From a virus, in the IMG/VR virus record IMGVR_UViG_3300030406_003049, positions 30,948 through 94,947 of that record: a stretch of 64,000 bases of DNA. The stretch is one strand, 5' to 3'. The notes beneath the pieces are model-generated. The model saw nothing but the letters and a program-made list of their open reading frames with translations, was not told the origin of the DNA and searched no databases. A program made the translations under genes and the position numbers. Shown here in pieces: positions 1 to 64,000 of this stretch. Each line of letters begins with the position of its first letter. Position 1 is the first letter of the stretch.

Positions 1-685
1 TACAACCTTTCTTAAGTTGCTTAACTCCATCTATCTTATGATAAGGCGACATAACTAAAGGATTCAAGCCTAAAGCACATGCCCTATCTAATAACTTAGG
101 TAAGTCAAACTTAAGACCAAACCATGCAATCAACATATCGGGGTCTTTAGCAATCATAGTTCCCATAAAGTGTTCTATCATTTCTTTTTCATTATCAAAA
201 CGATAATTGTCATTTCCTTCATAATCAGGAAACCATGCCCACTGATAATACAGTTCATCGTAATTATCATACACTACAATAGTAGTAATACAACCGTCAT
301 GTTCTCCGCCTTGCGCCCATTCCATATCCCAATACCACTTACGCATATTATATTCGGGCATTTCATTAACTTCATCAACTGCATATCTAAATGTATAAGG
401 CACATCAGCCTCATAAGTTTTAGTAAAGACTTGCCTAGCACCATTTATGTCATATGACTTTTCAACATATACTCTTTTTAGTGATTCGCCTTCTAAGTTT
501 TTCCAATCCCCTTCTTCGTATTCAAATTTACCCTTAGTATATTTATTCAAAGAATAAGTTGGTATTTCTTTTTCATCTGCTAAAACATAGAAGTATGGTC
601 TAAACTCTACTTCTTCGCTTTTCTTTACTCCGTTTTCTCTCCAAGATTTGTATATTGTATTTCCATTTTTATTACTAATTATCAT
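1..685 (-). CDS. polB: Family B DNA polymerase, N-terminal/3'-5' exonuclease part (runs off window start)
   Basis: Not in the ORF track. Manual translation from ATG at 685 (GAGG RBS): MIISNKNG...FRPYFYV...YEADVPY..RY...WYWDMEW (ExoI)...IAWFGLKFDLP (ExoII). Confidence 0.9.
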   Translation of the reverse strand, partial: MIISNKNGNTIYKSWRENGVKKSEEVEFRPYFYVLADEKEIPTYSLNKYTKGKFEYEEGDWKNLEGESLKRVYVEKSYDINGARQVFTKTYEADVPYTFRYAVDEVNEMPEYNMRKWYWDMEWAQGGEHDGCITTIVVYDNYDELYYQWAWFPDYEGNDNYRFDNEKEMIEHFMGTMIAKDPDMLIAWFGLKFDLPKLLDRACALGLNPLVMSPYHKIDGVKQLKKGC

Positions 686-694
686 TTACATTCC

Positions 695-1468
695 TCAATT
701 TGCTAAGTGCGGTGCTTTAATCAAGAGTTTATTCTCCGATATAATTAACATCGGGAAATCATCTTTGACATAAAAGTTCAACATTTCATTGTCAAACAAT
801 ACATGTAATGGGCTAGAAAAATCTAGCGTTGCTGATTCTCCGATACTATTTTCTAAGTCAATAGAAGTTTCAAACTTATTTGAGTTAGTAGTAGCACTAG
901 ACATTGATAATTTATTCTTATCATGTTCATAGTTTAAGTGATAAATACCACTACCAATTAACTCACAAAGTTTCATAGTCTCACTAAATGTATTTGAGTC
1001 TAATTGAAATGCGCCCTCAAACTTTGATTTGTTAAATTCAAACAAAGTTTCTATGTTTTCTTCGTAATGAACATCAATAACATATTGACCCATACGATTC
1101 AATGTGTCCATGTTAGGGTGATTCGCAATAGTAGGTTGTGAAAGTTTACTATTATTGTTTGTCATAGTAATAACATCATCACACTTTACTACTACATCAC
1201 CACTAAACTTCTTTAGATATTTTAGCAACTCTCCGGTTTCACCTACAACTGTTCCGTCTTCTTCGCCTTCAACTGTCAAATCAACTTTAACTATTAATGA
1301 ATTAATAGTGTCGCAATTCCACAAACTTAGTGTATTATTGTGCAATCTACCATAAAAGTTCTCTATTAGACTACTACTAGTTAGACTTGCACCGTTGAAG
1401 TATTTTCCTTTCAATTGTATATCTGTTAGTGCTTTAACTAAGTCTTTTGCATCTACTGTAAATTTCAT
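695..1468 (-). CDS. DNA sliding clamp (PCNA/beta-clamp-like)
   Basis: 257 aa; clamp-like N-terminus MKFTVDAKDL..AL and C-terminus PMLI...LLIKAP; lies next to polB and near RFC. Confidence 0.7.
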   Translation of the reverse strand: MKFTVDAKDLVKALTDIQLKGKYFNGASLTSSSLIENFYGRLHNNTLSLWNCDTINSLIVKVDLTVEGEEDGTVVGETGELLKYLKKFSGDVVVKCDDVITMTNNNSKLSQPTIANHPNMDTLNRMGQYVIDVHYEENIETLFEFNKSKFEGAFQLDSNTFSETMKLCELIGSGIYHLNYEHDKNKLSMSSATTNSNKFETSIDLENSIGESATLDFSSPLHVLFDNEMLNFYVKDDFPMLIISENKLLIKAPHLAN

Positions 1469-2235
1469 ATTGTTCCCTCTCTTAATTCTTTAATTCCATT
1501 CCATGTAATATTAGGTGGCGTTCCTTGTCTTACTGTCCACTTAGAACCAACAAGTTTACCATTTGTTCTACTACCCATAAGTTCAGCAAAGAAATGCGTT
1601 TCGCCCTTTACTTTCTTTTTTGAACAATAGATTTCTTGTTCAAGTTTACCGCCCCATTCTTTCCACATAGGAATCATACCAACGGCTACATTGTCCAAAT
1701 ATCTTTCAGTTTCGTGGGTAATAAAAATACAATCGCAATTTAGATTGTAAATTGTTTCTAATAAATAGTAGAACAATTTATTTCTATTACCATATTGAAA
1801 CGGCATAATTTTTGTTACGACTCTAGGATTAGGATTGACTTTTAGCATACAAGCGTCTAGCCAAGTATCTACTCCATCAATAACAAATATTGGGTTTTCA
1901 CCATTCTTTATTGATTCTTTAGCATGGTTTATGAATTGTAAAGAACGGTCTTCACTTTCATTAATGTCAATAATATTATCTTTAGTCATAACAATAGGAC
2001 AGAATACTTCTATTCTTTCCGTTGCGTTATGGTGTTGATACCAAGTAGACTCAACTCCTCTATCCCAATCTAAAACAAATATCTTCCTATCGGGGAAGTC
2101 TAACGCTAAACCAGTTTTACCTGTTTTTGGTTCACCCCAAATACCTAATACCATTCTTGATTTCATGCTCTCTCTCATTTTCTTTAGTAATTCACTAAAG
2201 TTTATTTTTTCTTTTCTAAAACTCATAATTTTCAC
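1465..2235 (-). CDS. AAA_24/Sak4-like P-loop ATPase (putative single-strand annealing recombinase)
   Basis: Walker A GEPKTGKT, LDWDRG, Walker B FVIDGVD, IFITHE; SSB gene nearby. Confidence 0.65.
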   Translation of the reverse strand: MKIMSFRKEKINFSELLKKMRESMKSRMVLGIWGEPKTGKTGLALDFPDRKIFVLDWDRGVESTWYQHHNATERIEVFCPIVMTKDNIIDINESEDRSLQFINHAKESIKNGENPIFVIDGVDTWLDACMLKVNPNPRVVTKIMPFQYGNRNKLFYYLLETIYNLNCDCIFITHETERYLDNVAVGMIPMWKEWGGKLEQEIYCSKKKVKGETHFFAELMGSRTNGKLVGSKWTVRQGTPPNITWNGIKELREGTI

Positions 2236-2485
2236 CTATCTCATTTCTTTCTAATAATAATTCTGTTTCTTTCAATAATCCCCATGTGTTCAATATATGA
2301 CACAACTCATCTTTGCCTTCACAAATATATCTTGTTTCCTTAGTTCCCACATGAAGTTTAATCCAATAACTATCTTTTTTGTTTTCATTTTCCTTCCAAG
2401 TAATGAAGTCCACTTTTTCTAAATCAATAATATAACTTTCATTCTTAAGAAGGAATCTATCTTCTATAATTCCTTTTCTATACAT
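2216..2485 (-). CDS. Hypothetical protein
   Basis: 89-aa ORF in operon with RBS. Confidence 0.6.
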   Translation of the reverse strand: MYRKGIIEDRFLLKNESYIIDLEKVDFITWKENENKKDSYWIKLHVGTKETRYICEGKDELCHILNTWGLLKETELLLERNEIGENYEF

Positions 2486-2661
2486 TTTAAATCCTCTTAA
2501 AAAATAGGCATCGCACCTATCCGAGTGTCAATTGTCCGAACACAAGTTCACACTTACACTTGCTATCTTATTACTCCCCACATGAAATCTGTAATGTCGC
2601 CAACACATCATACCCCAACTAAAACCCTTTACGACATTTCTAGGGGGGGAATAATAGGAAT

Positions 2662-2982
2662 TTACTGCTCCGAAAGCCAATATTCTTTTGTAATGAATGA
2701 CTTATCTACTCTAACTAATACATCACCAACAACTCTAGGTGCTAGTGATTCTAGTTGCATATTAGCCAAGTAGTTATCTTTTAGACCATGTAAAAGTCCT
2801 TCTTCATTTACAATCATATCTTTTATTTCGGGAGTTAAATATACATTAGGCATGTATTCAATACGGCCTCCTACTGCCTTTTGCATTTGCTCTAGTGTTG
2901 GTTTGTCTTCAAACACTTCACCCTTCAAACGCCAAAGGCAATTATCCTCAACTTTAATTTCTACCCATATATCATTACTCAA
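2662..2982 (-). CDS. DUF3846-like phage protein
   Basis: LEQMQKAVGGRIE...MIVNEEGLL.GL..N...VVGDVLV pattern. Confidence 0.65.
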   Translation of the reverse strand: MSNDIWVEIKVEDNCLWRLKGEVFEDKPTLEQMQKAVGGRIEYMPNVYLTPEIKDMIVNEEGLLHGLKDNYLANMQLESLAPRVVGDVLVRVDKSFITKEYWLSEQ

Positions 2983-2994
2983 ATAACCATCTCC

Positions 2995-4230
2995 TCAAAA
3001 CCAAATATCTTCATCTTCAAAGACTGCATCGGTTTCTTCCGCTATTGGATTACCAAAGGCTTCTTGAACTAACAAACCACTAGTGTTAATAGTAATTGGT
3101 TCAGCCTCTCCATCAATAATTCTTTGAGAAGTTCTACCGACAACAATGACGGTTGAACCGATACCAAAGTTGATATTGATATGTTCGGGAATCCAACATG
3201 TAGTTGCTAAGTTGTCTTCATCGGATTCTGTCAATTCCATATCGCTCGCTTTATCAGTAATAGATAAGATTCTATTACCATTAGCAGTCGGTGTCATTCT
3301 TTGATTAACAACTGTTCCTTCAACGATAGCGAACCTGTCTTTGGTTGCTTCCATCTGTAAGTTAGTATGTAGTCTATCCAAATCAACAAGCGGTGTTGCA
3401 TTCTTAATGTAGTTTTCAAACAAACAAGATGAAAAGTCAAAAGAACTCATATCCCTATAATCACTATTATCGGGGTTTACATCTTCGTTTCTAATCAAAC
3501 TATCTTTGGTAGCCATAGTCATACCATACAAGTTTGCCCCATCATCACTAGGAATAGCCTTGAAATGAACCCAATCAAAAGTATCGGGTGCAAAATCAAT
3601 TCCTCCTTGATTCTTATAAGAGAAGTAGTAAGACTTCATTTCTCCGCCATCAACGCTTCCAAAGAAAATTCCATTTCTTCTAAACTCATTCTTAGGCAAA
3701 GGCTTACCATATCTCTTATTTTCAGTTCCGCTTGCATAGTTAGGCATATTATCCAACGGGATAATTATTGTCCCATCTTCAAGTTCTTCTGCTCCATCAA
3801 CAAGAGTCTTAGCAACCTTTTCTTGGTAGTCGCCTTTGTAGTATCTAGCAATTGTAAAGGTTCCATCATCGTTTTCGGTAGCGGTTGCTACTATTCCTTC
3901 TTCCAAAGCCTTATCATTATCTCGCAAGAACTCCTCTTTTGCCTTGTTTCTGCTCCAACTCATCATATCTCTTGGTGCTTCCAAACTTACAAAGAAACCA
4001 AATGCGCTCTTAACTAAACTGTTAGAACCGCTATTGTTGTTTGTTGTCTTTGCTTTCATGTTTCCACGCACATAGTTTCTAAGAAGTGATACCGCTATAT
4101 CGCTATCAACTTCTACTCCGTTCTCTTCGCAAAAAGAACGGTATATTACTACCATTTCGTCGGTAGTGATATTTAGGTGCTTTGCTCCAATCTCTATTTC
4201 TTTCATTATTTTTTCTGGTATATCTTTCAT
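2995..4230 (-). CDS. OB-fold single-stranded DNA-binding protein (RPA-like)
   Basis: C-terminal OB-like strand pattern (IVEGTVV...ILSITD...CW...GSTVIVVGRT), acidic tail EDEDIWF, replication-operon context. Confidence 0.65.
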   Translation of the reverse strand: MKDIPEKIMKEIEIGAKHLNITTDEMVVIYRSFCEENGVEVDSDIAVSLLRNYVRGNMKAKTTNNNSGSNSLVKSAFGFFVSLEAPRDMMSWSRNKAKEEFLRDNDKALEEGIVATATENDDGTFTIARYYKGDYQEKVAKTLVDGAEELEDGTIIIPLDNMPNYASGTENKRYGKPLPKNEFRRNGIFFGSVDGGEMKSYYFSYKNQGGIDFAPDTFDWVHFKAIPSDDGANLYGMTMATKDSLIRNEDVNPDNSDYRDMSSFDFSSCLFENYIKNATPLVDLDRLHTNLQMEATKDRFAIVEGTVVNQRMTPTANGNRILSITDKASDMELTESDEDNLATTCWIPEHININFGIGSTVIVVGRTSQRIIDGEAEPITINTSGLLVQEAFGNPIAEETDAVFEDEDIWF

Positions 4231-4243
4231 ATTTTTTTCCTCC

Positions 4244-5158
4244 TTAGATTAATTGTCCAACTATCCATGAAATTATTATTTTAGGGGTCATGGCGGTTGA
4301 ACGATATTCTCCTTCCCCTATTACCCTAAGAAGTTGAAACTTCTTAGCGGAATCTAAACCATCGGCAGTTAAAACCGAATTATGAAGTCCTAAACAAATC
4401 TCTTTCACGCTTCTTCCTCCATACAAAATGTCATGTAATTTGTCTAATGTTTCATTCGGTTTTTTATCAATTATTAATTTTAATATTTCATCAAACTCTT
4501 TCAATGAATCCTGCATCTGTTTTTTCAGCGTAAAGTTTGAGGCTCTTGCCGCTTGAATCTCGGTAATCGCCCTGCGTAAATCACCATCTAATTGATATAT
4601 AAAGCGAGCCAAGTCTTCATCAGCGAATCCTTCAACTCCTTCTTTCTCAAGAATATCCTTGATAACTTCAAGGACAACTTCATTCTTCAATGGATTAAAC
4701 CTATAATTAGCACATCTACTTTGAAGCGGAAATATAATCTTAGACTTATCATTACAAGTAATGATGAATCTAATATTACTAGCATATCTTTCCATAATTC
4801 TTTTCATGGCGTTTTGTGCGTCATTAGTCATTCCATCTAACTCATCTAATAGCATAATTCTAAATGGTGCATCACCAATAGTTCCGCTTTGTGCTACTTG
4901 TTTGATTGTAGTTCTTACAGTTTCTAGTCTTCTATCATCACTAGCATTTACTTCAAAGAAGTTATCTTTGAATAAATCTCCTAACATAGACTTAGCAAGT
5001 GCAATTGCCGCACCTGTCTTACCTGTTCCTTGCATTCCATAAGCAAGAACATTAGGCATATTATTTTCTAATACCCATTGTTCTGCATCTAATACAAAAT
5101 GCTCTTGTCCTACAATATCACTTAATTTACTTGGTCTGTATTTTTCTGTCCATAACAT
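4244..5158 (-). CDS. rfcS: Replication factor C small subunit (clamp loader)
   Basis: LWTEKYRP, GMQGTGKT, EVNASDDR, LLDELD, LQSRC, GDLRRAI. Confidence 0.95.
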   Translation of the reverse strand: MLWTEKYRPSKLSDIVGQEHFVLDAEQWVLENNMPNVLAYGMQGTGKTGAAIALAKSMLGDLFKDNFFEVNASDDRRLETVRTTIKQVAQSGTIGDAPFRIMLLDELDGMTNDAQNAMKRIMERYASNIRFIITCNDKSKIIFPLQSRCANYRFNPLKNEVVLEVIKDILEKEGVEGFADEDLARFIYQLDGDLRRAITEIQAARASNFTLKKQMQDSLKEFDEILKLIIDKKPNETLDKLHDILYGGRSVKEICLGLHNSVLTADGLDSAKKFQLLRVIGEGEYRSTAMTPKIIISWIVGQLI

Positions 5159-5382
5159 TACAAAGCCTCCAATTTAGATTCTATTTCTTTAACTAATTTA
5201 TACATAATTTCACTTAGCCAACCATAAGGTTCTTGAATATTAACCTCTCCTATATTATCTAAAATATCAGTAATATAGCCTTCTGCTCTACTAGCCCATT
5301 CGTGCAGTTCTTCAAGTTGTTCGGCTTCATATGCTTTTGATTTTAGTTCTTCGCTTTTTCTTTCTAATTCTTCACTTTTCAT
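5158..5382 (-). CDS. Hypothetical protein
   Basis: 74-aa coupled ORF. Confidence 0.55.
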   Translation of the reverse strand: MKSEELERKSEELKSKAYEAEQLEELHEWASRAEGYITDILDNIGEVNIQEPYGWLSEIMYKLVKEIESKLEAL

Positions 5383-5625
5383 TTCTCTCCCTCCAATTCA
5401 TCAATTAAATCAACTAACTGATTAAATGCGTGTTCATATTCTTTCTTTACTTCGTAAAGGTAGGCTATACGAGTAAGTCTCTTTATTATCTCTTTTTTCT
5501 TCATTTTTATTCCTCCTCAAATTTAATCAGTTCTTGTTCTATTGAATTATGCTCCGGCATTAATAGTCCTCCTAACCAATAAAGAAAACCTGCAAAAAAT
5601 AATAATACTACTATTTCAAATCCCA

Positions 5626-5913
5626 TTATTTATTCCTCCTATTGCTCCATGTAGCCTGTTTGGTGGCTTTACTAAATCCTGTCTTCTTGAAGTGGCGACC
5701 TAACATACTACCTAATTCAATAGTAGTCAATTCATATTTTACTCTATTAAAAGACAAATCTTCTAAATCCACATATCCATGAACAATCTCAAATATTTCT
5801 CTTGTTGTCAAATTCTCTTTTTTATTTAATGTCTTCTCTATTCTTTTTCTAATCATTTGCTTCACCATATTTTTTCCCCCATATAGTCTGTTTGGTTTGA
5901 TTACAGAAACCAA
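5626..5913 (-). CDS. Winged-helix DNA-binding protein (paralog 1; start probably internal MVKQM)
   Basis: LTTREIFEIV..LTTIELGSML..F.K.GF..TKQATW; paralog of the adjacent ORF. Confidence 0.55.
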   Translation of the reverse strand: MVSVIKPNRLYGGKNMVKQMIRKRIEKTLNKKENLTTREIFEIVHGYVDLEDLSFNRVKYELTTIELGSMLGRHFKKTGFSKATKQATWSNRRNK

Positions 5914-6136
5914 CTTTATTACAAGTGTGTCTCAATACCATTTGTAATTCATTCTTAGTCAATACATCTTTCTTTACCCTTCTACCTTCTTTTTTGGTAG
6001 TTGCATTATGTATTGCTTCGTATATTTCACCAGTAGTCATATTTCTATTTTCTACCATCTCGCTTATTCTCATTTTTACTCTCTTTCTTTTTCTCATTAT
6101 TTTCACCTTGTTTTTTATGATGATTACAATAGCCAT
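5849..6136 (-). CDS. Winged-helix DNA-binding protein (paralog 2; likely start 6097)
   Basis: MTTGEIYEAI..LTKNELQMVL..KVGF..TKQTIW; GGTGA RBS before 6097. Confidence 0.55.
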   Translation of the reverse strand: MAIVIIIKNKVKIMRKRKRVKMRISEMVENRNMTTGEIYEAIHNATTKKEGRRVKKDVLTKNELQMVLRHTCNKVGFCNQTKQTIWGKKYGEAND

Positions 6137-6317
6137 CTACTACTATTGCTCTACATCTTTTACCTGTGCCTTTAGATATGCCTTTACAGAAAAAATGTTC
6201 CGGTAAATTATCTCTATCACTAAGACACGATAAACAAATTTTAACTTTAGACTTAGACCTACAACCTAAGCCCTTCCCACATATTACACAACTATGGGCG
6301 TGTATTGTGTGTTTCAT
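6045..6317 (-). CDS. Zinc-finger protein
   Basis: CxxC...CxxC plus C-x9-C-x7-C-x2-H motifs. Confidence 0.55.
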   Translation of the reverse strand: MKHTIHAHSCVICGKGLGCRSKSKVKICLSCLSDRDNLPEHFFCKGISKGTGKRCRAIVVDGYCNHHKKQGENNEKKKESKNENKRDGRK

Positions 6318-7162
6318 AGAAAGTCCTCCAAAGATGAACCCTTCTTTTTTACAGTTGGTTTCTTCTTACGGACTTTCTTTTCACCTAAACCTAAATCTCT
6401 ACATTGTGTATTGTTCAGTTTAGTTTTTGCATACTTAACAAAATCTTCATCATTTGTTAATTGCTTGAATACTCTCTTGCTACCGTTCTTTATTCCTAAT
6501 TTCTTAATTAAATATGAAGTCTTAGTGTATGGTCTATACTTAGGAAGATTGAATCTACCGTAATGCTTACCATTATGAACATAGGCTAACATTTCATAGA
6601 AATAATCTTGACTCCATTTTCTTTTTACTTTAGCATCAATAAACAATAACTTGTTTGGGTGTAGATTTTCTCCCAACACATTCATTATTTGATAGTCTTT
6701 AGGTTTGTTTACCTTTAGAAGTTTAGCCATCATATCTCTATCACTTTCTCTTAGGTAATTATTAGCCAAAGTAAAAGTGTCCATGTGCATAGAATATGGT
6801 TCTTCACTTCTAGGAGCAAGTTCTTTTATTGAATCAAAAAGATGTTTGACTGTTCCTGCTCTTTTCATTTTACAAAGAGCCTTCACTTCCTTTGGAATAT
6901 CCTTTTCGTTTATTGATGTGAAAATCAAACTACCTCTATATCTTCTAATTATACGCAATAAAGATTCTTTTTGTGTATTATAATGTATATCTTCAATAAT
7001 AAGTCCATTTTCAACATTAACAGAACTTGCGTCTATTTCTAATTCATCGCCATATAGAACCAAAGCATCTGGGAGCATTCCTTTAGCCATTGTTGTTTTT
7101 CCTGTTCCTGTTTTCCCTGTTATTATTATTGGTCTATTTCTATTCATATTTGTTAATCCCAT
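6314..7162 (-). CDS. Compact RFC large subunit-like AAA+ protein
   Basis: Walker A GKTGTGKTT, IIEDI, Lys-rich tail ending SSLEDFL (PIP-box-like, as in archaeal RFC-L). Confidence 0.6.
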   Translation of the reverse strand: MGLTNMNRNRPIIITGKTGTGKTTMAKGMLPDALVLYGDELEIDASSVNVENGLIIEDIHYNTQKESLLRIIRRYRGSLIFTSINEKDIPKEVKALCKMKRAGTVKHLFDSIKELAPRSEEPYSMHMDTFTLANNYLRESDRDMMAKLLKVNKPKDYQIMNVLGENLHPNKLLFIDAKVKRKWSQDYFYEMLAYVHNGKHYGRFNLPKYRPYTKTSYLIKKLGIKNGSKRVFKQLTNDEDFVKYAKTKLNNTQCRDLGLGEKKVRKKKPTVKKKGSSLEDFL

Positions 7163-7593
7163 TACATAACCCCTTTTAATTTAAATAATTCTTCTAAGCC
7201 TTCTAATTGAAGATGCCTCGCTTCGGCAACTATTCTCACTGCCTTTTTAAAATCAGCGAAGTTATTGTTAGCATCGGGCAACTTCACCAAGAAGTTATGA
7301 ACCACTAATGCAATATTTTTAATTCCTGTAATTATCAAAATTGGTGTTGGCCGACTTTTGTTTTGTTGCGCTTTGTATTTTGATTCTATCCCATACTGAA
7401 TTAAACTTCTTTGTATGGCGTGTAAGAAATCAGCACTACCTCTAATATTAATACTAAGTTTAGTTCTATATCCTATTAATATCTCATCGTTTTTTGTTAT
7501 GCTGATGTGTCCGTTAGCCTTAGCAAGAAATATACCTGTTAGCATATCTTTACTATACATTGGACTCAACCTCAAAGAATCCGATAAACTCAT
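7162..7593 (-). CDS. Degenerate LAGLIDADG-fold protein
   Basis: LTGIFLAKANG occupies the LAGLIDADG position without the acidic residue; downstream FLHAIQRSL..YGI pattern and HL..EGLEEL tail. Confidence 0.55.
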   Translation of the reverse strand: MSLSDSLRLSPMYSKDMLTGIFLAKANGHISITKNDEILIGYRTKLSINIRGSADFLHAIQRSLIQYGIESKYKAQQNKSRPTPILIITGIKNIALVVHNFLVKLPDANNNFADFKKAVRIVAEARHLQLEGLEELFKLKGVM

Positions 7594-7930
7594 TTTCCAC
7601 TTGCATGTAATCCATACCTTCTTTTAATAAATCACTAATGTATTGGCTATCGTCTTGAAAAGAACCTGCTAAAGCAATATTTAGATTAGTGTTGGCTACT
7701 CTACCAAATAGAGAAGCCATCTCGGAATCTTCTTTAGTTTCAATTACTGTTATGTGTTTTTCAAAATCGTCTACCAAAACAACATTACTATTTATCTTAA
7801 TTGCTACATATAAGCCCTTAGTTAAAATAAATAAATCCTCATCGGACATATCACTATACACCGCAAAAGAAAAGATAGATACCTTACCAAATTTATTTAT
7901 CATCAATTCTATTTCCGGTGGATTATTCAT
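7553..7930 (-). CDS. Hypothetical protein
   Basis: 125-aa coupled ORF. Confidence 0.55.
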   Translation of the reverse strand: MNNPPEIELMINKFGKVSIFSFAVYSDMSDEDLFILTKGLYVAIKINSNVVLVDDFEKHITVIETKEDSEMASLFGRVANTNLNIALAGSFQDDSQYISDLLKEGMDYMQVENEFIGFFEVESNV

Positions 7931-9459
7931 ACAAGTGCCTCCACATCTTCTATCGTATTTATATCCGCCACAAACTTATCATGTCTTATTCTTTTACATC
8001 GTGGGAATCTTAGCCCATAATTGCCTTTAGCATCTTGGCTAACTAAGTCTGCTGATACTTCTAAAACAACTCTAGGCAATAAGTTATATGTGCCGTTATC
8101 ATAAGTTTCAACATTCTTTCTAAGTTCATTTGTTAGCCAAACTAAATCAGCATCACTAAAACCTGTTCCAATAGAACCGATTGATTTGAAGCCACTATCG
8201 CTCTTTACAGAAATACCAAAAGTTCCGAATACATTTGCTCTTGAGCCTTCGCCATATTTAGCAGTAGTAATGGCCACATCTAATTCAATGCGAGGAGGCT
8301 TGTATTTAGCCCACCCTGCGCTTCTTTTACCTGCCTCATAGGGTAAACTAGTATCTTTGACAATAATGCCCTCAAAACCATCGTTAATTGCTCTATTATA
8401 GAATGCTAGAACATCACCGCCCTCTTCCATTCTATGTGCTTGGTCGGGCAGTTGTGAAAATTTAGCCAATCTTTCAGCGTAAGGTAAGTCCATTATAGTT
8501 TCATCACCAAACTTAAGACAATCAAATATAACCCACTTGACTTTAACTTTCTGTAGTGCTTCTTCATGGTCTTTAGAATGAACTCTTGTTCCCATTAGTT
8601 TATGTTCAGCAGGTGAACCATCATCTTTAATTGGGTATATTTCACCATCAAGAATACAATCTACTTCATATTGTCTAACTGTTTCTACAACATCTTGAAA
8701 TTGAGGAGTAGCGATATTACCTTTACGATTAAAGATAATTACACTATCTCCTTGTTTGTGTATTTGGTATCTATTGCCGTCATATTTGTAATCAACAATT
8801 TTATCTTTAGGCCATTTATTCATAGGAACTTCTTTTGCTAACATTGGTTTTACAAAAGAGCCATGAGATAATTTCATAGGCGGTTCTTCTTTCATTTCAT
8901 AATATACACAAAGATTACCTAAACTGTTGAAGTTAGCATGTTTCTTTACTTCACTAATTTTCTTGTCGTAGTGTTTTGCTAATATCTTTTTAACGACTCC
9001 GCTATCAATGCCGTTTGTTGGTGAACCTAACCAGTATCTAACAAACCATTTTCTTTCTAAGGCTGACATTTTTAATAAAACATCTTGCACTAAAAGGAAA
9101 GAGGCATCGTTTACAGAACCACAAGCGTTCTCTAAAACTCTTAGAACAGAAACGATACCTATGTTTCTTTGAGTTTCTGCCCCTGTATCTAGTAAATATA
9201 TTGCTTCTCCTAATTCTCCATCTATTGCATACAAGGTTTCTATTTCATCGTCAAAGCAATTAAAAATCTTAGTTAGCCAAGACTTAGCCTTTGCTAAACC
9301 AATATTATTACTAGGGTATTCTCTAGCCAAAATCTGTATTGCTACGCTTTTACTAGAAGTAAACTTATCTAGTTCTGTTGCTATTAATTTTACTTGTTCC
9401 GTTGGTGTCTTTCCTTTCGTGGATTCTAACAATCGGCTCATCATTTTCCAATCTATCAT
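7927..9459 (-). CDS. lig: ATP-dependent DNA ligase (archaeal type, with DNA-binding domain)
   Basis: KPMLA, KYDGNR (motif I), LDGEI, FDCL, EGIIVK, WAKYK, LRFPR..RIRHDK. Confidence 0.95.
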   Translation of the reverse strand: MIDWKMMSRLLESTKGKTPTEQVKLIATELDKFTSSKSVAIQILAREYPSNNIGLAKAKSWLTKIFNCFDDEIETLYAIDGELGEAIYLLDTGAETQRNIGIVSVLRVLENACGSVNDASFLLVQDVLLKMSALERKWFVRYWLGSPTNGIDSGVVKKILAKHYDKKISEVKKHANFNSLGNLCVYYEMKEEPPMKLSHGSFVKPMLAKEVPMNKWPKDKIVDYKYDGNRYQIHKQGDSVIIFNRKGNIATPQFQDVVETVRQYEVDCILDGEIYPIKDDGSPAEHKLMGTRVHSKDHEEALQKVKVKWVIFDCLKFGDETIMDLPYAERLAKFSQLPDQAHRMEEGGDVLAFYNRAINDGFEGIIVKDTSLPYEAGKRSAGWAKYKPPRIELDVAITTAKYGEGSRANVFGTFGISVKSDSGFKSIGSIGTGFSDADLVWLTNELRKNVETYDNGTYNLLPRVVLEVSADLVSQDAKGNYGLRFPRCKRIRHDKFVADINTIEDVEALV

Positions 9460-9601
9460 CTATAATCATCTCCATATTTGTATTTATTTTGTAAACTAAT
9501 TCTTTTAGAAGGTCGCTTATTTTACCTTCATGCTTTTCGGCATATGTCCACATAGCATTTGCTAAGTATATCCATTCATTCTTCTTCATCATCTTCACCA
9601 C
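9365..9601 (-). CDS. Hypothetical protein
   Basis: 78-aa ORF overlapping the ligase start. Confidence 0.45.
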   Translation of the reverse strand: MVKMMKKNEWIYLANAMWTYAEKHEGKISDLLKELVYKINTNMEMIIDDRLENDEPIVRIHERKDTNGTSKINSNRTR

Positions 9602-9932
9602 TATTGATAACTCCCATTATTCTAGTAAAGTTAATCATAATGGCGTTCATTACTTGAACTTCATCTAACTTATCTAACTCAACTAACTTATTAGTCATAG
9701 AAACTAGAGTTCCTTGAACAATAGGTGGGGCTAAAGTGGCTAGTTTAGTGTCTGTTTGTATCTCCCAATACATAACAAAAGACGCTCTTGTAAATTCATT
9801 AGCCTTTTTTATTTGAGAAAAGTCTGCTTCAAAGTGTTCTAACAATCTTTCGTTAGGTAGTTTCTTTCTAATGGCTTTACCCCATTCATCTAACTTTTTA
9901 TTATTCCGCCAAATTCTAACATACTTGAGCAT
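9576..9932 (-). CDS. Hypothetical protein
   Basis: 118-aa coupled ORF. Confidence 0.6.
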   Translation of the reverse strand: MLKYVRIWRNNKKLDEWGKAIRKKLPNERLLEHFEADFSQIKKANEFTRASFVMYWEIQTDTKLATLAPPIVQGTLVSMTNKLVELDKLDEVQVMNAIMINFTRIMGVINSGEDDEEE

Positions 9933-10198
9933 TATTCTTCCTCTCCTATGAAGTGTCTTAATACTGGTTGTTTCTGTAAAACAACTGCATTAGCGAATAC
10001 ATTGAAAGCATCAATAATATCTTGCGGCTGAACTCTTTTAGTCCCAACCGCATTATTTTCAATTTCAAGCAATAAGTAATTCATCATATTATTAAGAGAA
10101 ACTCTAAGTTGTTCTAAACAACCATTAGACCATTCTCTTTTAGGATTAAATCTTTTCATTAAGGCTTTAATTTTTACATCTGTTATTATTTTACTCAT
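9932..10198 (-). CDS. Histone-fold protein
   Basis: IITDVKIKALMK (alpha1), WSNGCLEQL... (long alpha2), KRVQPQDI (L2/alpha3; cf. RKTVxxxDI). Confidence 0.6.
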   Translation of the reverse strand: MSKIITDVKIKALMKRFNPKREWSNGCLEQLRVSLNNMMNYLLLEIENNAVGTKRVQPQDIIDAFNVFANAVVLQKQPVLRHFIGEEE

Positions 10199-10295
10199 TG
10201 ATTAATCAACTCCAATATTACTTCTAGTGTTCCATCTCTATATTCTATGCAAAGGAAAGGTAGTGCCTCTCCGTGTCTTGTTTGTATAATTTCAT

Positions 10296-10493
10296 TCATT
10301 CTAATTCCCTCTCTAGTATTTTTAATAATAATTTAGCCTCCTCAACATTCAAGCGAATGCCTTTTCTTGATGGTTTGTCATTGACATACCACCGAACATC
10401 AAAGACTTCAATGTTCCAATAATTTCCACGCTTAACTAATATTTCTTCTGTTGCGTTTCGGGCTATTGTTCCCTTTGTTTCTAAATCGCTCAA
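10296..10493 (-). CDS. PC4/YdbC-like ssDNA-binding protein
   Basis: FDVRWY...KPSRKGIRLNVEE signature. Confidence 0.8.
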   Translation of the reverse strand: MSDLETKGTIARNATEEILVKRGNYWNIEVFDVRWYVNDKPSRKGIRLNVEEAKLLLKILERELE

Positions 10494-10909
10494 CTAATCC
10501 ACCCCTCTTTGAATTTCTTTATTTCTTTTAGACTACTGAAATATCTAGGAGTTTCTAGTTCATCTAATCTATTTACTACCCAACAAGCACCACCTAAAGA
10601 TGATATTTGCACTATCTCATATTGACCCTCATTGACTTCAACTACTTCTTTAGTTCCTATCTCCGGCACTAAACCATACATTCTAGTTAGTTCTTGGGAA
10701 ACATCTTGCATGTTCTCCATAACATATTTGATAATGTGCGCTCTTTGTATTGGTATCTTTGGTGCAACATCTATCTTTAGATTACCAGTCATATTACAGA
10801 CTACACATTTATTTCCTTTACAAATAGGACACTGAATCTGTGCTTTATGCGGTGCGGGTAAATTAACTGTTATTGCTCTTTTCTTCATTTCTCCCCACCT
10901 TCCAAACAT
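10490..10909 (-). CDS. Zinc-binding hypothetical protein
   Basis: CPICKGNKCVVCNMTG (DnaJ-like CxxCxG). Confidence 0.55.
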   Translation of the reverse strand: MFGRWGEMKKRAITVNLPAPHKAQIQCPICKGNKCVVCNMTGNLKIDVAPKIPIQRAHIIKYVMENMQDVSQELTRMYGLVPEIGTKEVVEVNEGQYEIVQISSLGGACWVVNRLDELETPRYFSSLKEIKKFKEGWIS

Positions 10910-10976
10910 ACCTTACACATACCGAACCTTCTAGCATAATACTTAGTCATATCTCTCCAACAATTAGGACATTTAA

Positions 10977-11633
10977 TCATTTATCATCACCCTTTACATA
11001 TTTATACCCTAACTTATCCATCAGTTCGGGCGACAAAAAATGTTCGGGCATGGCTCTTTGTTTTCCATGAGTAGGGTCGTTTACTATTCTTTCAGTAAGA
11101 GCAATAACATAGTTTTTTTCTTCCGGTGTTTTAGCCTCATCTAAACTTTTAGCAAGAAAATTTCGTGTATCTTCATGTGCTATTTCTGTATTAGGCACTA
11201 TATGTTGGTGTTTGTAGCCAAAGTCTAATTCATAATCTTCGGGATAAACCCATAAATGAAATTGATTGCATGTATCTACTAGTTTACTCATAGGAGGAAA
11301 AACCTCTACTGCCGTTCTTTCTTCACCGCATATTTCATTTTTCATCATTTGCATATCCCTCCAATCGTGGGCAGTATGGGTATTTCTAACATTTCTAAAA
11401 CATAACCATGTAAACTTGTTATTTGGGAATTGATGAGCAGGATTATTCGGATAATATACCTTAACGATATATTCATCATTACGCCAATACTCATCATATT
11501 CTAAACTGCTTACATCAACATCGGGGAAATATTCGCTTGTTAGTTCAAATCTAACCAAAGGAGTCCAAGCATTCTTTTTAGATTTCTTAGGTTTTTTAGA
11601 TTTCCTTTGTTTCTTGAAACTATTATATTTCAT
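10977..11633 (-). CDS. Conserved phage protein
   Basis: HDWRDMQ.MKNEICGEE..AVEVFP....LVD..N.FHLW motif, widespread in phages. Confidence 0.6.
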   Translation of the reverse strand: MKYNSFKKQRKSKKPKKSKKNAWTPLVRFELTSEYFPDVDVSSLEYDEYWRNDEYIVKVYYPNNPAHQFPNNKFTWLCFRNVRNTHTAHDWRDMQMMKNEICGEERTAVEVFPPMSKLVDTCNQFHLWVYPEDYELDFGYKHQHIVPNTEIAHEDTRNFLAKSLDEAKTPEEKNYVIALTERIVNDPTHGKQRAMPEHFLSPELMDKLGYKYVKGDDK

Positions 11634-11862
11634 AATGGTTGTCCTCCACCAAATGATAGTAGTGTCTTGCTAACTTTGCTTTGAAGGTTTTGTTGTTTCC
11701 TGCCTTTATTATATGATATACTTGTCTTTCATTAAGTCTAACTATTGGGTCTATTTCCATTTCTCCGATTTTTAAGAGCAGTTCTAAATTACATTTTTTA
11801 AACCAATATTTAATTTTAAAATCCACTATATCTTTTTTCTTAAATGTTATTTCCTTTTCCAT
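11623..11862 (-). CDS. Hypothetical protein
   Basis: 79-aa ORF. Confidence 0.5.
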   Translation of the reverse strand: MEKEITFKKKDIVDFKIKYWFKKCNLELLLKIGEMEIDPIVRLNERQVYHIIKAGNNKTFKAKLARHYYHLVEDNHYEI

Positions 11863-11864
11863 AT

Positions 11865-13382
11865 TTATTCCTCCGGTAATAATACTGCTACATCAGTAGA
11901 ATAGAACAATTGTGCGATAGACATAGCCGCCAAGAAACTATTTTTGGCTACTTTAACAGGGTCAAAAACTCCTGCCGTTCTTAGGTTTTGGGTGCTACCA
12001 GTTAGAGCATTAAAGCCCATGTCTTTCTTACCAAAAGAAACAGAAGGGTTATCTATTCCACTGTTTCTTTGTAAGACTTTCATTGGTTCTTGCATGGCTA
12101 ACTCAAACCACTTAGAACGCTTTTTGTCCATGTCCTTTATTGCTAACTTAGCGGCCTTTGCTAGAGTCAATCCACCACCAACAATAATACCTTCTTCTAA
12201 TGCGGCCTTTGTAGCATTAAGAGCGTCGTCTAATCTTTCTTTCTTTTCTCTCATTTCAATAGATGAAGAAGCACCAACCTTAATTGTAGCAACGCCACCA
12301 CTAAGTCTTGCTATTCTTCTCTTGAGTCTAAGTTTATCATACTCGTCTTGGGAATCTTCAAGTGTTCCTTTTAGTGTAGTTATTCTATTTTCTGTTAGTG
12401 GTCTATTACCTCCAACAAAGATTGTTTTATCTTTAGTAATAGTAATGCTATCACAAGTCCCAAAGGTATGTGCGTGTAGTTGCTTAGGGTCGTCTTTGCT
12501 TTCATCTGTATAGACTGTTCCGCCAACAACTCCTGCAATATCAGCCAACTCATCTAATTGAGCATCACCAAAGTTAGGTGCGGTAATTACTGCAACTTCT
12601 ATTGTCTTTTGTAAAAGATTCATAACTACATTGTTCATAGCATTACCTTCCATTCCTTTACAGAATATAACTAACGGTTGTTTATTATTAGCCGCATGTT
12701 CCATCATAGGTAATATTTCACTAAAGTTTCTTATCGCTAAGTTAGATAAGAAAATCAGTGGACTATCAAATGTGCATTTACCATCTTCACTATTAGCCAT
12801 TAAATGACTCATATAACCTTCATCAATCTCTAATCCTTTTCTTACCACAATTTCAGTGTTATGTGTTTTAGATTCTTCAACAGTAATAATACCATCACGC
12901 CCAACTTTATCAATTGCTTCTGCAATTAAAGAACCCAAATGAGAATCATTATTGGCCGCTATTGTGGCGATATTTTCAATATCAGTATCTTTAACTTTTT
13001 GCGATGCTTGGTCTAAATGAAAAATAGTGGCCATTTTTAATCTATCAATCAAATTATTAAATTGATGAGCATTCATTTCCGGTGCATCTAACATATTATG
13101 ACATAATGCTTGAGCAAGAATACAAGCAGTAGTAGTTCCATCACCGCTACCTTCTTGTGCCTTACTTGCTAAGTTTTGAACTAATTGTATTCCCATTTGA
13201 ACATAGGGGTCTTCATCACTAATATATTTTGTAATTGTGACTCCATCATTAATTACAACAGGTGGATTACCTTGTAATATAACTGTCTTGGCTTGTGGGC
13301 CAAGTGTGGGTTTTACTGTATTAGCAACAATGTCTATTCCTTTCAATAGTTTTTCCTTTACTTCTTTTCCGTGTATAATCAT
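11865..13382 (-). CDS. groEL: Group I chaperonin GroEL/Cpn60
   Basis: TLGP, NDGVTI, GDGTTTA, VGRDGIITVEES, APNFGD, EKKERLDDAL.AT.AA.EEGI..GGG, DPVKV. Confidence 0.95.
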   Translation of the reverse strand: MIIHGKEVKEKLLKGIDIVANTVKPTLGPQAKTVILQGNPPVVINDGVTITKYISDEDPYVQMGIQLVQNLASKAQEGSGDGTTTACILAQALCHNMLDAPEMNAHQFNNLIDRLKMATIFHLDQASQKVKDTDIENIATIAANNDSHLGSLIAEAIDKVGRDGIITVEESKTHNTEIVVRKGLEIDEGYMSHLMANSEDGKCTFDSPLIFLSNLAIRNFSEILPMMEHAANNKQPLVIFCKGMEGNAMNNVVMNLLQKTIEVAVITAPNFGDAQLDELADIAGVVGGTVYTDESKDDPKQLHAHTFGTCDSITITKDKTIFVGGNRPLTENRITTLKGTLEDSQDEYDKLRLKRRIARLSGGVATIKVGASSSIEMREKKERLDDALNATKAALEEGIIVGGGLTLAKAAKLAIKDMDKKRSKWFELAMQEPMKVLQRNSGIDNPSVSFGKKDMGFNALTGSTQNLRTAGVFDPVKVAKNSFLAAMSIAQLFYSTDVAVLLPEE

Positions 13383-13384
13383 TT

Positions 13385-13567
13385 TTATTCCTCCGATTCG
13401 CTATCAAATCTGTGTAGAGTCTCCATAGCCTCCATTATATGTATGTGAGCATGTATGAGGTCAGCAAGGTCTTCAGCCTCACTATCGCTTAGTTTATTTT
13501 CATCAACACCACTAACTCTATTCCAAAGTTCTATTTCAATCGGCCTTAGTATTTTTGTAAAATTCAC
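13385..13567 (-). CDS. Hypothetical protein
   Basis: 60-aa ORF between groES and groEL. Confidence 0.5.
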   Translation of the reverse strand: MNFTKILRPIEIELWNRVSGVDENKLSDSEAEDLADLIHAHIHIMEAMETLHRFDSESEE

Positions 13568-13776
13568 ACTTCCACCGCCATTATATCATCATAGTGGACT
13601 ACAATAAAATCCTCCACCTTAACATAATCTTTTCTTCCATTAAAGTGAACTATTTTATCTTTCAATTCCTTAAAGCGACTACTATGGACTCTACCTTTAC
13701 TGTTATTCTTAGATACAATATGGCCGTGTTTCTCGTCCATTAATTCAACCAATACCCAATCTCCTACTGCTTTCAT
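13564..13776 (-). CDS. groES: Minimal co-chaperonin GroES/Cpn10
   Basis: MKAVGDWVLVE...GRV...IVVHYDDIMAV; upstream of groEL; short mobile loop. Confidence 0.75.
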   Translation of the reverse strand: MKAVGDWVLVELMDEKHGHIVSKNNSKGRVHSSRFKELKDKIVHFNGRKDYVKVEDFIVVHYDDIMAVEV

Positions 13777-13910
13777 TATTCTTCACCATACCATTCTTTT
13801 TTATTTACTTCTTTTACTCCGTCATATTCATTACAAGTAGAACAAGACCAATAACCTAAATCATCGTCTGCTTCTCCTTCACAATAAACACAAATCATAA
13901 TTGTTGTCAT
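13776..13910 (-). CDS. Zn-ribbon microprotein (44 aa)
   Basis: Manual translation MTTIMICVYCEGEADDDLGYWSCSTCNEYDG...; overlaps the JAB stop and groES start. Confidence 0.55.
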   Translation of the reverse strand: MTTIMICVYCEGEADDDLGYWSCSTCNEYDGVKEVNKKEWYGEE

Positions 13911-14452
13911 TCTTCCTCGCCTCTATATTGTCTTTGCTCCATAGTAGAAACTACTCCGTTTTCATCTACATATCTAATTGTTAATAAATTAGGCTCGGTA
14001 TTATTCCAATAACCATAATGTTCTACACCGCCTAATACATAGGCTTCGTGCATTAATCCATTCCATGTATTAACTGTCTTCCAATCAACACCACTAAAGT
14101 AAGCACTGCCGAATGGGTGTGTATGAATCCAACACTTGATAGGTAATTTCATGCCGATAGGGGGCTTCATACCAAACTCAACATAGCCCGAAGAACCTGT
14201 AGTGGTATGACAATTATTATCACCATCAATAACTACTTGCACTTCTAAAGCGGGTAGTATTACAGTTGAAGCATACCAAATAGCCTCAAAAAAACCTAAT
14301 GCTTCAACATCTTGTTCACAATCCCATGCTTCTTTTATGTGTAGTTCTGCACTTTTTCTAGCATCTTCAATGCTTGACTCATATTCAACCATGTTTTCAA
14401 AATCTCTTATTGATTTACCATCGCCCATTATCAACCATCTCCACATAATCAT
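13907..14452 (-). CDS. JAB/JAMM (MPN+) metalloprotease, deubiquitinase-like
   Basis: Glu in ALEVQV plus WIHTHPFGSAYFSGVD = E...HxH-x7-S-x2-D JAMM motif. Confidence 0.85.
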   Translation of the reverse strand: MIMWRWLIMGDGKSIRDFENMVEYESSIEDARKSAELHIKEAWDCEQDVEALGFFEAIWYASTVILPALEVQVVIDGDNNCHTTTGSSGYVEFGMKPPIGMKLPIKCWIHTHPFGSAYFSGVDWKTVNTWNGLMHEAYVLGGVEHYGYWNNTEPNLLTIRYVDENGVVSTMEQRQYRGEEE

Positions 14453-14648
14453 AGTAAGCCTTCATAAATTTGTTAAATTCTTGCTTAGATACTTCTTGAA
14501 TAATAACTCCACCGGAAGTATATACTTTCAGTTCAATTATATCATATGTGCTATTATTCCAACTAATGTGCTGAATATTCTTATATCTAACACATGCTCT
14601 TCTCGTTTGTAAAACTCTTCTTAATACTGTTATATTTTCTCTTTCCAT
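14415..14648 (-). CDS. Hypothetical protein
   Basis: 77-aa coupled ORF. Confidence 0.5.
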   Translation of the reverse strand: MERENITVLRRVLQTRRACVRYKNIQHISWNNSTYDIIELKVYTSGGVIIQEVSKQEFNKFMKAYYDYVEMVDNGRW

Positions 14649-14809
14649 TTTTATTCCTCCACTCTAATTTGTTCCATCACAAGGTCTGCATTTTCAACAA
14701 TAAATTGTAAAATTACACTATGCAAATCCCTGTGCATTAAATCGTCTACATCTAGTTCCATGTTTATTTCTCCGTCTAACATTAATTTTATTTCTATCAT
14801 TTTTATCCC

Positions 14810-15367
14810 TCATACATTTATAATAGCGAATGAATTTACTCCATCACCGCTAAACCATCTTTGAATCCATTGTGCGCCCATAGCCGCAATAGCCATGTGC
14901 ATGAAATGTATTCCTTCTTGTGAACCGTCCCAAGATTCTCCTTGACAACTATATGACCCATCTTTACCCGCTAGTAAACTATCATACATTGATGGGTCGG
15001 CCTCATAAGAAACATAGGCCGCATTTCTACCTTGAGAACGCAAGTCTAACCACTTTATATTTGAGTTGTAAAGCATTCTTCTAGTGCTTAAGTTATCAAC
15101 ACAACAAACTACTAGGTCAAAGCCTTCAAGTTGTTGTGGTGTTAAGATAGGATATGGGCTAGAAATGCTTACACACTTATGTTTACCCATAGCCACAGAC
15201 TTATTTTTTCCAACTTCTTCTTCACTAAAGTTTTGATATGTTAGATTCTTTGTTTCTACTTTATCATCATCATTCACTTGTATTTCATACAAGTCTAAAT
15301 TATCTAAGAATGAAATAAGATAACTTCCTATTCCACCTGCTCCAATTACTAATATTTTTCTTTTCAT
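14810..15367 (-). CDS. ThiF/MoeB/E1-like ubiquitin-activating enzyme
   Basis: ILVIGAGGIGS, DDDKVETKNLTYQ, GKNKS, DLVVCCVDN...R; candidate catalytic Cys in SYSCQ. Confidence 0.9.
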   Translation of the reverse strand: MKRKILVIGAGGIGSYLISFLDNLDLYEIQVNDDDKVETKNLTYQNFSEEEVGKNKSVAMGKHKCVSISSPYPILTPQQLEGFDLVVCCVDNLSTRRMLYNSNIKWLDLRSQGRNAAYVSYEADPSMYDSLLAGKDGSYSCQGESWDGSQEGIHFMHMAIAAMGAQWIQRWFSGDGVNSFAIINV

Positions 15368-15573
15368 ATTTGTTCACTTCTCCATTCTAAAATTTCTTTG
15401 CATGACATTGTTGCTTCCGCAACTTGTCGTGCAAAAATCTTGTCCATTACTCTTTTACAAGCACTAACTTTCCTATTCAACTTTACAGAAATTTCTTCAT
15501 ATGTCATATCTGTATTTACAACCATGTCATATAGTTCATCAAATTCTTCACTACTCCATCTTCCTCTTTTCAT
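15364..15573 (-). CDS. Small HTH (Myb/GcrA-like) protein
   Basis: GRWSSEEFDEL...TYEEIS.KLNR..SAC. Confidence 0.55.
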   Translation of the reverse strand: MKRGRWSSEEFDELYDMVVNTDMTYEEISVKLNRKVSACKRVMDKIFARQVAEATMSCKEILEWRSEQI

Positions 15574-15703
15574 TTTTATTCCTCCTAATATTTTCTACTT
15601 TGTTCATTATAGCCACAATCTTTACATTGGACTCCTTCATAATTTTCTGTTTCCCATTCAAACATTGTTCCATTACATCTAGGACACATATATTGTCTCA
15701 TAT

Positions 15704-15913
15704 TCACACTTCCTCAAAAGTCATGTTAAAACCTTCATGGCCTAAAATTGCTTTTACATCAAAATTATCTATTAATTTAATGTCATTCATACTTACATTA
15801 TCTTGTAAGAACTGAATTATTTTTTCAACCATCGTTCCCTTTTTCATTTCATCTAAGACATAGAGTTCACCGTCTACATCAAAGGTTATATTCCATATTG
15901 TTATATTCTTCAT
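15704..15913 (-). CDS. Hypothetical protein
   Basis: 69-aa ORF with RBS. Confidence 0.5.
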   Translation of the reverse strand: MKNITIWNITFDVDGELYVLDEMKKGTMVEKIIQFLQDNVSMNDIKLIDNFDVKAILGHEGFNMTFEEV

Positions 15914-15916
15914 TTT

Positions 15917-16225
15917 TCATTCCTCCTCTCTTTTTTCTTTTTCTACTTTCTTTAAATCTTTACCGTGATATTTACTCCACGCCCTCACAAATGAAGACAT
16001 GATTATCGCTTCTGCTTTACCTTCGGCAAATAACTTAGGGTGTTCAAGACCCCTTCTTTTTGTTTCATCTATTACATTAAACATTAGATACATTGATTTA
16101 TTCAACCAACTTCTTATTTTGAAAGTTAGTCTATGAAGTTCCCTATCACTAATCCTAGTGATGGGTGTTTGTATTCCATCTTTATCTGTTATCACATACG
16201 CATAAGTTAATATATTATCTTCCAT
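15917..16225 (-). CDS. Hypothetical protein
   Basis: 102-aa ORF with RBS. Confidence 0.55.
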   Translation of the reverse strand: MEDNILTYAYVITDKDGIQTPITRISDRELHRLTFKIRSWLNKSMYLMFNVIDETKRRGLEHPKLFAEGKAEAIIMSSFVRAWSKYHGKDLKKVEKEKREEE

Positions 16226-16226
16226 T

Positions 16227-17078
16227 TTAATTTCTCCTTATTTCATTTATCTGTTTACCTCTCAATTGAGAGCATTGTTCATAACCAATCAAAGCCAACA
16301 GTTTCTTTGTGGTTAGTTTTATGTTAGAAGTGGCTACATTCGCCCTTTCTGCAATCTCTTTCTGTTTTATTGGGTGCAAAAACATATTTGCGGCAATCCA
16401 ACAAATGCTAGAATAGTAGACTGTTCCTTTAACACAATCAGTTTCTTGGGTTAAAGTTTCAAACACTTCTAAAACATCTTGACACTTTGAAGCATAATTC
16501 AAATCATCTGTAATCTTAGAAGTTATTTGTTTCAACATATAATTAGGGTCTGTCTTAACTTTGGTGTTGGTATTGTAGTATTTGTTTATTCTTTTAATTG
16601 CCCTGTTCAATGTCCTAGTATTACAAGAAAATTCCTGCCTTAATTGCTTTAAAGGAATAGGTGTCCTATTTTCTTTTAGAACATAATAAACTACCGCAGT
16701 TGCTTTTTCTTCAATTCCTAAAGTAGTTAGAACATTTTTTCTATACAAATCAGTATAGCATTCTTCAACTCTACTAGATAATGGGTGTCTAGGCATAAGT
16801 GTTGATAACAACATATTACACATTCTAAGCCCATTATCTAAATGAGTAGTGTTGCTTGCTATCCACTTGACACTTTTCTTATTTGAATCAACATGACTTC
16901 CTAATTTTTTCTTACCGCCATAATCCGGTGTGTGAACAAACTCTCCGCTTTTATCAACGGCTCTAACTGTTTGTTCAAACAATTCTGTTATTGCTATCAG
17001 CCCACAATCTACACAAGATAGTTCGCCTAAATTATCATTCATTTCAAAATTATTTCCTTCGCATTCAAGACACTTCAT
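16227..17078 (-). CDS. tfb: Transcription initiation factor B (TFB/TFIIB)-like
   Basis: N-terminal Zn ribbon CLEC...GELSCVDCGLI followed by two cyclin-like repeats (ATAVVYY...P..L; KQKEIAERANV). Confidence 0.85.
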   Translation of the reverse strand: MKCLECEGNNFEMNDNLGELSCVDCGLIAITELFEQTVRAVDKSGEFVHTPDYGGKKKLGSHVDSNKKSVKWIASNTTHLDNGLRMCNMLLSTLMPRHPLSSRVEECYTDLYRKNVLTTLGIEEKATAVVYYVLKENRTPIPLKQLRQEFSCNTRTLNRAIKRINKYYNTNTKVKTDPNYMLKQITSKITDDLNYASKCQDVLEVFETLTQETDCVKGTVYYSSICWIAANMFLHPIKQKEIAERANVATSNIKLTTKKLLALIGYEQCSQLRGKQINEIRRN

Positions 17079-18225
17079 TTAACTCAATCCTTTCATTTTC
17101 ATTTGGTTTTTCTTTAAGATGGCTTTTGAGCGTATTAACTCTCGCCACCGTCATATTATCATTCATAACTGCTAATGCTCTAGTGCAAAATTGGTCGCCT
17201 AGAGAAGAACCTCTAGCCATATTATCTATACAAATCGGCCCACTCCAATACCAATTTTTAGTATTGGTTTCTTTATCAAATGTAAATTGTCTAACAAAGG
17301 TGGACACCATTTGAATATCCGACTTATATTTGTTATTAGTTAGTTTCCAATCATAGTCATTACCTTTGATATACATTCTATCCGGTATTCCGGCTTCATC
17401 ATAGAAGACTTTGATTCTATTCGGGAAATTACTTACCATTTCAGCAACCAACTCTCTAGCCTTACTTTCTACAATTTCATCGGTTCTGTTTTGCATTAGA
17501 AACGCTTTCATCATTTTAACATCGGACTCTCTAGGTTCTTTGTCCATCAACATGCTATAAAGTCTCTTTAATCCGACTCTTCTAAATTTACTATTCTTTC
17601 TACCATGAATATAATATCCACAAAAAGACTGTAAATCTTTCATTGAGATATTACCCCATACTCCATCACCAATCTCAATAGCAAACATCTTATCATCTAT
17701 TTGAGCAACATTAAGTCTAACTTCCTGTCTATCAAAATCCTCATAGAAATGGTAAGGTATTCTATTTTCTAAAGCATACTTTACATCTTCCGGCAAACTT
17801 AATGAAGAAAACAAAGTCTTCATTAAAACCGTATTATCGTCAGTAAAGCATGATTTGAACAATACCCTAGATAGCGCACTAGCAATAGTTTGCACACTTT
17901 CAGTTTGTCCGTTTAATCGGTATTTACCATTCTTTCTTGAAAGAGCAAATGGACAGTCCTTAATCCAAATAACACCATCTAAATCTCCATCTCTAAATGT
18001 GCTACCACTAGCATTACTATATCCCCATCTAGTTACTCTAGGCTTTTGTAATATAGTCTTGAACCATTTTTTCATAGCCGATTGAAGGGGGTCTTTGTAT
18101 GACCTATCACTATATATTGTTTCTTGGCCTACTCCACCATGCCTACAAAGATTACTTCTAACCAATGTTTTGTATGATTTTTGTTGGTCGTCGGGCGACA
18201 TTATTCTTATATTTATTTCTCTCAT
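17065..18225 (-). CDS. Hypothetical protein; candidate E2/E3-like Cys acceptor of the Ubl system
   Basis: 386 aa; C-terminal WSGPICID resembles the E2 'G.IC' active-site strand but has no HPN motif; lies between Ubl and E1. Confidence 0.35.
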   Translation of the reverse strand: MREINIRIMSPDDQQKSYKTLVRSNLCRHGGVGQETIYSDRSYKDPLQSAMKKWFKTILQKPRVTRWGYSNASGSTFRDGDLDGVIWIKDCPFALSRKNGKYRLNGQTESVQTIASALSRVLFKSCFTDDNTVLMKTLFSSLSLPEDVKYALENRIPYHFYEDFDRQEVRLNVAQIDDKMFAIEIGDGVWGNISMKDLQSFCGYYIHGRKNSKFRRVGLKRLYSMLMDKEPRESDVKMMKAFLMQNRTDEIVESKARELVAEMVSNFPNRIKVFYDEAGIPDRMYIKGNDYDWKLTNNKYKSDIQMVSTFVRQFTFDKETNTKNWYWSGPICIDNMARGSSLGDQFCTRALAVMNDNMTVARVNTLKSHLKEKPNENERIELNEVS

Positions 18226-18229
18226 TTTA

Positions 18230-18397
18230 TCACATCATATATATTTTTGAATCTGATTTAGGCACACATTTTTTGTGCCTTTCTAATTTAATTTCTTCGG
18301 GCAATAATAGTTGCCCTCCGCATACACGGCATCTAGTAGCGATTCTTTTCTTATACGCTCTATGGCTACTAACATAGTTCGGGTCTTTTTCTTTCAT
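18230..18397 (-). CDS. Small CxxC...HxxC zinc-finger protein
   Basis: Likely start MKEKD after GGAG; RCRVCGGQL...ERHKKC. Confidence 0.55.
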   Translation of the reverse strand: MKEKDPNYVSSHRAYKKRIATRCRVCGGQLLLPEEIKLERHKKCVPKSDSKIYMM

Positions 18398-18716
18398 ATA
18401 AATTACTCCAATTTTTATTAAATTCACATATTTTACATTCTTTTTCACAATTAACATCGTGAAACTTGAAAGCCTCAAGTCTTATTGGGAAGTTTCTTTT
18501 TTTCCAACGAGTAAAGCCTTCATCAATAGCGGGTTCGTGATTCCACAATTCATCATTAAGTATTTGGTTCAATAAGTATTTCTTGTTCATTCTTTCAGTA
18601 TTCAACACATGAAAGAATTTTTTAATGTTATCGTCTTTTTCAAAGTTATCCTTAATATCATGGATAATAAATGAATATGCACACTTAGCATAGTCGTCAA
18701 TATCAAGGTCAAGCAC
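18369..18716 (-). CDS. Hypothetical protein (likely GTG start at 18716)
   Basis: GGTGA RBS upstream of GTG; H-x3-C-x3-C-x2-C near the C-terminus. Confidence 0.5.
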   Translation of the reverse strand: MLDLDIDDYAKCAYSFIIHDIKDNFEKDDNIKKFFHVLNTERMNKKYLLNQILNDELWNHEPAIDEGFTRWKKRNFPIRLEAFKFHDVNCEKECKICEFNKNWSNLYERKRPELC

Positions 18717-18729
18717 TATCTCACCAAAT

Positions 18730-18759
18730 GGGGAGAGGGTATATTTCAACCCTCTCCCC
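18730..18759 (-). terminator. Perfect 11-bp hairpin downstream of the Ubl gene
   Basis: GGGGAGAGGGT-N8-ACCCTCTCCCC. Confidence 0.6.
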
Positions 18760-18803
18760 CAAACACAATTCACAAGAAGATGAATTATCAACTTATTCCT
18801 TGT

Positions 18804-19004
18804 TTAGCCACCAACGATAGCAGGGGTCAAATCAACCATTTCTACCGTGTCCCAATTGATTTCGTTGATAGTTTCACGGCTAACCATTACACCATCAACA
18901 AAAACCCAATGTGTCGGGTGTGTGTCTATCTGTTCAATTACTTCACTTGCCTCAAGTTGCGAAGTGTAGTGTCCCATTTCGTTCTGTATTCTCAATTTTA
19001 TCAT
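18804..19004 (-). CDS. Ubiquitin-like (beta-grasp, SAMP/ThiS-like) modifier
   Basis: 66 aa; MIKLRI...WVFVDG...VDLTPAIVGG-stop, C-terminal diglycine; GGAG RBS. Confidence 0.85.
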   Translation of the reverse strand: MIKLRIQNEMGHYTSQLEASEVIEQIDTHPTHWVFVDGVMVSRETINEINWDTVEMVDLTPAIVGG

Positions 19005-19039
19005 ATCTATTTCTCCTGTTTTCTCTTCTTTTTAATCAC

Positions 19040-19047
19040 TATTTAAA
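19040..19047 (-). promoter_or_regulatory. Archaeal TATA box for the Ubl operon
   Basis: TTTAAATA on the minus strand about 36 nt upstream of the Ubl ATG, in an intergenic gap. Confidence 0.5.
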
Positions 19048-19101
19048 GCGAGCCTGATTTTAGGCAGGGCTTTGATTAATGAAATTAAATTAATAATCAA
19101 T

Positions 19102-19368
19102 TTAATCTTCACCCCTACCGTTTATTTGTCTTTGCGTGTCATTATCATCAATTTCAAATATTCTTTGTTCCCTCAAATATCCATCTAAAATCATATCAAT
19201 TTTTTCCGGCAGGGCTTCAAAGATACCTAAGATTAATCGTCTATTTAAAGACAACCATATTTTATGTTGAGTATTCAACACAACCTTTGGTTCATCGTCT
19301 TCATTCATTGAAATTACCATTGGAGGTAATTCTATATCTTGCACTATTTTAAATTCTACTTTTCTCAT
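19102..19368 (-). CDS. Hypothetical protein
   Basis: 88-aa ORF with RBS. Confidence 0.55.
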   Translation of the reverse strand: MRKVEFKIVQDIELPPMVISMNEDDEPKVVLNTQHKIWLSLNRRLILGIFEALPEKIDMILDGYLREQRIFEIDDNDTQRQINGRGED

Positions 19369-19380
19369 TTCTATTTCTCC

Positions 19381-19698
19381 TTATACACAATTGAAATACA
19401 TCAGTAATCCTCTAATATCTTTAGATTCTACCATGCTTTCAAGTTCTCTAAAATCACCATAGTATTCTTGTTTGTAGCCTCTTTGCTCATGTAGAATCAT
19501 CATTTTGTTAGTTAATGATTGAATGAGTTTTTGTTTACTAACATTACTAAGCAATTTGTTTATTTTAATCATCAATTCTCTTTCCTCGTATTCTTTCGCC
19601 ATACAATCGGTGCATTGTTCTTTCTGCATAACATCATGTCCTATTGAAAAAACATCTACCCAACCGACTCCATCGCATGTTTCACATTTATATTTCAT
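19381..19698 (-). CDS. Zinc-finger protein
   Basis: CETCDGVG...CTDC. Confidence 0.55.
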   Translation of the reverse strand: MKYKCETCDGVGWVDVFSIGHDVMQKEQCTDCMAKEYEERELMIKINKLLSNVSKQKLIQSLTNKMMILHEQRGYKQEYYGDFRELESMVESKDIRGLLMYFNCV

Positions 19699-19831
19699 TT
19701 GTTATTCCTCTCCTCTCTTAATTCTTCTATTACTTCTAACATCGTATCTAAATCAACATCTATTCCATTCTTTAGTTCTTGCACTTGAGAATGCAACCAT
19801 TCTAATTTGAAGTTAATTACAAAATCATTAC

Positions 19832-20470
19832 TCATTGTTCCACCTTCAATAATTTCAAGTCAGCACCAAATTGTTCATTGAATGCTTTTATTTCTTCATT
19901 GTATTTGATTGCATAATGACTCTTAGGCCACCATTCCGGTGTTCTATCTTGCCTCCATTCAGCAAACTTCCACTTACCTTCAAGGTAATAATGCCTATAA
20001 GAATCAATTACATATTCCCAACAATGTTCACCATACTCGTTATCTATCCTATACTCATCAGCCATAGCAATATCAACGGGTGTTGCTAGTTTAGAATCAC
20101 CATCATACTCTATTGGAGTAGATAATATTCTACTATAAGTCCCATGAGTCTTACCATATCTATATGTGTATTCAGCACACAAAGCAATAGAATGTTCAAA
20201 TAACCACATAGTATTGTGGATATTTTTTCTAGCCCAAATAGTGCTAGGGTGATTAAGCATAGCGGGTTTCATTAGAGTTGATTCTATTTCTTCATGGTAT
20301 TCTTTGAGTCTTCTTAGACTTGGTTCATATCCGTATCTATCAGCAAACTCATTAAACAAAGCATTAGTATGTAGCATTTGACAACTTTCAGTCGGCATCT
20401 TAACTATGTGCTTATCTAACATTTGTTTTGCTGATTCAATCGGGTCTTTTGATAGTGCAAATATATTCAT
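19832..20470 (-). CDS. Pyrimidine-dimer DNA glycosylase (T4 endonuclease V-related) family protein
   Basis: MNIF.L..DP..SA....DKHIVKM..E..QML...NHPSTIWAR...LCAEY..RYGK.H...YRHYY. Confidence 0.75.
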   Translation of the reverse strand: MNIFALSKDPIESAKQMLDKHIVKMPTESCQMLHTNALFNEFADRYGYEPSLRRLKEYHEEIESTLMKPAMLNHPSTIWARKNIHNTMWLFEHSIALCAEYTYRYGKTHGTYSRILSTPIEYDGDSKLATPVDIAMADEYRIDNEYGEHCWEYVIDSYRHYYLEGKWKFAEWRQDRTPEWWPKSHYAIKYNEEIKAFNEQFGADLKLLKVEQ

Positions 20471-20561
20471 TCTTCTTCACCCCTATCATCTTCTAATATT
20501 CCCCATGATACCATAAGTTCAATTAAGTCTTCTTTACTCTTATATTCGCAATCGCTAACCT

Positions 20562-20780
20562 TCATTGTTCAATCCTCTCCTGTTGGCTTTCTAAGGTAAT
20601 TATGGTGTTAATTAGTTGCTCTCTAGCATTGTCATAATTGCCTTCATCTAGGTGCATTAATGCGGCATATACCATACCGATAGTTCCTTTGACTATATCA
20701 TCAATATAGCCTTTCAATCTTTGACATTGTTCATTCAAAGTTTTTTGGACTTCTTCTAATATTTTTTCTTTATCATTCAT
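20562..20780 (-). CDS. Hypothetical protein
   Basis: Coupled small ORF. Confidence 0.5.
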   Translation of the reverse strand: MNDKEKILEEVQKTLNEQCQRLKGYIDDIVKGTIGMVYAALMHLDEGNYDNAREQLINTIITLESQQERIEQ

Positions 20781-21016
20781 TTTTTCTCACCTTGTAATTC
20801 TTTCATGTGTTCAACTATACTTTCTCTTGAAGTATCATACCCACATGATGTGCATTGAATAGATGGTGGTTCGCCATCGTTAGTCCATTCCCTTAGAACA
20901 TGACCGTCAAACTCTAAGTCGCCATCATCATTCATATACACAGAATAGTGTTGAAATACGCATTCAACAGATACCATGTTTTCTTTACCGCACATAGGGC
21001 ATACTAATTCTTTCAT
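20777..21016 (-). CDS. Zn-ribbon protein
   Basis: CPMCG...CTSCG. Confidence 0.55.
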   Translation of the reverse strand: MKELVCPMCGKENMVSVECVFQHYSVYMNDDGDLEFDGHVLREWTNDGEPPSIQCTSCGYDTSRESIVEHMKELQGEKK

Positions 21017-21234
21017 TCAATCACCTTCTTTTGTGTCCAGTATTGGTAAGATAACAAAGCCAAAAGCATTCCATTGTAATTAATAGGGCTACAATTCTCT
21101 TTGAAATGATTTAATCCCATATCTAATGCTTCCGTTGCTCTCTTTAGATACTCGGTCTTTGTTTCTTTATCGGTTGCATCAAATACATTACCAAAACCAT
21201 CTTCTAGTATTTTCCATATTTCTTCTTCATTCAT
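21013..21234 (-). CDS. Hypothetical protein
   Basis: Coupled small ORF. Confidence 0.5.
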   Translation of the reverse strand: MNEEEIWKILEDGFGNVFDATDKETKTEYLKRATEALDMGLNHFKENCSPINYNGMLLALLSYQYWTQKKVIE

Positions 21235-21236
21235 TT

Positions 21237-21464
21237 TTATTTTCCCTCCTCATTCCAAACAACATTGTTCCAATCTTCGTCTGTCCAATGGTCTGTTAAT
21301 TGTTCATATCTAGCATATATACGATTAAGTTCTTTACGCAAGCGTTGGACTTGTGCAAGTGCTTTTTGATATTCTGCAAATATGAATGCTTGAAAAGAAC
21401 CCATTGGTTCTTCCATCAACACCCATTCTTCATAGGCTTGTTCGTGTTTGTCTATGTCAGTCAT
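21237..21464 (-). CDS. Hypothetical protein
   Basis: Small ORF with GGAG RBS. Confidence 0.5.
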   Translation of the reverse strand: MTDIDKHEQAYEEWVLMEEPMGSFQAFIFAEYQKALAQVQRLRKELNRIYARYEQLTDHWTDEDWNNVVWNEEGK

Positions 21465-21806
21465 TTAATCATCTCCTGTTTAGATAACTCATAGGCTTTG
21501 TATGGGGATATTCCCGAAGCCGTAAGTATTCTACATATTCCTATTCTTTTTTCTTCCATAGAAACAAGCCTGTTTAGATATTCGGGCTTATATAATCTAT
21601 GATTTATTGTTGGTATTACATCTTTCATTTTCATTTTTATTCCTCTCTTTTAAGTAATTCTTGAGTTATCGCTTGCATCAGTGAAAACTCGTATTTACAA
21701 TCAAATCTAAGTTGATTGTAAAGACTCAACAAAGTTTCACTTTCCATAGTGAGTATCTCAAATTTATTCGGTAGCGTTGAATACATATCTCTTACAAATT
21801 TCATTT

Positions 21807-22046
21807 TTATTCCTCCTTTACTGCGGGTGGTATGTAGTCTTTGTCATATATCTCAAATAGTTCTATATGACAATGACTACATAGTTGGACTAGAATATTG
21901 TTTTCTGTTTCTTCTAGTTCTATAGTTTTGATTTCCATAAATACCATATGTGAAGCCATTAGACCGCACTTATAGCATTTAGGAACTTTCTCTTTTTGTT
22001 CTTTTACAAAGAACTTCTTTATCCAGTCAAACAACTCAATCACCAA
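21807..22046 (-). CDS. Zinc-finger protein
   Basis: CYKC...LCSHC. Confidence 0.5.
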   Translation of the reverse strand: MVIELFDWIKKFFVKEQKEKVPKCYKCGLMASHMVFMEIKTIELEETENNILVQLCSHCHIELFEIYDKDYIPPAVKEE

Positions 22047-22049
22047 GAA

Positions 22050-22238
22050 TCATATTTGACCCTTGAAGAATTTTTTGTAGGCTTCAATAAACTTTCTTGC
22101 TCTTAGATGTTTATTATCATCAAGAAACTTATCAAATTCTTTTATTAGCCCAACAAGATATTCCCCATCTTTATTCAAATCTTCTTTCGGCTTAGAGCGT
22201 GTCTGTCTCTTATTGTTAGTTTTCTTCTTTTGTGTCAT
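22050..22238 (-). CDS. Hypothetical basic protein
   Basis: Coupled 62-aa ORF. Confidence 0.45.
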   Translation of the reverse strand: MTQKKKTNNKRQTRSKPKEDLNKDGEYLVGLIKEFDKFLDDNKHLRARKFIEAYKKFFKGQI

Positions 22239-23614
22239 TGTTTCTCACCATCAAAAGTCCCATAATTATTCTTATTAGAAATTAGAATACTTGCTTGCCT
22301 CTTTGCTATCGTAGTCAAATCGCCCTTATAGCCTAAAGACTTCAAATATTCTACTTGCTTATGAGTAGCAGGTTCATTAGTGCAAATACTCTTAAGTCGT
22401 TGTAGTTGATTTGGTGTTAAGTCAGTTCCTCTAGCAAGTTTATTTCTAAGGTCTATTAAGAAACCGGATTCCCATACAGAAATGGGGTAGTTTCCATCAA
22501 ATACCGGAAGTCCGTAGTAATCACACATGTTCTTAAATTCACTAATCTCATTGTTGTTAAACATGGACAAATCATTCAAAGTTTTCCTGTCCTGTAGAAG
22601 TTTATCAGCATTGTCAATTTTAGCCTGTGCCTTTTGCTCGGCTTCTCTAATCTTGCGTTCTTCTTCTCTTTTCGCTCTTTCTTCTCTAGCAATTCTTTGT
22701 CTTTCAGCAAATCTTTGTTGGGCTTCTTCCCTTCTTTTTCGTTCTGCTTCTTCCCTTTGCTTTTTCTTGACTGTCATTTCAGCAAGTCTAGCATCTTCGG
22801 CTTCTAATACACGCTTATGTTTTATATCATACATAGCATGAAAATAATTTAAGTCAGCCCATAGTTTATCATTAGGATAGCCTCTAGTTATTTGTTGATT
22901 CTTAGGATTGTTAGGGTGATTCCATCTCCATGTTATTGAAGACATTTGGTAATTAGCATCACCCATTTTACCACTACCTCTCTTTAAGATTTGAAGTCTG
23001 TATTTATATCTGCTATCAGTATAACACCAATACATATCTTTACGCTTACTATTAATTCTCAAGTCAGCCTCTTTGATTTTATCAAACATTTGAGTAAAGT
23101 GTTCGCCATGTTTATCCCACCAAGCGGTAGCAATCATAGATTGAGTTCTTTCATCAATCCACTTTTGAATCATCTCGTCGGTAATGTATTCCTCACTTAG
23201 TCCCGTTCTTTCCTTAATTTCTCTAAGGATAAGATAAGAACCGATGTGTTCACTACCTACGCATTCTTCATTACCATTCTCGGTGTTTCTAATTTTAAAA
23301 TGATAGACAACTCTATGTCCACAAAGACATTTACCCTCATGCTCATTTACCCATGATGGGACTTCTTCATCTAAAGTGTCCGGTCTTCTAAACCACACTT
23401 CTCCGGTAGCAATCCATTCTTCTTTTGCTTCTTCGTAGTTGTCTGCGTTAGATAATGCTACCATGTTAGCCATTAGTTTTCTATCCCAATGTCCATCACC
23501 TAGACTTCTTTTGAACTTGATAGTTCCATCGCTATTCATATAACTCTCGCTACTTAATTCTTCTTCTCTTTCCATTTTTATTCCTCCAAATTCAGTTTTT
23601 TGGGCGTGGCCCAC
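22235..23614 (-). CDS. Zn-binding/coiled-coil hypothetical protein (likely start MEREEE near 23575)
   Basis: CLCGH...CVGSEH, charged coiled coil, C-terminal ATHKQVEYLKSLG. Confidence 0.6.
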   Translation of the reverse strand: MGHAQKTEFGGIKMEREEELSSESYMNSDGTIKFKRSLGDGHWDRKLMANMVALSNADNYEEAKEEWIATGEVWFRRPDTLDEEVPSWVNEHEGKCLCGHRVVYHFKIRNTENGNEECVGSEHIGSYLILREIKERTGLSEEYITDEMIQKWIDERTQSMIATAWWDKHGEHFTQMFDKIKEADLRINSKRKDMYWCYTDSRYKYRLQILKRGSGKMGDANYQMSSITWRWNHPNNPKNQQITRGYPNDKLWADLNYFHAMYDIKHKRVLEAEDARLAEMTVKKKQREEAERKRREEAQQRFAERQRIAREERAKREEERKIREAEQKAQAKIDNADKLLQDRKTLNDLSMFNNNEISEFKNMCDYYGLPVFDGNYPISVWESGFLIDLRNKLARGTDLTPNQLQRLKSICTNEPATHKQVEYLKSLGYKGDLTTIAKRQASILISNKNNYGTFDGEKQ

Positions 23615-25025
23615 AATAATATAGATTTCTCTTTGCTCTTGTTATAGCAACATAACAAATGTTTCTTTCCTCTTGCATATTAGATGCTTTAGGGTGAGGC
23701 ATTCTTTCAGTTGCTAGAATAAACACATTATCTGCTTCAAGACCTTTAGCCTTGTGAACAGTTGATAGTTGAATATCTCCTTTTGATTTACTGTTAAACA
23801 GTCTTTCAATTTCTGTGATTATTCCACCAACAAATTCAGCCTTTGATGCAAATATCTTAACACATTCATATTTGTCAGTTAGTGTGTTTGCTTGATTTTG
23901 CTTTTCAGCCTTAACCAACTTGTTGTATTCAGCAGTATAGTTAGTGTTAAGCAATTCAAGGAAATCACTTGAGGTCATTCCTTTGTTCTTGGTAATTTTA
24001 TTTACATAGTTTACCAAACCTTTGTGCATATCTCTACCTAGAATGTAGGCTGATTTACCTTGAGTAATTAAATCATAAAATGCACTAACTAGTGGTGCAT
24101 TATATCTACACAAAACCATATCTCCCTTTTGTGGGTTTAGATATGCGTTTACATGAACATTACCAGTTTCAGCAGTTTCTAAACAATTGAAATCTTTGAC
24201 ATATCTGTTTGCTTCTGCAACTACTAACTTAGGACATCTCCATGTTAGAGTTAATCCAAACTCTACAACAGTTTTACCCTTCGCTTCTAGTTGATTCTTG
24301 AAGATAGCAATACTTCCGCTATCTGCTCCTCTAAAGCCATAAATAGCCTGATTCTTGTCTCCAACAATAATACATCTACCGTTTTTCGTGCAAGCCAAAA
24401 CTAGTTGTCTTTGCATTTCATTGAAGTCTTGTGCTTCATCAACAAATAGAATATCAAATTGAGGTAGAGGCATGTCCATTACCAATGGTAGCCAAATCAT
24501 ATCATCAAAGTCTATCTCGTTTGTTATGAGTTTACATTCGTCAAGTATTTGACATACTGCACCAACTCCCATTACTTCTTCACGGTCATTAGCGAACTCA
24601 ATATTGTATTCGTCAATCAACTTATAGATTTCTTTTTCATCGGTGCAATCAATCATTGAACCCTTGACTAAACTAATTAGTTTGACAAGTGGTTGTGCTT
24701 GATAATCACGGCCAAAGATACCATCAATGATATTCTTTACTTTCCAGTTGTTTACTCTAGTGTTGCCTACTGCATCTCTAACTGCTTTCATACCTAGTGC
24801 ATGAAATGTCTTTGCTTCTACATGTTCGGGTAGTCTTTCAGCAAGTTCAGTTGCGATAGATTTGTTAAATGCTAAGAATCCCATTCTTGGGGCATTTGCT
24901 CTATTAGCACCTTCTACGATTGTGAAAGTCTTACCTGTTCCTGCACCGGCATTGACTATTACATCATTATCAGTATTCACTATTTCATTCCATATTTTTT
25001 CTTGTTCTTCTGTTCCTTTTATCAT
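23592..25025 (-). CDS. UvrD/Rep-like superfamily 1 helicase
   Basis: AGAGTGKT, LAFNKSIA.EL, VDEAQD, VGD.NQAIYGFRGA, STVHKAKGLE, YVAITRAK. Confidence 0.92.
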   Translation of the reverse strand: MIKGTEEQEKIWNEIVNTDNDVIVNAGAGTGKTFTIVEGANRANAPRMGFLAFNKSIATELAERLPEHVEAKTFHALGMKAVRDAVGNTRVNNWKVKNIIDGIFGRDYQAQPLVKLISLVKGSMIDCTDEKEIYKLIDEYNIEFANDREEVMGVGAVCQILDECKLITNEIDFDDMIWLPLVMDMPLPQFDILFVDEAQDFNEMQRQLVLACTKNGRCIIVGDKNQAIYGFRGADSGSIAIFKNQLEAKGKTVVEFGLTLTWRCPKLVVAEANRYVKDFNCLETAETGNVHVNAYLNPQKGDMVLCRYNAPLVSAFYDLITQGKSAYILGRDMHKGLVNYVNKITKNKGMTSSDFLELLNTNYTAEYNKLVKAEKQNQANTLTDKYECVKIFASKAEFVGGIITEIERLFNSKSKGDIQLSTVHKAKGLEADNVFILATERMPHPKASNMQEERNICYVAITRAKRNLYYCGPRPKN

Positions 25026-25039
25026 TTTTATTCACCATT

Positions 25040-25320
25040 TTTATTTCGGGTGGAGTGCGAGGTGGCCGACTAAATATAAGCATCACATGTTCCCCCCGAA
25101 ACATGGTAAATTATTAGAGAGCGAGGTGATATAAAATTCTCTCTCACAATAAACTTCATTGTTGCGCCTTGCTTTATTATCTAGCCGACCATTTGAAACA
25201 CTTAACAGTAGATAGTCAAACTATCACCGTTAAATGTGAGGGGCGAAGTCGGATTCCGACCTCATCAAAGAGGGGGTGGATAGTATATAAAGGGGGGGCG
25301 AAACCTCCCGACCCTTGATT
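25040..25320. ncRNA. Structured non-coding region (probable long 5' leader of the helicase or separate small RNA)
   Basis: GC-richer than the genome; several hairpins (CATGT..ACATG, GAGAG..CTCTC, GATAGT..ACTATC, GTCGGA..TCCGAC); TATA-like CTTTATATAC on the minus strand near 25283-25292. Confidence 0.4.
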
Positions 25321-25339
25321 TTTAACGGAGATAGTAAAA

Positions 25340-25810
25340 TTACTCGTCTTCAACGGGCGTTAGCCCTGCTACCGTTCCGTCCCACTTCCCATCTCGGAAC
25401 TCTTTTTTGAGCCTCGTCATTAGTCGCTTTTTGTTCGCATTGGCGAACTCTTTGTTTGTCTTATAGAAGCCACCGCCTGATTTCTTATGTCTTGGCGTGA
25501 TGAATCTAATCACAGGGTCATGCTCCATGTAGTCAAGCGAAGCCGAAAACATCTTCTTGCCTAATTGCTCTACCACTACCCTTACTTTAGCGGGAAGGTC
25601 GCTCTTGTTTCCTTTGTGAAAGGGTGTCCCTTCCTTGTCTTTCAGCAAAGCCTTCATTGACTTTACAACACCATCTCTTGCCTTTTCATCATTTTGCCCT
25701 ACTTCAAGGTTCAACTTCAAGACTTGAATTAGTCCACTTGAAATGTCAGCCCCCGAATCTAGGTATTCTTCCACATCTAACTTAATGTGAGTCCATGTAT
25801 TGTCGTCCAT
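25340..25810 (-). CDS. Early-region paralog family member A
   Basis: Shares S.LP..V, KSGGG.F/Y and W[DN]G with 27702-28160 and 29174-29668. Confidence 0.7.
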   Translation of the reverse strand: MDDNTWTHIKLDVEEYLDSGADISSGLIQVLKLNLEVGQNDEKARDGVVKSMKALLKDKEGTPFHKGNKSDLPAKVRVVVEQLGKKMFSASLDYMEHDPVIRFITPRHKKSGGGFYKTNKEFANANKKRLMTRLKKEFRDGKWDGTVAGLTPVEDE

Positions 25811-26004
25811 TAATTCATCTACAGGTCATTGACATATAAAACAGGCTTTAATCATTAAAATGAAAAAATAGGGGTGAGTATTGTTATCAAACTTTACATT
25901 ACATTTTAAAATAAATCAATTAACACTATTCTCCTTAATTTAAGCACTAATGAAGTTTATGTGACTACAAACCTGCACCACAAAGTAAAGTGTGTTTGTA
26001 TAGA

Positions 26005-26410
26005 CGACAAATTTTCCGACACGATAACGACACCCCTAAACGGGCAACTGCGCCTTAAACGACATTTGCGACATTTGCGACACCCCCCTAGAATATATTG
26101 GGGAGAATAACTATGAAGATTCTTAATAATAAATTAGAGGGGGAGAGGGGTTAAGATAGAAGGGGTGTCGTTATTGTCGTATTGTCGGTAATAATATATT
26201 ATTATTAATAATATTAATAATAAATTAATTACTATCAAGAATCTTACTAGTAAATATGCGACACTTTTACCGACACCCCCTGCCTCTATCCTGTCGCCTA
26301 TCCGATTCTTCTATATTATATACTATACAATATGAATATTTCAATAAATATAGGTAATACATTATACATTCAATTGAAAGTGATACTATCAAAGTGTCGT
26401 ATATCTGTCG
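26005..26410. repeat. CGACA iteron cluster around an AT-rich core; putative replication origin
   Basis: 8 CGACA and 6 TGTCG copies, several extended to CGACACCCC; pure A/T tract about 26189-26231. Confidence 0.6.
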
Positions 26411-26504
26411 CTAACATGTCATACACAATTGAGAGCCTATGGATATAAATAGACTTGGTTTACTTTGGAAACCCACAGACAAAATAAAATTTTTGAAAAT
26501 GAGA

Positions 26505-26534
26505 GGCGGATTTGAGTTTTATTTCAAATCCGCC
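26505..26534 (-). terminator. 11-bp hairpin at the end of the cassette array
   Basis: GGCGGATTTGA-N8-TCAAATCCGCC followed by T-rich sequence on the minus strand. Confidence 0.55.
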
Positions 26535-26568
26535 CCTCTAGCAATATTCAACAGAACTATTGTTGAAT

Positions 26569-26694
26569 TTAATCGTGCTTATCGTAGGTGTTCTTGTAGA
26601 AGTCGTCTGTTGTTCTACAGTGATAACATTCACTTACCTTATCACTTATTCGCTTACTACAAGTGTTGCATCTATTTTGCTTCCTAAACTTCAT
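26569..26694 (-). CDS. Zn-finger microprotein (41 aa)
   Basis: Manual translation MKFRKQNRCNTCSKRISDKVSECYHCRTT...; ATGA overlap with the upstream stop. Confidence 0.55.
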   Translation of the reverse strand: MKFRKQNRCNTCSKRISDKVSECYHCRTTDDFYKNTYDKHD

Positions 26695-27440
26695 TGGTTT
26701 CTAGCCTCCCTTGTCATTTTTACAATGTCGGGTGTGCATTTGCTTTCATTGAGAGTAATTGCTTTGAAATTACAATCAATTTCAACATTATCAACATCAT
26801 ATCCGAATTGTTTTGTCTTCAAGACCCTTTCAACTACGCTTTGGACTTTACCAAGTATTTCAAGTGGGAAAGCCACCATGTATTCTTCAATTGTTTCCTT
26901 TCTTTGGACTGTTTCACAACTCCAAAATGTTTTGAAAATCAACTCCATACCACCATAGTTATTTTCAAGTTCTATTCTAATTTTAACCCCATTATCCAAA
27001 ACAATTCTATTATCTCTTTCAATTTCCTTAAAGTTAAATAGACTATTTTCTGTCGGTGGATAAGTATAGTATTGTGTTTCATCAAAAGCAGGAACTAAAT
27101 AATCACCTTTTGGTTGAACCCAATCTTTCTTAGTGGTTTCACTTACTATTCTATCAGTGCTTACATTTTCAAATTTATTTGACAAACCTTCAACTATTTC
27201 ATTTGCAGTTGAAATGTATTGAACAGTAAAGATTAGTTCATCATCAATGTATATACCATGTCTTGTTGATTTCTTAGTTATGGTATTATAACCGTATTCG
27301 GGAACTTCGCCCCAATAGGTTGTCATCATTGTCAAACCTTTCTTTTGTAGTTGATGAGCCAACTTTGCTTCTTCTTTTTGATTGAGTCTTTCATCATGCT
27401 CATATCGTATTTTCATAGTTCTATTATATTCTATCGCCAT
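26691..27440 (-). CDS. Early cassette hypothetical protein
   Basis: 249 aa; own TATA box and GGAGGT RBS. Confidence 0.7.
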   Translation of the reverse strand: MAIEYNRTMKIRYEHDERLNQKEEAKLAHQLQKKGLTMMTTYWGEVPEYGYNTITKKSTRHGIYIDDELIFTVQYISTANEIVEGLSNKFENVSTDRIVSETTKKDWVQPKGDYLVPAFDETQYYTYPPTENSLFNFKEIERDNRIVLDNGVKIRIELENNYGGMELIFKTFWSCETVQRKETIEEYMVAFPLEILGKVQSVVERVLKTKQFGYDVDNVEIDCNFKAITLNESKCTPDIVKMTREARNQ

Positions 27441-27474
27441 AGTTAATAACCTCCAATGATAATATGTTAGGTTA

Positions 27475-27563
27475 GTATATATCGTGGGTTCTCAAAGTAA
27501 ACCATATGGTTGTTTCACTATTACTTTTGTTGTCGTAGACTAGTAGAAACAACCTTAAAAAAA
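27475..27563 (-). repeat. Cassette junction repeat R1 (T-tract, bulged hairpin, ACCATATGGT, TATA)
   Basis: GTATATA 27475; palindrome 27501-27510; GGTTGTTTC...GAAACAACC 27508-27554; TTAAAAAAA. Confidence 0.85.
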
Positions 27564-27572
27564 GGGCGAAGA

Positions 27573-27652
27573 CACCCGCTAAGATTGTGTTTTTTCCTAT
27601 CTCATAAGAAGTGCTTTTCCCTGCACTATATGAGTTTCCGTCTTAGCGGGTG
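27573..27652 (-). ncRNA. Long 3'-UTR stem-loop of paralog B transcript
   Basis: CACCCGCTAAGA/TCTTAGCGGGTG enclosing CTCATA/TATGAG and AGTGC/GCACT. Confidence 0.5.
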
Positions 27653-27701
27653 CTTGCGTGAGTTTGGCGCAACAATGGGTTGTTTTGTGGCTCTAACGGG
27701 T

Positions 27702-28160
27702 TTATTCGGTAGCCTCCGTTATGGCTACGGGAAGTGAACCGTCCCAAGTTTTATTGTTGTAGTGTTGTCGTAGTTTTCCGGCAGTCATGTTAGCCATCAT
27801 TGTCGCATATTCGTCAGCGTCAGCGAATAGACCGCCACCGGACTTACCATGCTTGAAGATAACCGAACTAACCGAGCCGTGATTGTAAAAGTTAGTTGAT
27901 GCTTCTACAATTTCTGCTTTGATAGCGTTGATTGATGCTTGCACATTCTCCGGTAGAGTAGAGCGTGAAGGTAGTAAGTCGTCAAGGCTCATAGCCTTAA
28001 CCAATGCTCTAATACTAGCCCAAAATTGGTCTGCTGATTTTTCATCAGTAGCCTCAAGTCCGGCCTTGATTGTGTTCTCAAGTGCCGCATTCTTGATTTT
28101 CTGTGCTTTCATGTTTGCTTGTAATCCTGTCATTCTGCTTAATGTTCTTTCTAAATCCAT
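27702..28160 (-). CDS. Early-region paralog family member B
   Basis: QFWASIRAL, STLPENVQ, KSGGGLF, WDG. Confidence 0.75.
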   Translation of the reverse strand: MDLERTLSRMTGLQANMKAQKIKNAALENTIKAGLEATDEKSADQFWASIRALVKAMSLDDLLPSRSTLPENVQASINAIKAEIVEASTNFYNHGSVSSVIFKHGKSGGGLFADADEYATMMANMTAGKLRQHYNNKTWDGSLPVAITEATE

Positions 28161-28225
28161 ATTTTTTCATCTCCTGTGTTTTACCACTACTCCAACCCAT
28201 TGAAGCAATAATAAGTGGGTTCATA

Positions 28226-28321
28226 GTATATATTGGGGTTCAACAAAAGCAACACCATATGGTTGCATCAATAGTTCTTTTTGAATTAAGCATAGCGTTA
28301 TTAGATGCAACCTTAAAAAAA
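28226..28321 (-). repeat. Cassette junction repeat R2
   Basis: Palindrome 28254-28263; GGTTGCATC...GATGCAACC 28261-28312. Confidence 0.85.
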
Positions 28322-28324
28322 GGG

Positions 28325-28360
28325 AAAAACTCCCCAAATCCTAAGAAATGGGGAGTTTTT
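28325..28360 (-). terminator. Cassette terminator hairpin
   Basis: AAAAACTCCCCA-N12-TGGGGAGTTTTT, then a T-tract on the minus strand. Confidence 0.6.
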
Positions 28361-28377
28361 TTGACCGAGTGTGATGG

Positions 28378-28749
28378 TTAGAAGTAGTCCATGTATGAGG
28401 CAATATACTTTGGCTTTCCGTCCCACGCTTCACCGTTTACATACCATTGAAAATCCTTTTGATGGATATTAACTCCATTAAATCCGTTCAATCTTTCTTT
28501 TGTGGTGTTAGTTGGCCAACCTGCCGAAGTAATCCACAATTTCTTGAAATAATATCTATCACCAAAAGAACTAGGAACTGTATGTTTTGGATATACACAT
28601 TCGTTGTATGCTATAACATTCCCATGTAATAACAATTCAATTTTTTCTGGTTTTTCAGTTGGCCCACATACTCTAACTTGAGTATTACCTTTTTTGAATT
28701 TCTTTCCCTTTTCAAATGCTCTTAATGCTTCATAAGTTATCTTTCGCAT
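28378..28749 (-). CDS. Conserved phage early protein (leaderless)
   Basis: LHGNVIA...AGWPTNTTKERLN...QKDFQWYV motif; ATG about 20 nt from the TATA box. Confidence 0.7.
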   Translation of the reverse strand: MRKITYEALRAFEKGKKFKKGNTQVRVCGPTEKPEKIELLLHGNVIAYNECVYPKHTVPSSFGDRYYFKKLWITSAGWPTNTTKERLNGFNGVNIHQKDFQWYVNGEAWDGKPKYIASYMDYF

Positions 28750-28768
28750 ATTACTATAATGTTAATTA

Positions 28769-28859
28769 GTATATAGTCGGGTTTCTCAAAAAGATACACC
28801 ATATGGTTGCTTAACTAATCTTTGGTGGCTTTAGCCTAGTAAAAGCAACCTTAAAAAAA
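28769..28859 (-). repeat. Cassette junction repeat R3
   Basis: Palindrome 28798-28807; GGTTGCTT...AAGCAACC 28805-28850. Confidence 0.85.
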
Positions 28860-29140
28860 TGAGAAACTCCGGCTACTCGTTCAAATCCAGTGAATGCGTG
28901 ATGCTTACAGAAAATAGACGAGGGAATACGAGTATAACTAGTATTCTCGCAGTATCAATCTATATGTATCTCCGACCGACTTACATTTACAACTTGACTT
29001 TCGCCTTCGTTTCTCAATGGTGTTATGGCCACTAATAACCATAGGAATAGGACTAGGGAGCATAACGATTTTAACTCTTAGTTTTCTATTTTTATTTCAA
29101 TTTCAAAAATGAGTATCGCTATGCTCCCGTTGAATGGGAC
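28860..29140 (-). ncRNA. Structured ~280-nt non-coding RNA downstream of paralog C
   Basis: No ORF; stems TGAGAAAC/GTTTCTCA, ATGGT..ACCAT, GGGAGCATA/TATGCTCCC; ends at the R3 T-tract. Confidence 0.5.
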
Positions 29141-29173
29141 TGGCGCAACATGGGGATATTGCATTAGTTAGGC

Positions 29174-29668
29174 TTATTCGCTATCCTCCTTAACAGGTAG
29201 CGTAAGACCAGTGATGTTATCATCGGTCAATTCACCGTTCCAAAGTTTATTCTTGTATGAGTCAGTTAGAAGTCTTCTAACTCTCTTACCAAAGTAGTCT
29301 GCTAGTTCTTGAATATCAGCGAACTTTTGACCCGATGTATTACGCATAGGCATAATAGTATCAATCATCAATTCCGGCTCACCAATACCCACAAAAACAT
29401 TTACTACCCGATTCACTACAGAATCCACAACGGCTTGAACTTGTGTAGGTAATGATGGTTGAGTGCCTTTGCGGATAGGGGAGTTTGGGAGTGTTTGACA
29501 CAAAGACCTAATACTCGCCCAAAATTGCTCATATTGTTTTTCAGTTTGACCTTCAACTTGTGCTGATGTTATCATGCCTCTTAGAACTATGTCCAAAGAA
29601 CCAGCATCGTTCACATCTAGCCAAGTTATAATGCTATTTGTTTTTTCTACTAATTTACTATATTCCAT
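29174..29668 (-). CDS. Early-region paralog family member C
   Basis: QFWASIRSL, PSLPTQVQ, TSGQKFAD, WNG; same RBS block as paralog B places the start at 29668. Confidence 0.75.
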   Translation of the reverse strand: MEYSKLVEKTNSIITWLDVNDAGSLDIVLRGMITSAQVEGQTEKQYEQFWASIRSLCQTLPNSPIRKGTQPSLPTQVQAVVDSVVNRVVNVFVGIGEPELMIDTIMPMRNTSGQKFADIQELADYFGKRVRRLLTDSYKNKLWNGELTDDNITGLTLPVKEDSE

Positions 29669-29737
29669 ATTTTTCATCTCCTTGATTGTATGCTAACCAT
29701 ACAATATCCCCATGAAGCAATAATAAGTGGGTCTATT

Positions 29738-29827
29738 CTATATGAAACGGGTATTTCAAAGTAAACCATATGGTTGTGTCAGTCATTCTTTTTGATTGCT
29801 TCGCTACTAGACACAACCCTAAAAAAA
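29738..29827 (-). repeat. Cassette junction repeat R4
   Basis: Palindrome 29765-29774; GGTTGTGTC...GACACAACC 29772-29818. Confidence 0.85.
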
Positions 29828-29884
29828 GGGAAAAAACCGACTACCCCTAAAGATAGCCGGTTTTTTTTAACCGAGTGTGATTAT

Positions 29885-30073
29885 TTATCCTAAACATTCA
29901 TAATCATTCATAATACACGCCCTAAGTTTTTCCCCCTCAAGGTGTGTTAGTCGCTTTTGGTGTAAATATTGCTCAAACTTTTCAAGAGCATATCTTTCTA
30001 ATTGTTCACGGCTCATTGATTTGATTAATCTTATTGTATATGGGCTTACATAGTGTAGTTTCAACATATTCAT
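29885..30073 (-). CDS. Hypothetical protein
   Basis: 62 aa; ATGA-coupled to the Ocr-like gene. Confidence 0.55.
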   Translation of the reverse strand: MNMLKLHYVSPYTIRLIKSMSREQLERYALEKFEQYLHQKRLTHLEGEKLRACIMNDYECLG

Positions 30074-30339
30074 TCCTCCTCATCTGCTTCATTCCAAGCC
30101 TCATAAAATCGTCCTAAAAACGCCTCAAAAATATGACCCTGCATTATTTCTCCAACTTGAAGACCTGTATGTTGGGGTTCAATTTGAATGTTTAACGGTG
30201 TTCCTATTACATCGTGATATGTTGTATATATTTCACCGAAATATACAGGGAGTAAACTCTCTACATATTCATGTATTCCGTCTTCATCATCATATTGCTT
30301 TTTGTATTCTTTTACTTCTTCTGCCCAATCTATTGACAT
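30070..30339 (-). CDS. Ocr (T7 gp0.3)-like acidic DNA mimic
   Basis: Leaderless start MSIDW; DDEDGIHEYVESLLPVYFGEI and VGEIMQGHIFEAF resemble Ocr [22 protein letters not shown] and [13 protein letters not shown]; acidic tail. Confidence 0.6.
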   Translation of the reverse strand: MSIDWAEEVKEYKKQYDDEDGIHEYVESLLPVYFGEIYTTYHDVIGTPLNIQIEPQHTGLQVGEIMQGHIFEAFLGRFYEAWNEADEEE

Positions 30340-30358
30340 ATTATTATAATATGAATTG

Positions 30359-30427
30359 GTATATAATCGGGTTATACAAAGCAACACCATATGGTAATAC
30401 AATCTAGTCTGTTATACAACCATATGG
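30359..30427 (-). repeat. Terminal junction R5 (two ACCATATGG copies, GTTATACAA direct repeat, TATA)
   Basis: ACCATATGGT 30386-30395, ACCATATGG 30419-30427, GTTATACAA at 30371 and 30411. Confidence 0.75.
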
Positions 30428-30574
30428 CTTTGTTCCAAAATTTTTTTCTTTGTTAATTTAGCCTAATTAACCATTAATCGTTAAATTAGGCTCATTAACT
30501 ACTGATATTAACAAGTTAGGACATAAAACTACAACATTTATTACCTCTATAATATTACGATATGTCAAGGAGGT

Positions 30575-30811
30575 TTGTTCATTAGTGCTGAATTACGAAA
30601 TAGATTAGATTCCGTAGTTCAAACAATAAGGCAAGTATTACAATATACAAAAGAGCAAAAAGCGTTTACTGATAAACAAAATAAGGAATTACGCTATGCT
30701 CAAGTAGAGTTAAGAAAACTGATTAAGTATATACAGGATATTAAATCAACCACTGATAAAGATGAGAGATTTAAGGACTATGGTAATACTAAGCAAACTA
30801 AACTATTGTAA
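30575..30811 (+). CDS. Hypothetical coiled-coil protein
   Basis: First plus-strand ORF; GGAGGT RBS. Confidence 0.55.
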   Translation: MFISAELRNRLDSVVQTIRQVLQYTKEQKAFTDKQNKELRYAQVELRKLIKYIQDIKSTTDKDERFKDYGNTKQTKLL

Positions 30812-30923
30812 GTTAAAGTTTTATTGTGGAAATACATAATATAAGAAAAAAAAATTTTCGCTAGTGCTACAAAAATTCCGCCACATTTTTTGAAAAAGTC
30901 GTTTAAAATAAAAGGTGAATAAT

Positions 30924-32153
30924 ATGACATGGGAAAATATACTCAAAGACAAACCACTACTAGATATGAGAAGAATAAATAATCTATATTCCCCATATAT
31001 TGCATATCATGTAGCAGGGTTGATAGAATCCGAACTTTATGGAAAACTTAGAACTATTCCGTATAATGAAAAAATAAGCGACGCTTTAGAATATTGCATT
31101 AGTTTTGATTATAACGAATTTGCAGAAGAGATATTTAGTGGAAGCAAGGGCGACTATGGTATAGCAGATAAAGAAGCCGAAGGGTTGTATAATGATGGTA
31201 AAAAATTTGGTGGTAAATTTACTCTTAAAGTAAGATGGGAAAAACCCATGTATCAGTTTGAAGGAGTAGAAGAAGTTGGTAAAAAATTAGACGGTGTTGA
31301 ATTAGATATAGAATATGAAGGTTCATGGGCTAAAAATTATCAAGGTGTAAAACTAGGAAAGGGGCAGAATGTTAAAAATTTCAAAATCAATGCTTCTTCA
31401 ATTAAAAAACAACTAGACGAGGCACTAGAAGGTGCAACCATTAAACACGACGGAGAAGAATATGGAGTAATGTTAAGATTTTTAGACAAGCCTGACTTTA
31501 AAATTAAGGCTCTTCAAGACTTAATTGGGCGAGCATATATGGACTATGGCGGCACTATTGGTGACGACCCTGCAAGAAGTTATCCAAATTATAATAAAAG
31601 ACCAACTAGTAAAACTAAGAAAGAGTCTTGGCGTAGCGTTTTGCGAACTAGTGCTAACTTTGGCGGTAAGGGTAGAAGGAGCGACAAGAAAGTAGATGCT
31701 TATATGAAGGCTCTTGATATTGACAATGACCCCGAATCCATAGCAGATATGCAATCCGGTAAAAAACTCATACAAAATGATGTAGAAATTGCCGAAGGAA
31801 TAAGTGTAGATGATTTCTACAAAATAATGGATAAAGCGAATGTAAGTCAAGAAAAGTTAGAAGAAGAAGAAGAAGAGGCAGATGCGGAAGGTAGAGATGA
31901 ACTGATTTTTTACTTGCAGGGTGAAATGTCATCACTTGGTAAATTGGATTTAAATATAACTGTTCCTAATCTTGAGGAGCGAAACACAAAGCGTAGCAGA
32001 TATGGTTATATTGATGGAACTTATACCCCACTTACTTTTAACGAATATATGGAATTAGAAAACATAAAGGCTAAACAACATATATTTGAGATTGAAAAAG
32101 TAAAAGAAGGTTTTATGAAAATTTTTGAAGAAGTAAAAACATTAGGTGAATAA
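30924..32153 (+). CDS. WxxILK-tagged hypothetical protein
   Basis: MTWENILK after GGTGA RBS. Confidence 0.7.
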   Translation: MTWENILKDKPLLDMRRINNLYSPYIAYHVAGLIESELYGKLRTIPYNEKISDALEYCISFDYNEFAEEIFSGSKGDYGIADKEAEGLYNDGKKFGGKFTLKVRWEKPMYQFEGVEEVGKKLDGVELDIEYEGSWAKNYQGVKLGKGQNVKNFKINASSIKKQLDEALEGATIKHDGEEYGVMLRFLDKPDFKIKALQDLIGRAYMDYGGTIGDDPARSYPNYNKRPTSKTKKESWRSVLRTSANFGGKGRRSDKKVDAYMKALDIDNDPESIADMQSGKKLIQNDVEIAEGISVDDFYKIMDKANVSQEKLEEEEEEADAEGRDELIFYLQGEMSSLGKLDLNITVPNLEERNTKRSRYGYIDGTYTPLTFNEYMELENIKAKQHIFEIEKVKEGFMKIFEEVKTLGE

Positions 32154-32154
32154 T

Positions 32155-32430
32155 ATGACATGGAAAGATATGTTGAAGAAAGATGATGGAAGAAAGGAAT
32201 TGAGACGAGAGATACTTCATCATAGAAGGAAGAAAGAAAGCAAGAAGCGTCAAATGGATAGGAAGAACCAAGATAGTAAAAAACCAAAAAGAAAAGTGAA
32301 TTATGCTAATCCAACAAGACTTGAGGATTTTCCTGAACATATAAAGGGAATTAGCCTACCTAGTAGTTTTGACCCCGATAAAGATAGTGTAGAAGATTAT
32401 CTTAAAGACCCTAAAAGATTTGAAAGGTGA
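32155..32430 (+). CDS. WxxILK-tagged basic protein
   Basis: MTWKDMLKK. Confidence 0.65.
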   Translation: MTWKDMLKKDDGRKELRREILHHRRKKESKKRQMDRKNQDSKKPKRKVNYANPTRLEDFPEHIKGISLPSSFDPDKDSVEDYLKDPKRFER

Positions 32431-32435
32431 ATAAT

Positions 32436-32687
32436 ATGACATGGAAAGATGAGATAAAGAAAAGAGCATATCGTTATGATGGTGTTTTTTTAGTTAAGTT
32501 AAGAGAGGCAATAGATGATTTGGCTTCCGATTTAGAAGATATTGTTAGTGAAAAAGATATTAAGGAAATGGCTGAAAAATACAAGCAAAATTTTAGCCGT
32601 TATGAAATAGTCATTATGGCTTTAGAAGATGAAGCAAGAAAAATACAAGACCAATTAACCGAAGATGCTGAAACGGCAAAATACTAA
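32436..32687 (+). CDS. WxxILK-tagged protein
   Basis: MTWKDEIKK. Confidence 0.65.
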   Translation: MTWKDEIKKRAYRYDGVFLVKLREAIDDLASDLEDIVSEKDIKEMAEKYKQNFSRYEIVIMALEDEARKIQDQLTEDAETAKY

Positions 32688-32697
32688 GGTGAATAAT

Positions 32698-33129
32698 ATG
32701 ACATGGAAAAACGCTATTCGCAAGGCAAGAGTATATGATTTTACATATACTACTGAACTTGAGAGGCGTAAGCATGGTAGATTGCATTCTATTACTGGTG
32801 GAAAGGGTGTCTATGAAACTGATTATGAAAAAGTCATAATTGAATGGAGTTTGACTTTTGAGAATAGCGAAGATTCAGTATATATCCAAGAGCCGAATAT
32901 TGACAAAATTACTGTAGTGGGTGTTGATGCTTCTTTTGATGAGGGCTTTGATGCGGCTAATATGGAATGGGATATAGAAAATAAAGATGTTGTAGTAGAT
33001 GATGTTCAAGCAGATATATATTTAAGCACTAAGGAATTACCTATGACTTTGATTCCTTACATAGATGCTGAATTGGTAAAAGACGGAGATGGATTGACAT
33101 TAGATGAAATTGTTATTACATTTGGATAG
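32698..33129 (+). CDS. WxxILK-tagged acidic beta-rich protein
   Basis: MTWKNAIRK. Confidence 0.65.
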   Translation: MTWKNAIRKARVYDFTYTTELERRKHGRLHSITGGKGVYETDYEKVIIEWSLTFENSEDSVYIQEPNIDKITVVGVDASFDEGFDAANMEWDIENKDVVVDDVQADIYLSTKELPMTLIPYIDAELVKDGDGLTLDEIVITFG

Positions 33130-33137
33130 GTGAAAAT

Positions 33138-33422
33138 ATGACATGGAAAGAAGAAATAAAGAAAAGAAGTATGAGAAGAAAACCACAAACAAAGATTGCA
33201 GGAGTAGGTAGAGTCACAAGAGCCAAAGACACCGGAACTGCAAAGAGAGGTAGAGAGCGAATGTTAGATGTAGACGAAACTAGTTTAGACGACAACAGAT
33301 ATGAAGAAATGTTGGCGGAGTCTACAAAACAAGAGTTGCTTGATGCTATTGAAAAACTAAGTCAAGAAGATTTAGTTAATATCTTTGTAGCGGCTAGAGG
33401 CGATGTTAAACTAAGGCTTTGA
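33138..33422 (+). CDS. WxxILK-tagged protein
   Basis: MTWKEEIKK. Confidence 0.65.
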   Translation: MTWKEEIKKRSMRRKPQTKIAGVGRVTRAKDTGTAKRGRERMLDVDETSLDDNRYEEMLAESTKQELLDAIEKLSQEDLVNIFVAARGDVKLRL

Positions 33423-33531
33423 TAAATATGACACGGTGTAATTACTTAGATGGTTGGTTTGATGCAAAGTCAAAAGAATTAGATGAGGCCGAGAAAAAAC
33501 AAAAGAAAGATTTGATTACAGGTGAAAAGAA

Positions 33532-33900
33532 ATGACTTGGGAAGATATTGTTAAAAATAGAGATGAGGTCAAAGCGAGAAAGCAAAGAGTTGCTGAAAGA
33601 AGAAAACTCCGAGAATCACCAAGTCATTTTTTACAGTCTGTAAAACAACTAAAGGACACAATTAAGACTTTAGAAAAACTAAGTAAGAAATATGACTATG
33701 ATAAAAAGAAAATGATTGATAATACTATTGCAGGGCTTGAGCAACAAATAGACAAACTAATGAGTATTGCTTTAGATAAAGGAGATACTTTTGAAAAAGG
33801 AGCAGGAGGAGTTTCTTTTGGCGGTCATGGAACTAACCCCGAATTATTTAACATAAGATATGGTAAAAAGCGGAGGAAGAAAGATGGGGAAAGAGACTAA
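33532..33900 (+). CDS. WxxILK-tagged protein
   Basis: MTWEDIVK. Confidence 0.65.
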   Translation: MTWEDIVKNRDEVKARKQRVAERRKLRESPSHFLQSVKQLKDTIKTLEKLSKKYDYDKKKMIDNTIAGLEQQIDKLMSIALDKGDTFEKGAGGVSFGGHGTNPELFNIRYGKKRRKKDGERD

Positions 33901-35038
33901 AAAATCCGTTATTAATTACAATGGTAATGAGTTTTCAATTAGCGGAACTTATAAATTCATAAAAGAATATGAAGTTTGGAAAACAGTTTGTGAAGGAATA
34001 TCAAGTAAGAGACTTCTTAGCGAAGGCAGAAGAATAAGGCGTGATAGAGAAGGTAAAAAGAAAGGAACTATTGATACTAAAAGTGGACAACCTCACCCCG
34101 ATGATTTATACGGGCAATTAAGGCAACATGTCACCAGTGCTTATAGAAGGGAAAAATCCCCCAACAAAGGAGGAACAGGAACTTTTACTCTACTAAATGA
34201 TATAGACCAATTTATGAAAGATTTTCCCGATGTTGGGATTTTAACAGAAGAACATAGAGAAGACCTTGAAGCATTCAAGAAAAAAATAGATGGTTTCAAT
34301 GAACCAAATAGCACCTTAAATCCAAGAAACATAACTTTCAAATCTCCTAAAAAATATGATAAAAAAGGAAAAAACATTGGTGGAGCAGATGAAGTAGAAG
34401 TCTATTATGGACACTACGCTAATGAATGGTTTAAGGCTAAATACCCCGACGCAAAAAAAGCACCCTCAAAATGGTATAGCACTTCTAAAAATACGGCAAA
34501 TCCTCCATTGGCTCAAGCCTTATTTGGAAAGGGCGACTTGGTAAAAGTTGGTCTTAAGCAAGTAATTGATATTGCTATTGCTGAACTGAATAAAGATATT
34601 GATAATGTAAATATCGTAGTTAGGCGACCTTCATTACTAAACAGGTTTAAGTCAATTAGAAAGCATGTATTTTCTTTATTGAATAATAAAAATTTATTCA
34701 ATAAAGACGGAGTTCCTAATTTAACAAAAATGGCTCAAACATTTCAAGGCATGAGATTTACAATAGAAGGAAGAACCGCAGGTAAAAGATATGCCGGAAC
34801 TGAAAAAGAATCTTTGGCTAGAACCGCAGGTATTGATGTTCCGGCAGGTAATATCAAAACTTTTACTTTACAAAAAATAGGGAGACAGGCTATGGCTTCT
34901 CTAATTGTTGCAGTAGTTGGTAAAGGAAAGTCAAAGAAATTAAGATGGGGTGGCTATCTAAGATTAAAGGGCTTGAATGTTCCCGAAGAACCACAAGATG
35001 ATGTGAAGAAATCTTGGTATGAATATTTATGGGGTTGA
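33860..35038 (+). CDS. Basic hypothetical protein
   Basis: 392-aa ORF; C-terminal KKSWYEYLWG. Confidence 0.65.
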   Translation: MVKSGGRKMGKETKKSVINYNGNEFSISGTYKFIKEYEVWKTVCEGISSKRLLSEGRRIRRDREGKKKGTIDTKSGQPHPDDLYGQLRQHVTSAYRREKSPNKGGTGTFTLLNDIDQFMKDFPDVGILTEEHREDLEAFKKKIDGFNEPNSTLNPRNITFKSPKKYDKKGKNIGGADEVEVYYGHYANEWFKAKYPDAKKAPSKWYSTSKNTANPPLAQALFGKGDLVKVGLKQVIDIAIAELNKDIDNVNIVVRRPSLLNRFKSIRKHVFSLLNNKNLFNKDGVPNLTKMAQTFQGMRFTIEGRTAGKRYAGTEKESLARTAGIDVPAGNIKTFTLQKIGRQAMASLIVAVVGKGKSKKLRWGGYLRLKGLNVPEEPQDDVKKSWYEYLWG

Positions 35039-35699
35039 TAAAATGGTGACTAGAAAGCGTTGTGGATTTTGTCAGCATGAAGATAGAGAAGAATTAGAGG
35101 AGGCTCTTGAACAAGGTTCAGTAAGTTGTGATGATTTAGATAGAACCCATAATTGGAGAAGTGGAACTGCGGCACAACATCAAAGAAACCACATGGGGGA
35201 TTATGTCAATAGTAGTAATCCTAAATGTGTATTATGCACAGACCCGATGAGAAAACACTATGAAGAAAGTTTGTCAAATGGTGATATTACAAGTGAGGCT
35301 ATTGCCGAAGCATTAGGAACAACAAAAGAACAAATCCAAAGGCACATGAAACATCACTTAGCACCACTAGTTCAAGAATCAGCCGCAGTTGTTATAGCAA
35401 AAAAAGAAGTAAATGAAATTGATTTACTAAGCACTAACATACAAAGGCTAGATAGCAAATTAGATGATTTATTTAATGCGGTTGATTTAGAACCTAGAGA
35501 AATAGATAGTCTAACTAAACTTGCGAAAGAAGTTAGAGAGTCGTTAAAATATCTTATGGAGTTTAAGGGCAAACTTATACATAAGAGACAGGACACAATT
35601 ATATTTGCACAGATGCAAATTGTCCAAGAAGTGCTTGCTGAAAACAATCCCGAAATTTGGTTAGACATTAAGAAAAGAATGCAGGAGAAATTACAATGA
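35019..35699 (+). CDS. Tandem Zn-finger/HTH plus coiled-coil protein; candidate terminase small subunit
   Basis: Two CxxC...HxxxH repeats and a helical C-terminus; upstream of terL; likely start MVTRK. Confidence 0.4.
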   Translation: MNIYGVDKMVTRKRCGFCQHEDREELEEALEQGSVSCDDLDRTHNWRSGTAAQHQRNHMGDYVNSSNPKCVLCTDPMRKHYEESLSNGDITSEAIAEALGTTKEQIQRHMKHHLAPLVQESAAVVIAKKEVNEIDLLSTNIQRLDSKLDDLFNAVDLEPREIDSLTKLAKEVRESLKYLMEFKGKLIHKRQDTIIFAQMQIVQEVLAENNPEIWLDIKKRMQEKLQ

Positions 35700-36268
35700 G
35701 TTGGGAAGACATACTTAAACAAAAATTTGATTTTAACAAGTTAAAATTTTATAGTCAAGGAGGCCAACAAGACCCTCATGGTTGGCGTGGACTATATCAA
35801 TTCCCAAAGGGAGGTTATTTTAGTATTGTCATGGGGCGTGGAGCATTTAGTAAACCCGAAACATATCTTAAAGACCCAATGGCGTATGAAGGATATGAAG
35901 TATTGTTAAGACACCCTGTTATAGATGAGGCTTACGAATTAGAATTTCTAGGCGTAGCCCCCGATTTATTAAACAACTATGAGAAAATTTCATCATATGA
36001 AGAACCCATTATTTTCAAAAATTTAACAAAAGAAGAAGTGTCCGAAATTGCTAGACTAGTTGAAGAAACTCCTCATTCAGTAATAGAGGAAAGAAAACTA
36101 GATTCTTATTCTTCATACAAAGCAGAAGAAGCAACAACAGTTGAAGATTATGACTCGTTAATTGAGCATTTTAAGAAAGATAACATGGAACTAGATGAAA
36201 AAGAAAGAAAATACCTAATAGATAAATTTACTAGAATGAAAAAAGACTTACAGGAGGGCAAAAAATGA
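35696..36268 (+). CDS. WxxILK-tagged protein
   Basis: MSWEDILK. Confidence 0.65.
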   Translation: MSWEDILKQKFDFNKLKFYSQGGQQDPHGWRGLYQFPKGGYFSIVMGRGAFSKPETYLKDPMAYEGYEVLLRHPVIDEAYELEFLGVAPDLLNNYEKISSYEEPIIFKNLTKEEVSEIARLVEETPHSVIEERKLDSYSSYKAEEATTVEDYDSLIEHFKKDNMELDEKERKYLIDKFTRMKKDLQEGKK

Positions 36269-36462
36269 ATTGGGAAGATGTATTAAAATTACAAGCATAC
36301 TCCGGCACTTGTCCTAAGTGCGGCACATTTAGACCAAGAGAAGGAACTTCTGTTTGTCCAATAAAAGACCCTCAATGCCCTATGGAAACTAAGAAAAAAA
36401 CTTCTCTAATTGATAGAGCAAGACAGGCGAATAGAGAAGACCCTAGAATGGGAAGTAGATAA
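36265..36462 (+). CDS. WxxILK-tagged Zn-binding microprotein
   Basis: MNWEDVLK; CPKC...C..C. Confidence 0.6.
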   Translation: MNWEDVLKLQAYSGTCPKCGTFRPREGTSVCPIKDPQCPMETKKKTSLIDRARQANREDPRMGSR

Positions 36463-36477
36463 TTGGGGTAGTTTGTT

Positions 36478-38589
36478 ATGCCTACCTTTCCCGTTCCTAT
36501 GGCGTTTTGGGATTTCTTACTACTTGATAGTGAATATAACAAAATGATAGTGAAAGAAAGTGCTACTGCTGAAAGACTAGATAACATCAATGAAACAAAA
36601 GAACAAATATTTTCAAAATTTGTTAATTTGACAACTGGAAGCAAATCTTATGACGATTTAGATTCATTTTTGGGTTTATTTAGTAATAATTTTCCTAAAG
36701 AATATGAAAGATTAATTTCTAACGAGCCAAGAAACACAAGAAAGGCAGTAAAACAGAAAATTTTTGAAAGATTTGAGAAAGTTTTAGAATTTAATACAAC
36801 GAGAGACAAAGGCGGAAGGCCAAAATTAGATTTTGAAGGACAAATGACTAAATTTGCTAATAGCGAAACAGTAAATCCCAAAATTTTAGACGCATTTTAC
36901 CGAATTTTGATGGAAAAATATGAATCTTATGGAGGAAATAAAGAAAATAACATTAAGCAGTTAAGAAAAGACATTGGTAAAGAGAATTTAGGCAAAATTT
37001 TACCAATTTTGAAGCAAAATGTTAAGGATTCAAATGCAAAATTGGCTGATTTTGACAATCCCGACAAAATTATGTTCAATGTGATGAAAATTACAATAGC
37101 AATTGGTAATTTTGGCGTTAAATTACCAAAAAAAGTCGCAGGATTTACTAAAACAGAAGAAAACGATACTCAAATTAGAGGAATGAACACAACACAACAA
37201 AATTCTTACACAACTTATGAAAAAATTGTCCCAATTGAGGGATATGACCGTAAAAAGACAAGAGAAGAATGGATTGACGGTATGGATAAGTATATTGAGA
37301 TTGACTATGAAAAGAGAAGGGGTCAATTTTCTCAAGAATATGTTTTTCCTTTTTCGGATAGAATGTTGTCCGATGATGAAGAAACAAGTAGATTAAAACT
37401 CAAAGAGGATAGTGATTTTGAACTATCTATCGTCTATATTGAGGATAGGCCACTTCTTAGAGAACTTCTAAGTAAGCAAGATATTGTAATTATTGATGAT
37501 ATTAACATTGATGTTGGAATGGAGGCAGAATATACAGTTCCGGCACTAAATAGCACTAAAATACAAGCATATTTTGATGTTATGGCTACTTCTTCAAAGA
37601 CAGACCAAAGCAATAAAGACAAGTATTTAGCGTTTAAATTGGGTAAACAAAGCCTACAAGCGCAAAGAAAAATACTATATTCGGCACAGAAAAAGGGGTC
37701 AAGAAGGCTATATTTTCACCCAATACTGCAAAATTTATTCACAACAGAAGGAAATGATGTGTTTGGAGAAGCAGTTAAAGATATTACAGTAAAAACTGCT
37801 AAGGCATTTGAACAGGCAAAAGAAAGTGAGTTGGATAAAGAAGTCGGCATTCAAACATACGATAGAGAATTGATTGAAGAAGAAATTTTTGATGAAGACA
37901 ATATGCTAGAAAACGATGAATTGTATGCTGATTACATAGAAGGAGATGAATTTACACATATAGTTCAAGAAGGCGGCACAGAAGTAGAAAGATTACAAAG
38001 AGGTTTAGTCTTTGATGGAAAATCTTACATTACTAAAAATAGAAATTTAATTTCATTTATCAACGCAATTAAAAAATTCGCTATAAATGAAAGAGGCACT
38101 TTTTCTAATTCATTGGCCGAAGAAAACAAAGATAAGATTTTAGGAGAAGTTTCGGATAAAGTTGAGTTCACAAAACCTGCTGAAATAGCATTCGCTGATT
38201 ACTTGCTTGCTCAAAAGGACACAAAAGAAATAGAAAATGATTTAATAACTGGTGATTTATCTAAATACTATAAAGCAAAGATGAATCAACAAGATGGTTT
38301 TGCTTTCTTGTTTTCTATAGCGCATTTATTCGGACAGGATTTGAAAACAGAACTTAAACAACTAATAGGAAAAAAGAAATTGTTTACTAAGAAAGATTTA
38401 TCAACAGAAGGCAAATCCCTAATAACTAAGATTGTTGCTAAAGTTGAAGAAAATTTACGGAAACTAAGGACACAATTCAAAGAAGGTCTTGAACAAAAAT
38501 TAGAAAAAATAGCGAAAAATCCTAAGAAAAATCCAAGAACACTTATTAAAAAATTAGTTGATAAACAATTACTAGAGATGGAGGAATAA
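36478..38589 (+). CDS. Large hypothetical protein (possible virion internal protein)
   Basis: 703 aa, charged and helical. Confidence 0.65.
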   Translation: MPTFPVPMAFWDFLLLDSEYNKMIVKESATAERLDNINETKEQIFSKFVNLTTGSKSYDDLDSFLGLFSNNFPKEYERLISNEPRNTRKAVKQKIFERFEKVLEFNTTRDKGGRPKLDFEGQMTKFANSETVNPKILDAFYRILMEKYESYGGNKENNIKQLRKDIGKENLGKILPILKQNVKDSNAKLADFDNPDKIMFNVMKITIAIGNFGVKLPKKVAGFTKTEENDTQIRGMNTTQQNSYTTYEKIVPIEGYDRKKTREEWIDGMDKYIEIDYEKRRGQFSQEYVFPFSDRMLSDDEETSRLKLKEDSDFELSIVYIEDRPLLRELLSKQDIVIIDDINIDVGMEAEYTVPALNSTKIQAYFDVMATSSKTDQSNKDKYLAFKLGKQSLQAQRKILYSAQKKGSRRLYFHPILQNLFTTEGNDVFGEAVKDITVKTAKAFEQAKESELDKEVGIQTYDRELIEEEIFDEDNMLENDELYADYIEGDEFTHIVQEGGTEVERLQRGLVFDGKSYITKNRNLISFINAIKKFAINERGTFSNSLAEENKDKILGEVSDKVEFTKPAEIAFADYLLAQKDTKEIENDLITGDLSKYYKAKMNQQDGFAFLFSIAHLFGQDLKTELKQLIGKKKLFTKKDLSTEGKSLITKIVAKVEENLRKLRTQFKEGLEQKLEKIAKNPKKNPRTLIKKLVDKQLLEMEE

Positions 38590-38591
38590 AC

Positions 38592-41117
38592 ATGGGAGAA
38601 AAAAATATCAAAAATAAAGAGGCCCTTTTTCTTGAGATAAAAGATGAGTTTCAAGAACTCTTAGGAAAACACAAAGACAACAAACAGGCCATCGTTTCCG
38701 AACTTAAAGACAGTCGGGTTTTCAAAAATAAAAGTTTAATAGATTTTGGGACTTTACGAGGACAAGAAAGAAAAGACGCTAAAAATCAAGTTATAGAAAT
38801 AGTTTACAATCATTTCACTAAAGAGAAAAAAGTTGAAGCACCCGTTGAAGATATTGAAGAAACTAATAGGGACTACATAGCGGGAATGCTAGAACAATTA
38901 AGAATAAATGTTGGAGGCGGAGGACAAAGAAGCGTTAAAACTTCAAGAGGCAATTCTCTTACAGTTAATGCTATGTTTAGAAAGGGGCTTAAGTTTGACC
39001 CTTCCTCAATAGTCGCTCGCAATAAACAAGGAAGAAGACCATTAAAACCCGATGCAGTATTAGTGAATTTAAAAAACCTAAAGGGTAAGAATGCTCGCAC
39101 AATACGAGCCAATTTTAAAAACTTGATTGAAACAATAAGAGAAAGATATGCTCAAACAGAAGATGATACAATAGAATATGTGCAAATAGATTTAACAGAT
39201 ATTTTAGATAAAAACACTATGACTGATTTATCTAAAAGAAAAAGCATCTATGATTATTGGAAAGGAATATATGAAAAGTTCCCCGACTTATCTAAGGCAG
39301 TAAAAGAACTTGCAGATAAATTGGAAAAGGAAAACACAGAAGATAAAACGCTAAAAAACGACATTGATAAGTTTGTAAAAGTGGCGAATACATTAGGCGA
39401 TAAAGGCGAAAATATAAATTACATATCCGAAGTTTCTCAAAAAGAAATTAATGTTGGTGATGTAGACGGTAGAGCGTTTAAAGCACTTAAACAGTTCTTT
39501 GCTCAATTGGATATGCTTGCTACTAAAACTGATGAAAGCGGAGTAGATATTTTCTTTGAGGCAGGTTTTACTGATACTGGCGAAAGGAAGGATTCTTATT
39601 CAATGAGTGAGCAATTAGCAACAGATAAAGAAAGAGATGAAATGGAAGACTTGGGAGAAGAAGTGGAATTAGACCCACTATCTATTTTGTATCTAAAAAG
39701 GGATTTAAACGAAATAGCCGAAGTATTTAGCGACCATGATTTTGAATACACAGTAAGAGATTTATATTACAAAATGATAACAAGCAAAGAAAAAGTTGAA
39801 TTAATAGCCGAACAAGGAATGGAAGAATTAATTGAAAAACTATTAGAAACTAAAAAAGTAATCACCAAGTATGAAACTGATATTATTCATTTACCTGTAT
39901 TTTTATTTGAGTCTCAAGAGTTAAGACAAGATTATGGCGACGAAGCAAAGAAGGCGGGTAAAATTAAAGAAACCATAAATGATTTCTTTAGAGCATTTGC
40001 TGATTTATTAGAAGAAGTTAGAACTACCTTCACAACATTTGCAGACATTCAGCAATTTGGTAGAGAACCAAAAGGCGTAAAACCTCAAAAGCCGGAAATG
40101 GGCTACGAAACTACAAGTGAAGGTTTAGGGATAAGAAGATACATTTACGGCCAAGAAGGAAGAAAAGGTAGGGCTAGAGAAATCAAGTCATTTCAAAATA
40201 TAATGGGAGATATAAATAAAGTCGGAGAACTAATTGCTGAACTCTTTGTAGCACCTATGAATTTACCAAGCGTCAATGCAGGAGAAAAATTACCTTTTAG
40301 CATAAACGGACACCTAAGAATAATTAGTGCGATTATTGATTTTAAAGGAGGAGAGGGTAAAATAGAGGGAGGAGGTTTCTTACCTTACAAAGTCATGAGT
40401 AAACTTGTCCGAGAACAACAATTAGATTTCATAAAAAAAGACGATTTAGAACAATTAATACCTTTCCTAAAATCAATTAACACAGGAGAAATATTTAGCA
40501 GTATAGAATTAGCGGAGAGCAAGGCGGAAGATTTCAAAGACGCTTTGTTAGACATTTACCAAAAAGAAAAAGGAATGGAAAAAGTAATTGATAGAGATAT
40601 TGCTTCTATTTTTGGTGCAATAAACAAAATAACTAATAAAGTAGTTTTAGAAGAATTTGAAGGGGTAAATGCTTCGGAGGCTTACGAAAAGACTAGCATT
40701 GATAATGTCACTGAAATAACACCCGTTATGGTTTTAGTTGATGCTTTAGAACAAGCCAAAAAGAATGAAGCATTAAGACTTAGAAATAAACCACTAATAG
40801 AAACTATTGATGAATTTTTAGCAGAAGCAAAGAAACTAAGCCCAATGAAAAAGTCGGAAATACATGCTCGCATATTAGAAGCACACGATTCTCTAAGAAT
40901 ATTAAAAGGTAAAGAAGTATATTATGCTACAAGAAACGAAAATAACTTTGAGCATGTTGAAGGAATGCTAACTAAGATGCAAAAAGAACATAATTTAGAC
41001 ATGAGCGCAAGCGAACTAATTAATATTGTAAATGAAATAGATTCATTTGATAGCATTAGCAAATCTTATGGGATTAGTAATGAACATGTATATTTAATTA
41101 AGGCTAACTTTAGGTGA
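38592..41117 (+). CDS. Large hypothetical protein (possible virion internal protein)
   Basis: 841 aa; possible C-terminal HTH (SFDSISKSYGISNEHVYLIK). Confidence 0.65.
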   Translation: MGEKNIKNKEALFLEIKDEFQELLGKHKDNKQAIVSELKDSRVFKNKSLIDFGTLRGQERKDAKNQVIEIVYNHFTKEKKVEAPVEDIEETNRDYIAGMLEQLRINVGGGGQRSVKTSRGNSLTVNAMFRKGLKFDPSSIVARNKQGRRPLKPDAVLVNLKNLKGKNARTIRANFKNLIETIRERYAQTEDDTIEYVQIDLTDILDKNTMTDLSKRKSIYDYWKGIYEKFPDLSKAVKELADKLEKENTEDKTLKNDIDKFVKVANTLGDKGENINYISEVSQKEINVGDVDGRAFKALKQFFAQLDMLATKTDESGVDIFFEAGFTDTGERKDSYSMSEQLATDKERDEMEDLGEEVELDPLSILYLKRDLNEIAEVFSDHDFEYTVRDLYYKMITSKEKVELIAEQGMEELIEKLLETKKVITKYETDIIHLPVFLFESQELRQDYGDEAKKAGKIKETINDFFRAFADLLEEVRTTFTTFADIQQFGREPKGVKPQKPEMGYETTSEGLGIRRYIYGQEGRKGRAREIKSFQNIMGDINKVGELIAELFVAPMNLPSVNAGEKLPFSINGHLRIISAIIDFKGGEGKIEGGGFLPYKVMSKLVREQQLDFIKKDDLEQLIPFLKSINTGEIFSSIELAESKAEDFKDALLDIYQKEKGMEKVIDRDIASIFGAINKITNKVVLEEFEGVNASEAYEKTSIDNVTEITPVMVLVDALEQAKKNEALRLRNKPLIETIDEFLAEAKKLSPMKKSEIHARILEAHDSLRILKGKEVYYATRNENNFEHVEGMLTKMQKEHNLDMSASELINIVNEIDSFDSISKSYGISNEHVYLIKANFR

Positions 41118-41121
41118 TATT

Positions 41122-41823
41122 ATGGAGCAAGTTTCCGGCCCACATACAAAAGAAGAGGCGGAGGAGGCTTACAATGAAGATAATCCCGATGATAAAATCA
41201 ACCGTGATGTTCCCGAATGGTATGAATTAGACCAATATGTAATTAGAAGGGTAAATGGTAAAGTAGTAGGGATAGCGGGGTGGGCTGATAAGGGCGACTA
41301 CGCTATACTTGGAGGAATGAAATCAAAGGAGGGTTCTAAAAGTTGGAAACCTATGGCTAATAAGCGAGAACAACTTATTGGAGATAAGCCAAAGATAGCA
41401 GGATTTAGAACACAAAAAATTCCTCTTGAAAGGTGGAAACAAAAAAACAGAACAGAATATGATTGGGAAATACCACCGGAAGACACTATGGGTATAGATG
41501 AAGAAATGTTAGCAAACTTTACTGAAAGATACGGTGATGATTTCGGCATTAAGAAATGGTGGGACTTAATTAAGAGGCGAAGTGTTATGAGCGACTTTCA
41601 ATGGAAACAATTGATTGTTGGTATTAAGGAAGATAGATTTCCTAAAGATAGAACAAAATATGTTAGATATTCAAACTTAGATACTATTAATAGAAGAATG
41701 GTAAATGGTTATTTGAAAAAAGGAGTAAAGAATCCCGAAAAAAGAAACCAATATCTAAAGGGTATTGCCGATGAAATGTCTAGGAGTAGTAATCAAAGAT
41801 ATGAATTGGAGGATAGGAGTTAA
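41122..41823 (+). CDS. Hypothetical protein, possibly GNAT-like
   Basis: VIRRVNGKVVGIAG...YAILGGM; internal KKWWDLIKR. Confidence 0.45.
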   Translation: MEQVSGPHTKEEAEEAYNEDNPDDKINRDVPEWYELDQYVIRRVNGKVVGIAGWADKGDYAILGGMKSKEGSKSWKPMANKREQLIGDKPKIAGFRTQKIPLERWKQKNRTEYDWEIPPEDTMGIDEEMLANFTERYGDDFGIKKWWDLIKRRSVMSDFQWKQLIVGIKEDRFPKDRTKYVRYSNLDTINRRMVNGYLKKGVKNPEKRNQYLKGIADEMSRSSNQRYELEDRS

Positions 41824-42473
41824 TGTGGTTTGATATTCTAAAGGTCATGCCTCCGAGCAAATATGAGGCTTATGCGATACCCGAACATGATATGTCCGAA
41901 GTTGATAACCCCGCACAGGCTTTTGATTATGACACGACTAGGGTTATTGTAAGAGGCCATTATTTAATGAGAGTTAAGGAAAGAACTTCTAATAGAAATA
42001 CTGATGAAATTGAAAAATGGGTTAATTGTGTTAAAGACAAGGCTCAAGGAAAATATTGGTTTTATAGAACAAGCGATGAAAATAATTATGAAATTATTTT
42101 AGTGGATATTTATACTACAAAAGAAGCGAACATAGCGGGAACAAAAAAGAAATTTAATCGTAATATGAGAAACCCCGAAACTAAAGAATTGATAACGAAA
42201 CTAATTGTTTTTACAAATTATTTTGGTGGGAGGGTTTTGCTTACTCAATCCCAATTATCAAAAGATTATAGAGGAAGAAAAAGGATAGATTGTTTTTATC
42301 AAGGTGTTAAGCCTAATCACCCTAAAGGACAGGCTATGCTTGAAAAAGAACCAAAAAGGGAAGAACCAAAAGAAAAACCAAAGCCAAAAGAAAAACCAAG
42401 AGGATTTACGCTTCCGCCTCCCCCTCCAAGAAGAAAAAATAAAAATAGACAAAGAAATAGAAGGAGGAGATAA
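41823..42473 (+). CDS. WxxILK-tagged protein with Pro/Arg-rich tail
   Basis: MWFDILK; tail PPPPPRRKNKNRQRNRRRR. Confidence 0.6.
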   Translation: MWFDILKVMPPSKYEAYAIPEHDMSEVDNPAQAFDYDTTRVIVRGHYLMRVKERTSNRNTDEIEKWVNCVKDKAQGKYWFYRTSDENNYEIILVDIYTTKEANIAGTKKKFNRNMRNPETKELITKLIVFTNYFGGRVLLTQSQLSKDYRGRKRIDCFYQGVKPNHPKGQAMLEKEPKREEPKEKPKPKEKPRGFTLPPPPPRRKNKNRQRNRRRR

Positions 42474-42475
42474 TT

Positions 42476-43906
42476 ATGGATTTAGAAGCATTTAACTTTG
42501 AACATCAAATGGATATGGAGTTATCTAAAAACTCATTCCCATATTTTTTTCAAAATGTTTTAGGTTGGGAGTTTGCTAACCACCAAAAGGAATGGTATGA
42601 TTTAATGAATGATACTCAAAGAACTGTTATTATTTGTTCAAGAGGTCATGGTAAATCAGTATTCATGCACAGTTGGGTTGTATGGAATTTAGTTTTTAGA
42701 GAGCCTCCTTATCAAATGCTATATATTTCCTCTAACCAAAAACAGACTTTGGTTCACATGAGAGATATTGACAAGTTATTCAATCACCCTATGCTTAAGA
42801 AATTTAAACCTGCTAAGGGTTGGGCTATTGGAAATATTACACTTACCAATGGTAATCAAATCTTGGAGCGTTCTGTTGGTTCACAGATTAGAGGTCTTCA
42901 CCCTCAAGAGATTATTATTGACGACCCTTTGAAAGAGTTTAGTATGACTGGTATTCAAAAAGTCACTGATTGGTTTTATGGTGATATGATACCAACACTT
43001 CACCACACCGCTTCTTTGAGGGTTATTGGAACTCCGTTTAGTTATACAGATATTTACCAACAACTCGCTGAAAATCCCGCATATACTCTTAGAACATATC
43101 CTTGTCTTAATGCTCTCAATGAACCACTATGGCCGAATAGATGGGACTATGATGCTCTTATGGCGAGAAAGGCGGAAGTCGGTTCTCTTATGTTTACAAG
43201 AGAATATATGTGTGTTCCTATATCAACTGGAACTTCTTTGTTCAATCCCGAATATTTAGAAGCGGCTAAGAGTAAAGACCATGTTTTGAAACCAATGCGT
43301 AGAGAGGGCTACAAATATTATGTTGGTATTGACCCTGCTATTTCAACAGATGGCGACTACAATGTAATTACTGTATTAGAAGTTGATGAGAACGATAACA
43401 AAACTATCGTATTTATTGACCGTTCTAAGAATGTAGAGTTTAGAGAAAACATACAGAAAGTAAAGTTGATTGGTAAAGTATTTCAGCCCGAAGCGATATT
43501 ATTTGAAACAAATACATTTGCTAAATCATTTACACAAGAAATTAGAAATGTCACTGATTTAAATGTGCATGACTTTAACACTACTAGAAAAAAGAAAGAG
43601 GAGATTATTCTAAGTTTACAAATGAACTTTGAAAACGGTAAGATAATTTTACCTTATGCTAACGAAGAAAGTCGTCGGGTAACATCTACTTTAATTGAAG
43701 AATTATCTATGTTTGCTATTACAGACAAAGGAAAGTTTGAGGGAATAGGAGCGCATGACGACATGGTTATGAGTTTAGCGTTGGCCAATGCCGCTACTCA
43801 TACAATGAGTGAAACATTCATACTCTTAGATGACATGGGGCTATTTGACCCGCCAAAGGTCAATAAGTATAAACGCTCTCAAGGAGTTATGGGAATTAAT
43901 TTTTAG
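42476..43906 (+). CDS. terL: Terminase large subunit
   Basis: HQKEW, SRGHGKS (Walker A), IRGLH, IIIDDP, VIGTP, VGIDPA (RNase H-like), HDDMVMSLALA. Confidence 0.93.
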   Translation: MDLEAFNFEHQMDMELSKNSFPYFFQNVLGWEFANHQKEWYDLMNDTQRTVIICSRGHGKSVFMHSWVVWNLVFREPPYQMLYISSNQKQTLVHMRDIDKLFNHPMLKKFKPAKGWAIGNITLTNGNQILERSVGSQIRGLHPQEIIIDDPLKEFSMTGIQKVTDWFYGDMIPTLHHTASLRVIGTPFSYTDIYQQLAENPAYTLRTYPCLNALNEPLWPNRWDYDALMARKAEVGSLMFTREYMCVPISTGTSLFNPEYLEAAKSKDHVLKPMRREGYKYYVGIDPAISTDGDYNVITVLEVDENDNKTIVFIDRSKNVEFRENIQKVKLIGKVFQPEAILFETNTFAKSFTQEIRNVTDLNVHDFNTTRKKKEEIILSLQMNFENGKIILPYANEESRRVTSTLIEELSMFAITDKGKFEGIGAHDDMVMSLALANAATHTMSETFILLDDMGLFDPPKVNKYKRSQGVMGINF

Positions 43907-43916
43907 GTGATATAAA

Positions 43917-45272
43917 ATGCCGACTGCGGAGGAATATAGAGAGGGTTCGGAACAAATGAATCGCCTTGCAGAACTGCAAGAAGAACAAGATGAAACTAAA
44001 GATGAAATTGAGGAAGCATTAGGAACTAAATTGGCTTCTGTTGATGATTACATTATGTCGGACTATGAAGCAGTAAATTTACTTTCTAAAAATTTAAACA
44101 TCAATGCTAGTGATGCTAGAAAACAATTAAGTTCTTTTCCCAATGAATATTCTATTGATGGTGAAAACATACCCGACTTAGTAAAAAAGATGAGAAAGGC
44201 TCGTAGAAAATTAAAGGGAGAACAACGAACTAGAATGGCTAAAGCGATTGATACTGTTATTGATGGCTACTCCGACCATATCAACAAGTGCATAGATTCT
44301 ATTTACTGGATTAAACCATACAAACCGGCTATTCTTAAGATGGGTTTTAGTGAAAAAGACTTAATGAAAATAAACAAGATTGATTCTGTAAACGATAGAA
44401 GAAACATTATTGATGCAATATGTAAGTATTGGGAGAGCGATTTAAAGAAAGAAGGCATGGTTTATTCTAAGGAATATGCTCAATTAGAAAAAGAATGCCG
44501 TATTGCTAAAAGAGATTACAAGCAACAAATAAAAAATATATCCGACCAATCAATAACTAAAAGCAAAAAAGAAAGAATTATGTCTTTCATTGAAAGTGAA
44601 ATAATAAAGAGTCCTTCTATCGGTGCTAAACAAATACATGATAGAATGCCTAACAATCTACATAAAAGCACAACAACAAATATGATTTCTAAAATGGTGA
44701 AGAAACTTGATGTTGCTAACATTGATGGAGCATATTACAAATTACCAACAATGCTTAAGAAAAATATTTGGGCTTATACTGCGGCTTTTATTGACTCCGA
44801 TGGCTATATTACAATGGATAGAAACCACAATCCTAGAGTTGGTCTTATTGCTACAGGTGAAAGAGGCAGGGCATTTATGGAAGAAATGCACAAGAGTATA
44901 GGTTTTGGTAAATTACATTTGAATCAAAAATCCCCACAACAAACTAGACCTGTTCAAAGATTAAACTTTTATTCACAAAACGATGTGTATAATTTGTTAA
45001 GTAAGTGCTTGCCGCATTTTAAACTAAAGAAAGGTAATGCTAAATTACTCATGGAACTTATACGAATGAAAAAATCCTACAAAAAAGAAGATTGGTATAA
45101 AGGTCGTTGTGATGAAATTTTTAAATTAATGAAGTGGGAGAATCATAAAGACCATGTTGGTTTTGATTGGTTAAAAGAGGGAATATATCTTGACGATATA
45201 CAGAAATACAAAGACAACTGTAAAATGTCTTTAATGGATAGTATGGAAAACATAGGGGGTGTCTTGGCTTGA
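43917..45272 (+). CDS. LAGLIDADG-domain protein with long helical N-terminus
   Basis: WAYTAAFIDSDGYI...FGKL...LPHFKLKK. Confidence 0.75.
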   Translation: MPTAEEYREGSEQMNRLAELQEEQDETKDEIEEALGTKLASVDDYIMSDYEAVNLLSKNLNINASDARKQLSSFPNEYSIDGENIPDLVKKMRKARRKLKGEQRTRMAKAIDTVIDGYSDHINKCIDSIYWIKPYKPAILKMGFSEKDLMKINKIDSVNDRRNIIDAICKYWESDLKKEGMVYSKEYAQLEKECRIAKRDYKQQIKNISDQSITKSKKERIMSFIESEIIKSPSIGAKQIHDRMPNNLHKSTTTNMISKMVKKLDVANIDGAYYKLPTMLKKNIWAYTAAFIDSDGYITMDRNHNPRVGLIATGERGRAFMEEMHKSIGFGKLHLNQKSPQQTRPVQRLNFYSQNDVYNLLSKCLPHFKLKKGNAKLLMELIRMKKSYKKEDWYKGRCDEIFKLMKWENHKDHVGFDWLKEGIYLDDIQKYKDNCKMSLMDSMENIGGVLA

Positions 45273-45415
45273 ATACAAAAGAATGGGTGATTAGTAAAAA
45301 GAAACTTGATTTCAAGTATTGCGGTAGGTGCTACATAACAAGAGATGTTCACCCATTCGGTTTTTGTAGAAAGTGTTGGGAACAAGCAGATAAACCAAAG
45401 AAGGTGAAGGTATGA
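45269..45415 (+). CDS. Zn-finger microprotein
   Basis: Manual translation ...YCGRCYITRDVHPFGFCRKCW...; TTG start overlapping the previous stop. Confidence 0.5.
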   Translation: MNTKEWVISKKKLDFKYCGRCYITRDVHPFGFCRKCWEQADKPKKVKV

Positions 45416-45618
45416 GTTGGGAAGAAATATTGAAAAAGAAAAAGAAAAAATCTACTGTAAACCAAGCGGGTAATTATACTAAACCTGCTATGCGTAAAAG
45501 AATCTTCAATAGAATAAAAGCAGGAAGTAAAGGCGGGGCTAAAGGTCAATGGTCGGCTAGAAAGGCACAGATGTTAGCCCAAGCCTATAAACGGGCAGGT
45601 GGCGGCTATCGTAATTAA
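45412..45618 (+). CDS. WxxILK-tagged basic protein (DUF5872-like N-half)
   Basis: MSWEEILK; NYTKP.MRK...GQWSARKAQMLA..YK..GGGY. Confidence 0.6.
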   Translation: MSWEEILKKKKKKSTVNQAGNYTKPAMRKRIFNRIKAGSKGGAKGQWSARKAQMLAQAYKRAGGGYRN

Positions 45619-45883
45619 GTGGTGGAATATCCTAAAAGCCAAGTCAAAAAGGCAACAGGATTTAACCCAATGGACACAGGAAGATTGGGGAAGTGCCGAA
45701 CAACATAGAGCGAAAGCAAAAGGAAAGAAACCTAAATCAAAAACTAAAGGAAGATATATGCCTAGAGCGACCTATCAAAGAACAGATAAAAAAACACTAA
45801 GGTATCAAGACGCTAAGAAAAGAAAAGGCCGTAAAAAAGGCATTCAACATGTGCCGACAGGAAAGAAGTTTAGTCAAAAGTGA
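45599..45883 (+). CDS. WxxILK-tagged basic protein (DUF5872-like C-half)
   Basis: KWWNILK; L..WT.EDW...GRYMP...KKRKG....Q.VP. Confidence 0.55.
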   Translation: MAAIVIKWWNILKAKSKRQQDLTQWTQEDWGSAEQHRAKAKGKKPKSKTKGRYMPRATYQRTDKKTLRYQDAKKRKGRKKGIQHVPTGKKFSQK

Positions 45884-46332
45884 TTATAATGTGGCGGCAA
45901 ATCCTAAAGAAAGATATGTCCTACTGCGTTTGTAGTGGTAAAAATAAAACTAAAGGATTTACTTGTGAAGCACATTGTAGGAGTAAAGAAATGAAAAAGG
46001 CTGACCCGAAAAAAGGAACGGGTAAAAAACCAAAAGGTTCAGCAAGAAGATTATACACAGATGAAGACCCAAGCGATACTGTTCCCGTAAAATTTAGAAC
46101 AAGACAAGATGTTCAAGAAACATTTAGCAGTAGTGCGTTCAAATCTAAATCTCATAAAAGGCAGTCGCAAATAATTAACTTAGTAGAACAAAGATTGCGA
46201 GCCGCAGTTAAAAATGCTAAAGATTCTAAAACAAAGAAAAGGCTAAAAACGGCACATACTTACGCTAAACAAAGAAAAGAAGCGAGTAAGCAAAAAACAA
46301 AGAGCAGAAGTAGAGGAGCGTTTACAAGATGA
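45880..46332 (+). CDS. WxxILK-tagged basic protein
   Basis: MWRQILK; GTGKKPKGS.RRLYTDE.P.DTV.VKF. Confidence 0.6.
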   Translation: MIIMWRQILKKDMSYCVCSGKNKTKGFTCEAHCRSKEMKKADPKKGTGKKPKGSARRLYTDEDPSDTVPVKFRTRQDVQETFSSSAFKSKSHKRQSQIINLVEQRLRAAVKNAKDSKTKKRLKTAHTYAKQRKEASKQKTKSRSRGAFTR

Positions 46333-46682
46333 GTTGGAAAAATATACTAAAAACAGAAGACGAAAAAGCCCATTGTGGAACTAAGCAAGATGAGAAAATG
46401 CTTTATGGAAATCAAAAAAGAATTGATAAAGACAAAGATGGTAAAATAACTGGAAAAGATTTTGCTATGCTTAGAGATGAAAAGAAAGCCATGAAAACCG
46501 ATGCTCAAATAGAAAAAGAAATACTTGCTGAAATTAAAAAAGAAGGAGGAGCATTGGGTATGAAAAACCTAAAAGCAATATGTCCTCCTAAAGAATTAAA
46601 GAGAGTTCTTAATGCTATGAAAAGAAAGAAAGTTATATTCATGCACAAAGATGGAGATATTTACACCCATAATCCGAGATGA
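46329..46682 (+). CDS. WxxILK-tagged EF-hand-like protein
   Basis: MSWKNILK; DKDKDGKITGKDF. Confidence 0.6.
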   Translation: MSWKNILKTEDEKAHCGTKQDEKMLYGNQKRIDKDKDGKITGKDFAMLRDEKKAMKTDAQIEKEILAEIKKEGGALGMKNLKAICPPKELKRVLNAMKRKKVIFMHKDGDIYTHNPR

Positions 46683-47088
46683 TAATATGACTTGGAAAAT
46701 TATTCTTAAACAACTTGAGTGTCCTTTGGCTACACAGGACTTAGAAGTTAATACTAAGAATAGAGATGCCGCAGTTAAAAATCCTAACATTAGATATGGG
46801 CCACTTAACCTTAACGATAAAAAATATTGGGAAGAATACGCTAAGAGATGGAAGACTACACCCGAAGTAGCAAAGAAGTCTAATTGCAGTAATTGTATTG
46901 CTTTTGATATTTCACCTAGAATGGACGACTGTATGCCTTTAACTACTGATGAAGATGGGCGTTTAGGCTATTGTCATATGCACCATTTCAAGTGTCATTC
47001 AGCAAGAACTTGCTATACTTGGGCTAAAGGTGGCCCAATTGATGATGATAAAACTTCTAAAGAAAATCAAATGAGGAGTAAAAAATGA
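46651..47088 (+). CDS. WxxILK-tagged Cys-rich protein
   Basis: Likely start MTWKIILK; CSNC...GYC...FKC...RTC..W. Confidence 0.6.
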   Translation: MEIFTPIIRDDNMTWKIILKQLECPLATQDLEVNTKNRDAAVKNPNIRYGPLNLNDKKYWEEYAKRWKTTPEVAKKSNCSNCIAFDISPRMDDCMPLTTDEDGRLGYCHMHHFKCHSARTCYTWAKGGPIDDDKTSKENQMRSKK

Positions 47089-47393
47089 ATTGGTTTGATA
47101 TAGTTAAAAGAAAGAAACACCCTGCTTTGAAAAGAGCCGGTGTTAGTGGCTTTGGAAAACCTAAGAGAACTCCTAAGCACCCTAAAAAATCACATGTTGT
47201 AGTTGTCAAAGATGGGGATAAAGTCAAAACTATTCGCTTCGGAGAACAAGGAGCAAGTGTAGCGGGTAAGCCAAAAAAGGGTGAAAGCAAAAGAATGAAA
47301 GCAAAAAGAAAATCTTTCAAAAGTCGCCATAGAAAAAATATCAAAAGAGGCAGAACTAGTGCCGCTTATTGGGCTAATAAAGTTAAGTGGTAA
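47085..47393 (+). CDS. WxxILK-tagged basic protein
   Basis: MNWFDIVK; KTIRFG.QG...SFKSRH...SAAYWA. Confidence 0.6.
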   Translation: MNWFDIVKRKKHPALKRAGVSGFGKPKRTPKHPKKSHVVVVKDGDKVKTIRFGEQGASVAGKPKKGESKRMKAKRKSFKSRHRKNIKRGRTSAAYWANKVKW

Positions 47394-47629
47394 GTATGCC
47401 TTATGAATTAAGAGTTGGTAAAGACGGCTATTATGTAGTTAATACTGACACTAAGAAAAGAAAAAATAAACACGGCATGTCAAAGTCAAAAGCAAAAAAA
47501 TACATGGCCGCTTTATACGCTAATAAAAATCCCAAGCAATACGACACTAAGCCTAAAAGAAAGAAAAGTATAACTGGCGGTTGGCGTGGAGTTTTACGAA
47601 AACATTTGCGAAGATTCTATAATAGATAG
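47387..47629 (+). CDS. Small basic protein
   Basis: 80 aa; C-terminal GGWRGVLRK. Confidence 0.55.
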   Translation: MVSMPYELRVGKDGYYVVNTDTKKRKNKHGMSKSKAKKYMAALYANKNPKQYDTKPKRKKSITGGWRGVLRKHLRRFYNR

Positions 47630-47659
47630 AATAGTCCAAAGTAAACGGGGGTAGTTGTT

Positions 47660-49306
47660 ATGACAGAAAAACGAAGACGGTTCTCTTTCACAAATCTTTT
47701 TAGGCGCACTACACCAAAACCTGCTGATAGGAATATCTACAACATGGGTATTCAAGAAAGGCAAAACAATTACATGATGACTGCCCCCATCATCTACTCT
47801 ATGGTTCAACAATCAGTAATTGTTAGAACTTGTATAACCCAACTTAAACAAGAAGTTTACAGAAGAGGCTATGTTTGGGAAAAGGCATTTGAAGCCCGTT
47901 GTAATAATTGTGGTAAAGAACATACTAGACCTGTTCAAGAATGTTCTAGGTGTGGTTCTACTGACTTAAGGACTCCCGACATGAAACAACTACAATACGC
48001 TGAAAAGTTCTTAGAGGGATATGTAAATTCTTCCGAGCAACTATTTATTGATGTGTTAAAAGAATTAGAAGACGACTTGAATATCATGGACGACGCTTAT
48101 ATCGTTATGGTAAAAGAATACTTCTTAGACGGTAATGGTAAAATTAGAATGCACCGTATCAAAGAAATATATCGTGGCGACCCAGTGACAATGTTCATTT
48201 ATGCTGATGAAGACGGAGTAAAAGGAAATAAAGGATTTACTTGTGTTCATCATAGAGATGTTGTTTCAACAGAACCACACGATAGTTGCGAAACATGCGG
48301 TTCTCCTCTTATGCCTATACACTATGTAAATAGAGCAAAGGGAGATGAACAGTATTTCTTAGAAGGAGAAGTATTACATTTTAGTAAGTATAGTCCTTCA
48401 AGACTCTATGGTTTTTCTCCTGTAATTACACTTTACAATCATATTATGACTTTAATTGCTATGGAAAATTATGTCAATTCCGCCTATACTAAGAGCAGAA
48501 TGCCTAGAGGATTATTAGCAGTTCAAACTAGAAACATGGATTCAATGAGAGCCTTTTGGAGAGGAGTAAAAGAAAAGATGGAGGCAGACCCTCATTTTAT
48601 TCCTGTAATGGGAATAGAAGCAGAAGGTGGGAAAGGCGCAGTTGAATGGATTAAGTTCATGGATAGCCTAAAAGAAATGGATTATATTTCTGTTAAAGAT
48701 GATTTAAGAGATAGAATATCAGCGTTCTATGGAGTAAGTAAAGTCTTCATGGCTGATAATACTACAAGTGGTGGATTGAATAATGAAGGTATGCAAATTC
48801 TTGTTACCAATAGAGCCGTTCAAATGGCTCAAAATGTTTACAATGAATATGTATTTCCTTATCTTGTAAAGCAATTTGGTATTACAGATTGGAAACTAAA
48901 GTTGCCTCCAAGTGAAGAAGAAGATGAGATTGCAGGATTAAGAAAGAAAGAGATTGAAGTTAATATAGCGGCATCAATAAAAAACTTAGGTTTTGAAGTT
49001 GATATGGACGAAGACGGTAATTTCACATATAAAAAACCCGAACCACAACCGGAACAAAAACCGGAGGGAGAAGAAGATAAGCCACTTGAAAAAGACCCAC
49101 TAGCAGGTTCTAATTTAGACCAAAGGGACTTAGATGAACAAACAAGAATGTTTGCAGAAGGTGGCGGTAGTAAACCACAAGAGAATCCACCCGCTACTAG
49201 AAATAAACCTTCTATGAGTAGAGGGCCGGATAAAAGATTAAGCGGATTGCCGGAAGACGCAGGAAATCAAAATGTAGATAGAAGAAGTGAAAGGAGGACA
49301 GGTTAA
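47660..49306 (+). CDS. Portal protein with Zn-ribbon insertions
   Basis: EVLHF....S..YGFSP, MPRGLL, ISAFYGVS; between terL and protease; CxxC pairs inserted. Confidence 0.85.
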   Translation: MTEKRRRFSFTNLFRRTTPKPADRNIYNMGIQERQNNYMMTAPIIYSMVQQSVIVRTCITQLKQEVYRRGYVWEKAFEARCNNCGKEHTRPVQECSRCGSTDLRTPDMKQLQYAEKFLEGYVNSSEQLFIDVLKELEDDLNIMDDAYIVMVKEYFLDGNGKIRMHRIKEIYRGDPVTMFIYADEDGVKGNKGFTCVHHRDVVSTEPHDSCETCGSPLMPIHYVNRAKGDEQYFLEGEVLHFSKYSPSRLYGFSPVITLYNHIMTLIAMENYVNSAYTKSRMPRGLLAVQTRNMDSMRAFWRGVKEKMEADPHFIPVMGIEAEGGKGAVEWIKFMDSLKEMDYISVKDDLRDRISAFYGVSKVFMADNTTSGGLNNEGMQILVTNRAVQMAQNVYNEYVFPYLVKQFGITDWKLKLPPSEEEDEIAGLRKKEIEVNIAASIKNLGFEVDMDEDGNFTYKKPEPQPEQKPEGEEDKPLEKDPLAGSNLDQRDLDEQTRMFAEGGGSKPQENPPATRNKPSMSRGPDKRLSGLPEDAGNQNVDRRSERRTG

Positions 49307-49533
49307 TGACAGAAGATAATAGACAGAAAGAGATTAGACTAAAGAAAGAATTAGCGAGAGTTAGGACACAGAATGCAAATGAAACTAGAAAGACCACAAA
49401 GAATCGTGATTTTTCTATTGGTGGATTACCACCGGACACAACTCATAAGGCTATAAGAGCATCTAATGATGTTCCCGATGTTATCTTACCCCCACAAAAA
49501 AGGAGAGGTAAGAAAGAGAATATTCCGTTTTGA
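49306..49533 (+). CDS. Hypothetical protein
   Basis: 75-aa coupled ORF. Confidence 0.55.
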   Translation: MTEDNRQKEIRLKKELARVRTQNANETRKTTKNRDFSIGGLPPDTTHKAIRASNDVPDVILPPQKRRGKKENIPF

Positions 49534-49542
49534 GGCGATACT

Positions 49543-52500
49543 ATGTTTATGAAGGCTATCTTATACAATAAAGAAGACGACCTTCATTTTTTGTTGAAGT
49601 GCTTAGTTGAAAAAATAGAAGATGATTTATTATTAAAGCAAGAAGATGATGATAATTTCCTTGAACCTGAATCAAGAGCAGATGATAAATTAGAAGATTC
49701 TATTTTTGCTGAAACTAGTCTTCAAGACATGGTAGAAGAAGACGCTATCAAAGATTCGGACTTTGGAGATATTAAAGAAGGCAAAAGCGATGATAAAGTA
49801 AAGGCCAAAGTAATGAATAAACTTTCTACAGGATTTTACGCTGATGTTAAACGAGCAATAGAAGCCGAACAAAAGAAAAGTCCCACGCCACTAACTAGAC
49901 AACAAAAAGAAAAAATTACTTTTGATTTAAGAGAAAAAGCCTACGAGAAATTTATTAGTGAAGGTAAACCACTTGAAATCAAACTAAAAAATACTAGTTA
50001 TAAGTGGACAGTTGATGAAATAAAAGATACATGGAAAGAGTTTACTGCTGATAGAGATAGGGAATTAAGAAGACAACAATATGTAAAAGACAAGGCTGAA
50101 TTAAAAAACGCTAAAAGGTTTTTAGATAGTTTTGATGATGATGCTAAGTTATTAGATAGAGCAAGAGAATATGCACAAAAGACTAAAATGGATTTACTCT
50201 CAAGTATGTTAGTTAGTGAAAGAATTGGTAATGTATATGATGTTATTGATGAAAGCGATGAAAATATAGAATTATTTAATTATTACAAGAAAAAATTGGG
50301 TGATGCGGCATTTAGATTCAACGCAGGTAATGTGGCTTTGCTTAGAGAAGAAAGAAGGGGAATGTATAGGAAACACCCTAAAGGAACACCCGCAAGAAAG
50401 ACAATTGATGAATATTTTACAAAAAGAACAGAATTAACTAATAAAATAACTGCCTTAAATCGTGAATCACTTGACCTTTTTGGTAAGTTCAAAAAAGACC
50501 CAAAAAAACTTGAAGAAGAAGCCGAGAAATTAGATAACAAAATAAAAGAGGCAACAGAAAAAGTAAAAGAATTAGATAAAAATATAGATAAAAACCTACC
50601 TAAAGATGAAAAAGGAAAACCTATGTGGGCGGCTGAATATAAATTAACAGATGAAGAAAAGAAAGAGTATCAAGATAGAATAAAAGAACTGGAAACTAAA
50701 ACAAAAGAAGATGAAAAGTTCCTCAAAGAAATTCAAAGAGATAGTGTAAAAGTTAGCCCTATACAAGTCATGCAAGCGGATAAAGACCTTGCAGGTGTGG
50801 CTAAAAAATTAAAGCAACTATTAGAAAATCAAGCAGTAAAAGACTATCTAAAAGGCAAGAAAAACCCATTAGAAGGTAAGGAATTAACGGCCTATATGAA
50901 AGGGTCTTATAGTGATGCTAAATTAAGAGCATTTTTAGAAACTGATGCTAAGTCTAAAGGAATAAGAGATAAAGCAAGAGGAAAAAGAATACCTTTGGGT
51001 GATGGTGCAGGAGTAAAGAAAGAAGCGTATAGAAGAATATACAATTACATTCAATTTCTTACAGAACAAGTAAAAGAAAAGAGTAAGAAAGGAACTGTTA
51101 AAAGAGCAGTTAAAAGAATACAAGATTCACTAGAAGAACACAATGATAAGTTGTTTAGAGATTTAGATTCTCAACAAAGAAAAAGATTTGGTTCGGCTAG
51201 TAAATATACAAGAGCCGCTTATTCAACTTTGGCTAGGTCATTAAAGAACATGAAAGAGATTTCGGATAGGCAAGATACTAGCGATAACAAAAGAATGCTA
51301 CAAGCAAAGAAAGTCCTAGAGAATGAAAAATATGGTATGACATTAATGAGAGATTTGATGAATATTGCTTTGGGTCAAAAACTAGAGAAACCTCCTAAGA
51401 AACAAAGAAAGGACTCAAAAGGGCGTAGCCAACAAAGTGCAATTACTAGAAAAATAAAGGCACTAAGACAAAAAATATCGGAAAGCGATGAAGAGTTCAA
51501 AACCATAGAAGAAAAATTAAAAGAAGGTAAGCGTCTAACCGATGAAGAAACAACTAAGTATTTAGATTTTAAAAAGGATAGAGAAGACTTACCGAATAAA
51601 ATAAAAGAACTTACTACTAAACTTAGAGGAAAAATTAGTGATTCTACTAAAGATGGAGGGTTTGCCGAAGGAACTCCTGCTAGTCTTAGGGAACAACAAA
51701 AAGAAAGACAAAGTAAAAGAGGCATGACTCCAAAAAGAAAACCCTCTAAAAGAACTCCATATGAAGAGTTCCGTAGCAAAGTTCTATATGGTGCTATGAG
51801 CGCAAAAAGAAGTGCAGTAAAAGAAAACCCTAAGTTTGTTGAAAGGTATTTGAAAGAAAACCCCGATGATAAAGAATACATAGGGGAATTGAAAAAAGCC
51901 GAAGATGTAGGAGAAAAAACTGGACTCAACGCATTTAGATTCTTTGATGTTAATATGGTTGGTAAGACATATGTCTTGGAAGAAAGAGAATCGGCCTTAG
52001 ATACAAAAGACCCTAATTACGCAGACATAGAAAAGTTTGCTAATCAAATTAAAGATATTTTATCCGATAAAAAAATAATGTCGGCAATAGAAAAAACATA
52101 TTCTAAATTAACAGGAGGAACTGTTTTTGGACAAGATAAAAGAAGTGCTGAAAAGAGAAAGCAGATTTCAACCGCATTAGAATCATTGAAGCCATTGATA
52201 AGTGAAAGAAGAAAATTGAAGAAATTACTTAGACCTATACCGGATTTTTTGGTAAAAGAAATGATTGAAGATAAAGAAACACTTTCTACAAACTTCATGC
52301 AATTTTTGAGGGCTTTTGAGAAAATAAAAATAGTTGATGTTTCTAATATATTAGTTAATAATAATAAATTAGTATCGGACAAAAATAAAGTGAAAGGCAT
52401 AGGAGGAAGCCCTTACTATAATATATTCAACACCCCTATATTATTCCCAATACCCATTAAAGATATAACTAAAGAGATAGGCTACGATAAAGACTTGGAA

Positions 52501-53613
52501 GCAAAACTAATAAGAGAAACAAGAGATAAAATTAGCGAAGACCCAGATTCATTTTTAAGGGATTATTGGAATATTGTTATTGAAAAGATAAAATATGATA
52601 TGGACGAATTAGGTAATATATATGGGTCGGACGAAGGAAGAAAGGAGGCTTACATTGAACAGGCGAAAAAGAATGCGCCTTACAACCTCTTGACAGATAT
52701 ACAAGAAGAATTTTCAAGAATACATAATCCTAGCAACAAAAAGAAAAAAGCATTTGATGAGTTTTTCTTGGCTTTAGATAAAAAACAAGATGGTAAGGCA
52801 TTCTTTAAAGAAATTGAAGATTTAATAAAATCAATAGTTAAACTACAAAAAGCATATCTAACAAAAGAAGCCAAAACAAGCGAGCCTACCGATTTGAATA
52901 AAACAGCAAGAGAATATGCTATTGAAGCAATCCGTAGAATGGATAATGCAATTGATGATAGAACTATTGACCCCGATTCAACAAGAGATGATTTAGAAAG
53001 TGTGAAAACTTTTAAGCAAAAAACATTTAGATTTACTTCCCCTATTCCTATTTCAGTTGATAACGGAAAAGCAATTATTATGGGAGCATTACAACCGATA
53101 GCGAATCAAAAAATGGTTAGTAGTGTAGAGGGAATATTTGAAACAGACATAGATGATAGCATTTTAATTGAAGCCCTTGAAAAACAATTCTTGAATTATT
53201 TTAATCAAAACAAAGAAAAAATAGAGGAAATTGTTGGAGAAGAAAAAGAAATATATGATTTTCAAACTGCTATGTTAGAACAAATAAGAGATGATTTTGA
53301 AGATTTGATAAAAACTTTCAAGAGCAAAAAGACTGTAATTGATATGAGCAAAGTGGACTTTGATATTAACGATACCAACTTAAGAAAAATATTAACTGAT
53401 GCTCAATTTGGTGAAGACCTAGCAAAAATACTTGAGACAGATTTCACCGATGTTTACGATTCTTATGTTAAAAGATTGAATAAAGTAAAAACAATACATG
53501 TAAAAAATACTGAAAAGGCAAAAGAAATATCAAAGGATTTAATTCAAACCATTGGAACTTTAGAAGAAGATAACCCAACATACAAAACAAAAGAAGGAGA
53601 GGAAGAAGAATGA
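49543..53613 (+). CDS. Very large coiled-coil protein (possible internal/ejection protein)
   Basis: 1356 aa, K/E/D-rich, in head module. Confidence 0.65.
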   Translation: MFMKAILYNKEDDLHFLLKCLVEKIEDDLLLKQEDDDNFLEPESRADDKLEDSIFAETSLQDMVEEDAIKDSDFGDIKEGKSDDKVKAKVMNKLSTGFYADVKRAIEAEQKKSPTPLTRQQKEKITFDLREKAYEKFISEGKPLEIKLKNTSYKWTVDEIKDTWKEFTADRDRELRRQQYVKDKAELKNAKRFLDSFDDDAKLLDRAREYAQKTKMDLLSSMLVSERIGNVYDVIDESDENIELFNYYKKKLGDAAFRFNAGNVALLREERRGMYRKHPKGTPARKTIDEYFTKRTELTNKITALNRESLDLFGKFKKDPKKLEEEAEKLDNKIKEATEKVKELDKNIDKNLPKDEKGKPMWAAEYKLTDEEKKEYQDRIKELETKTKEDEKFLKEIQRDSVKVSPIQVMQADKDLAGVAKKLKQLLENQAVKDYLKGKKNPLEGKELTAYMKGSYSDAKLRAFLETDAKSKGIRDKARGKRIPLGDGAGVKKEAYRRIYNYIQFLTEQVKEKSKKGTVKRAVKRIQDSLEEHNDKLFRDLDSQQRKRFGSASKYTRAAYSTLARSLKNMKEISDRQDTSDNKRMLQAKKVLENEKYGMTLMRDLMNIALGQKLEKPPKKQRKDSKGRSQQSAITRKIKALRQKISESDEEFKTIEEKLKEGKRLTDEETTKYLDFKKDREDLPNKIKELTTKLRGKISDSTKDGGFAEGTPASLREQQKERQSKRGMTPKRKPSKRTPYEEFRSKVLYGAMSAKRSAVKENPKFVERYLKENPDDKEYIGELKKAEDVGEKTGLNAFRFFDVNMVGKTYVLEERESALDTKDPNYADIEKFANQIKDILSDKKIMSAIEKTYSKLTGGTVFGQDKRSAEKRKQISTALESLKPLISERRKLKKLLRPIPDFLVKEMIEDKETLSTNFMQFLRAFEKIKIVDVSNILVNNNKLVSDKNKVKGIGGSPYYNIFNTPILFPIPIKDITKEIGYDKDLEAKLIRETRDKISEDPDSFLRDYWNIVIEKIKYDMDELGNIYGSDEGRKEAYIEQAKKNAPYNLLTDIQEEFSRIHNPSNKKKKAFDEFFLALDKKQDGKAFFKEIEDLIKSIVKLQKAYLTKEAKTSEPTDLNKTAREYAIEAIRRMDNAIDDRTIDPDSTRDDLESVKTFKQKTFRFTSPIPISVDNGKAIIMGALQPIANQKMVSSVEGIFETDIDDSILIEALEKQFLNYFNQNKEKIEEIVGEEKEIYDFQTAMLEQIRDDFEDLIKTFKSKKTVIDMSKVDFDINDTNLRKILTDAQFGEDLAKILETDFTDVYDSYVKRLNKVKTIHVKNTEKAKEISKDLIQTIGTLEEDNPTYKTKEGEEEE

Positions 53614-53969
53614 CATGGGATTACTACGAGGAAGGTAAAGAATTTACCATAAAGAAAGAAGAAAAAGTAAAGAAGAATATCTTAGACACATTGGATAAGA
53701 AACAAACTAAGCGTCTAAAGAAAGTATTACAAGCGGCACAACCAACTGAATTTTTTGGACAAGATTTTACAAAACTAGGTGAATTAGTATCGGCATTAAA
53801 AGATGTTGAATTAGTTAAATCCGATAAGAAACTTACAAAGAAGATGAAGTCTATGGAAGAACGGAATGTAGATATAGTCGCTTCGGCTACGGAACTCCGT
53901 AAGGACTATGAGTTGCTTTACAGACAATTAAGAGATTTAGTATATCCACCAAAGGAGGAAAAGAGATGA
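53610..53969 (+). CDS. Hypothetical head-module protein
   Basis: 119-aa coupled ORF. Confidence 0.6.
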   Translation: MTWDYYEEGKEFTIKKEEKVKKNILDTLDKKQTKRLKKVLQAAQPTEFFGQDFTKLGELVSALKDVELVKSDKKLTKKMKSMEERNVDIVASATELRKDYELLYRQLRDLVYPPKEEKR

Positions 53970-54214
53970 GCGAAGAAAATACAATTAATGAAGAACTACT
54001 TGAGATTATTAAAGCCCTTAGTGCTAAGATAGAAAGTTTAGAGAAAGCAGTTTACAATGACGATAATCTACTAATGAAGTCCGGTTTTGTTGTTGTAGAT
54101 AGTCCAACTCCCAAAATGAATCATGGAACTATCGGTGGTTCACCATTGAAAGATGTTGGAAATATGGATTGGAAAGATATTCATAAGATGGTAGAAAATG
54201 TAGGTGGACAATAA
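53966..54214 (+). CDS. Small scaffold-like protein
   Basis: Coiled coil; C-terminal MDWKDIHKMV nearly identical to the scaffold C-terminus MDWSDIHKMV. Confidence 0.6.
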   Translation: MSEENTINEELLEIIKALSAKIESLEKAVYNDDNLLMKSGFVVVDSPTPKMNHGTIGGSPLKDVGNMDWKDIHKMVENVGGQ

Positions 54215-54579
54215 TGGCTGAAAATTGGAAGGAAATATTGAAGGCGGCTATGCCGATAGGACAAATGCAAAGAGATACAGAAAGTAATTTAAGTAATATC
54301 GTAAATAAATTAATTGAAGAGACTAAATACACTGATAGGCTCAATAAAAAATTAGGAAAGGCAGTTAGAGCAAATCCCGATAAAGAAATCTATGTTGTTC
54401 CTTCTCCTATTTTTAATAGGATTTCTCAAAAGTTTAGGTTTAGAGGACAACCCGAAAAGATAGTAGATATGCTAGAACAAAAATTAGCCCAAGAATATCA
54501 AGCAGAAAAGGTAGTAATCTTTCCTAAAGAAATAAGATTTGAGGGAATAAAACAACCTCCCGAAGAAGATACAATATAA
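54214..54579 (+). CDS. WxxILK-tagged protein
   Basis: MAENWKEILKA. Confidence 0.6.
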   Translation: MAENWKEILKAAMPIGQMQRDTESNLSNIVNKLIEETKYTDRLNKKLGKAVRANPDKEIYVVPSPIFNRISQKFRFRGQPEKIVDMLEQKLAQEYQAEKVVIFPKEIRFEGIKQPPEEDTI

Positions 54580-54593
54580 AGAGAGTTGATATA

Positions 54594-54836
54594 ATGCCGG
54601 AAAGAGTAAGTAAAGAAGAAAGAATAGTTAGCCTTGCTATTGAAAAAGCAAGAAAGGCTAAAGAAGAATTAAGCGCAAAGAAAAGAAAGAACATTGAGCC
54701 AACTCAACTATTGGAAATAGATACTGACCCCGAAGTTGAAAAGATTAAGAGGCCAAAGGTGCAAGATGCTTCTAAGATTACTAATCAAACTCAAAAGAAA
54801 GAAGGGTATGGTTTAGCCGGTGAAACTAACAAGTGA
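54594..54836 (+). CDS. Hypothetical protein
   Basis: 80-aa ORF. Confidence 0.55.
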   Translation: MPERVSKEERIVSLAIEKARKAKEELSAKKRKNIEPTQLLEIDTDPEVEKIKRPKVQDASKITNQTQKKEGYGLAGETNK

Positions 54837-54842
54837 TGTAAT

Positions 54843-57392
54843 ATGCCTCTCCTTATTGAGAAGGATAAGTCAATATCCACAGATATTCTAAGACTCTTTG
54901 AAAGAACGAGAGTCGCTTATCTTTCAGCAAGAACCGACCCAAAAGAATACGGTTCTAAATGGAGAAACGCAGTAAATAAAATCAAAGAAGCATATGAAAT
55001 GACCGACGCTCTTTCAAATGAACTTAAGGATTATATTGATGAAGACTTATTAGAATCAAATGATGTTTCCGATGTTAGCACCAACAATGCTGAAAAGTTA
55101 TATGAAGGAATCAAAGCACTAAGATATTCTTCCGATGAAGTTAGCGACCCTTTCGCTAAAAAGTTCAAAGGTAATGTGTTAGAAGCATTATTAGAATCAC
55201 CCGAACTTATGATTAAGTTTGTTCACTACGCTATTAGAGAAGATGATAAGGCACTACCAAAGGAAGCGTATTCAATCAAAGATATGAAGCCCGATGATAT
55301 TACAGACGGTTTAACAGGATTAGATTTAGAAGTTGATGATGTTGCACTTTACATCATAGAACATTATGGTGATGGTAAAGATTCTAAAAAAGTAGAAACA
55401 AAAGTAAAAGCCGCTATGAATATGTTAGAATTAATATTCTTATCTAAAAATACTAAACAAGATTGGGCGGAACTAGAGGACATAGATACTGAATTAGATG
55501 AAGCGAAGGCTAAAGATGATAAAGACGAGGATAAAAAAACTATTCTCAAAGAAAAGAAGTCCAATGAAGAAAAAGCCCAAAGTGATTTTATTATTCCTAA
55601 CAAACCAATGTATAGAATATTCACAATAGAAGACATGAATGAGTTGAAAGGTTTTACAGGTGAATTTTATGTTCAAGAAAAATACGATGGTTTTAGAATA
55701 CAACTTCATAAGATAGATAAGAACATAAAAATCTATGACTATACAGGTAAAGACATTACATCAAAGTGTAAAGAAGCAGTTGAAGAACTAAAGAAAAAAC
55801 ATTTCGGTGATTGTATATTAGATGCTTCTTTGGTTTTATTTGATGGTGAAGATTCACTAAAAAGAAAAGAAGCCGTAGAATATTTAGAAGGTAAAAGAGA
55901 AGGAACACCTAGAATACATGTCTTTGATATTATGAGACACAATGAAGAAAACCTAATGGAAGATACTTTACAGAACAGAATGCAAATAATGTTCAACAAC
56001 TATTCTATTCATTCTACCGAAGCACTAACATTCCCATCTAAAAAAGATACAAGAGTAGCGGATAATCTAAAAGATGTTGAAGAATATTCTAAGAAGATTA
56101 TGGAGATGCCTACTGCCGAAGGAGTTATGATAAAAGATGCGACTTCAACATACTTCTTAGGAACTAAGAAAAATCCAAAGTGGATTAGATGGAAGCCTGT
56201 AGTAGAATTAGATTTGATTGTTCTTGATAAAAAACAAAGTGGTTCTAACTATTCTTACAAGTTAGGAGCAGGGCCAGTTGAAGAAGGAGATGAAAAAATA
56301 GAAGGTGTGAATTACCTTAATGTTGGTAGTGCAACTAATACTAAAGTTTCAGCCGATGTTGGAAACATAGTTAGAGTTTCAATAGATAAGGTCAAAGAAG
56401 TCAAAGGAAAACCTATGGTTTATTCAGCAAAGATAAATGAAATTGCTGAATCTATTACACCCGATAAATTAGTGACATTACAAATGCTAGTAAAAGATAC
56501 TGATAAATCACTAAATTATACAGTAGAAGAAGTAGAAAAAGGAATTGTAATTACAGACCATATTCACGGTGAAGCCAATATAATTATCAAAGGAGACATG
56601 GAAGGTTTTACTATCTATGGTTTTGAAAGAGATAATTTAATGGCTAAAAATGCAATTATGGATTTAGACTTATGGAAAAATCAAGCAGAAGAAATAATGA
56701 AAACAAAACAATCTAAACTTACAGTTGCTATATTTAATTACTTGAAAGAAAAAGGAGCAAAAACTCCTAAAGAAGTTCACAACTTTTTGGTAAAGAATCA
56801 TAAAGATAACTACCAAGATATATTAGAAAGCAAAGAAAGCAAAGTAAAAGATTGGTTTGAAAATAGAGATGGTATATCTTTTGATGCTAAAACAAAGAAA
56901 CTATTTGCTGAAAATGATAAAATAATGTTAGATTCAATTAAAAAAGAATATAAAACACCCGAAGAATATAGACAAGGGCAATATAAATTATATCTTAGAG
57001 ATGATGATAATTTAAATTTAGTGATGAAATTGGGTGATGAAAGCATTAATTGGTTAATACGATTAGATTCACAAGATGATATTTTTGAATTGTTTGGTAA
57101 AGCAGGTAAGTTCCCTGCTATCGTTGCTAAGAATATTTCAAAAAGAAAACTGTTAGATAGTGGAGATGTTAAATTAGGAGTTCAAAGAGAAGGCTACCAT
57201 GAATATTTCTTAGATGGTAATAAATTTGAAACTAAACTCCATGTTAGAATGCTTGAAGTTAAAGGAAAAAGAATGTGGTTAGCATGGACAGGCTATGAAC
57301 AGAAACCTGCTGATACTGATACAGATAGAGGCTTATGGAACATTTATGAAGATAAGTTTAGCAGTCTTAAATTACCTCCAAAAGAGGACTAA
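54843..57392 (+). CDS. Multidomain protein with ATP-dependent ligase core (second ligase, in head module)
   Basis: VQEKYDGFRIQLHK, CILDASL, VFDIM, EGVMIKD, KWIRWK; long N- and C-terminal extensions. Confidence 0.8.
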   Translation: MPLLIEKDKSISTDILRLFERTRVAYLSARTDPKEYGSKWRNAVNKIKEAYEMTDALSNELKDYIDEDLLESNDVSDVSTNNAEKLYEGIKALRYSSDEVSDPFAKKFKGNVLEALLESPELMIKFVHYAIREDDKALPKEAYSIKDMKPDDITDGLTGLDLEVDDVALYIIEHYGDGKDSKKVETKVKAAMNMLELIFLSKNTKQDWAELEDIDTELDEAKAKDDKDEDKKTILKEKKSNEEKAQSDFIIPNKPMYRIFTIEDMNELKGFTGEFYVQEKYDGFRIQLHKIDKNIKIYDYTGKDITSKCKEAVEELKKKHFGDCILDASLVLFDGEDSLKRKEAVEYLEGKREGTPRIHVFDIMRHNEENLMEDTLQNRMQIMFNNYSIHSTEALTFPSKKDTRVADNLKDVEEYSKKIMEMPTAEGVMIKDATSTYFLGTKKNPKWIRWKPVVELDLIVLDKKQSGSNYSYKLGAGPVEEGDEKIEGVNYLNVGSATNTKVSADVGNIVRVSIDKVKEVKGKPMVYSAKINEIAESITPDKLVTLQMLVKDTDKSLNYTVEEVEKGIVITDHIHGEANIIIKGDMEGFTIYGFERDNLMAKNAIMDLDLWKNQAEEIMKTKQSKLTVAIFNYLKEKGAKTPKEVHNFLVKNHKDNYQDILESKESKVKDWFENRDGISFDAKTKKLFAENDKIMLDSIKKEYKTPEEYRQGQYKLYLRDDDNLNLVMKLGDESINWLIRLDSQDDIFELFGKAGKFPAIVAKNISKRKLLDSGDVKLGVQREGYHEYFLDGNKFETKLHVRMLEVKGKRMWLAWTGYEQKPADTDTDRGLWNIYEDKFSSLKLPPKED

Positions 57393-57450
57393 TTGTTTAA
57401 AATAACCGTGTGTATTATATATTAGAAGTAAATTTTTTCCATATGAGCAA

Positions 57451-58701
57451 ATGTCTTCGGCAATCTTAGCAACTAGGAATGATGGCTTCTCCATCATAAA
57501 GAGTAGTAGCGATGATTTGATGATTGGTGGATATGCTAGTATTGAAATTGTTGATAAACAAAACGATTTGATTACACTTAAAGCACTTAATGAAGCAGTT
57601 GCTAAATTTATGCAAGATTCTAAATTTAGAAATGTAATGACAAACCATTCTAATGTTCAAGTTGGAGAGGTTGTAGATTCTTATAGAGATAAAACCGGCA
57701 GACTTTGGAAATCCGAAGTTGATGATGTTGGTTTCTTTGTAGTAATTAAACTACGAGATGATATAGAAAAGGCCAAAGAAGTAGGTCGCAATATTCGCAA
57801 AGGGTCGTTGAGGTCTTTTAGCATAGGAGGACAAGCCCTCCAAAAAGTAAAGAAAAGTAATGAAAACTTGGGAGAGTATAATGAAATCAGCAAGTTAGAG
57901 TTGCATGAAATTACTATATGCGAAAAAGGAATCAACCCCGAAGCGAGATTTGATATTTTGAAACAAGATAAGACAGGTGAAAAAACTATGAGTAATAAAC
58001 TAGAGAAAGCATTAGCGGAGTTAGACACTTTGCTAGAAGAAGTAAATACGCTTCGTAAAGAAGAAGAGATGCTTGATGAAAAAGGCATGAAAGAAGAAGA
58101 GATGGCTGATGAAACAGAAATGGGCGACTACGGCATGGACAAGGAAGATGAAGAAGATATGGACATGAAAGAAGATGAAGAAGACATGGACGAAAAAGGC
58201 ATGGGCGAATATCAAGATGAAGAAGCAAAGGCTTACTTGAGAACTCTTGATGGTGCAGGAAACCAAATTGGAGAACCTGCTGACCGTATCGTTATTAACA
58301 ACGGTAAGCCAACTGCTTCCGATATGCCGGTTGTAAAGGCATTTGATAATGGTGAATTTGACACACTAGATTTGTCAAACGCTAACATTGAGAAGGCTTA
58401 TGAGGCGTTCCGACAAGAACAACTTGAAGCACTTGCTTACGACAACCTAAAGAAGTCCTTTGAAGCAAGATTCGCTAGAGAAGTTTCAACAAGAGAGAAT
58501 GTTATCGCCAAGCAAAACTATGATGCACAAAGCGAGATTGCTTCTCTTAAGAATGAATTTACACAACTAAGGAAATCTTTGACTGCTGAAAAAGAAACTA
58601 TCCTAAAGGCACAAGAAGAATCCGCAATTAAACTCCCAAGTATGGAAGAGATGGCTGACATGGATTGGTCGGACATTCACAAAATGGTAGGAGGAATTTA
58701 A
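57451..58701 (+). CDS. HK97-type prohead protease fused to scaffold domain
   Basis: IGGYAS.E.VDKQND, NH...QVG, SFSIGG, LHEITIC....NPEA; acidic coiled-coil C-half. Confidence 0.88.
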   Translation: MSSAILATRNDGFSIIKSSSDDLMIGGYASIEIVDKQNDLITLKALNEAVAKFMQDSKFRNVMTNHSNVQVGEVVDSYRDKTGRLWKSEVDDVGFFVVIKLRDDIEKAKEVGRNIRKGSLRSFSIGGQALQKVKKSNENLGEYNEISKLELHEITICEKGINPEARFDILKQDKTGEKTMSNKLEKALAELDTLLEEVNTLRKEEEMLDEKGMKEEEMADETEMGDYGMDKEDEEDMDMKEDEEDMDEKGMGEYQDEEAKAYLRTLDGAGNQIGEPADRIVINNGKPTASDMPVVKAFDNGEFDTLDLSNANIEKAYEAFRQEQLEALAYDNLKKSFEARFAREVSTRENVIAKQNYDAQSEIASLKNEFTQLRKSLTAEKETILKAQEESAIKLPSMEEMADMDWSDIHKMVGGI

Positions 58702-58702
58702 G

Positions 58703-60040
58703 ATGACAGGTTATATTAATACAATCGCAGATTTAGAAGCAAGCACATATGGAATAAACAATTTACCTGCCGGTAATGCTTTGTTAAAGCAAGCAGGTGC
58801 TATCGGTGGAATACACACCGGACATGACGGTTCTCCGTCATTCTCCGGTAGTGCCGTTAGTGATGTATCGGCATTATACAACATTGTTTACGGACAGAAA
58901 GTATGGTCTATGTTGAATAGAGAAGTTAATGCTCTTTCAATGATTTCAAAAAGACCTTATTCTTCTAGTGGTTGGAGAGTTCTAAAGTCAAGACCTGCCG
59001 GTGGAAGCGGTAATTTGTTTACTGTTGATGCAAGCGGAACTGAAAACTTAGCGGAACTAGGTTCGGATAGCCCAAGAGCAGATATGATTGGTGGTGTTCC
59101 TGAAAATGCCGCACTATCTACTGCACAAGATGGATTAGGCCCAATTGCTCCAACATATGCACAACTCAACATGAGTCCTAAAGTCGTTGCACATCAATTT
59201 GATTTCAGCGAACTTGCTATGGAAATGGCTCAAATTGATGATGGAATTGGCGACATTAGAGCGCAAATGAGAGAAGACATGGGTAAGCACCACGCAGAAG
59301 TTCAAAACAAAATGTTGGTTATGCCGCTAGAGCATTATGGTGAATCTTCCGCTATGCCTAATATCGGAAACAACTATACTTCTCTAAATAAGGTTATTAC
59401 CTCAAGAGATGAATTGCTAAAGATTGACGGTGGAGTTATCGCAACTGATACTACTTCCGCTTCTAACGCTCTAGGAAAGATTTACGGCAGTGAAAGATTT
59501 ACTGCGGCATCTTTCCTTGATGCAGAAGTAGATTGTGGAACTGGTTATGCGGCAGGAGATGTTCGTTCACTAACTCTAACAAGACTTAATGACATGATTA
59601 GAAACCTAAGACTAGCCGGTGGTTCTCCAAAGGTTATTCTAACTGGCTATGATACAATTCAAGCAATCGCTGATTTGCTACAAAGCCAAGAAAGATTCAT
59701 GGATAGAAAAGAAGTAGTCCCAACCGTAAATGGTGTTAGAGGAGTTAAAGGACAAGAAGTTGGATTTAGAGTAGCAACATACTACGACATTCCGCTAATT
59801 CCTGTTAAAGACATGTGTCAAACAGGCAGTGCTTCAACAAAACTAAGTGATTTACTATTCCTTGATACAGACCATTTGTGGCTTTCTGTTATGAAGCCAA
59901 CACAATACTTTGAAGATGGTATCGCTAATGGAAACCCATTCGGTGTCGGAACTCTAGGAAACAGGGCTTTGTATCGCACAATTGGTGAAGTTGGTTGTTC
60001 CTTCTTCAAGGGTCAAGGAAAGATAACAAACATACAGTAA
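58703..60040 (+). CDS. Major capsid protein (HK97 fold)
   Basis: 445 aa directly after the protease; YGQKVWSMLN.E, PKV....FDFSE, TYYDIPLIP...LLFLDTD pattern. Confidence 0.88.
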   Translation: MTGYINTIADLEASTYGINNLPAGNALLKQAGAIGGIHTGHDGSPSFSGSAVSDVSALYNIVYGQKVWSMLNREVNALSMISKRPYSSSGWRVLKSRPAGGSGNLFTVDASGTENLAELGSDSPRADMIGGVPENAALSTAQDGLGPIAPTYAQLNMSPKVVAHQFDFSELAMEMAQIDDGIGDIRAQMREDMGKHHAEVQNKMLVMPLEHYGESSAMPNIGNNYTSLNKVITSRDELLKIDGGVIATDTTSASNALGKIYGSERFTAASFLDAEVDCGTGYAAGDVRSLTLTRLNDMIRNLRLAGGSPKVILTGYDTIQAIADLLQSQERFMDRKEVVPTVNGVRGVKGQEVGFRVATYYDIPLIPVKDMCQTGSASTKLSDLLFLDTDHLWLSVMKPTQYFEDGIANGNPFGVGTLGNRALYRTIGEVGCSFFKGQGKITNIQ

Positions 60041-60064
60041 GGAGAATAAAGGAGAGGATATAAT

Positions 60065-60328
60065 ATGGCTTTTACAACAGTAATACATTTGGAAATGAAC
60101 TTAGAAGGAAACAGAAAATTGGTGTGTGGACAAACAACTACCGATGGAACAGACGGTAATATTGAAACCGGACTTTCTCTAGTAGAGAGTTTGGTTTTTA
60201 CCCACAAAGGCAGTGCAGTTGAGGCTAATGCCGCTACAGTTAATGCAGATTTCCCACTAGCAAGTGGTGATGTTGCTATTAAATGCACTAGTGCTGATGT
60301 AGTCTACTTTCAAGCAATCGGGCAATAA
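60065..60328 (+). CDS. Small virion structural/decoration protein
   Basis: Beta-rich, ends FQAIG; follows MCP. Confidence 0.55.
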   Translation: MAFTTVIHLEMNLEGNRKLVCGQTTTDGTDGNIETGLSLVESLVFTHKGSAVEANAATVNADFPLASGDVAIKCTSADVVYFQAIGQ

Positions 60329-60339
60329 GGTGATTAATA

Positions 60340-60684
60340 ATGGCTATCGCAGTGACATTATTAGCAGACCATAAAGGCACTACACGACCTAAAGTTAGCG
60401 GTGATGAATATGTGGTTGATGCACTAATAGACATGGGAACTTATGCTTCCGGTGGTTTAGAAGTTGATGCTTCGCTATTAGGCTTAAGCACTATTACTCA
60501 AGTTATGATAACTGGACAAGATTCAGTAGTTGGACTAGTTGTTCCCGAAGTATCGGCAACAGGGGCTTATGAAGGCACTACTTCATTTAAACTCAATGTT
60601 GTTATAGGAACAAGCGGGGCTAATGAAGAAGGCGGTTCAGTAGACTACGGTTCAGTTAGAGTTAGAGTTTACGGAAACCTTTGA
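60340..60684 (+). CDS. Small virion structural protein
   Basis: Y..GG...LGL..I...VRVRVYG pattern. Confidence 0.55.
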   Translation: MAIAVTLLADHKGTTRPKVSGDEYVVDALIDMGTYASGGLEVDASLLGLSTITQVMITGQDSVVGLVVPEVSATGAYEGTTSFKLNVVIGTSGANEEGGSVDYGSVRVRVYGNL

Positions 60685-60694
60685 GGGGATTTAA

Positions 60695-61039
60695 TTGGTT
60701 AAAGTTAGATTGGCTGACAATTCTAAAATCGGCAGACTTAACATTACACCAAAGAAAGAAATTACAAGGAAAGATGAAGAAACCGTTTCAGTAAAATGGG
60801 CGGTTCTTCGTCTTTCCGACCCTAATTATTTCTTTGTGTTTAATGAAGAAGACCGAGAAGAGTTGTTAGCACTTAATGAAAAACTTGTTCTAATTGGTTG
60901 TAAGGAAACAGGTAAGGATATTTCAACTGTTGATGAATTAGCAGATGAACTTCTACCAAAGAAGATAAAACCTAAACCAAAACCTAAACCAAAGCCCAAG
61001 CCAAAGCCAAAAACTCCTTCTAAATCAAAGAAAGAGTAA
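60695..61039 (+). CDS. Hypothetical protein with (KP)n tail
   Basis: KPKPKPKPKPKPKPK low-complexity tail. Confidence 0.55.
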   Translation: MVKVRLADNSKIGRLNITPKKEITRKDEETVSVKWAVLRLSDPNYFFVFNEEDREELLALNEKLVLIGCKETGKDISTVDELADELLPKKIKPKPKPKPKPKPKPKTPSKSKKE

Positions 61040-61091
61040 TCGCTACATTAAATAGGTGGAGTCTTTCTCCATCAATTGAACAGGTGTTAGT

Positions 61092-61397
61092 ATGACAGGC
61101 ATAGGCGGTTGTAGAAGTAGTGGAGTTTTAGGAGCAAGTGCGGTTGTAAGTAATGAAGGTGCTAAGTTAATTAGCATTCATGCGGCAATTTCAATCTCCG
61201 GTGGAGATGCAGTAACGGTTAAAGTTTTCAACGGAACTAGTAATGGTGGAACAGAAATTGCTAGAATACATCAAGAAACAAATGGACACTACAATTTAGA
61301 GTATGACATGCATGGTGTTTTGTGTAGAAACGGTATCTACTTAGAAATAACAGAAGCCGGAAGTTCTACTGCTAATATTTCAGTAGAGTTCAATTGA
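61092..61397 (+). CDS. Small beta-rich structural protein
   Basis: G.L..I....V.VFNG...GV....GIY pattern. Confidence 0.5.
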   Translation: MTGIGGCRSSGVLGASAVVSNEGAKLISIHAAISISGGDAVTVKVFNGTSNGGTEIARIHQETNGHYNLEYDMHGVLCRNGIYLEITEAGSSTANISVEFN

Positions 61398-61406
61398 GGT
61401 TTTATT

Positions 61407-61814
61407 ATGGCGGCATTAAGTCAAGACACAAGATTAATTATGACAATTTTATTTGTCGGAACAGTTAGCGGAGCAAATGTATATTTTTACTCCGCTTATG
61501 GATTAAACTTCCCTTATGGGCCATTAGCACATTCTGTTTTATTTGGCCTTATTACAGTTGGCGGAATAATGGTTATGAAGGCATTGTTTGATTTATCACT
61601 AAATGACAAGATAGAAATTAGATTGTTAGATAGGCAAATAGAAAATCACTTTCAAAGACTACAAAGAGAAGAACAAATCAAGGCTAAACTTCAAGAAAGC
61701 ATGAAGCAGTTTGGGACAGTAAGGCGTGAAAATTGGCGCAACAATGTTATGACTGCTGACGATTATGAAGATAATACAATAGGAAATGAGTTCCTAGCAA
61801 CTATCCAACAATAG
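61407..61814 (+). CDS. Two-TM membrane protein with cytoplasmic coiled coil
   Basis: Two hydrophobic segments followed by a charged helix. Confidence 0.6.
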   Translation: MAALSQDTRLIMTILFVGTVSGANVYFYSAYGLNFPYGPLAHSVLFGLITVGGIMVMKALFDLSLNDKIEIRLLDRQIENHFQRLQREEQIKAKLQESMKQFGTVRRENWRNNVMTADDYEDNTIGNEFLATIQQ

Positions 61815-61825
61815 GTTGTGATGGC

Positions 61826-62044
61826 TTGGTCTTTGGAGACATAATGGGCTTTAGTGAGTCCGACTATGTGTATAATCAAAGTAGGGCGCATTCAGCAGAT
61901 ATGTTTTTTATAAAAATGAAGATGTATTTTTGGGGTTCTTGTGCGGCACTATCAGCGTTTTTGATTGGTAATATAATGGGAGTCTTTGACATTAATATAA
62001 TGGGTTGGATTATAGAGAGGGCTAAGGATATTTGGGGGCATTAA
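61826..62044 (+). CDS. Small membrane protein
   Basis: One hydrophobic segment plus amphipathic tail. Confidence 0.55.
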   Translation: MVFGDIMGFSESDYVYNQSRAHSADMFFIKMKMYFWGSCAALSAFLIGNIMGVFDINIMGWIIERAKDIWGH

Positions 62045-62707
62045 ATGTCCATAATGACCGGCTTTGCTATTCTCGTCGGTGAAGCAATTATAGGATTTTA
62101 CAAAAGAGTCCATGCAATTAACTTTGGAGTATATGGTTCTACAATGGTTGGTAAAACAACTTTGAGCCATCAACTTAGAACAAGGGGGGAAGTTCCCACA
62201 ATAAGCGAAAGAACAGTTGGCTTGCATAGAGCCACTAGAAAAAATATAAAGATTGATGGAGATTCTCATACAATTAAAAGTGCTGACTTAGGAGGCGAAG
62301 CAATTTATTGGAAAGAATGGGTCAAAGATATGCAAAAGCGTAGAGTAAAATATATTATTTTTATGATAGACCATAGGCATTTAGATTCCCCTTCTAATTT
62401 AGACCATCAGTTAGCATGGAAATTTTTAGTAGATACTATTGTGGCTGATAGATGGCCTTCGGGTAAAAAGAAAAAAGAAGCAGATTATCCTATGGCCGTT
62501 GGTATATGGGCTAACAAATATGATATGTGGGGAGAGAAATATAAAAGCGATAAACCCATAGATAAACATGAAATATTTGAACCGTTTACATATGGAATGA
62601 GGCAGTTGAATGACAAGGGAATACCTTGTTTCAAGTATATAGTATCAGCAAAGTCCGACCCCGAAATGGTGTATAAGGGAATTACTAGTATGATAAAAGA
62701 TTATTGA
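62045..62707 (+). CDS. Arf/Sar1-like small GTPase
   Basis: G1 GSTMVGKT, G2 T(VG), G3 DLGG, G4 NKYD, G5 SAK; N-terminal hydrophobic/amphipathic helix. Confidence 0.8.
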   Translation: MSIMTGFAILVGEAIIGFYKRVHAINFGVYGSTMVGKTTLSHQLRTRGEVPTISERTVGLHRATRKNIKIDGDSHTIKSADLGGEAIYWKEWVKDMQKRRVKYIIFMIDHRHLDSPSNLDHQLAWKFLVDTIVADRWPSGKKKKEADYPMAVGIWANKYDMWGEKYKSDKPIDKHEIFEPFTYGMRQLNDKGIPCFKYIVSAKSDPEMVYKGITSMIKDY

Positions 62708-62717
62708 GGAATGAAAG

Positions 62718-63350
62718 ATGTATCAGCAACCTAATTTAATAAATACGCAACAAGCAAAGAACGCCTTTTTGCCTAAACTACAACAGTATAGAGCAGTTGG
62801 GGCAATTGAAGACTATAAGTTTGATGCGTTAAAACCAAAGAAGCAAATGAAAGAAATAAGAAAAGTATTGTTGCCGGAAAAGAAACAAATATTGTTTTTA
62901 AAATACGGCCATAAATTTAACTTCAAAGATAGATGTGTAGTATGTGGAACTCATCACATTTGGGAGGCTAGTGATTATTTGAGGCCACCAATACCACTAG
63001 ATAAAGTAGAGAAGGGAAGGCCACTTAGAGGAACTTATTGTCCTAGACATGCGGCTATTCACAAACAAATGGAAATGCTACAACAACAAATATTGGCTGA
63101 TGAACACGGCTTAGATTTTAAGGCATTTATTCCTAAAGCGAAAATGCCCTCTATGCTAAAAAGACAACAAATAACTGACCTAACAAAAGAAGATGTTATG
63201 AGGCTGACTAGCATGGGGTGGACTATAACGCCACCAACACCGGCCAAAGATGCAGAAACACAATTAGCAGAAATGGTTAGATTAACGGCAGAAATACAAT
63301 TAAATACAGAAAGGATTAATTATCTAATTAAAGGAGAGCAGGGTGAGTAA
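62718..63350 (+). CDS. Zn-binding hypothetical protein
   Basis: CVVC...YCPRH. Confidence 0.6.
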   Translation: MYQQPNLINTQQAKNAFLPKLQQYRAVGAIEDYKFDALKPKKQMKEIRKVLLPEKKQILFLKYGHKFNFKDRCVVCGTHHIWEASDYLRPPIPLDKVEKGRPLRGTYCPRHAAIHKQMEMLQQQILADEHGLDFKAFIPKAKMPSMLKRQQITDLTKEDVMRLTSMGWTITPPTPAKDAETQLAEMVRLTAEIQLNTERINYLIKGEQGE

Positions 63351-63351
63351 T

Positions 63352-64000
63352 ATGGGAATTTTAGGAACAAGTAATAAAACTGTTTTAGGAGCAGTTCAAC
63401 AACAAAGCGACCAACAATTTAAGAATGTAAATAACTTACTTTCTTTACAAGATAATCATGTTGAGGAGTTCTTTCAATATCACGGTCAAATGTTTTTGAC
63501 ACAAATGGAAAAACTCATGGAAGATGTTGTAGAAAGAGTAGTTAGTAAGATGTTAGCGAAACTACAATTTACAACTGATTCTACAACAGGAATGTTAAAG
63601 ATTCATAACGATGCTATGAGAGAATTTGAAAAGATTACGGCAGAAAATATAGAATTAGACATACAAAAAGTATTAGATGCGGCTATCAATACAGAAGTTG
63701 TTAATCAAAGAAAGTTAGCAAAACAACAATACCTAGAATCTCAAGGATTTAGCGGTGGTGGCGGTATGCAATCAATGACACAACCAACCGCAGGTGTAGC
63801 AATAGCGGGATTAACTGGTAATATGCAACAATACCAACAGATGCAAGGTGCTATGAATAATGGTAGTGGCTATCCTGTTCCACCATCGGGAACTGATAAT
63901 TATGGAAGACCATATTGGATAGATGCTCAAGGACAGATGAGTTACGAACCTCCACAAAGCGGATTAGGTTTAGGTAGTGCTATACAAAAAGGTGCGGCTT
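63352..64000 (+). CDS. Hypothetical protein, Gln/Gly/Met-rich (runs off window end)
   Basis: Manual translation MGILGTSNKTVLGAVQQQSDQQF...; GGTGA RBS; no stop seen before 64000. Confidence 0.65.
   Translation, partial: MGILGTSNKTVLGAVQQQSDQQFKNVNNLLSLQDNHVEEFFQYHGQMFLTQMEKLMEDVVERVVSKMLAKLQFTTDSTTGMLKIHNDAMREFEKITAENIELDIQKVLDAAINTEVVNQRKLAKQQYLESQGFSGGGGMQSMTQPTAGVAIAGLTGNMQQYQQMQGAMNNGSGYPVPPSGTDNYGRPYWIDAQGQMSYEPPQSGLGLGSAIQKGAA

Follow-up and report, generated by a model that had tools for sequence, protein, structure and literature searches.

Ocr, the gp0.3 protein of bacteriophage T7, is a well-studied DNA mimic that inhibits type I restriction-modification and BREX. Its fold comprises helices A-D, a long C-terminal helix packing on three short ones, and the homodimer resembles in shape about 24 bp of bent DNA. 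The Ocr gene lies at the leading end of the T7 genome and is the first gene to enter the cell and to be expressed. In archaeal viruses, to our knowledge, the known anti-defence proteins are essentially only the anti-CRISPRs of crenarchaeal viruses.

Residues His48, Tyr49, Tyr50 and Gln83 of T7 Ocr are located at the dimer interface (PMC11317158). Mutation of the section formed by residues 59-73 affects EcoKI inhibition most severely, and the protein stays active when it is cut C-terminally to residue 99 (PMC3439906). About 16 carboxylates per monomer have to be neutralised before the affinity for M.EcoKI drops to that of DNA (PMC2806950). ArdA, which is encoded on conjugative elements, is another acidic DNA-mimic inhibitor of type I restriction-modification (R-M) enzymes (PMC2731889).

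Here we analysed a window of 64,000 nucleotides, corresponding to bases 30,948-94,947 of a 94,947-bp IMG/VR virus record rated complete. The original prediction for this DNA was that an 89-aa acidic ORF encodes an Ocr-like DNA mimic, transcribed as a leaderless mRNA, which is the first early gene of an archaeal virus and belongs to an anti-defence locus. The nearest known proteins are T7 Ocr and its counterparts in Autographiviridae such as Vectrevirus and SP6-like phages (Pfam PF08684, PHROG 2568; PDB 1S7Z, 2Y7C, 6R9B, 8Q56, 8V45 and 8ZEK).

Relationship of the Ocr-like gene to Ocr

The predicted ORF exists, and its position in the window is as follows.

30070..30339, (-) strand: Ocr-like gene, 89 aa (MSIDW...EADEEE), stop codon TGA at 30070-30072

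The gene occupies positions 61,017-61,286 of the 94,947-bp record. An alternative TTG start 21 codons upstream gives a 110-aa reading of the ORF; the MSIDW-type ATG is the start in almost all of 61 homologues of the protein, which show 47-76% identity and are mostly 84-94 aa long. These homologues come from marine metagenomes, where more than 80 were found. Pairwise dN/dS values against relatives were 0.15-0.24 (about 0.22 for the Ocr-like gene), indicating that the ORF is a protein-coding gene under purifying selection. The protein contains 21 acidic (D/E) and 4 basic (K/R) residues, with a net charge of -17 and a pI of 4.18, and the median net charge across the family is -16. For comparison, T7 Ocr (read from NC_001604) has 34 acidic and 6 basic residues and a pI of 4.05. 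No member of the family was found in the GTDB representative genomes searched. Three long proteins from the representative search (P0073, P0080 and P0082) were considered as fused Ocr domains and rejected, as they are repeat proteins matching short motifs.

Searches with the single sequence gave only faint signals: Pfam returned no match at E <= 1, and phmmer found no match in the PDB. PHROG 2568 (ocr-like anti-restriction) was matched weakly by the 89-aa protein (E 0.009) and by 25 of 37 diverse family members (best E 6e-5), and any other PHROG was matched by at most two of the 37. When the protein was compared with 50,697 phage records by tblastn, nearly all matches fell in genes annotated as Ocr in Vectrevirus and SP6-like phages; the strongest match had an E-value of 1e-2 and 32% identity over 64 residues. 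The relatives P0061 and P0069 matched Pfam PF08684 (ocr) below threshold, with the best relative reaching 19.7 bits against a gathering cut-off of 25 bits. The family thus lies beyond the curated PF08684 boundary, as a remote homologue of Ocr. A few family members also gave weak matches to Pfam MCP1_SIFV.

Profile comparisons were considerably stronger. With the close-family profile (A1), hhalign assigned a probability of 93% to the match with a Vectrevirus Ocr and of 65% to that with T7 Ocr. Two segments had originally been aligned to T7 Ocr by eye, and hhalign reproduced both alignments exactly, pairing IHEYVESLLPVYFGEI with a 16-residue segment and VGEIMQGHIFE with an 11-residue segment of T7 Ocr. 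A wider family profile (A3), which includes distant representatives from a search of 1.84 billion proteins, was compared with a canonical profile of 29 Ocr proteins (A2), giving a score of 49.9 and a probability of 95-96%. In global mode the two families were collinear over 92 columns. Control scores were 11.4 +/- 2.4 for column-shuffled Ocr alignments (maximum 20.7 of 100), 16.9 +/- 3.0 for shuffling in six-column blocks (maximum 29.0) and 13.7 for the reversed Ocr alignment. In the opposite direction, an HMM of the 29 canonical Ocr proteins was run against all 511 stop-to-stop frames of at least 40 aa in the window; its sole match was the Ocr-like frame (E 2.8e-4), the next best having an E-value of 1.3. 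Against the PDB, Ocr chains were absent from the matches listed for profile A1 and appeared at E 0.4-0.7 only with profile A3. The A1 and A3 profiles also matched PDB 7TXJ chain a ("MCP2") over 63-73 residues at E 0.075-0.095, which we take as a chance match, since fold searches give it no support.

An AlphaFold2 model of the 89-aa protein, built from the 61-sequence alignment, had a pLDDT of 92.3 and a pTM of 0.82, with predicted helices at residues 5-15, 22-28, 34-44 and 62-88. In a Foldseek search of the PDB the best five matches, and six of the best eight, were Ocr chains; Ocr thus ranks top in the structural comparison proposed originally, with weak E-values of 0.8-4.3. Realignment to the Ocr entries by VIA gave Z-scores of 6.4-7.6, with 80-82 of 89 residues superposed at an rmsd of 2.4-2.8 A and 22-24% identity, the next non-Ocr entry having a Z-score of 3.0. 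In an all-against-all VIA comparison with 48,161 representative PDB chains, which is independent of Foldseek, T7 Ocr (1S7Z) ranked first (Z 6.7, 82 of 89 residues aligned, rmsd 2.8 A, 24% identity), followed by chains with Z-scores of 5.5 and 5.2 and identities of 5-11%. Since a Z-score of about 7 alone can arise from a common helical arrangement, a second, divergent relative (L017, 27% identical to the 89-aa protein; alignment A4) was modelled, with a pLDDT of 89.0. For this model 1S7Z was again first of the 48,161 chains (Z 8.4, 92 of 94 residues aligned, rmsd 3.1 A, 23% identity) and the only one exceeding a Z-score of 5, the next chain having 4.8. Both models of the family match the Ocr fold with its helices A-D. 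The likeness to Ocr that had been claimed is thus borne out by sequence profile, fold and charge, and the family is very probably homologous to Ocr.

In the models the four helices of the protein have the same order and packing as in Ocr, with 80-92 residues superposing at 2.4-3.1 A and 23-24% identity. The motifs YDD, D-x-IHE-x-x-[DE], P-x-Y-[YF]-x-[DE]-I, G-L and I-[LM]-Q-x-x-I-[YF]-E are common to Ocr and the Ocr-like family. Both proteins carry a strongly negative net charge with hardly any basic residues and end in an acidic tail, and each is the product of a small stand-alone gene within a viral accessory region. Acidic residues are conserved across the Ocr-like family at E11, D17, D18, E19, D20, E24, E27, E36, D43 and the terminal EEE. 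Of these, the first eight are matched by acids in the Ocr family, in the literature numbering E20, D25, D26, D32, D35, the consensus Glu after His, D42 and D51; over helix A, loop 1 and helix B, the acids align with Ocr D12, E16, E20, D25, D26, D32, D35, D42 and D51. P-x-Y-[YF], the best conserved of the shared motifs, and I-[LM]-Q correspond to the interface residues His48, Tyr49, Tyr50 and Gln83 of Ocr. The conservation of these motifs fits a retained homodimer.

The protein also differs from Ocr. It is 28 residues shorter than T7 Ocr (89 versus 117 aa): approximately the first eight Ocr residues and a portion of loop 1 are missing, and the acidic tail is cut down to 3-4 residues. Loop 2 is five residues shorter near the Gly-Leu turn. 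The charge density is lower, with 21 rather than 34 acidic residues, and the equivalent of Ocr 59-73 (loop 2) contains one acid (family median two), whereas T7 Ocr has six. The truncation (PMC3439906) and carboxylate-neutralisation (PMC2806950) results for T7 Ocr nevertheless make a short, less charged form plausible. The carrier differs as well, a magrovirus-like, presumably archaeal virus of about 95 kb rather than a T7-like podovirus, and the gene lies away from the genome end at a variable position within an array of cassettes, unlike the T7 gene at the leading end. ArdA would be similar in the kind of function proposed for the Ocr-like protein; its proteins are larger and have an unrelated fold, and ArdA chains were absent from the structural and sequence matches.

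The cassette array and its promoters

The Ocr-like gene belongs to an array of five (-) strand cassettes. The features upstream of the gene and in the array are listed below.

30340..30428, (-) strand: promoter region of the Ocr-like cassette, from the sequence layout
30360-30367, (-) strand: TATA-like box ATTATATA, 20 nt from the ATG of the Ocr-like gene
30370-30372, (-) strand: CCC element of the Ocr-like promoter region
30386-30395, (-) strand: palindrome ACCATATGGT of the Ocr-like promoter region
30420-30427, (-) strand: second CCATATGG of the Ocr-like promoter region
27501-30428 (G000 58448-61374): ACCATATGG(T) sites, 14-17 nt upstream of a CCC and a TATA-like box
26691..29677, (-) strand: four further single-gene cassettes (167, 123, 152 and 249 aa) with the same promoter type
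28378-28749, (-) strand: 123-aa cassette protein, matching Kyano_Gp96 (Pfam, E 1e-12) and phrog_554 (E 1e-18)
29885..30073, (-) strand: 62-aa ORF, a possible second cistron of uncertain reality, with its ATG overlapping the stop of the Ocr-like gene (ATGA)
29802..29881, (-) strand: terminator-like 3' module of the Ocr-like cassette (ATCACACTCGGT, A-tract, 16-bp hairpin, T-tract)

The layout CCATATGG-N(14-17)-CCC-N(2-4)-TATA precedes all five cassettes between 26.7 and 30.4 kb. There are six ACCATATGG sites in the whole 94.9-kb genome, all of them within the array, and 0.56 would be expected in the window. From its distribution, the palindrome ACCATATGG(T) looks like a putative binding site for a regulator dedicated to this class of promoter. 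Nine related loci also have it ahead of the Ocr-like gene; in more distant relatives the gene is found inside operons, behind a Shine-Dalgarno sequence.

No Shine-Dalgarno sequence was found ahead of the ATG of the Ocr-like gene, which together with the TATA-like box at 20 nt implies a leaderless mRNA. The same arrangement, with 20-22 nt from TATA box to ATG and no Shine-Dalgarno sequence, is present in the 123-aa cassette, suggesting leaderless mRNAs for both; the remaining three cassettes have leaders with a GGAG-type site. The leaderless start originally proposed is thus a reasonable reading of the promoter.

The proposal that the Ocr-like gene is the first early gene finds no support: the gene lies well inside the 94,947-bp record, relatives place it at different ranks among the cassettes, and its promoter type is common to the four other cassettes. 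Since the palindrome ACCATATGGT is confined to five promoters of the same class, the gene appears to be one of a co-regulated set of accessory cassettes and not a unique "first" gene, and nothing sets it apart in timing. In the window it heads the (-) side of a strand switch at about 30.4-30.6 kb, and L008 is the only relative in which it again lies beside a strand switch. In the closest IMG/VR relatives (L004 and L005) it is the fourth cassette, directly before a 156-aa gene and UvrD, and in L013 it is flanked by two other cassettes; the order of the cassettes is reshuffled among relatives. We also considered the gene as a marker of the physical genome end and rejected this, as it is internal in the record and the ends of L010 and L015, a few hundred bases upstream, are assembly breaks, given that the sister contigs L012 and L017 continue upstream. 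Metatranscriptome contigs from four labelled runs cover the 152-aa and 167-aa cassettes, which may have abundant or stable transcripts; the Ocr-like gene is uncovered, which is uninformative either way. Contigs of the marine RNA-Seq run X1 match window positions 27647-28206 and 29191-29711 at 100% identity and leave the rest of 26000-35000 uncovered.

Among the other cassette products, the 152-aa protein is a paralogue of the 167-aa protein. Kyano_Gp96/phrog_554, the family of the 123-aa protein, also occurs in cyanophages and is an example of a gene common to bacterial and putative archaeal viruses. Apart from the Ocr-like protein, no cassette product matched a known anti-defence family in Pfam or PHROG, and the ESM Atlas gave no lead for the 62-aa or the 167-aa protein. 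As these proteins have no recognisable function, the description of the array as a putative anti-defence locus has its basis in the Ocr-like gene alone.

The 62-aa ORF had no homologue in 15 related loci and no fold or family lead. The GGAGG ahead of its ATG consists of the conserved C-terminal EEE codons of the Ocr-like gene, and its position in relatives is empty or occupied by unrelated small ORFs. Distant relatives carry a zinc-ribbon-like ORF of 36-39 aa, containing two CxxC pairs, that overlaps the stop of the Ocr-like gene (L014:530-640, L015:734-853 and L017:6263-6382) and could be a conserved partner of the gene in this branch. The terminator-like module is a direct repeat (family D4) common with the module of another cassette at 28296-28375, and its predicted RNA fold has -27.7 kcal/mol (z -3.5). 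Across the strand switch, a start module of about 48 nt (AGGTGAATAATATGACATGGAAAGA...; family D1) is common to five consecutive (+) strand genes at 30906-33167, with a variant in a sixth at about 33532; through this module, proteins that are otherwise unlike one another start with M(N)NMTW(K/E)(D/E/N).

Proposed function, host and competing explanations

From the sequence comparisons and the models, the protein is a compact variant of Ocr that probably acts as a DNA mimic. The reading we favour, with moderate confidence, is that it is a compact, divergent homologue of T7 Ocr in a magrovirus-like virus that blocks a DNA-targeting defence enzyme of the host. The gene would probably be transcribed as a leaderless mRNA from one of the five promoters of the same class. 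Two copies of the product would pair, as in Ocr, by way of the conserved P-x-Y-[YF]-x-[DE]-I region to give a homodimer, and carboxylates on the dimer surface would imitate the DNA backbone. The protein would then occupy the DNA-binding groove of a host defence enzyme, most likely a type I R-M enzyme or a BREX-type methyltransferase, and unmodified viral DNA would be protected after entry. Type I R-M is an obvious candidate target because roughly one in two genomes of bacteria and archaea encodes such a system (PMC3874165). The literature searched on restriction-modification in Poseidoniales yielded nothing useful, and the methyltransferase families PF01555 and PF00145, the two that were searched, are absent from the viral genome.

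Demonstrated primary roles of Ocr-family proteins are all anti-defence. The protein could instead be an Ocr-fold DNA mimic serving host takeover, with a target other than restriction or BREX enzymes, such as the archaeal RNA polymerase, initiation factors, or chromatin or repair proteins. With its loop-2 charge reduced, the protein may bind something else: bacterial RNA polymerase is also a ligand of T7 Ocr (PMC7064336), and 6R9B is among the best structural matches. The acids of loop 2 that are relevant for EcoKI (PMC3439906) are those that are reduced, suggesting a different binding surface, and the neighbouring cassettes have no known anti-defence similarity. However, the family has kept the Ocr acids in helix A and loop 1 as well as the motifs of the dimer interface, and nothing here points to any particular alternative target. 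We therefore consider a non-defence target unlikely and retain a defence enzyme as the favoured one.

The archaeal aspect of this reading depends on the genome type. The following features of the window are informative in this respect.

4244-5158, (-) strand: RFC-type clamp loader
7927-9459, (-) strand: ATP-dependent DNA ligase, in the replication block
11865-13382, (-) strand: thermosome-type chaperonin
16227-17078, (-) strand: TFIIB-like zinc-ribbon protein
23592-25025, (-) strand: UvrD helicase
54843-57392, (+) strand: second ATP-dependent DNA ligase, inside the structural block

The (+) half encodes a terminase, a portal protein, the second ligase, a prohead protease and an HK97-type capsid protein, for which the matches in the phage collection were only viruses of haloarchaea and methanogen-related archaea. 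Group A magroviruses are known to have genomes of about 100 kb that encode replication proteins of archaeal type, a thermosome subunit and two ligases, of which one lies in the structural block; the pair of ATP-dependent ligases, one each in the replication and structural blocks, is known in both group A and group B magroviruses (PMC5434244). This feature set is present in the 94,947-bp genome, which in its gene content matches a group A magrovirus-like tailed virus. The IMG/VR relatives of the Ocr-like gene lie on similar contigs with UvrD, a TFIIB-like gene or ribonucleotide reductase. The original assignment to an archaeal virus is thus reasonable, and the host is probably a Marine Group II (Poseidoniales) archaeon, this host having itself been inferred for magroviruses, which have no isolate (PMC5434244).

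That inferred host and the absence of the Ocr-like family from the GTDB representative genomes leave some room for a bacterial host, in which case the protein would simply be one more Ocr homologue of a phage, with no bearing on archaea. In addition, a thermosome-type chaperonin 35% identical to that of the window is encoded on a contig of 99,507 bp (L019, CAZGFG010000003.1) binned as an uncultured gammaproteobacterium; its size of about 100 kb suggests a mis-binned magrovirus-like virus. A bacterial host is rendered quite improbable by the archaeal-type RFC, the thermosome-type chaperonin, the TFIIB zinc-ribbon protein and the two ATP-dependent ligases, which are the magrovirus signature (PMC5434244), by the limitation of the capsid matches to haloarchaeal and methanogen-related viruses, and by promoters with a TATA-box layout and predicted leaderless starts. 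The distant relative L014 also adjoins a TFIIB-like gene.

A convergent or chance resemblance to Ocr, the protein being some other small acidic helical protein such as an assembly chaperone or scaffold, is very improbable, for although single-sequence searches were weak (no phmmer match in the PDB, no Pfam match, Foldseek E above 0.7) and Z-scores of 6-8 against unrelated chains are frequent for helical proteins, tblastn, PHROG (25 of 37), a profile-profile score more than 10 standard deviations over shuffles and two models with 1S7Z at rank 1 all lead to Ocr only, identity to 1S7Z is 23-24% compared with 15% or less for other structural matches, and the alignment is full-length and collinear, including YDD, D-x-IHE and P-x-YY-x-DI.

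Significance for archaeal viruses and their hosts

A term search of three magrovirus papers (PMC5434244, PMC10160649 and PMC11706807) found no mention of Ocr, DNA mimicry, restriction or anti-defence. For the papers listed by a full-text literature search combining archaeal virus, DNA mimic and Ocr, titles and abstracts disclosed no such protein, and the one examined further mentions Ocr as background only. Within this literature search, the gene is a candidate for the first Ocr relative found for a putative archaeal virus.

In the surface ocean, Marine Group II archaea rank with the most abundant of the uncultivated microbes. A broader proposition is that archaeal viruses use Ocr-type DNA mimicry, with a compact subfamily of about 85-95 aa distributed across magroviruses and directed against restriction- or BREX-like defences of Marine Group II; in our judgement this is evenly balanced between true and false. 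If true, it would mean that an anti-defence gene has been exchanged between bacterial and archaeal viruses, and that a minimal Ocr can work without the loop-2 acidic cluster or a long acidic tail. The compact form would be a natural minimal version of a well-studied DNA mimic, directly testable in E. coli. A working magrovirus relative of Ocr would show the DNA-mimic scaffold crossing the divide between bacterial and archaeal viruses, and would open a first route to the defence systems that Marine Group II archaea possess.
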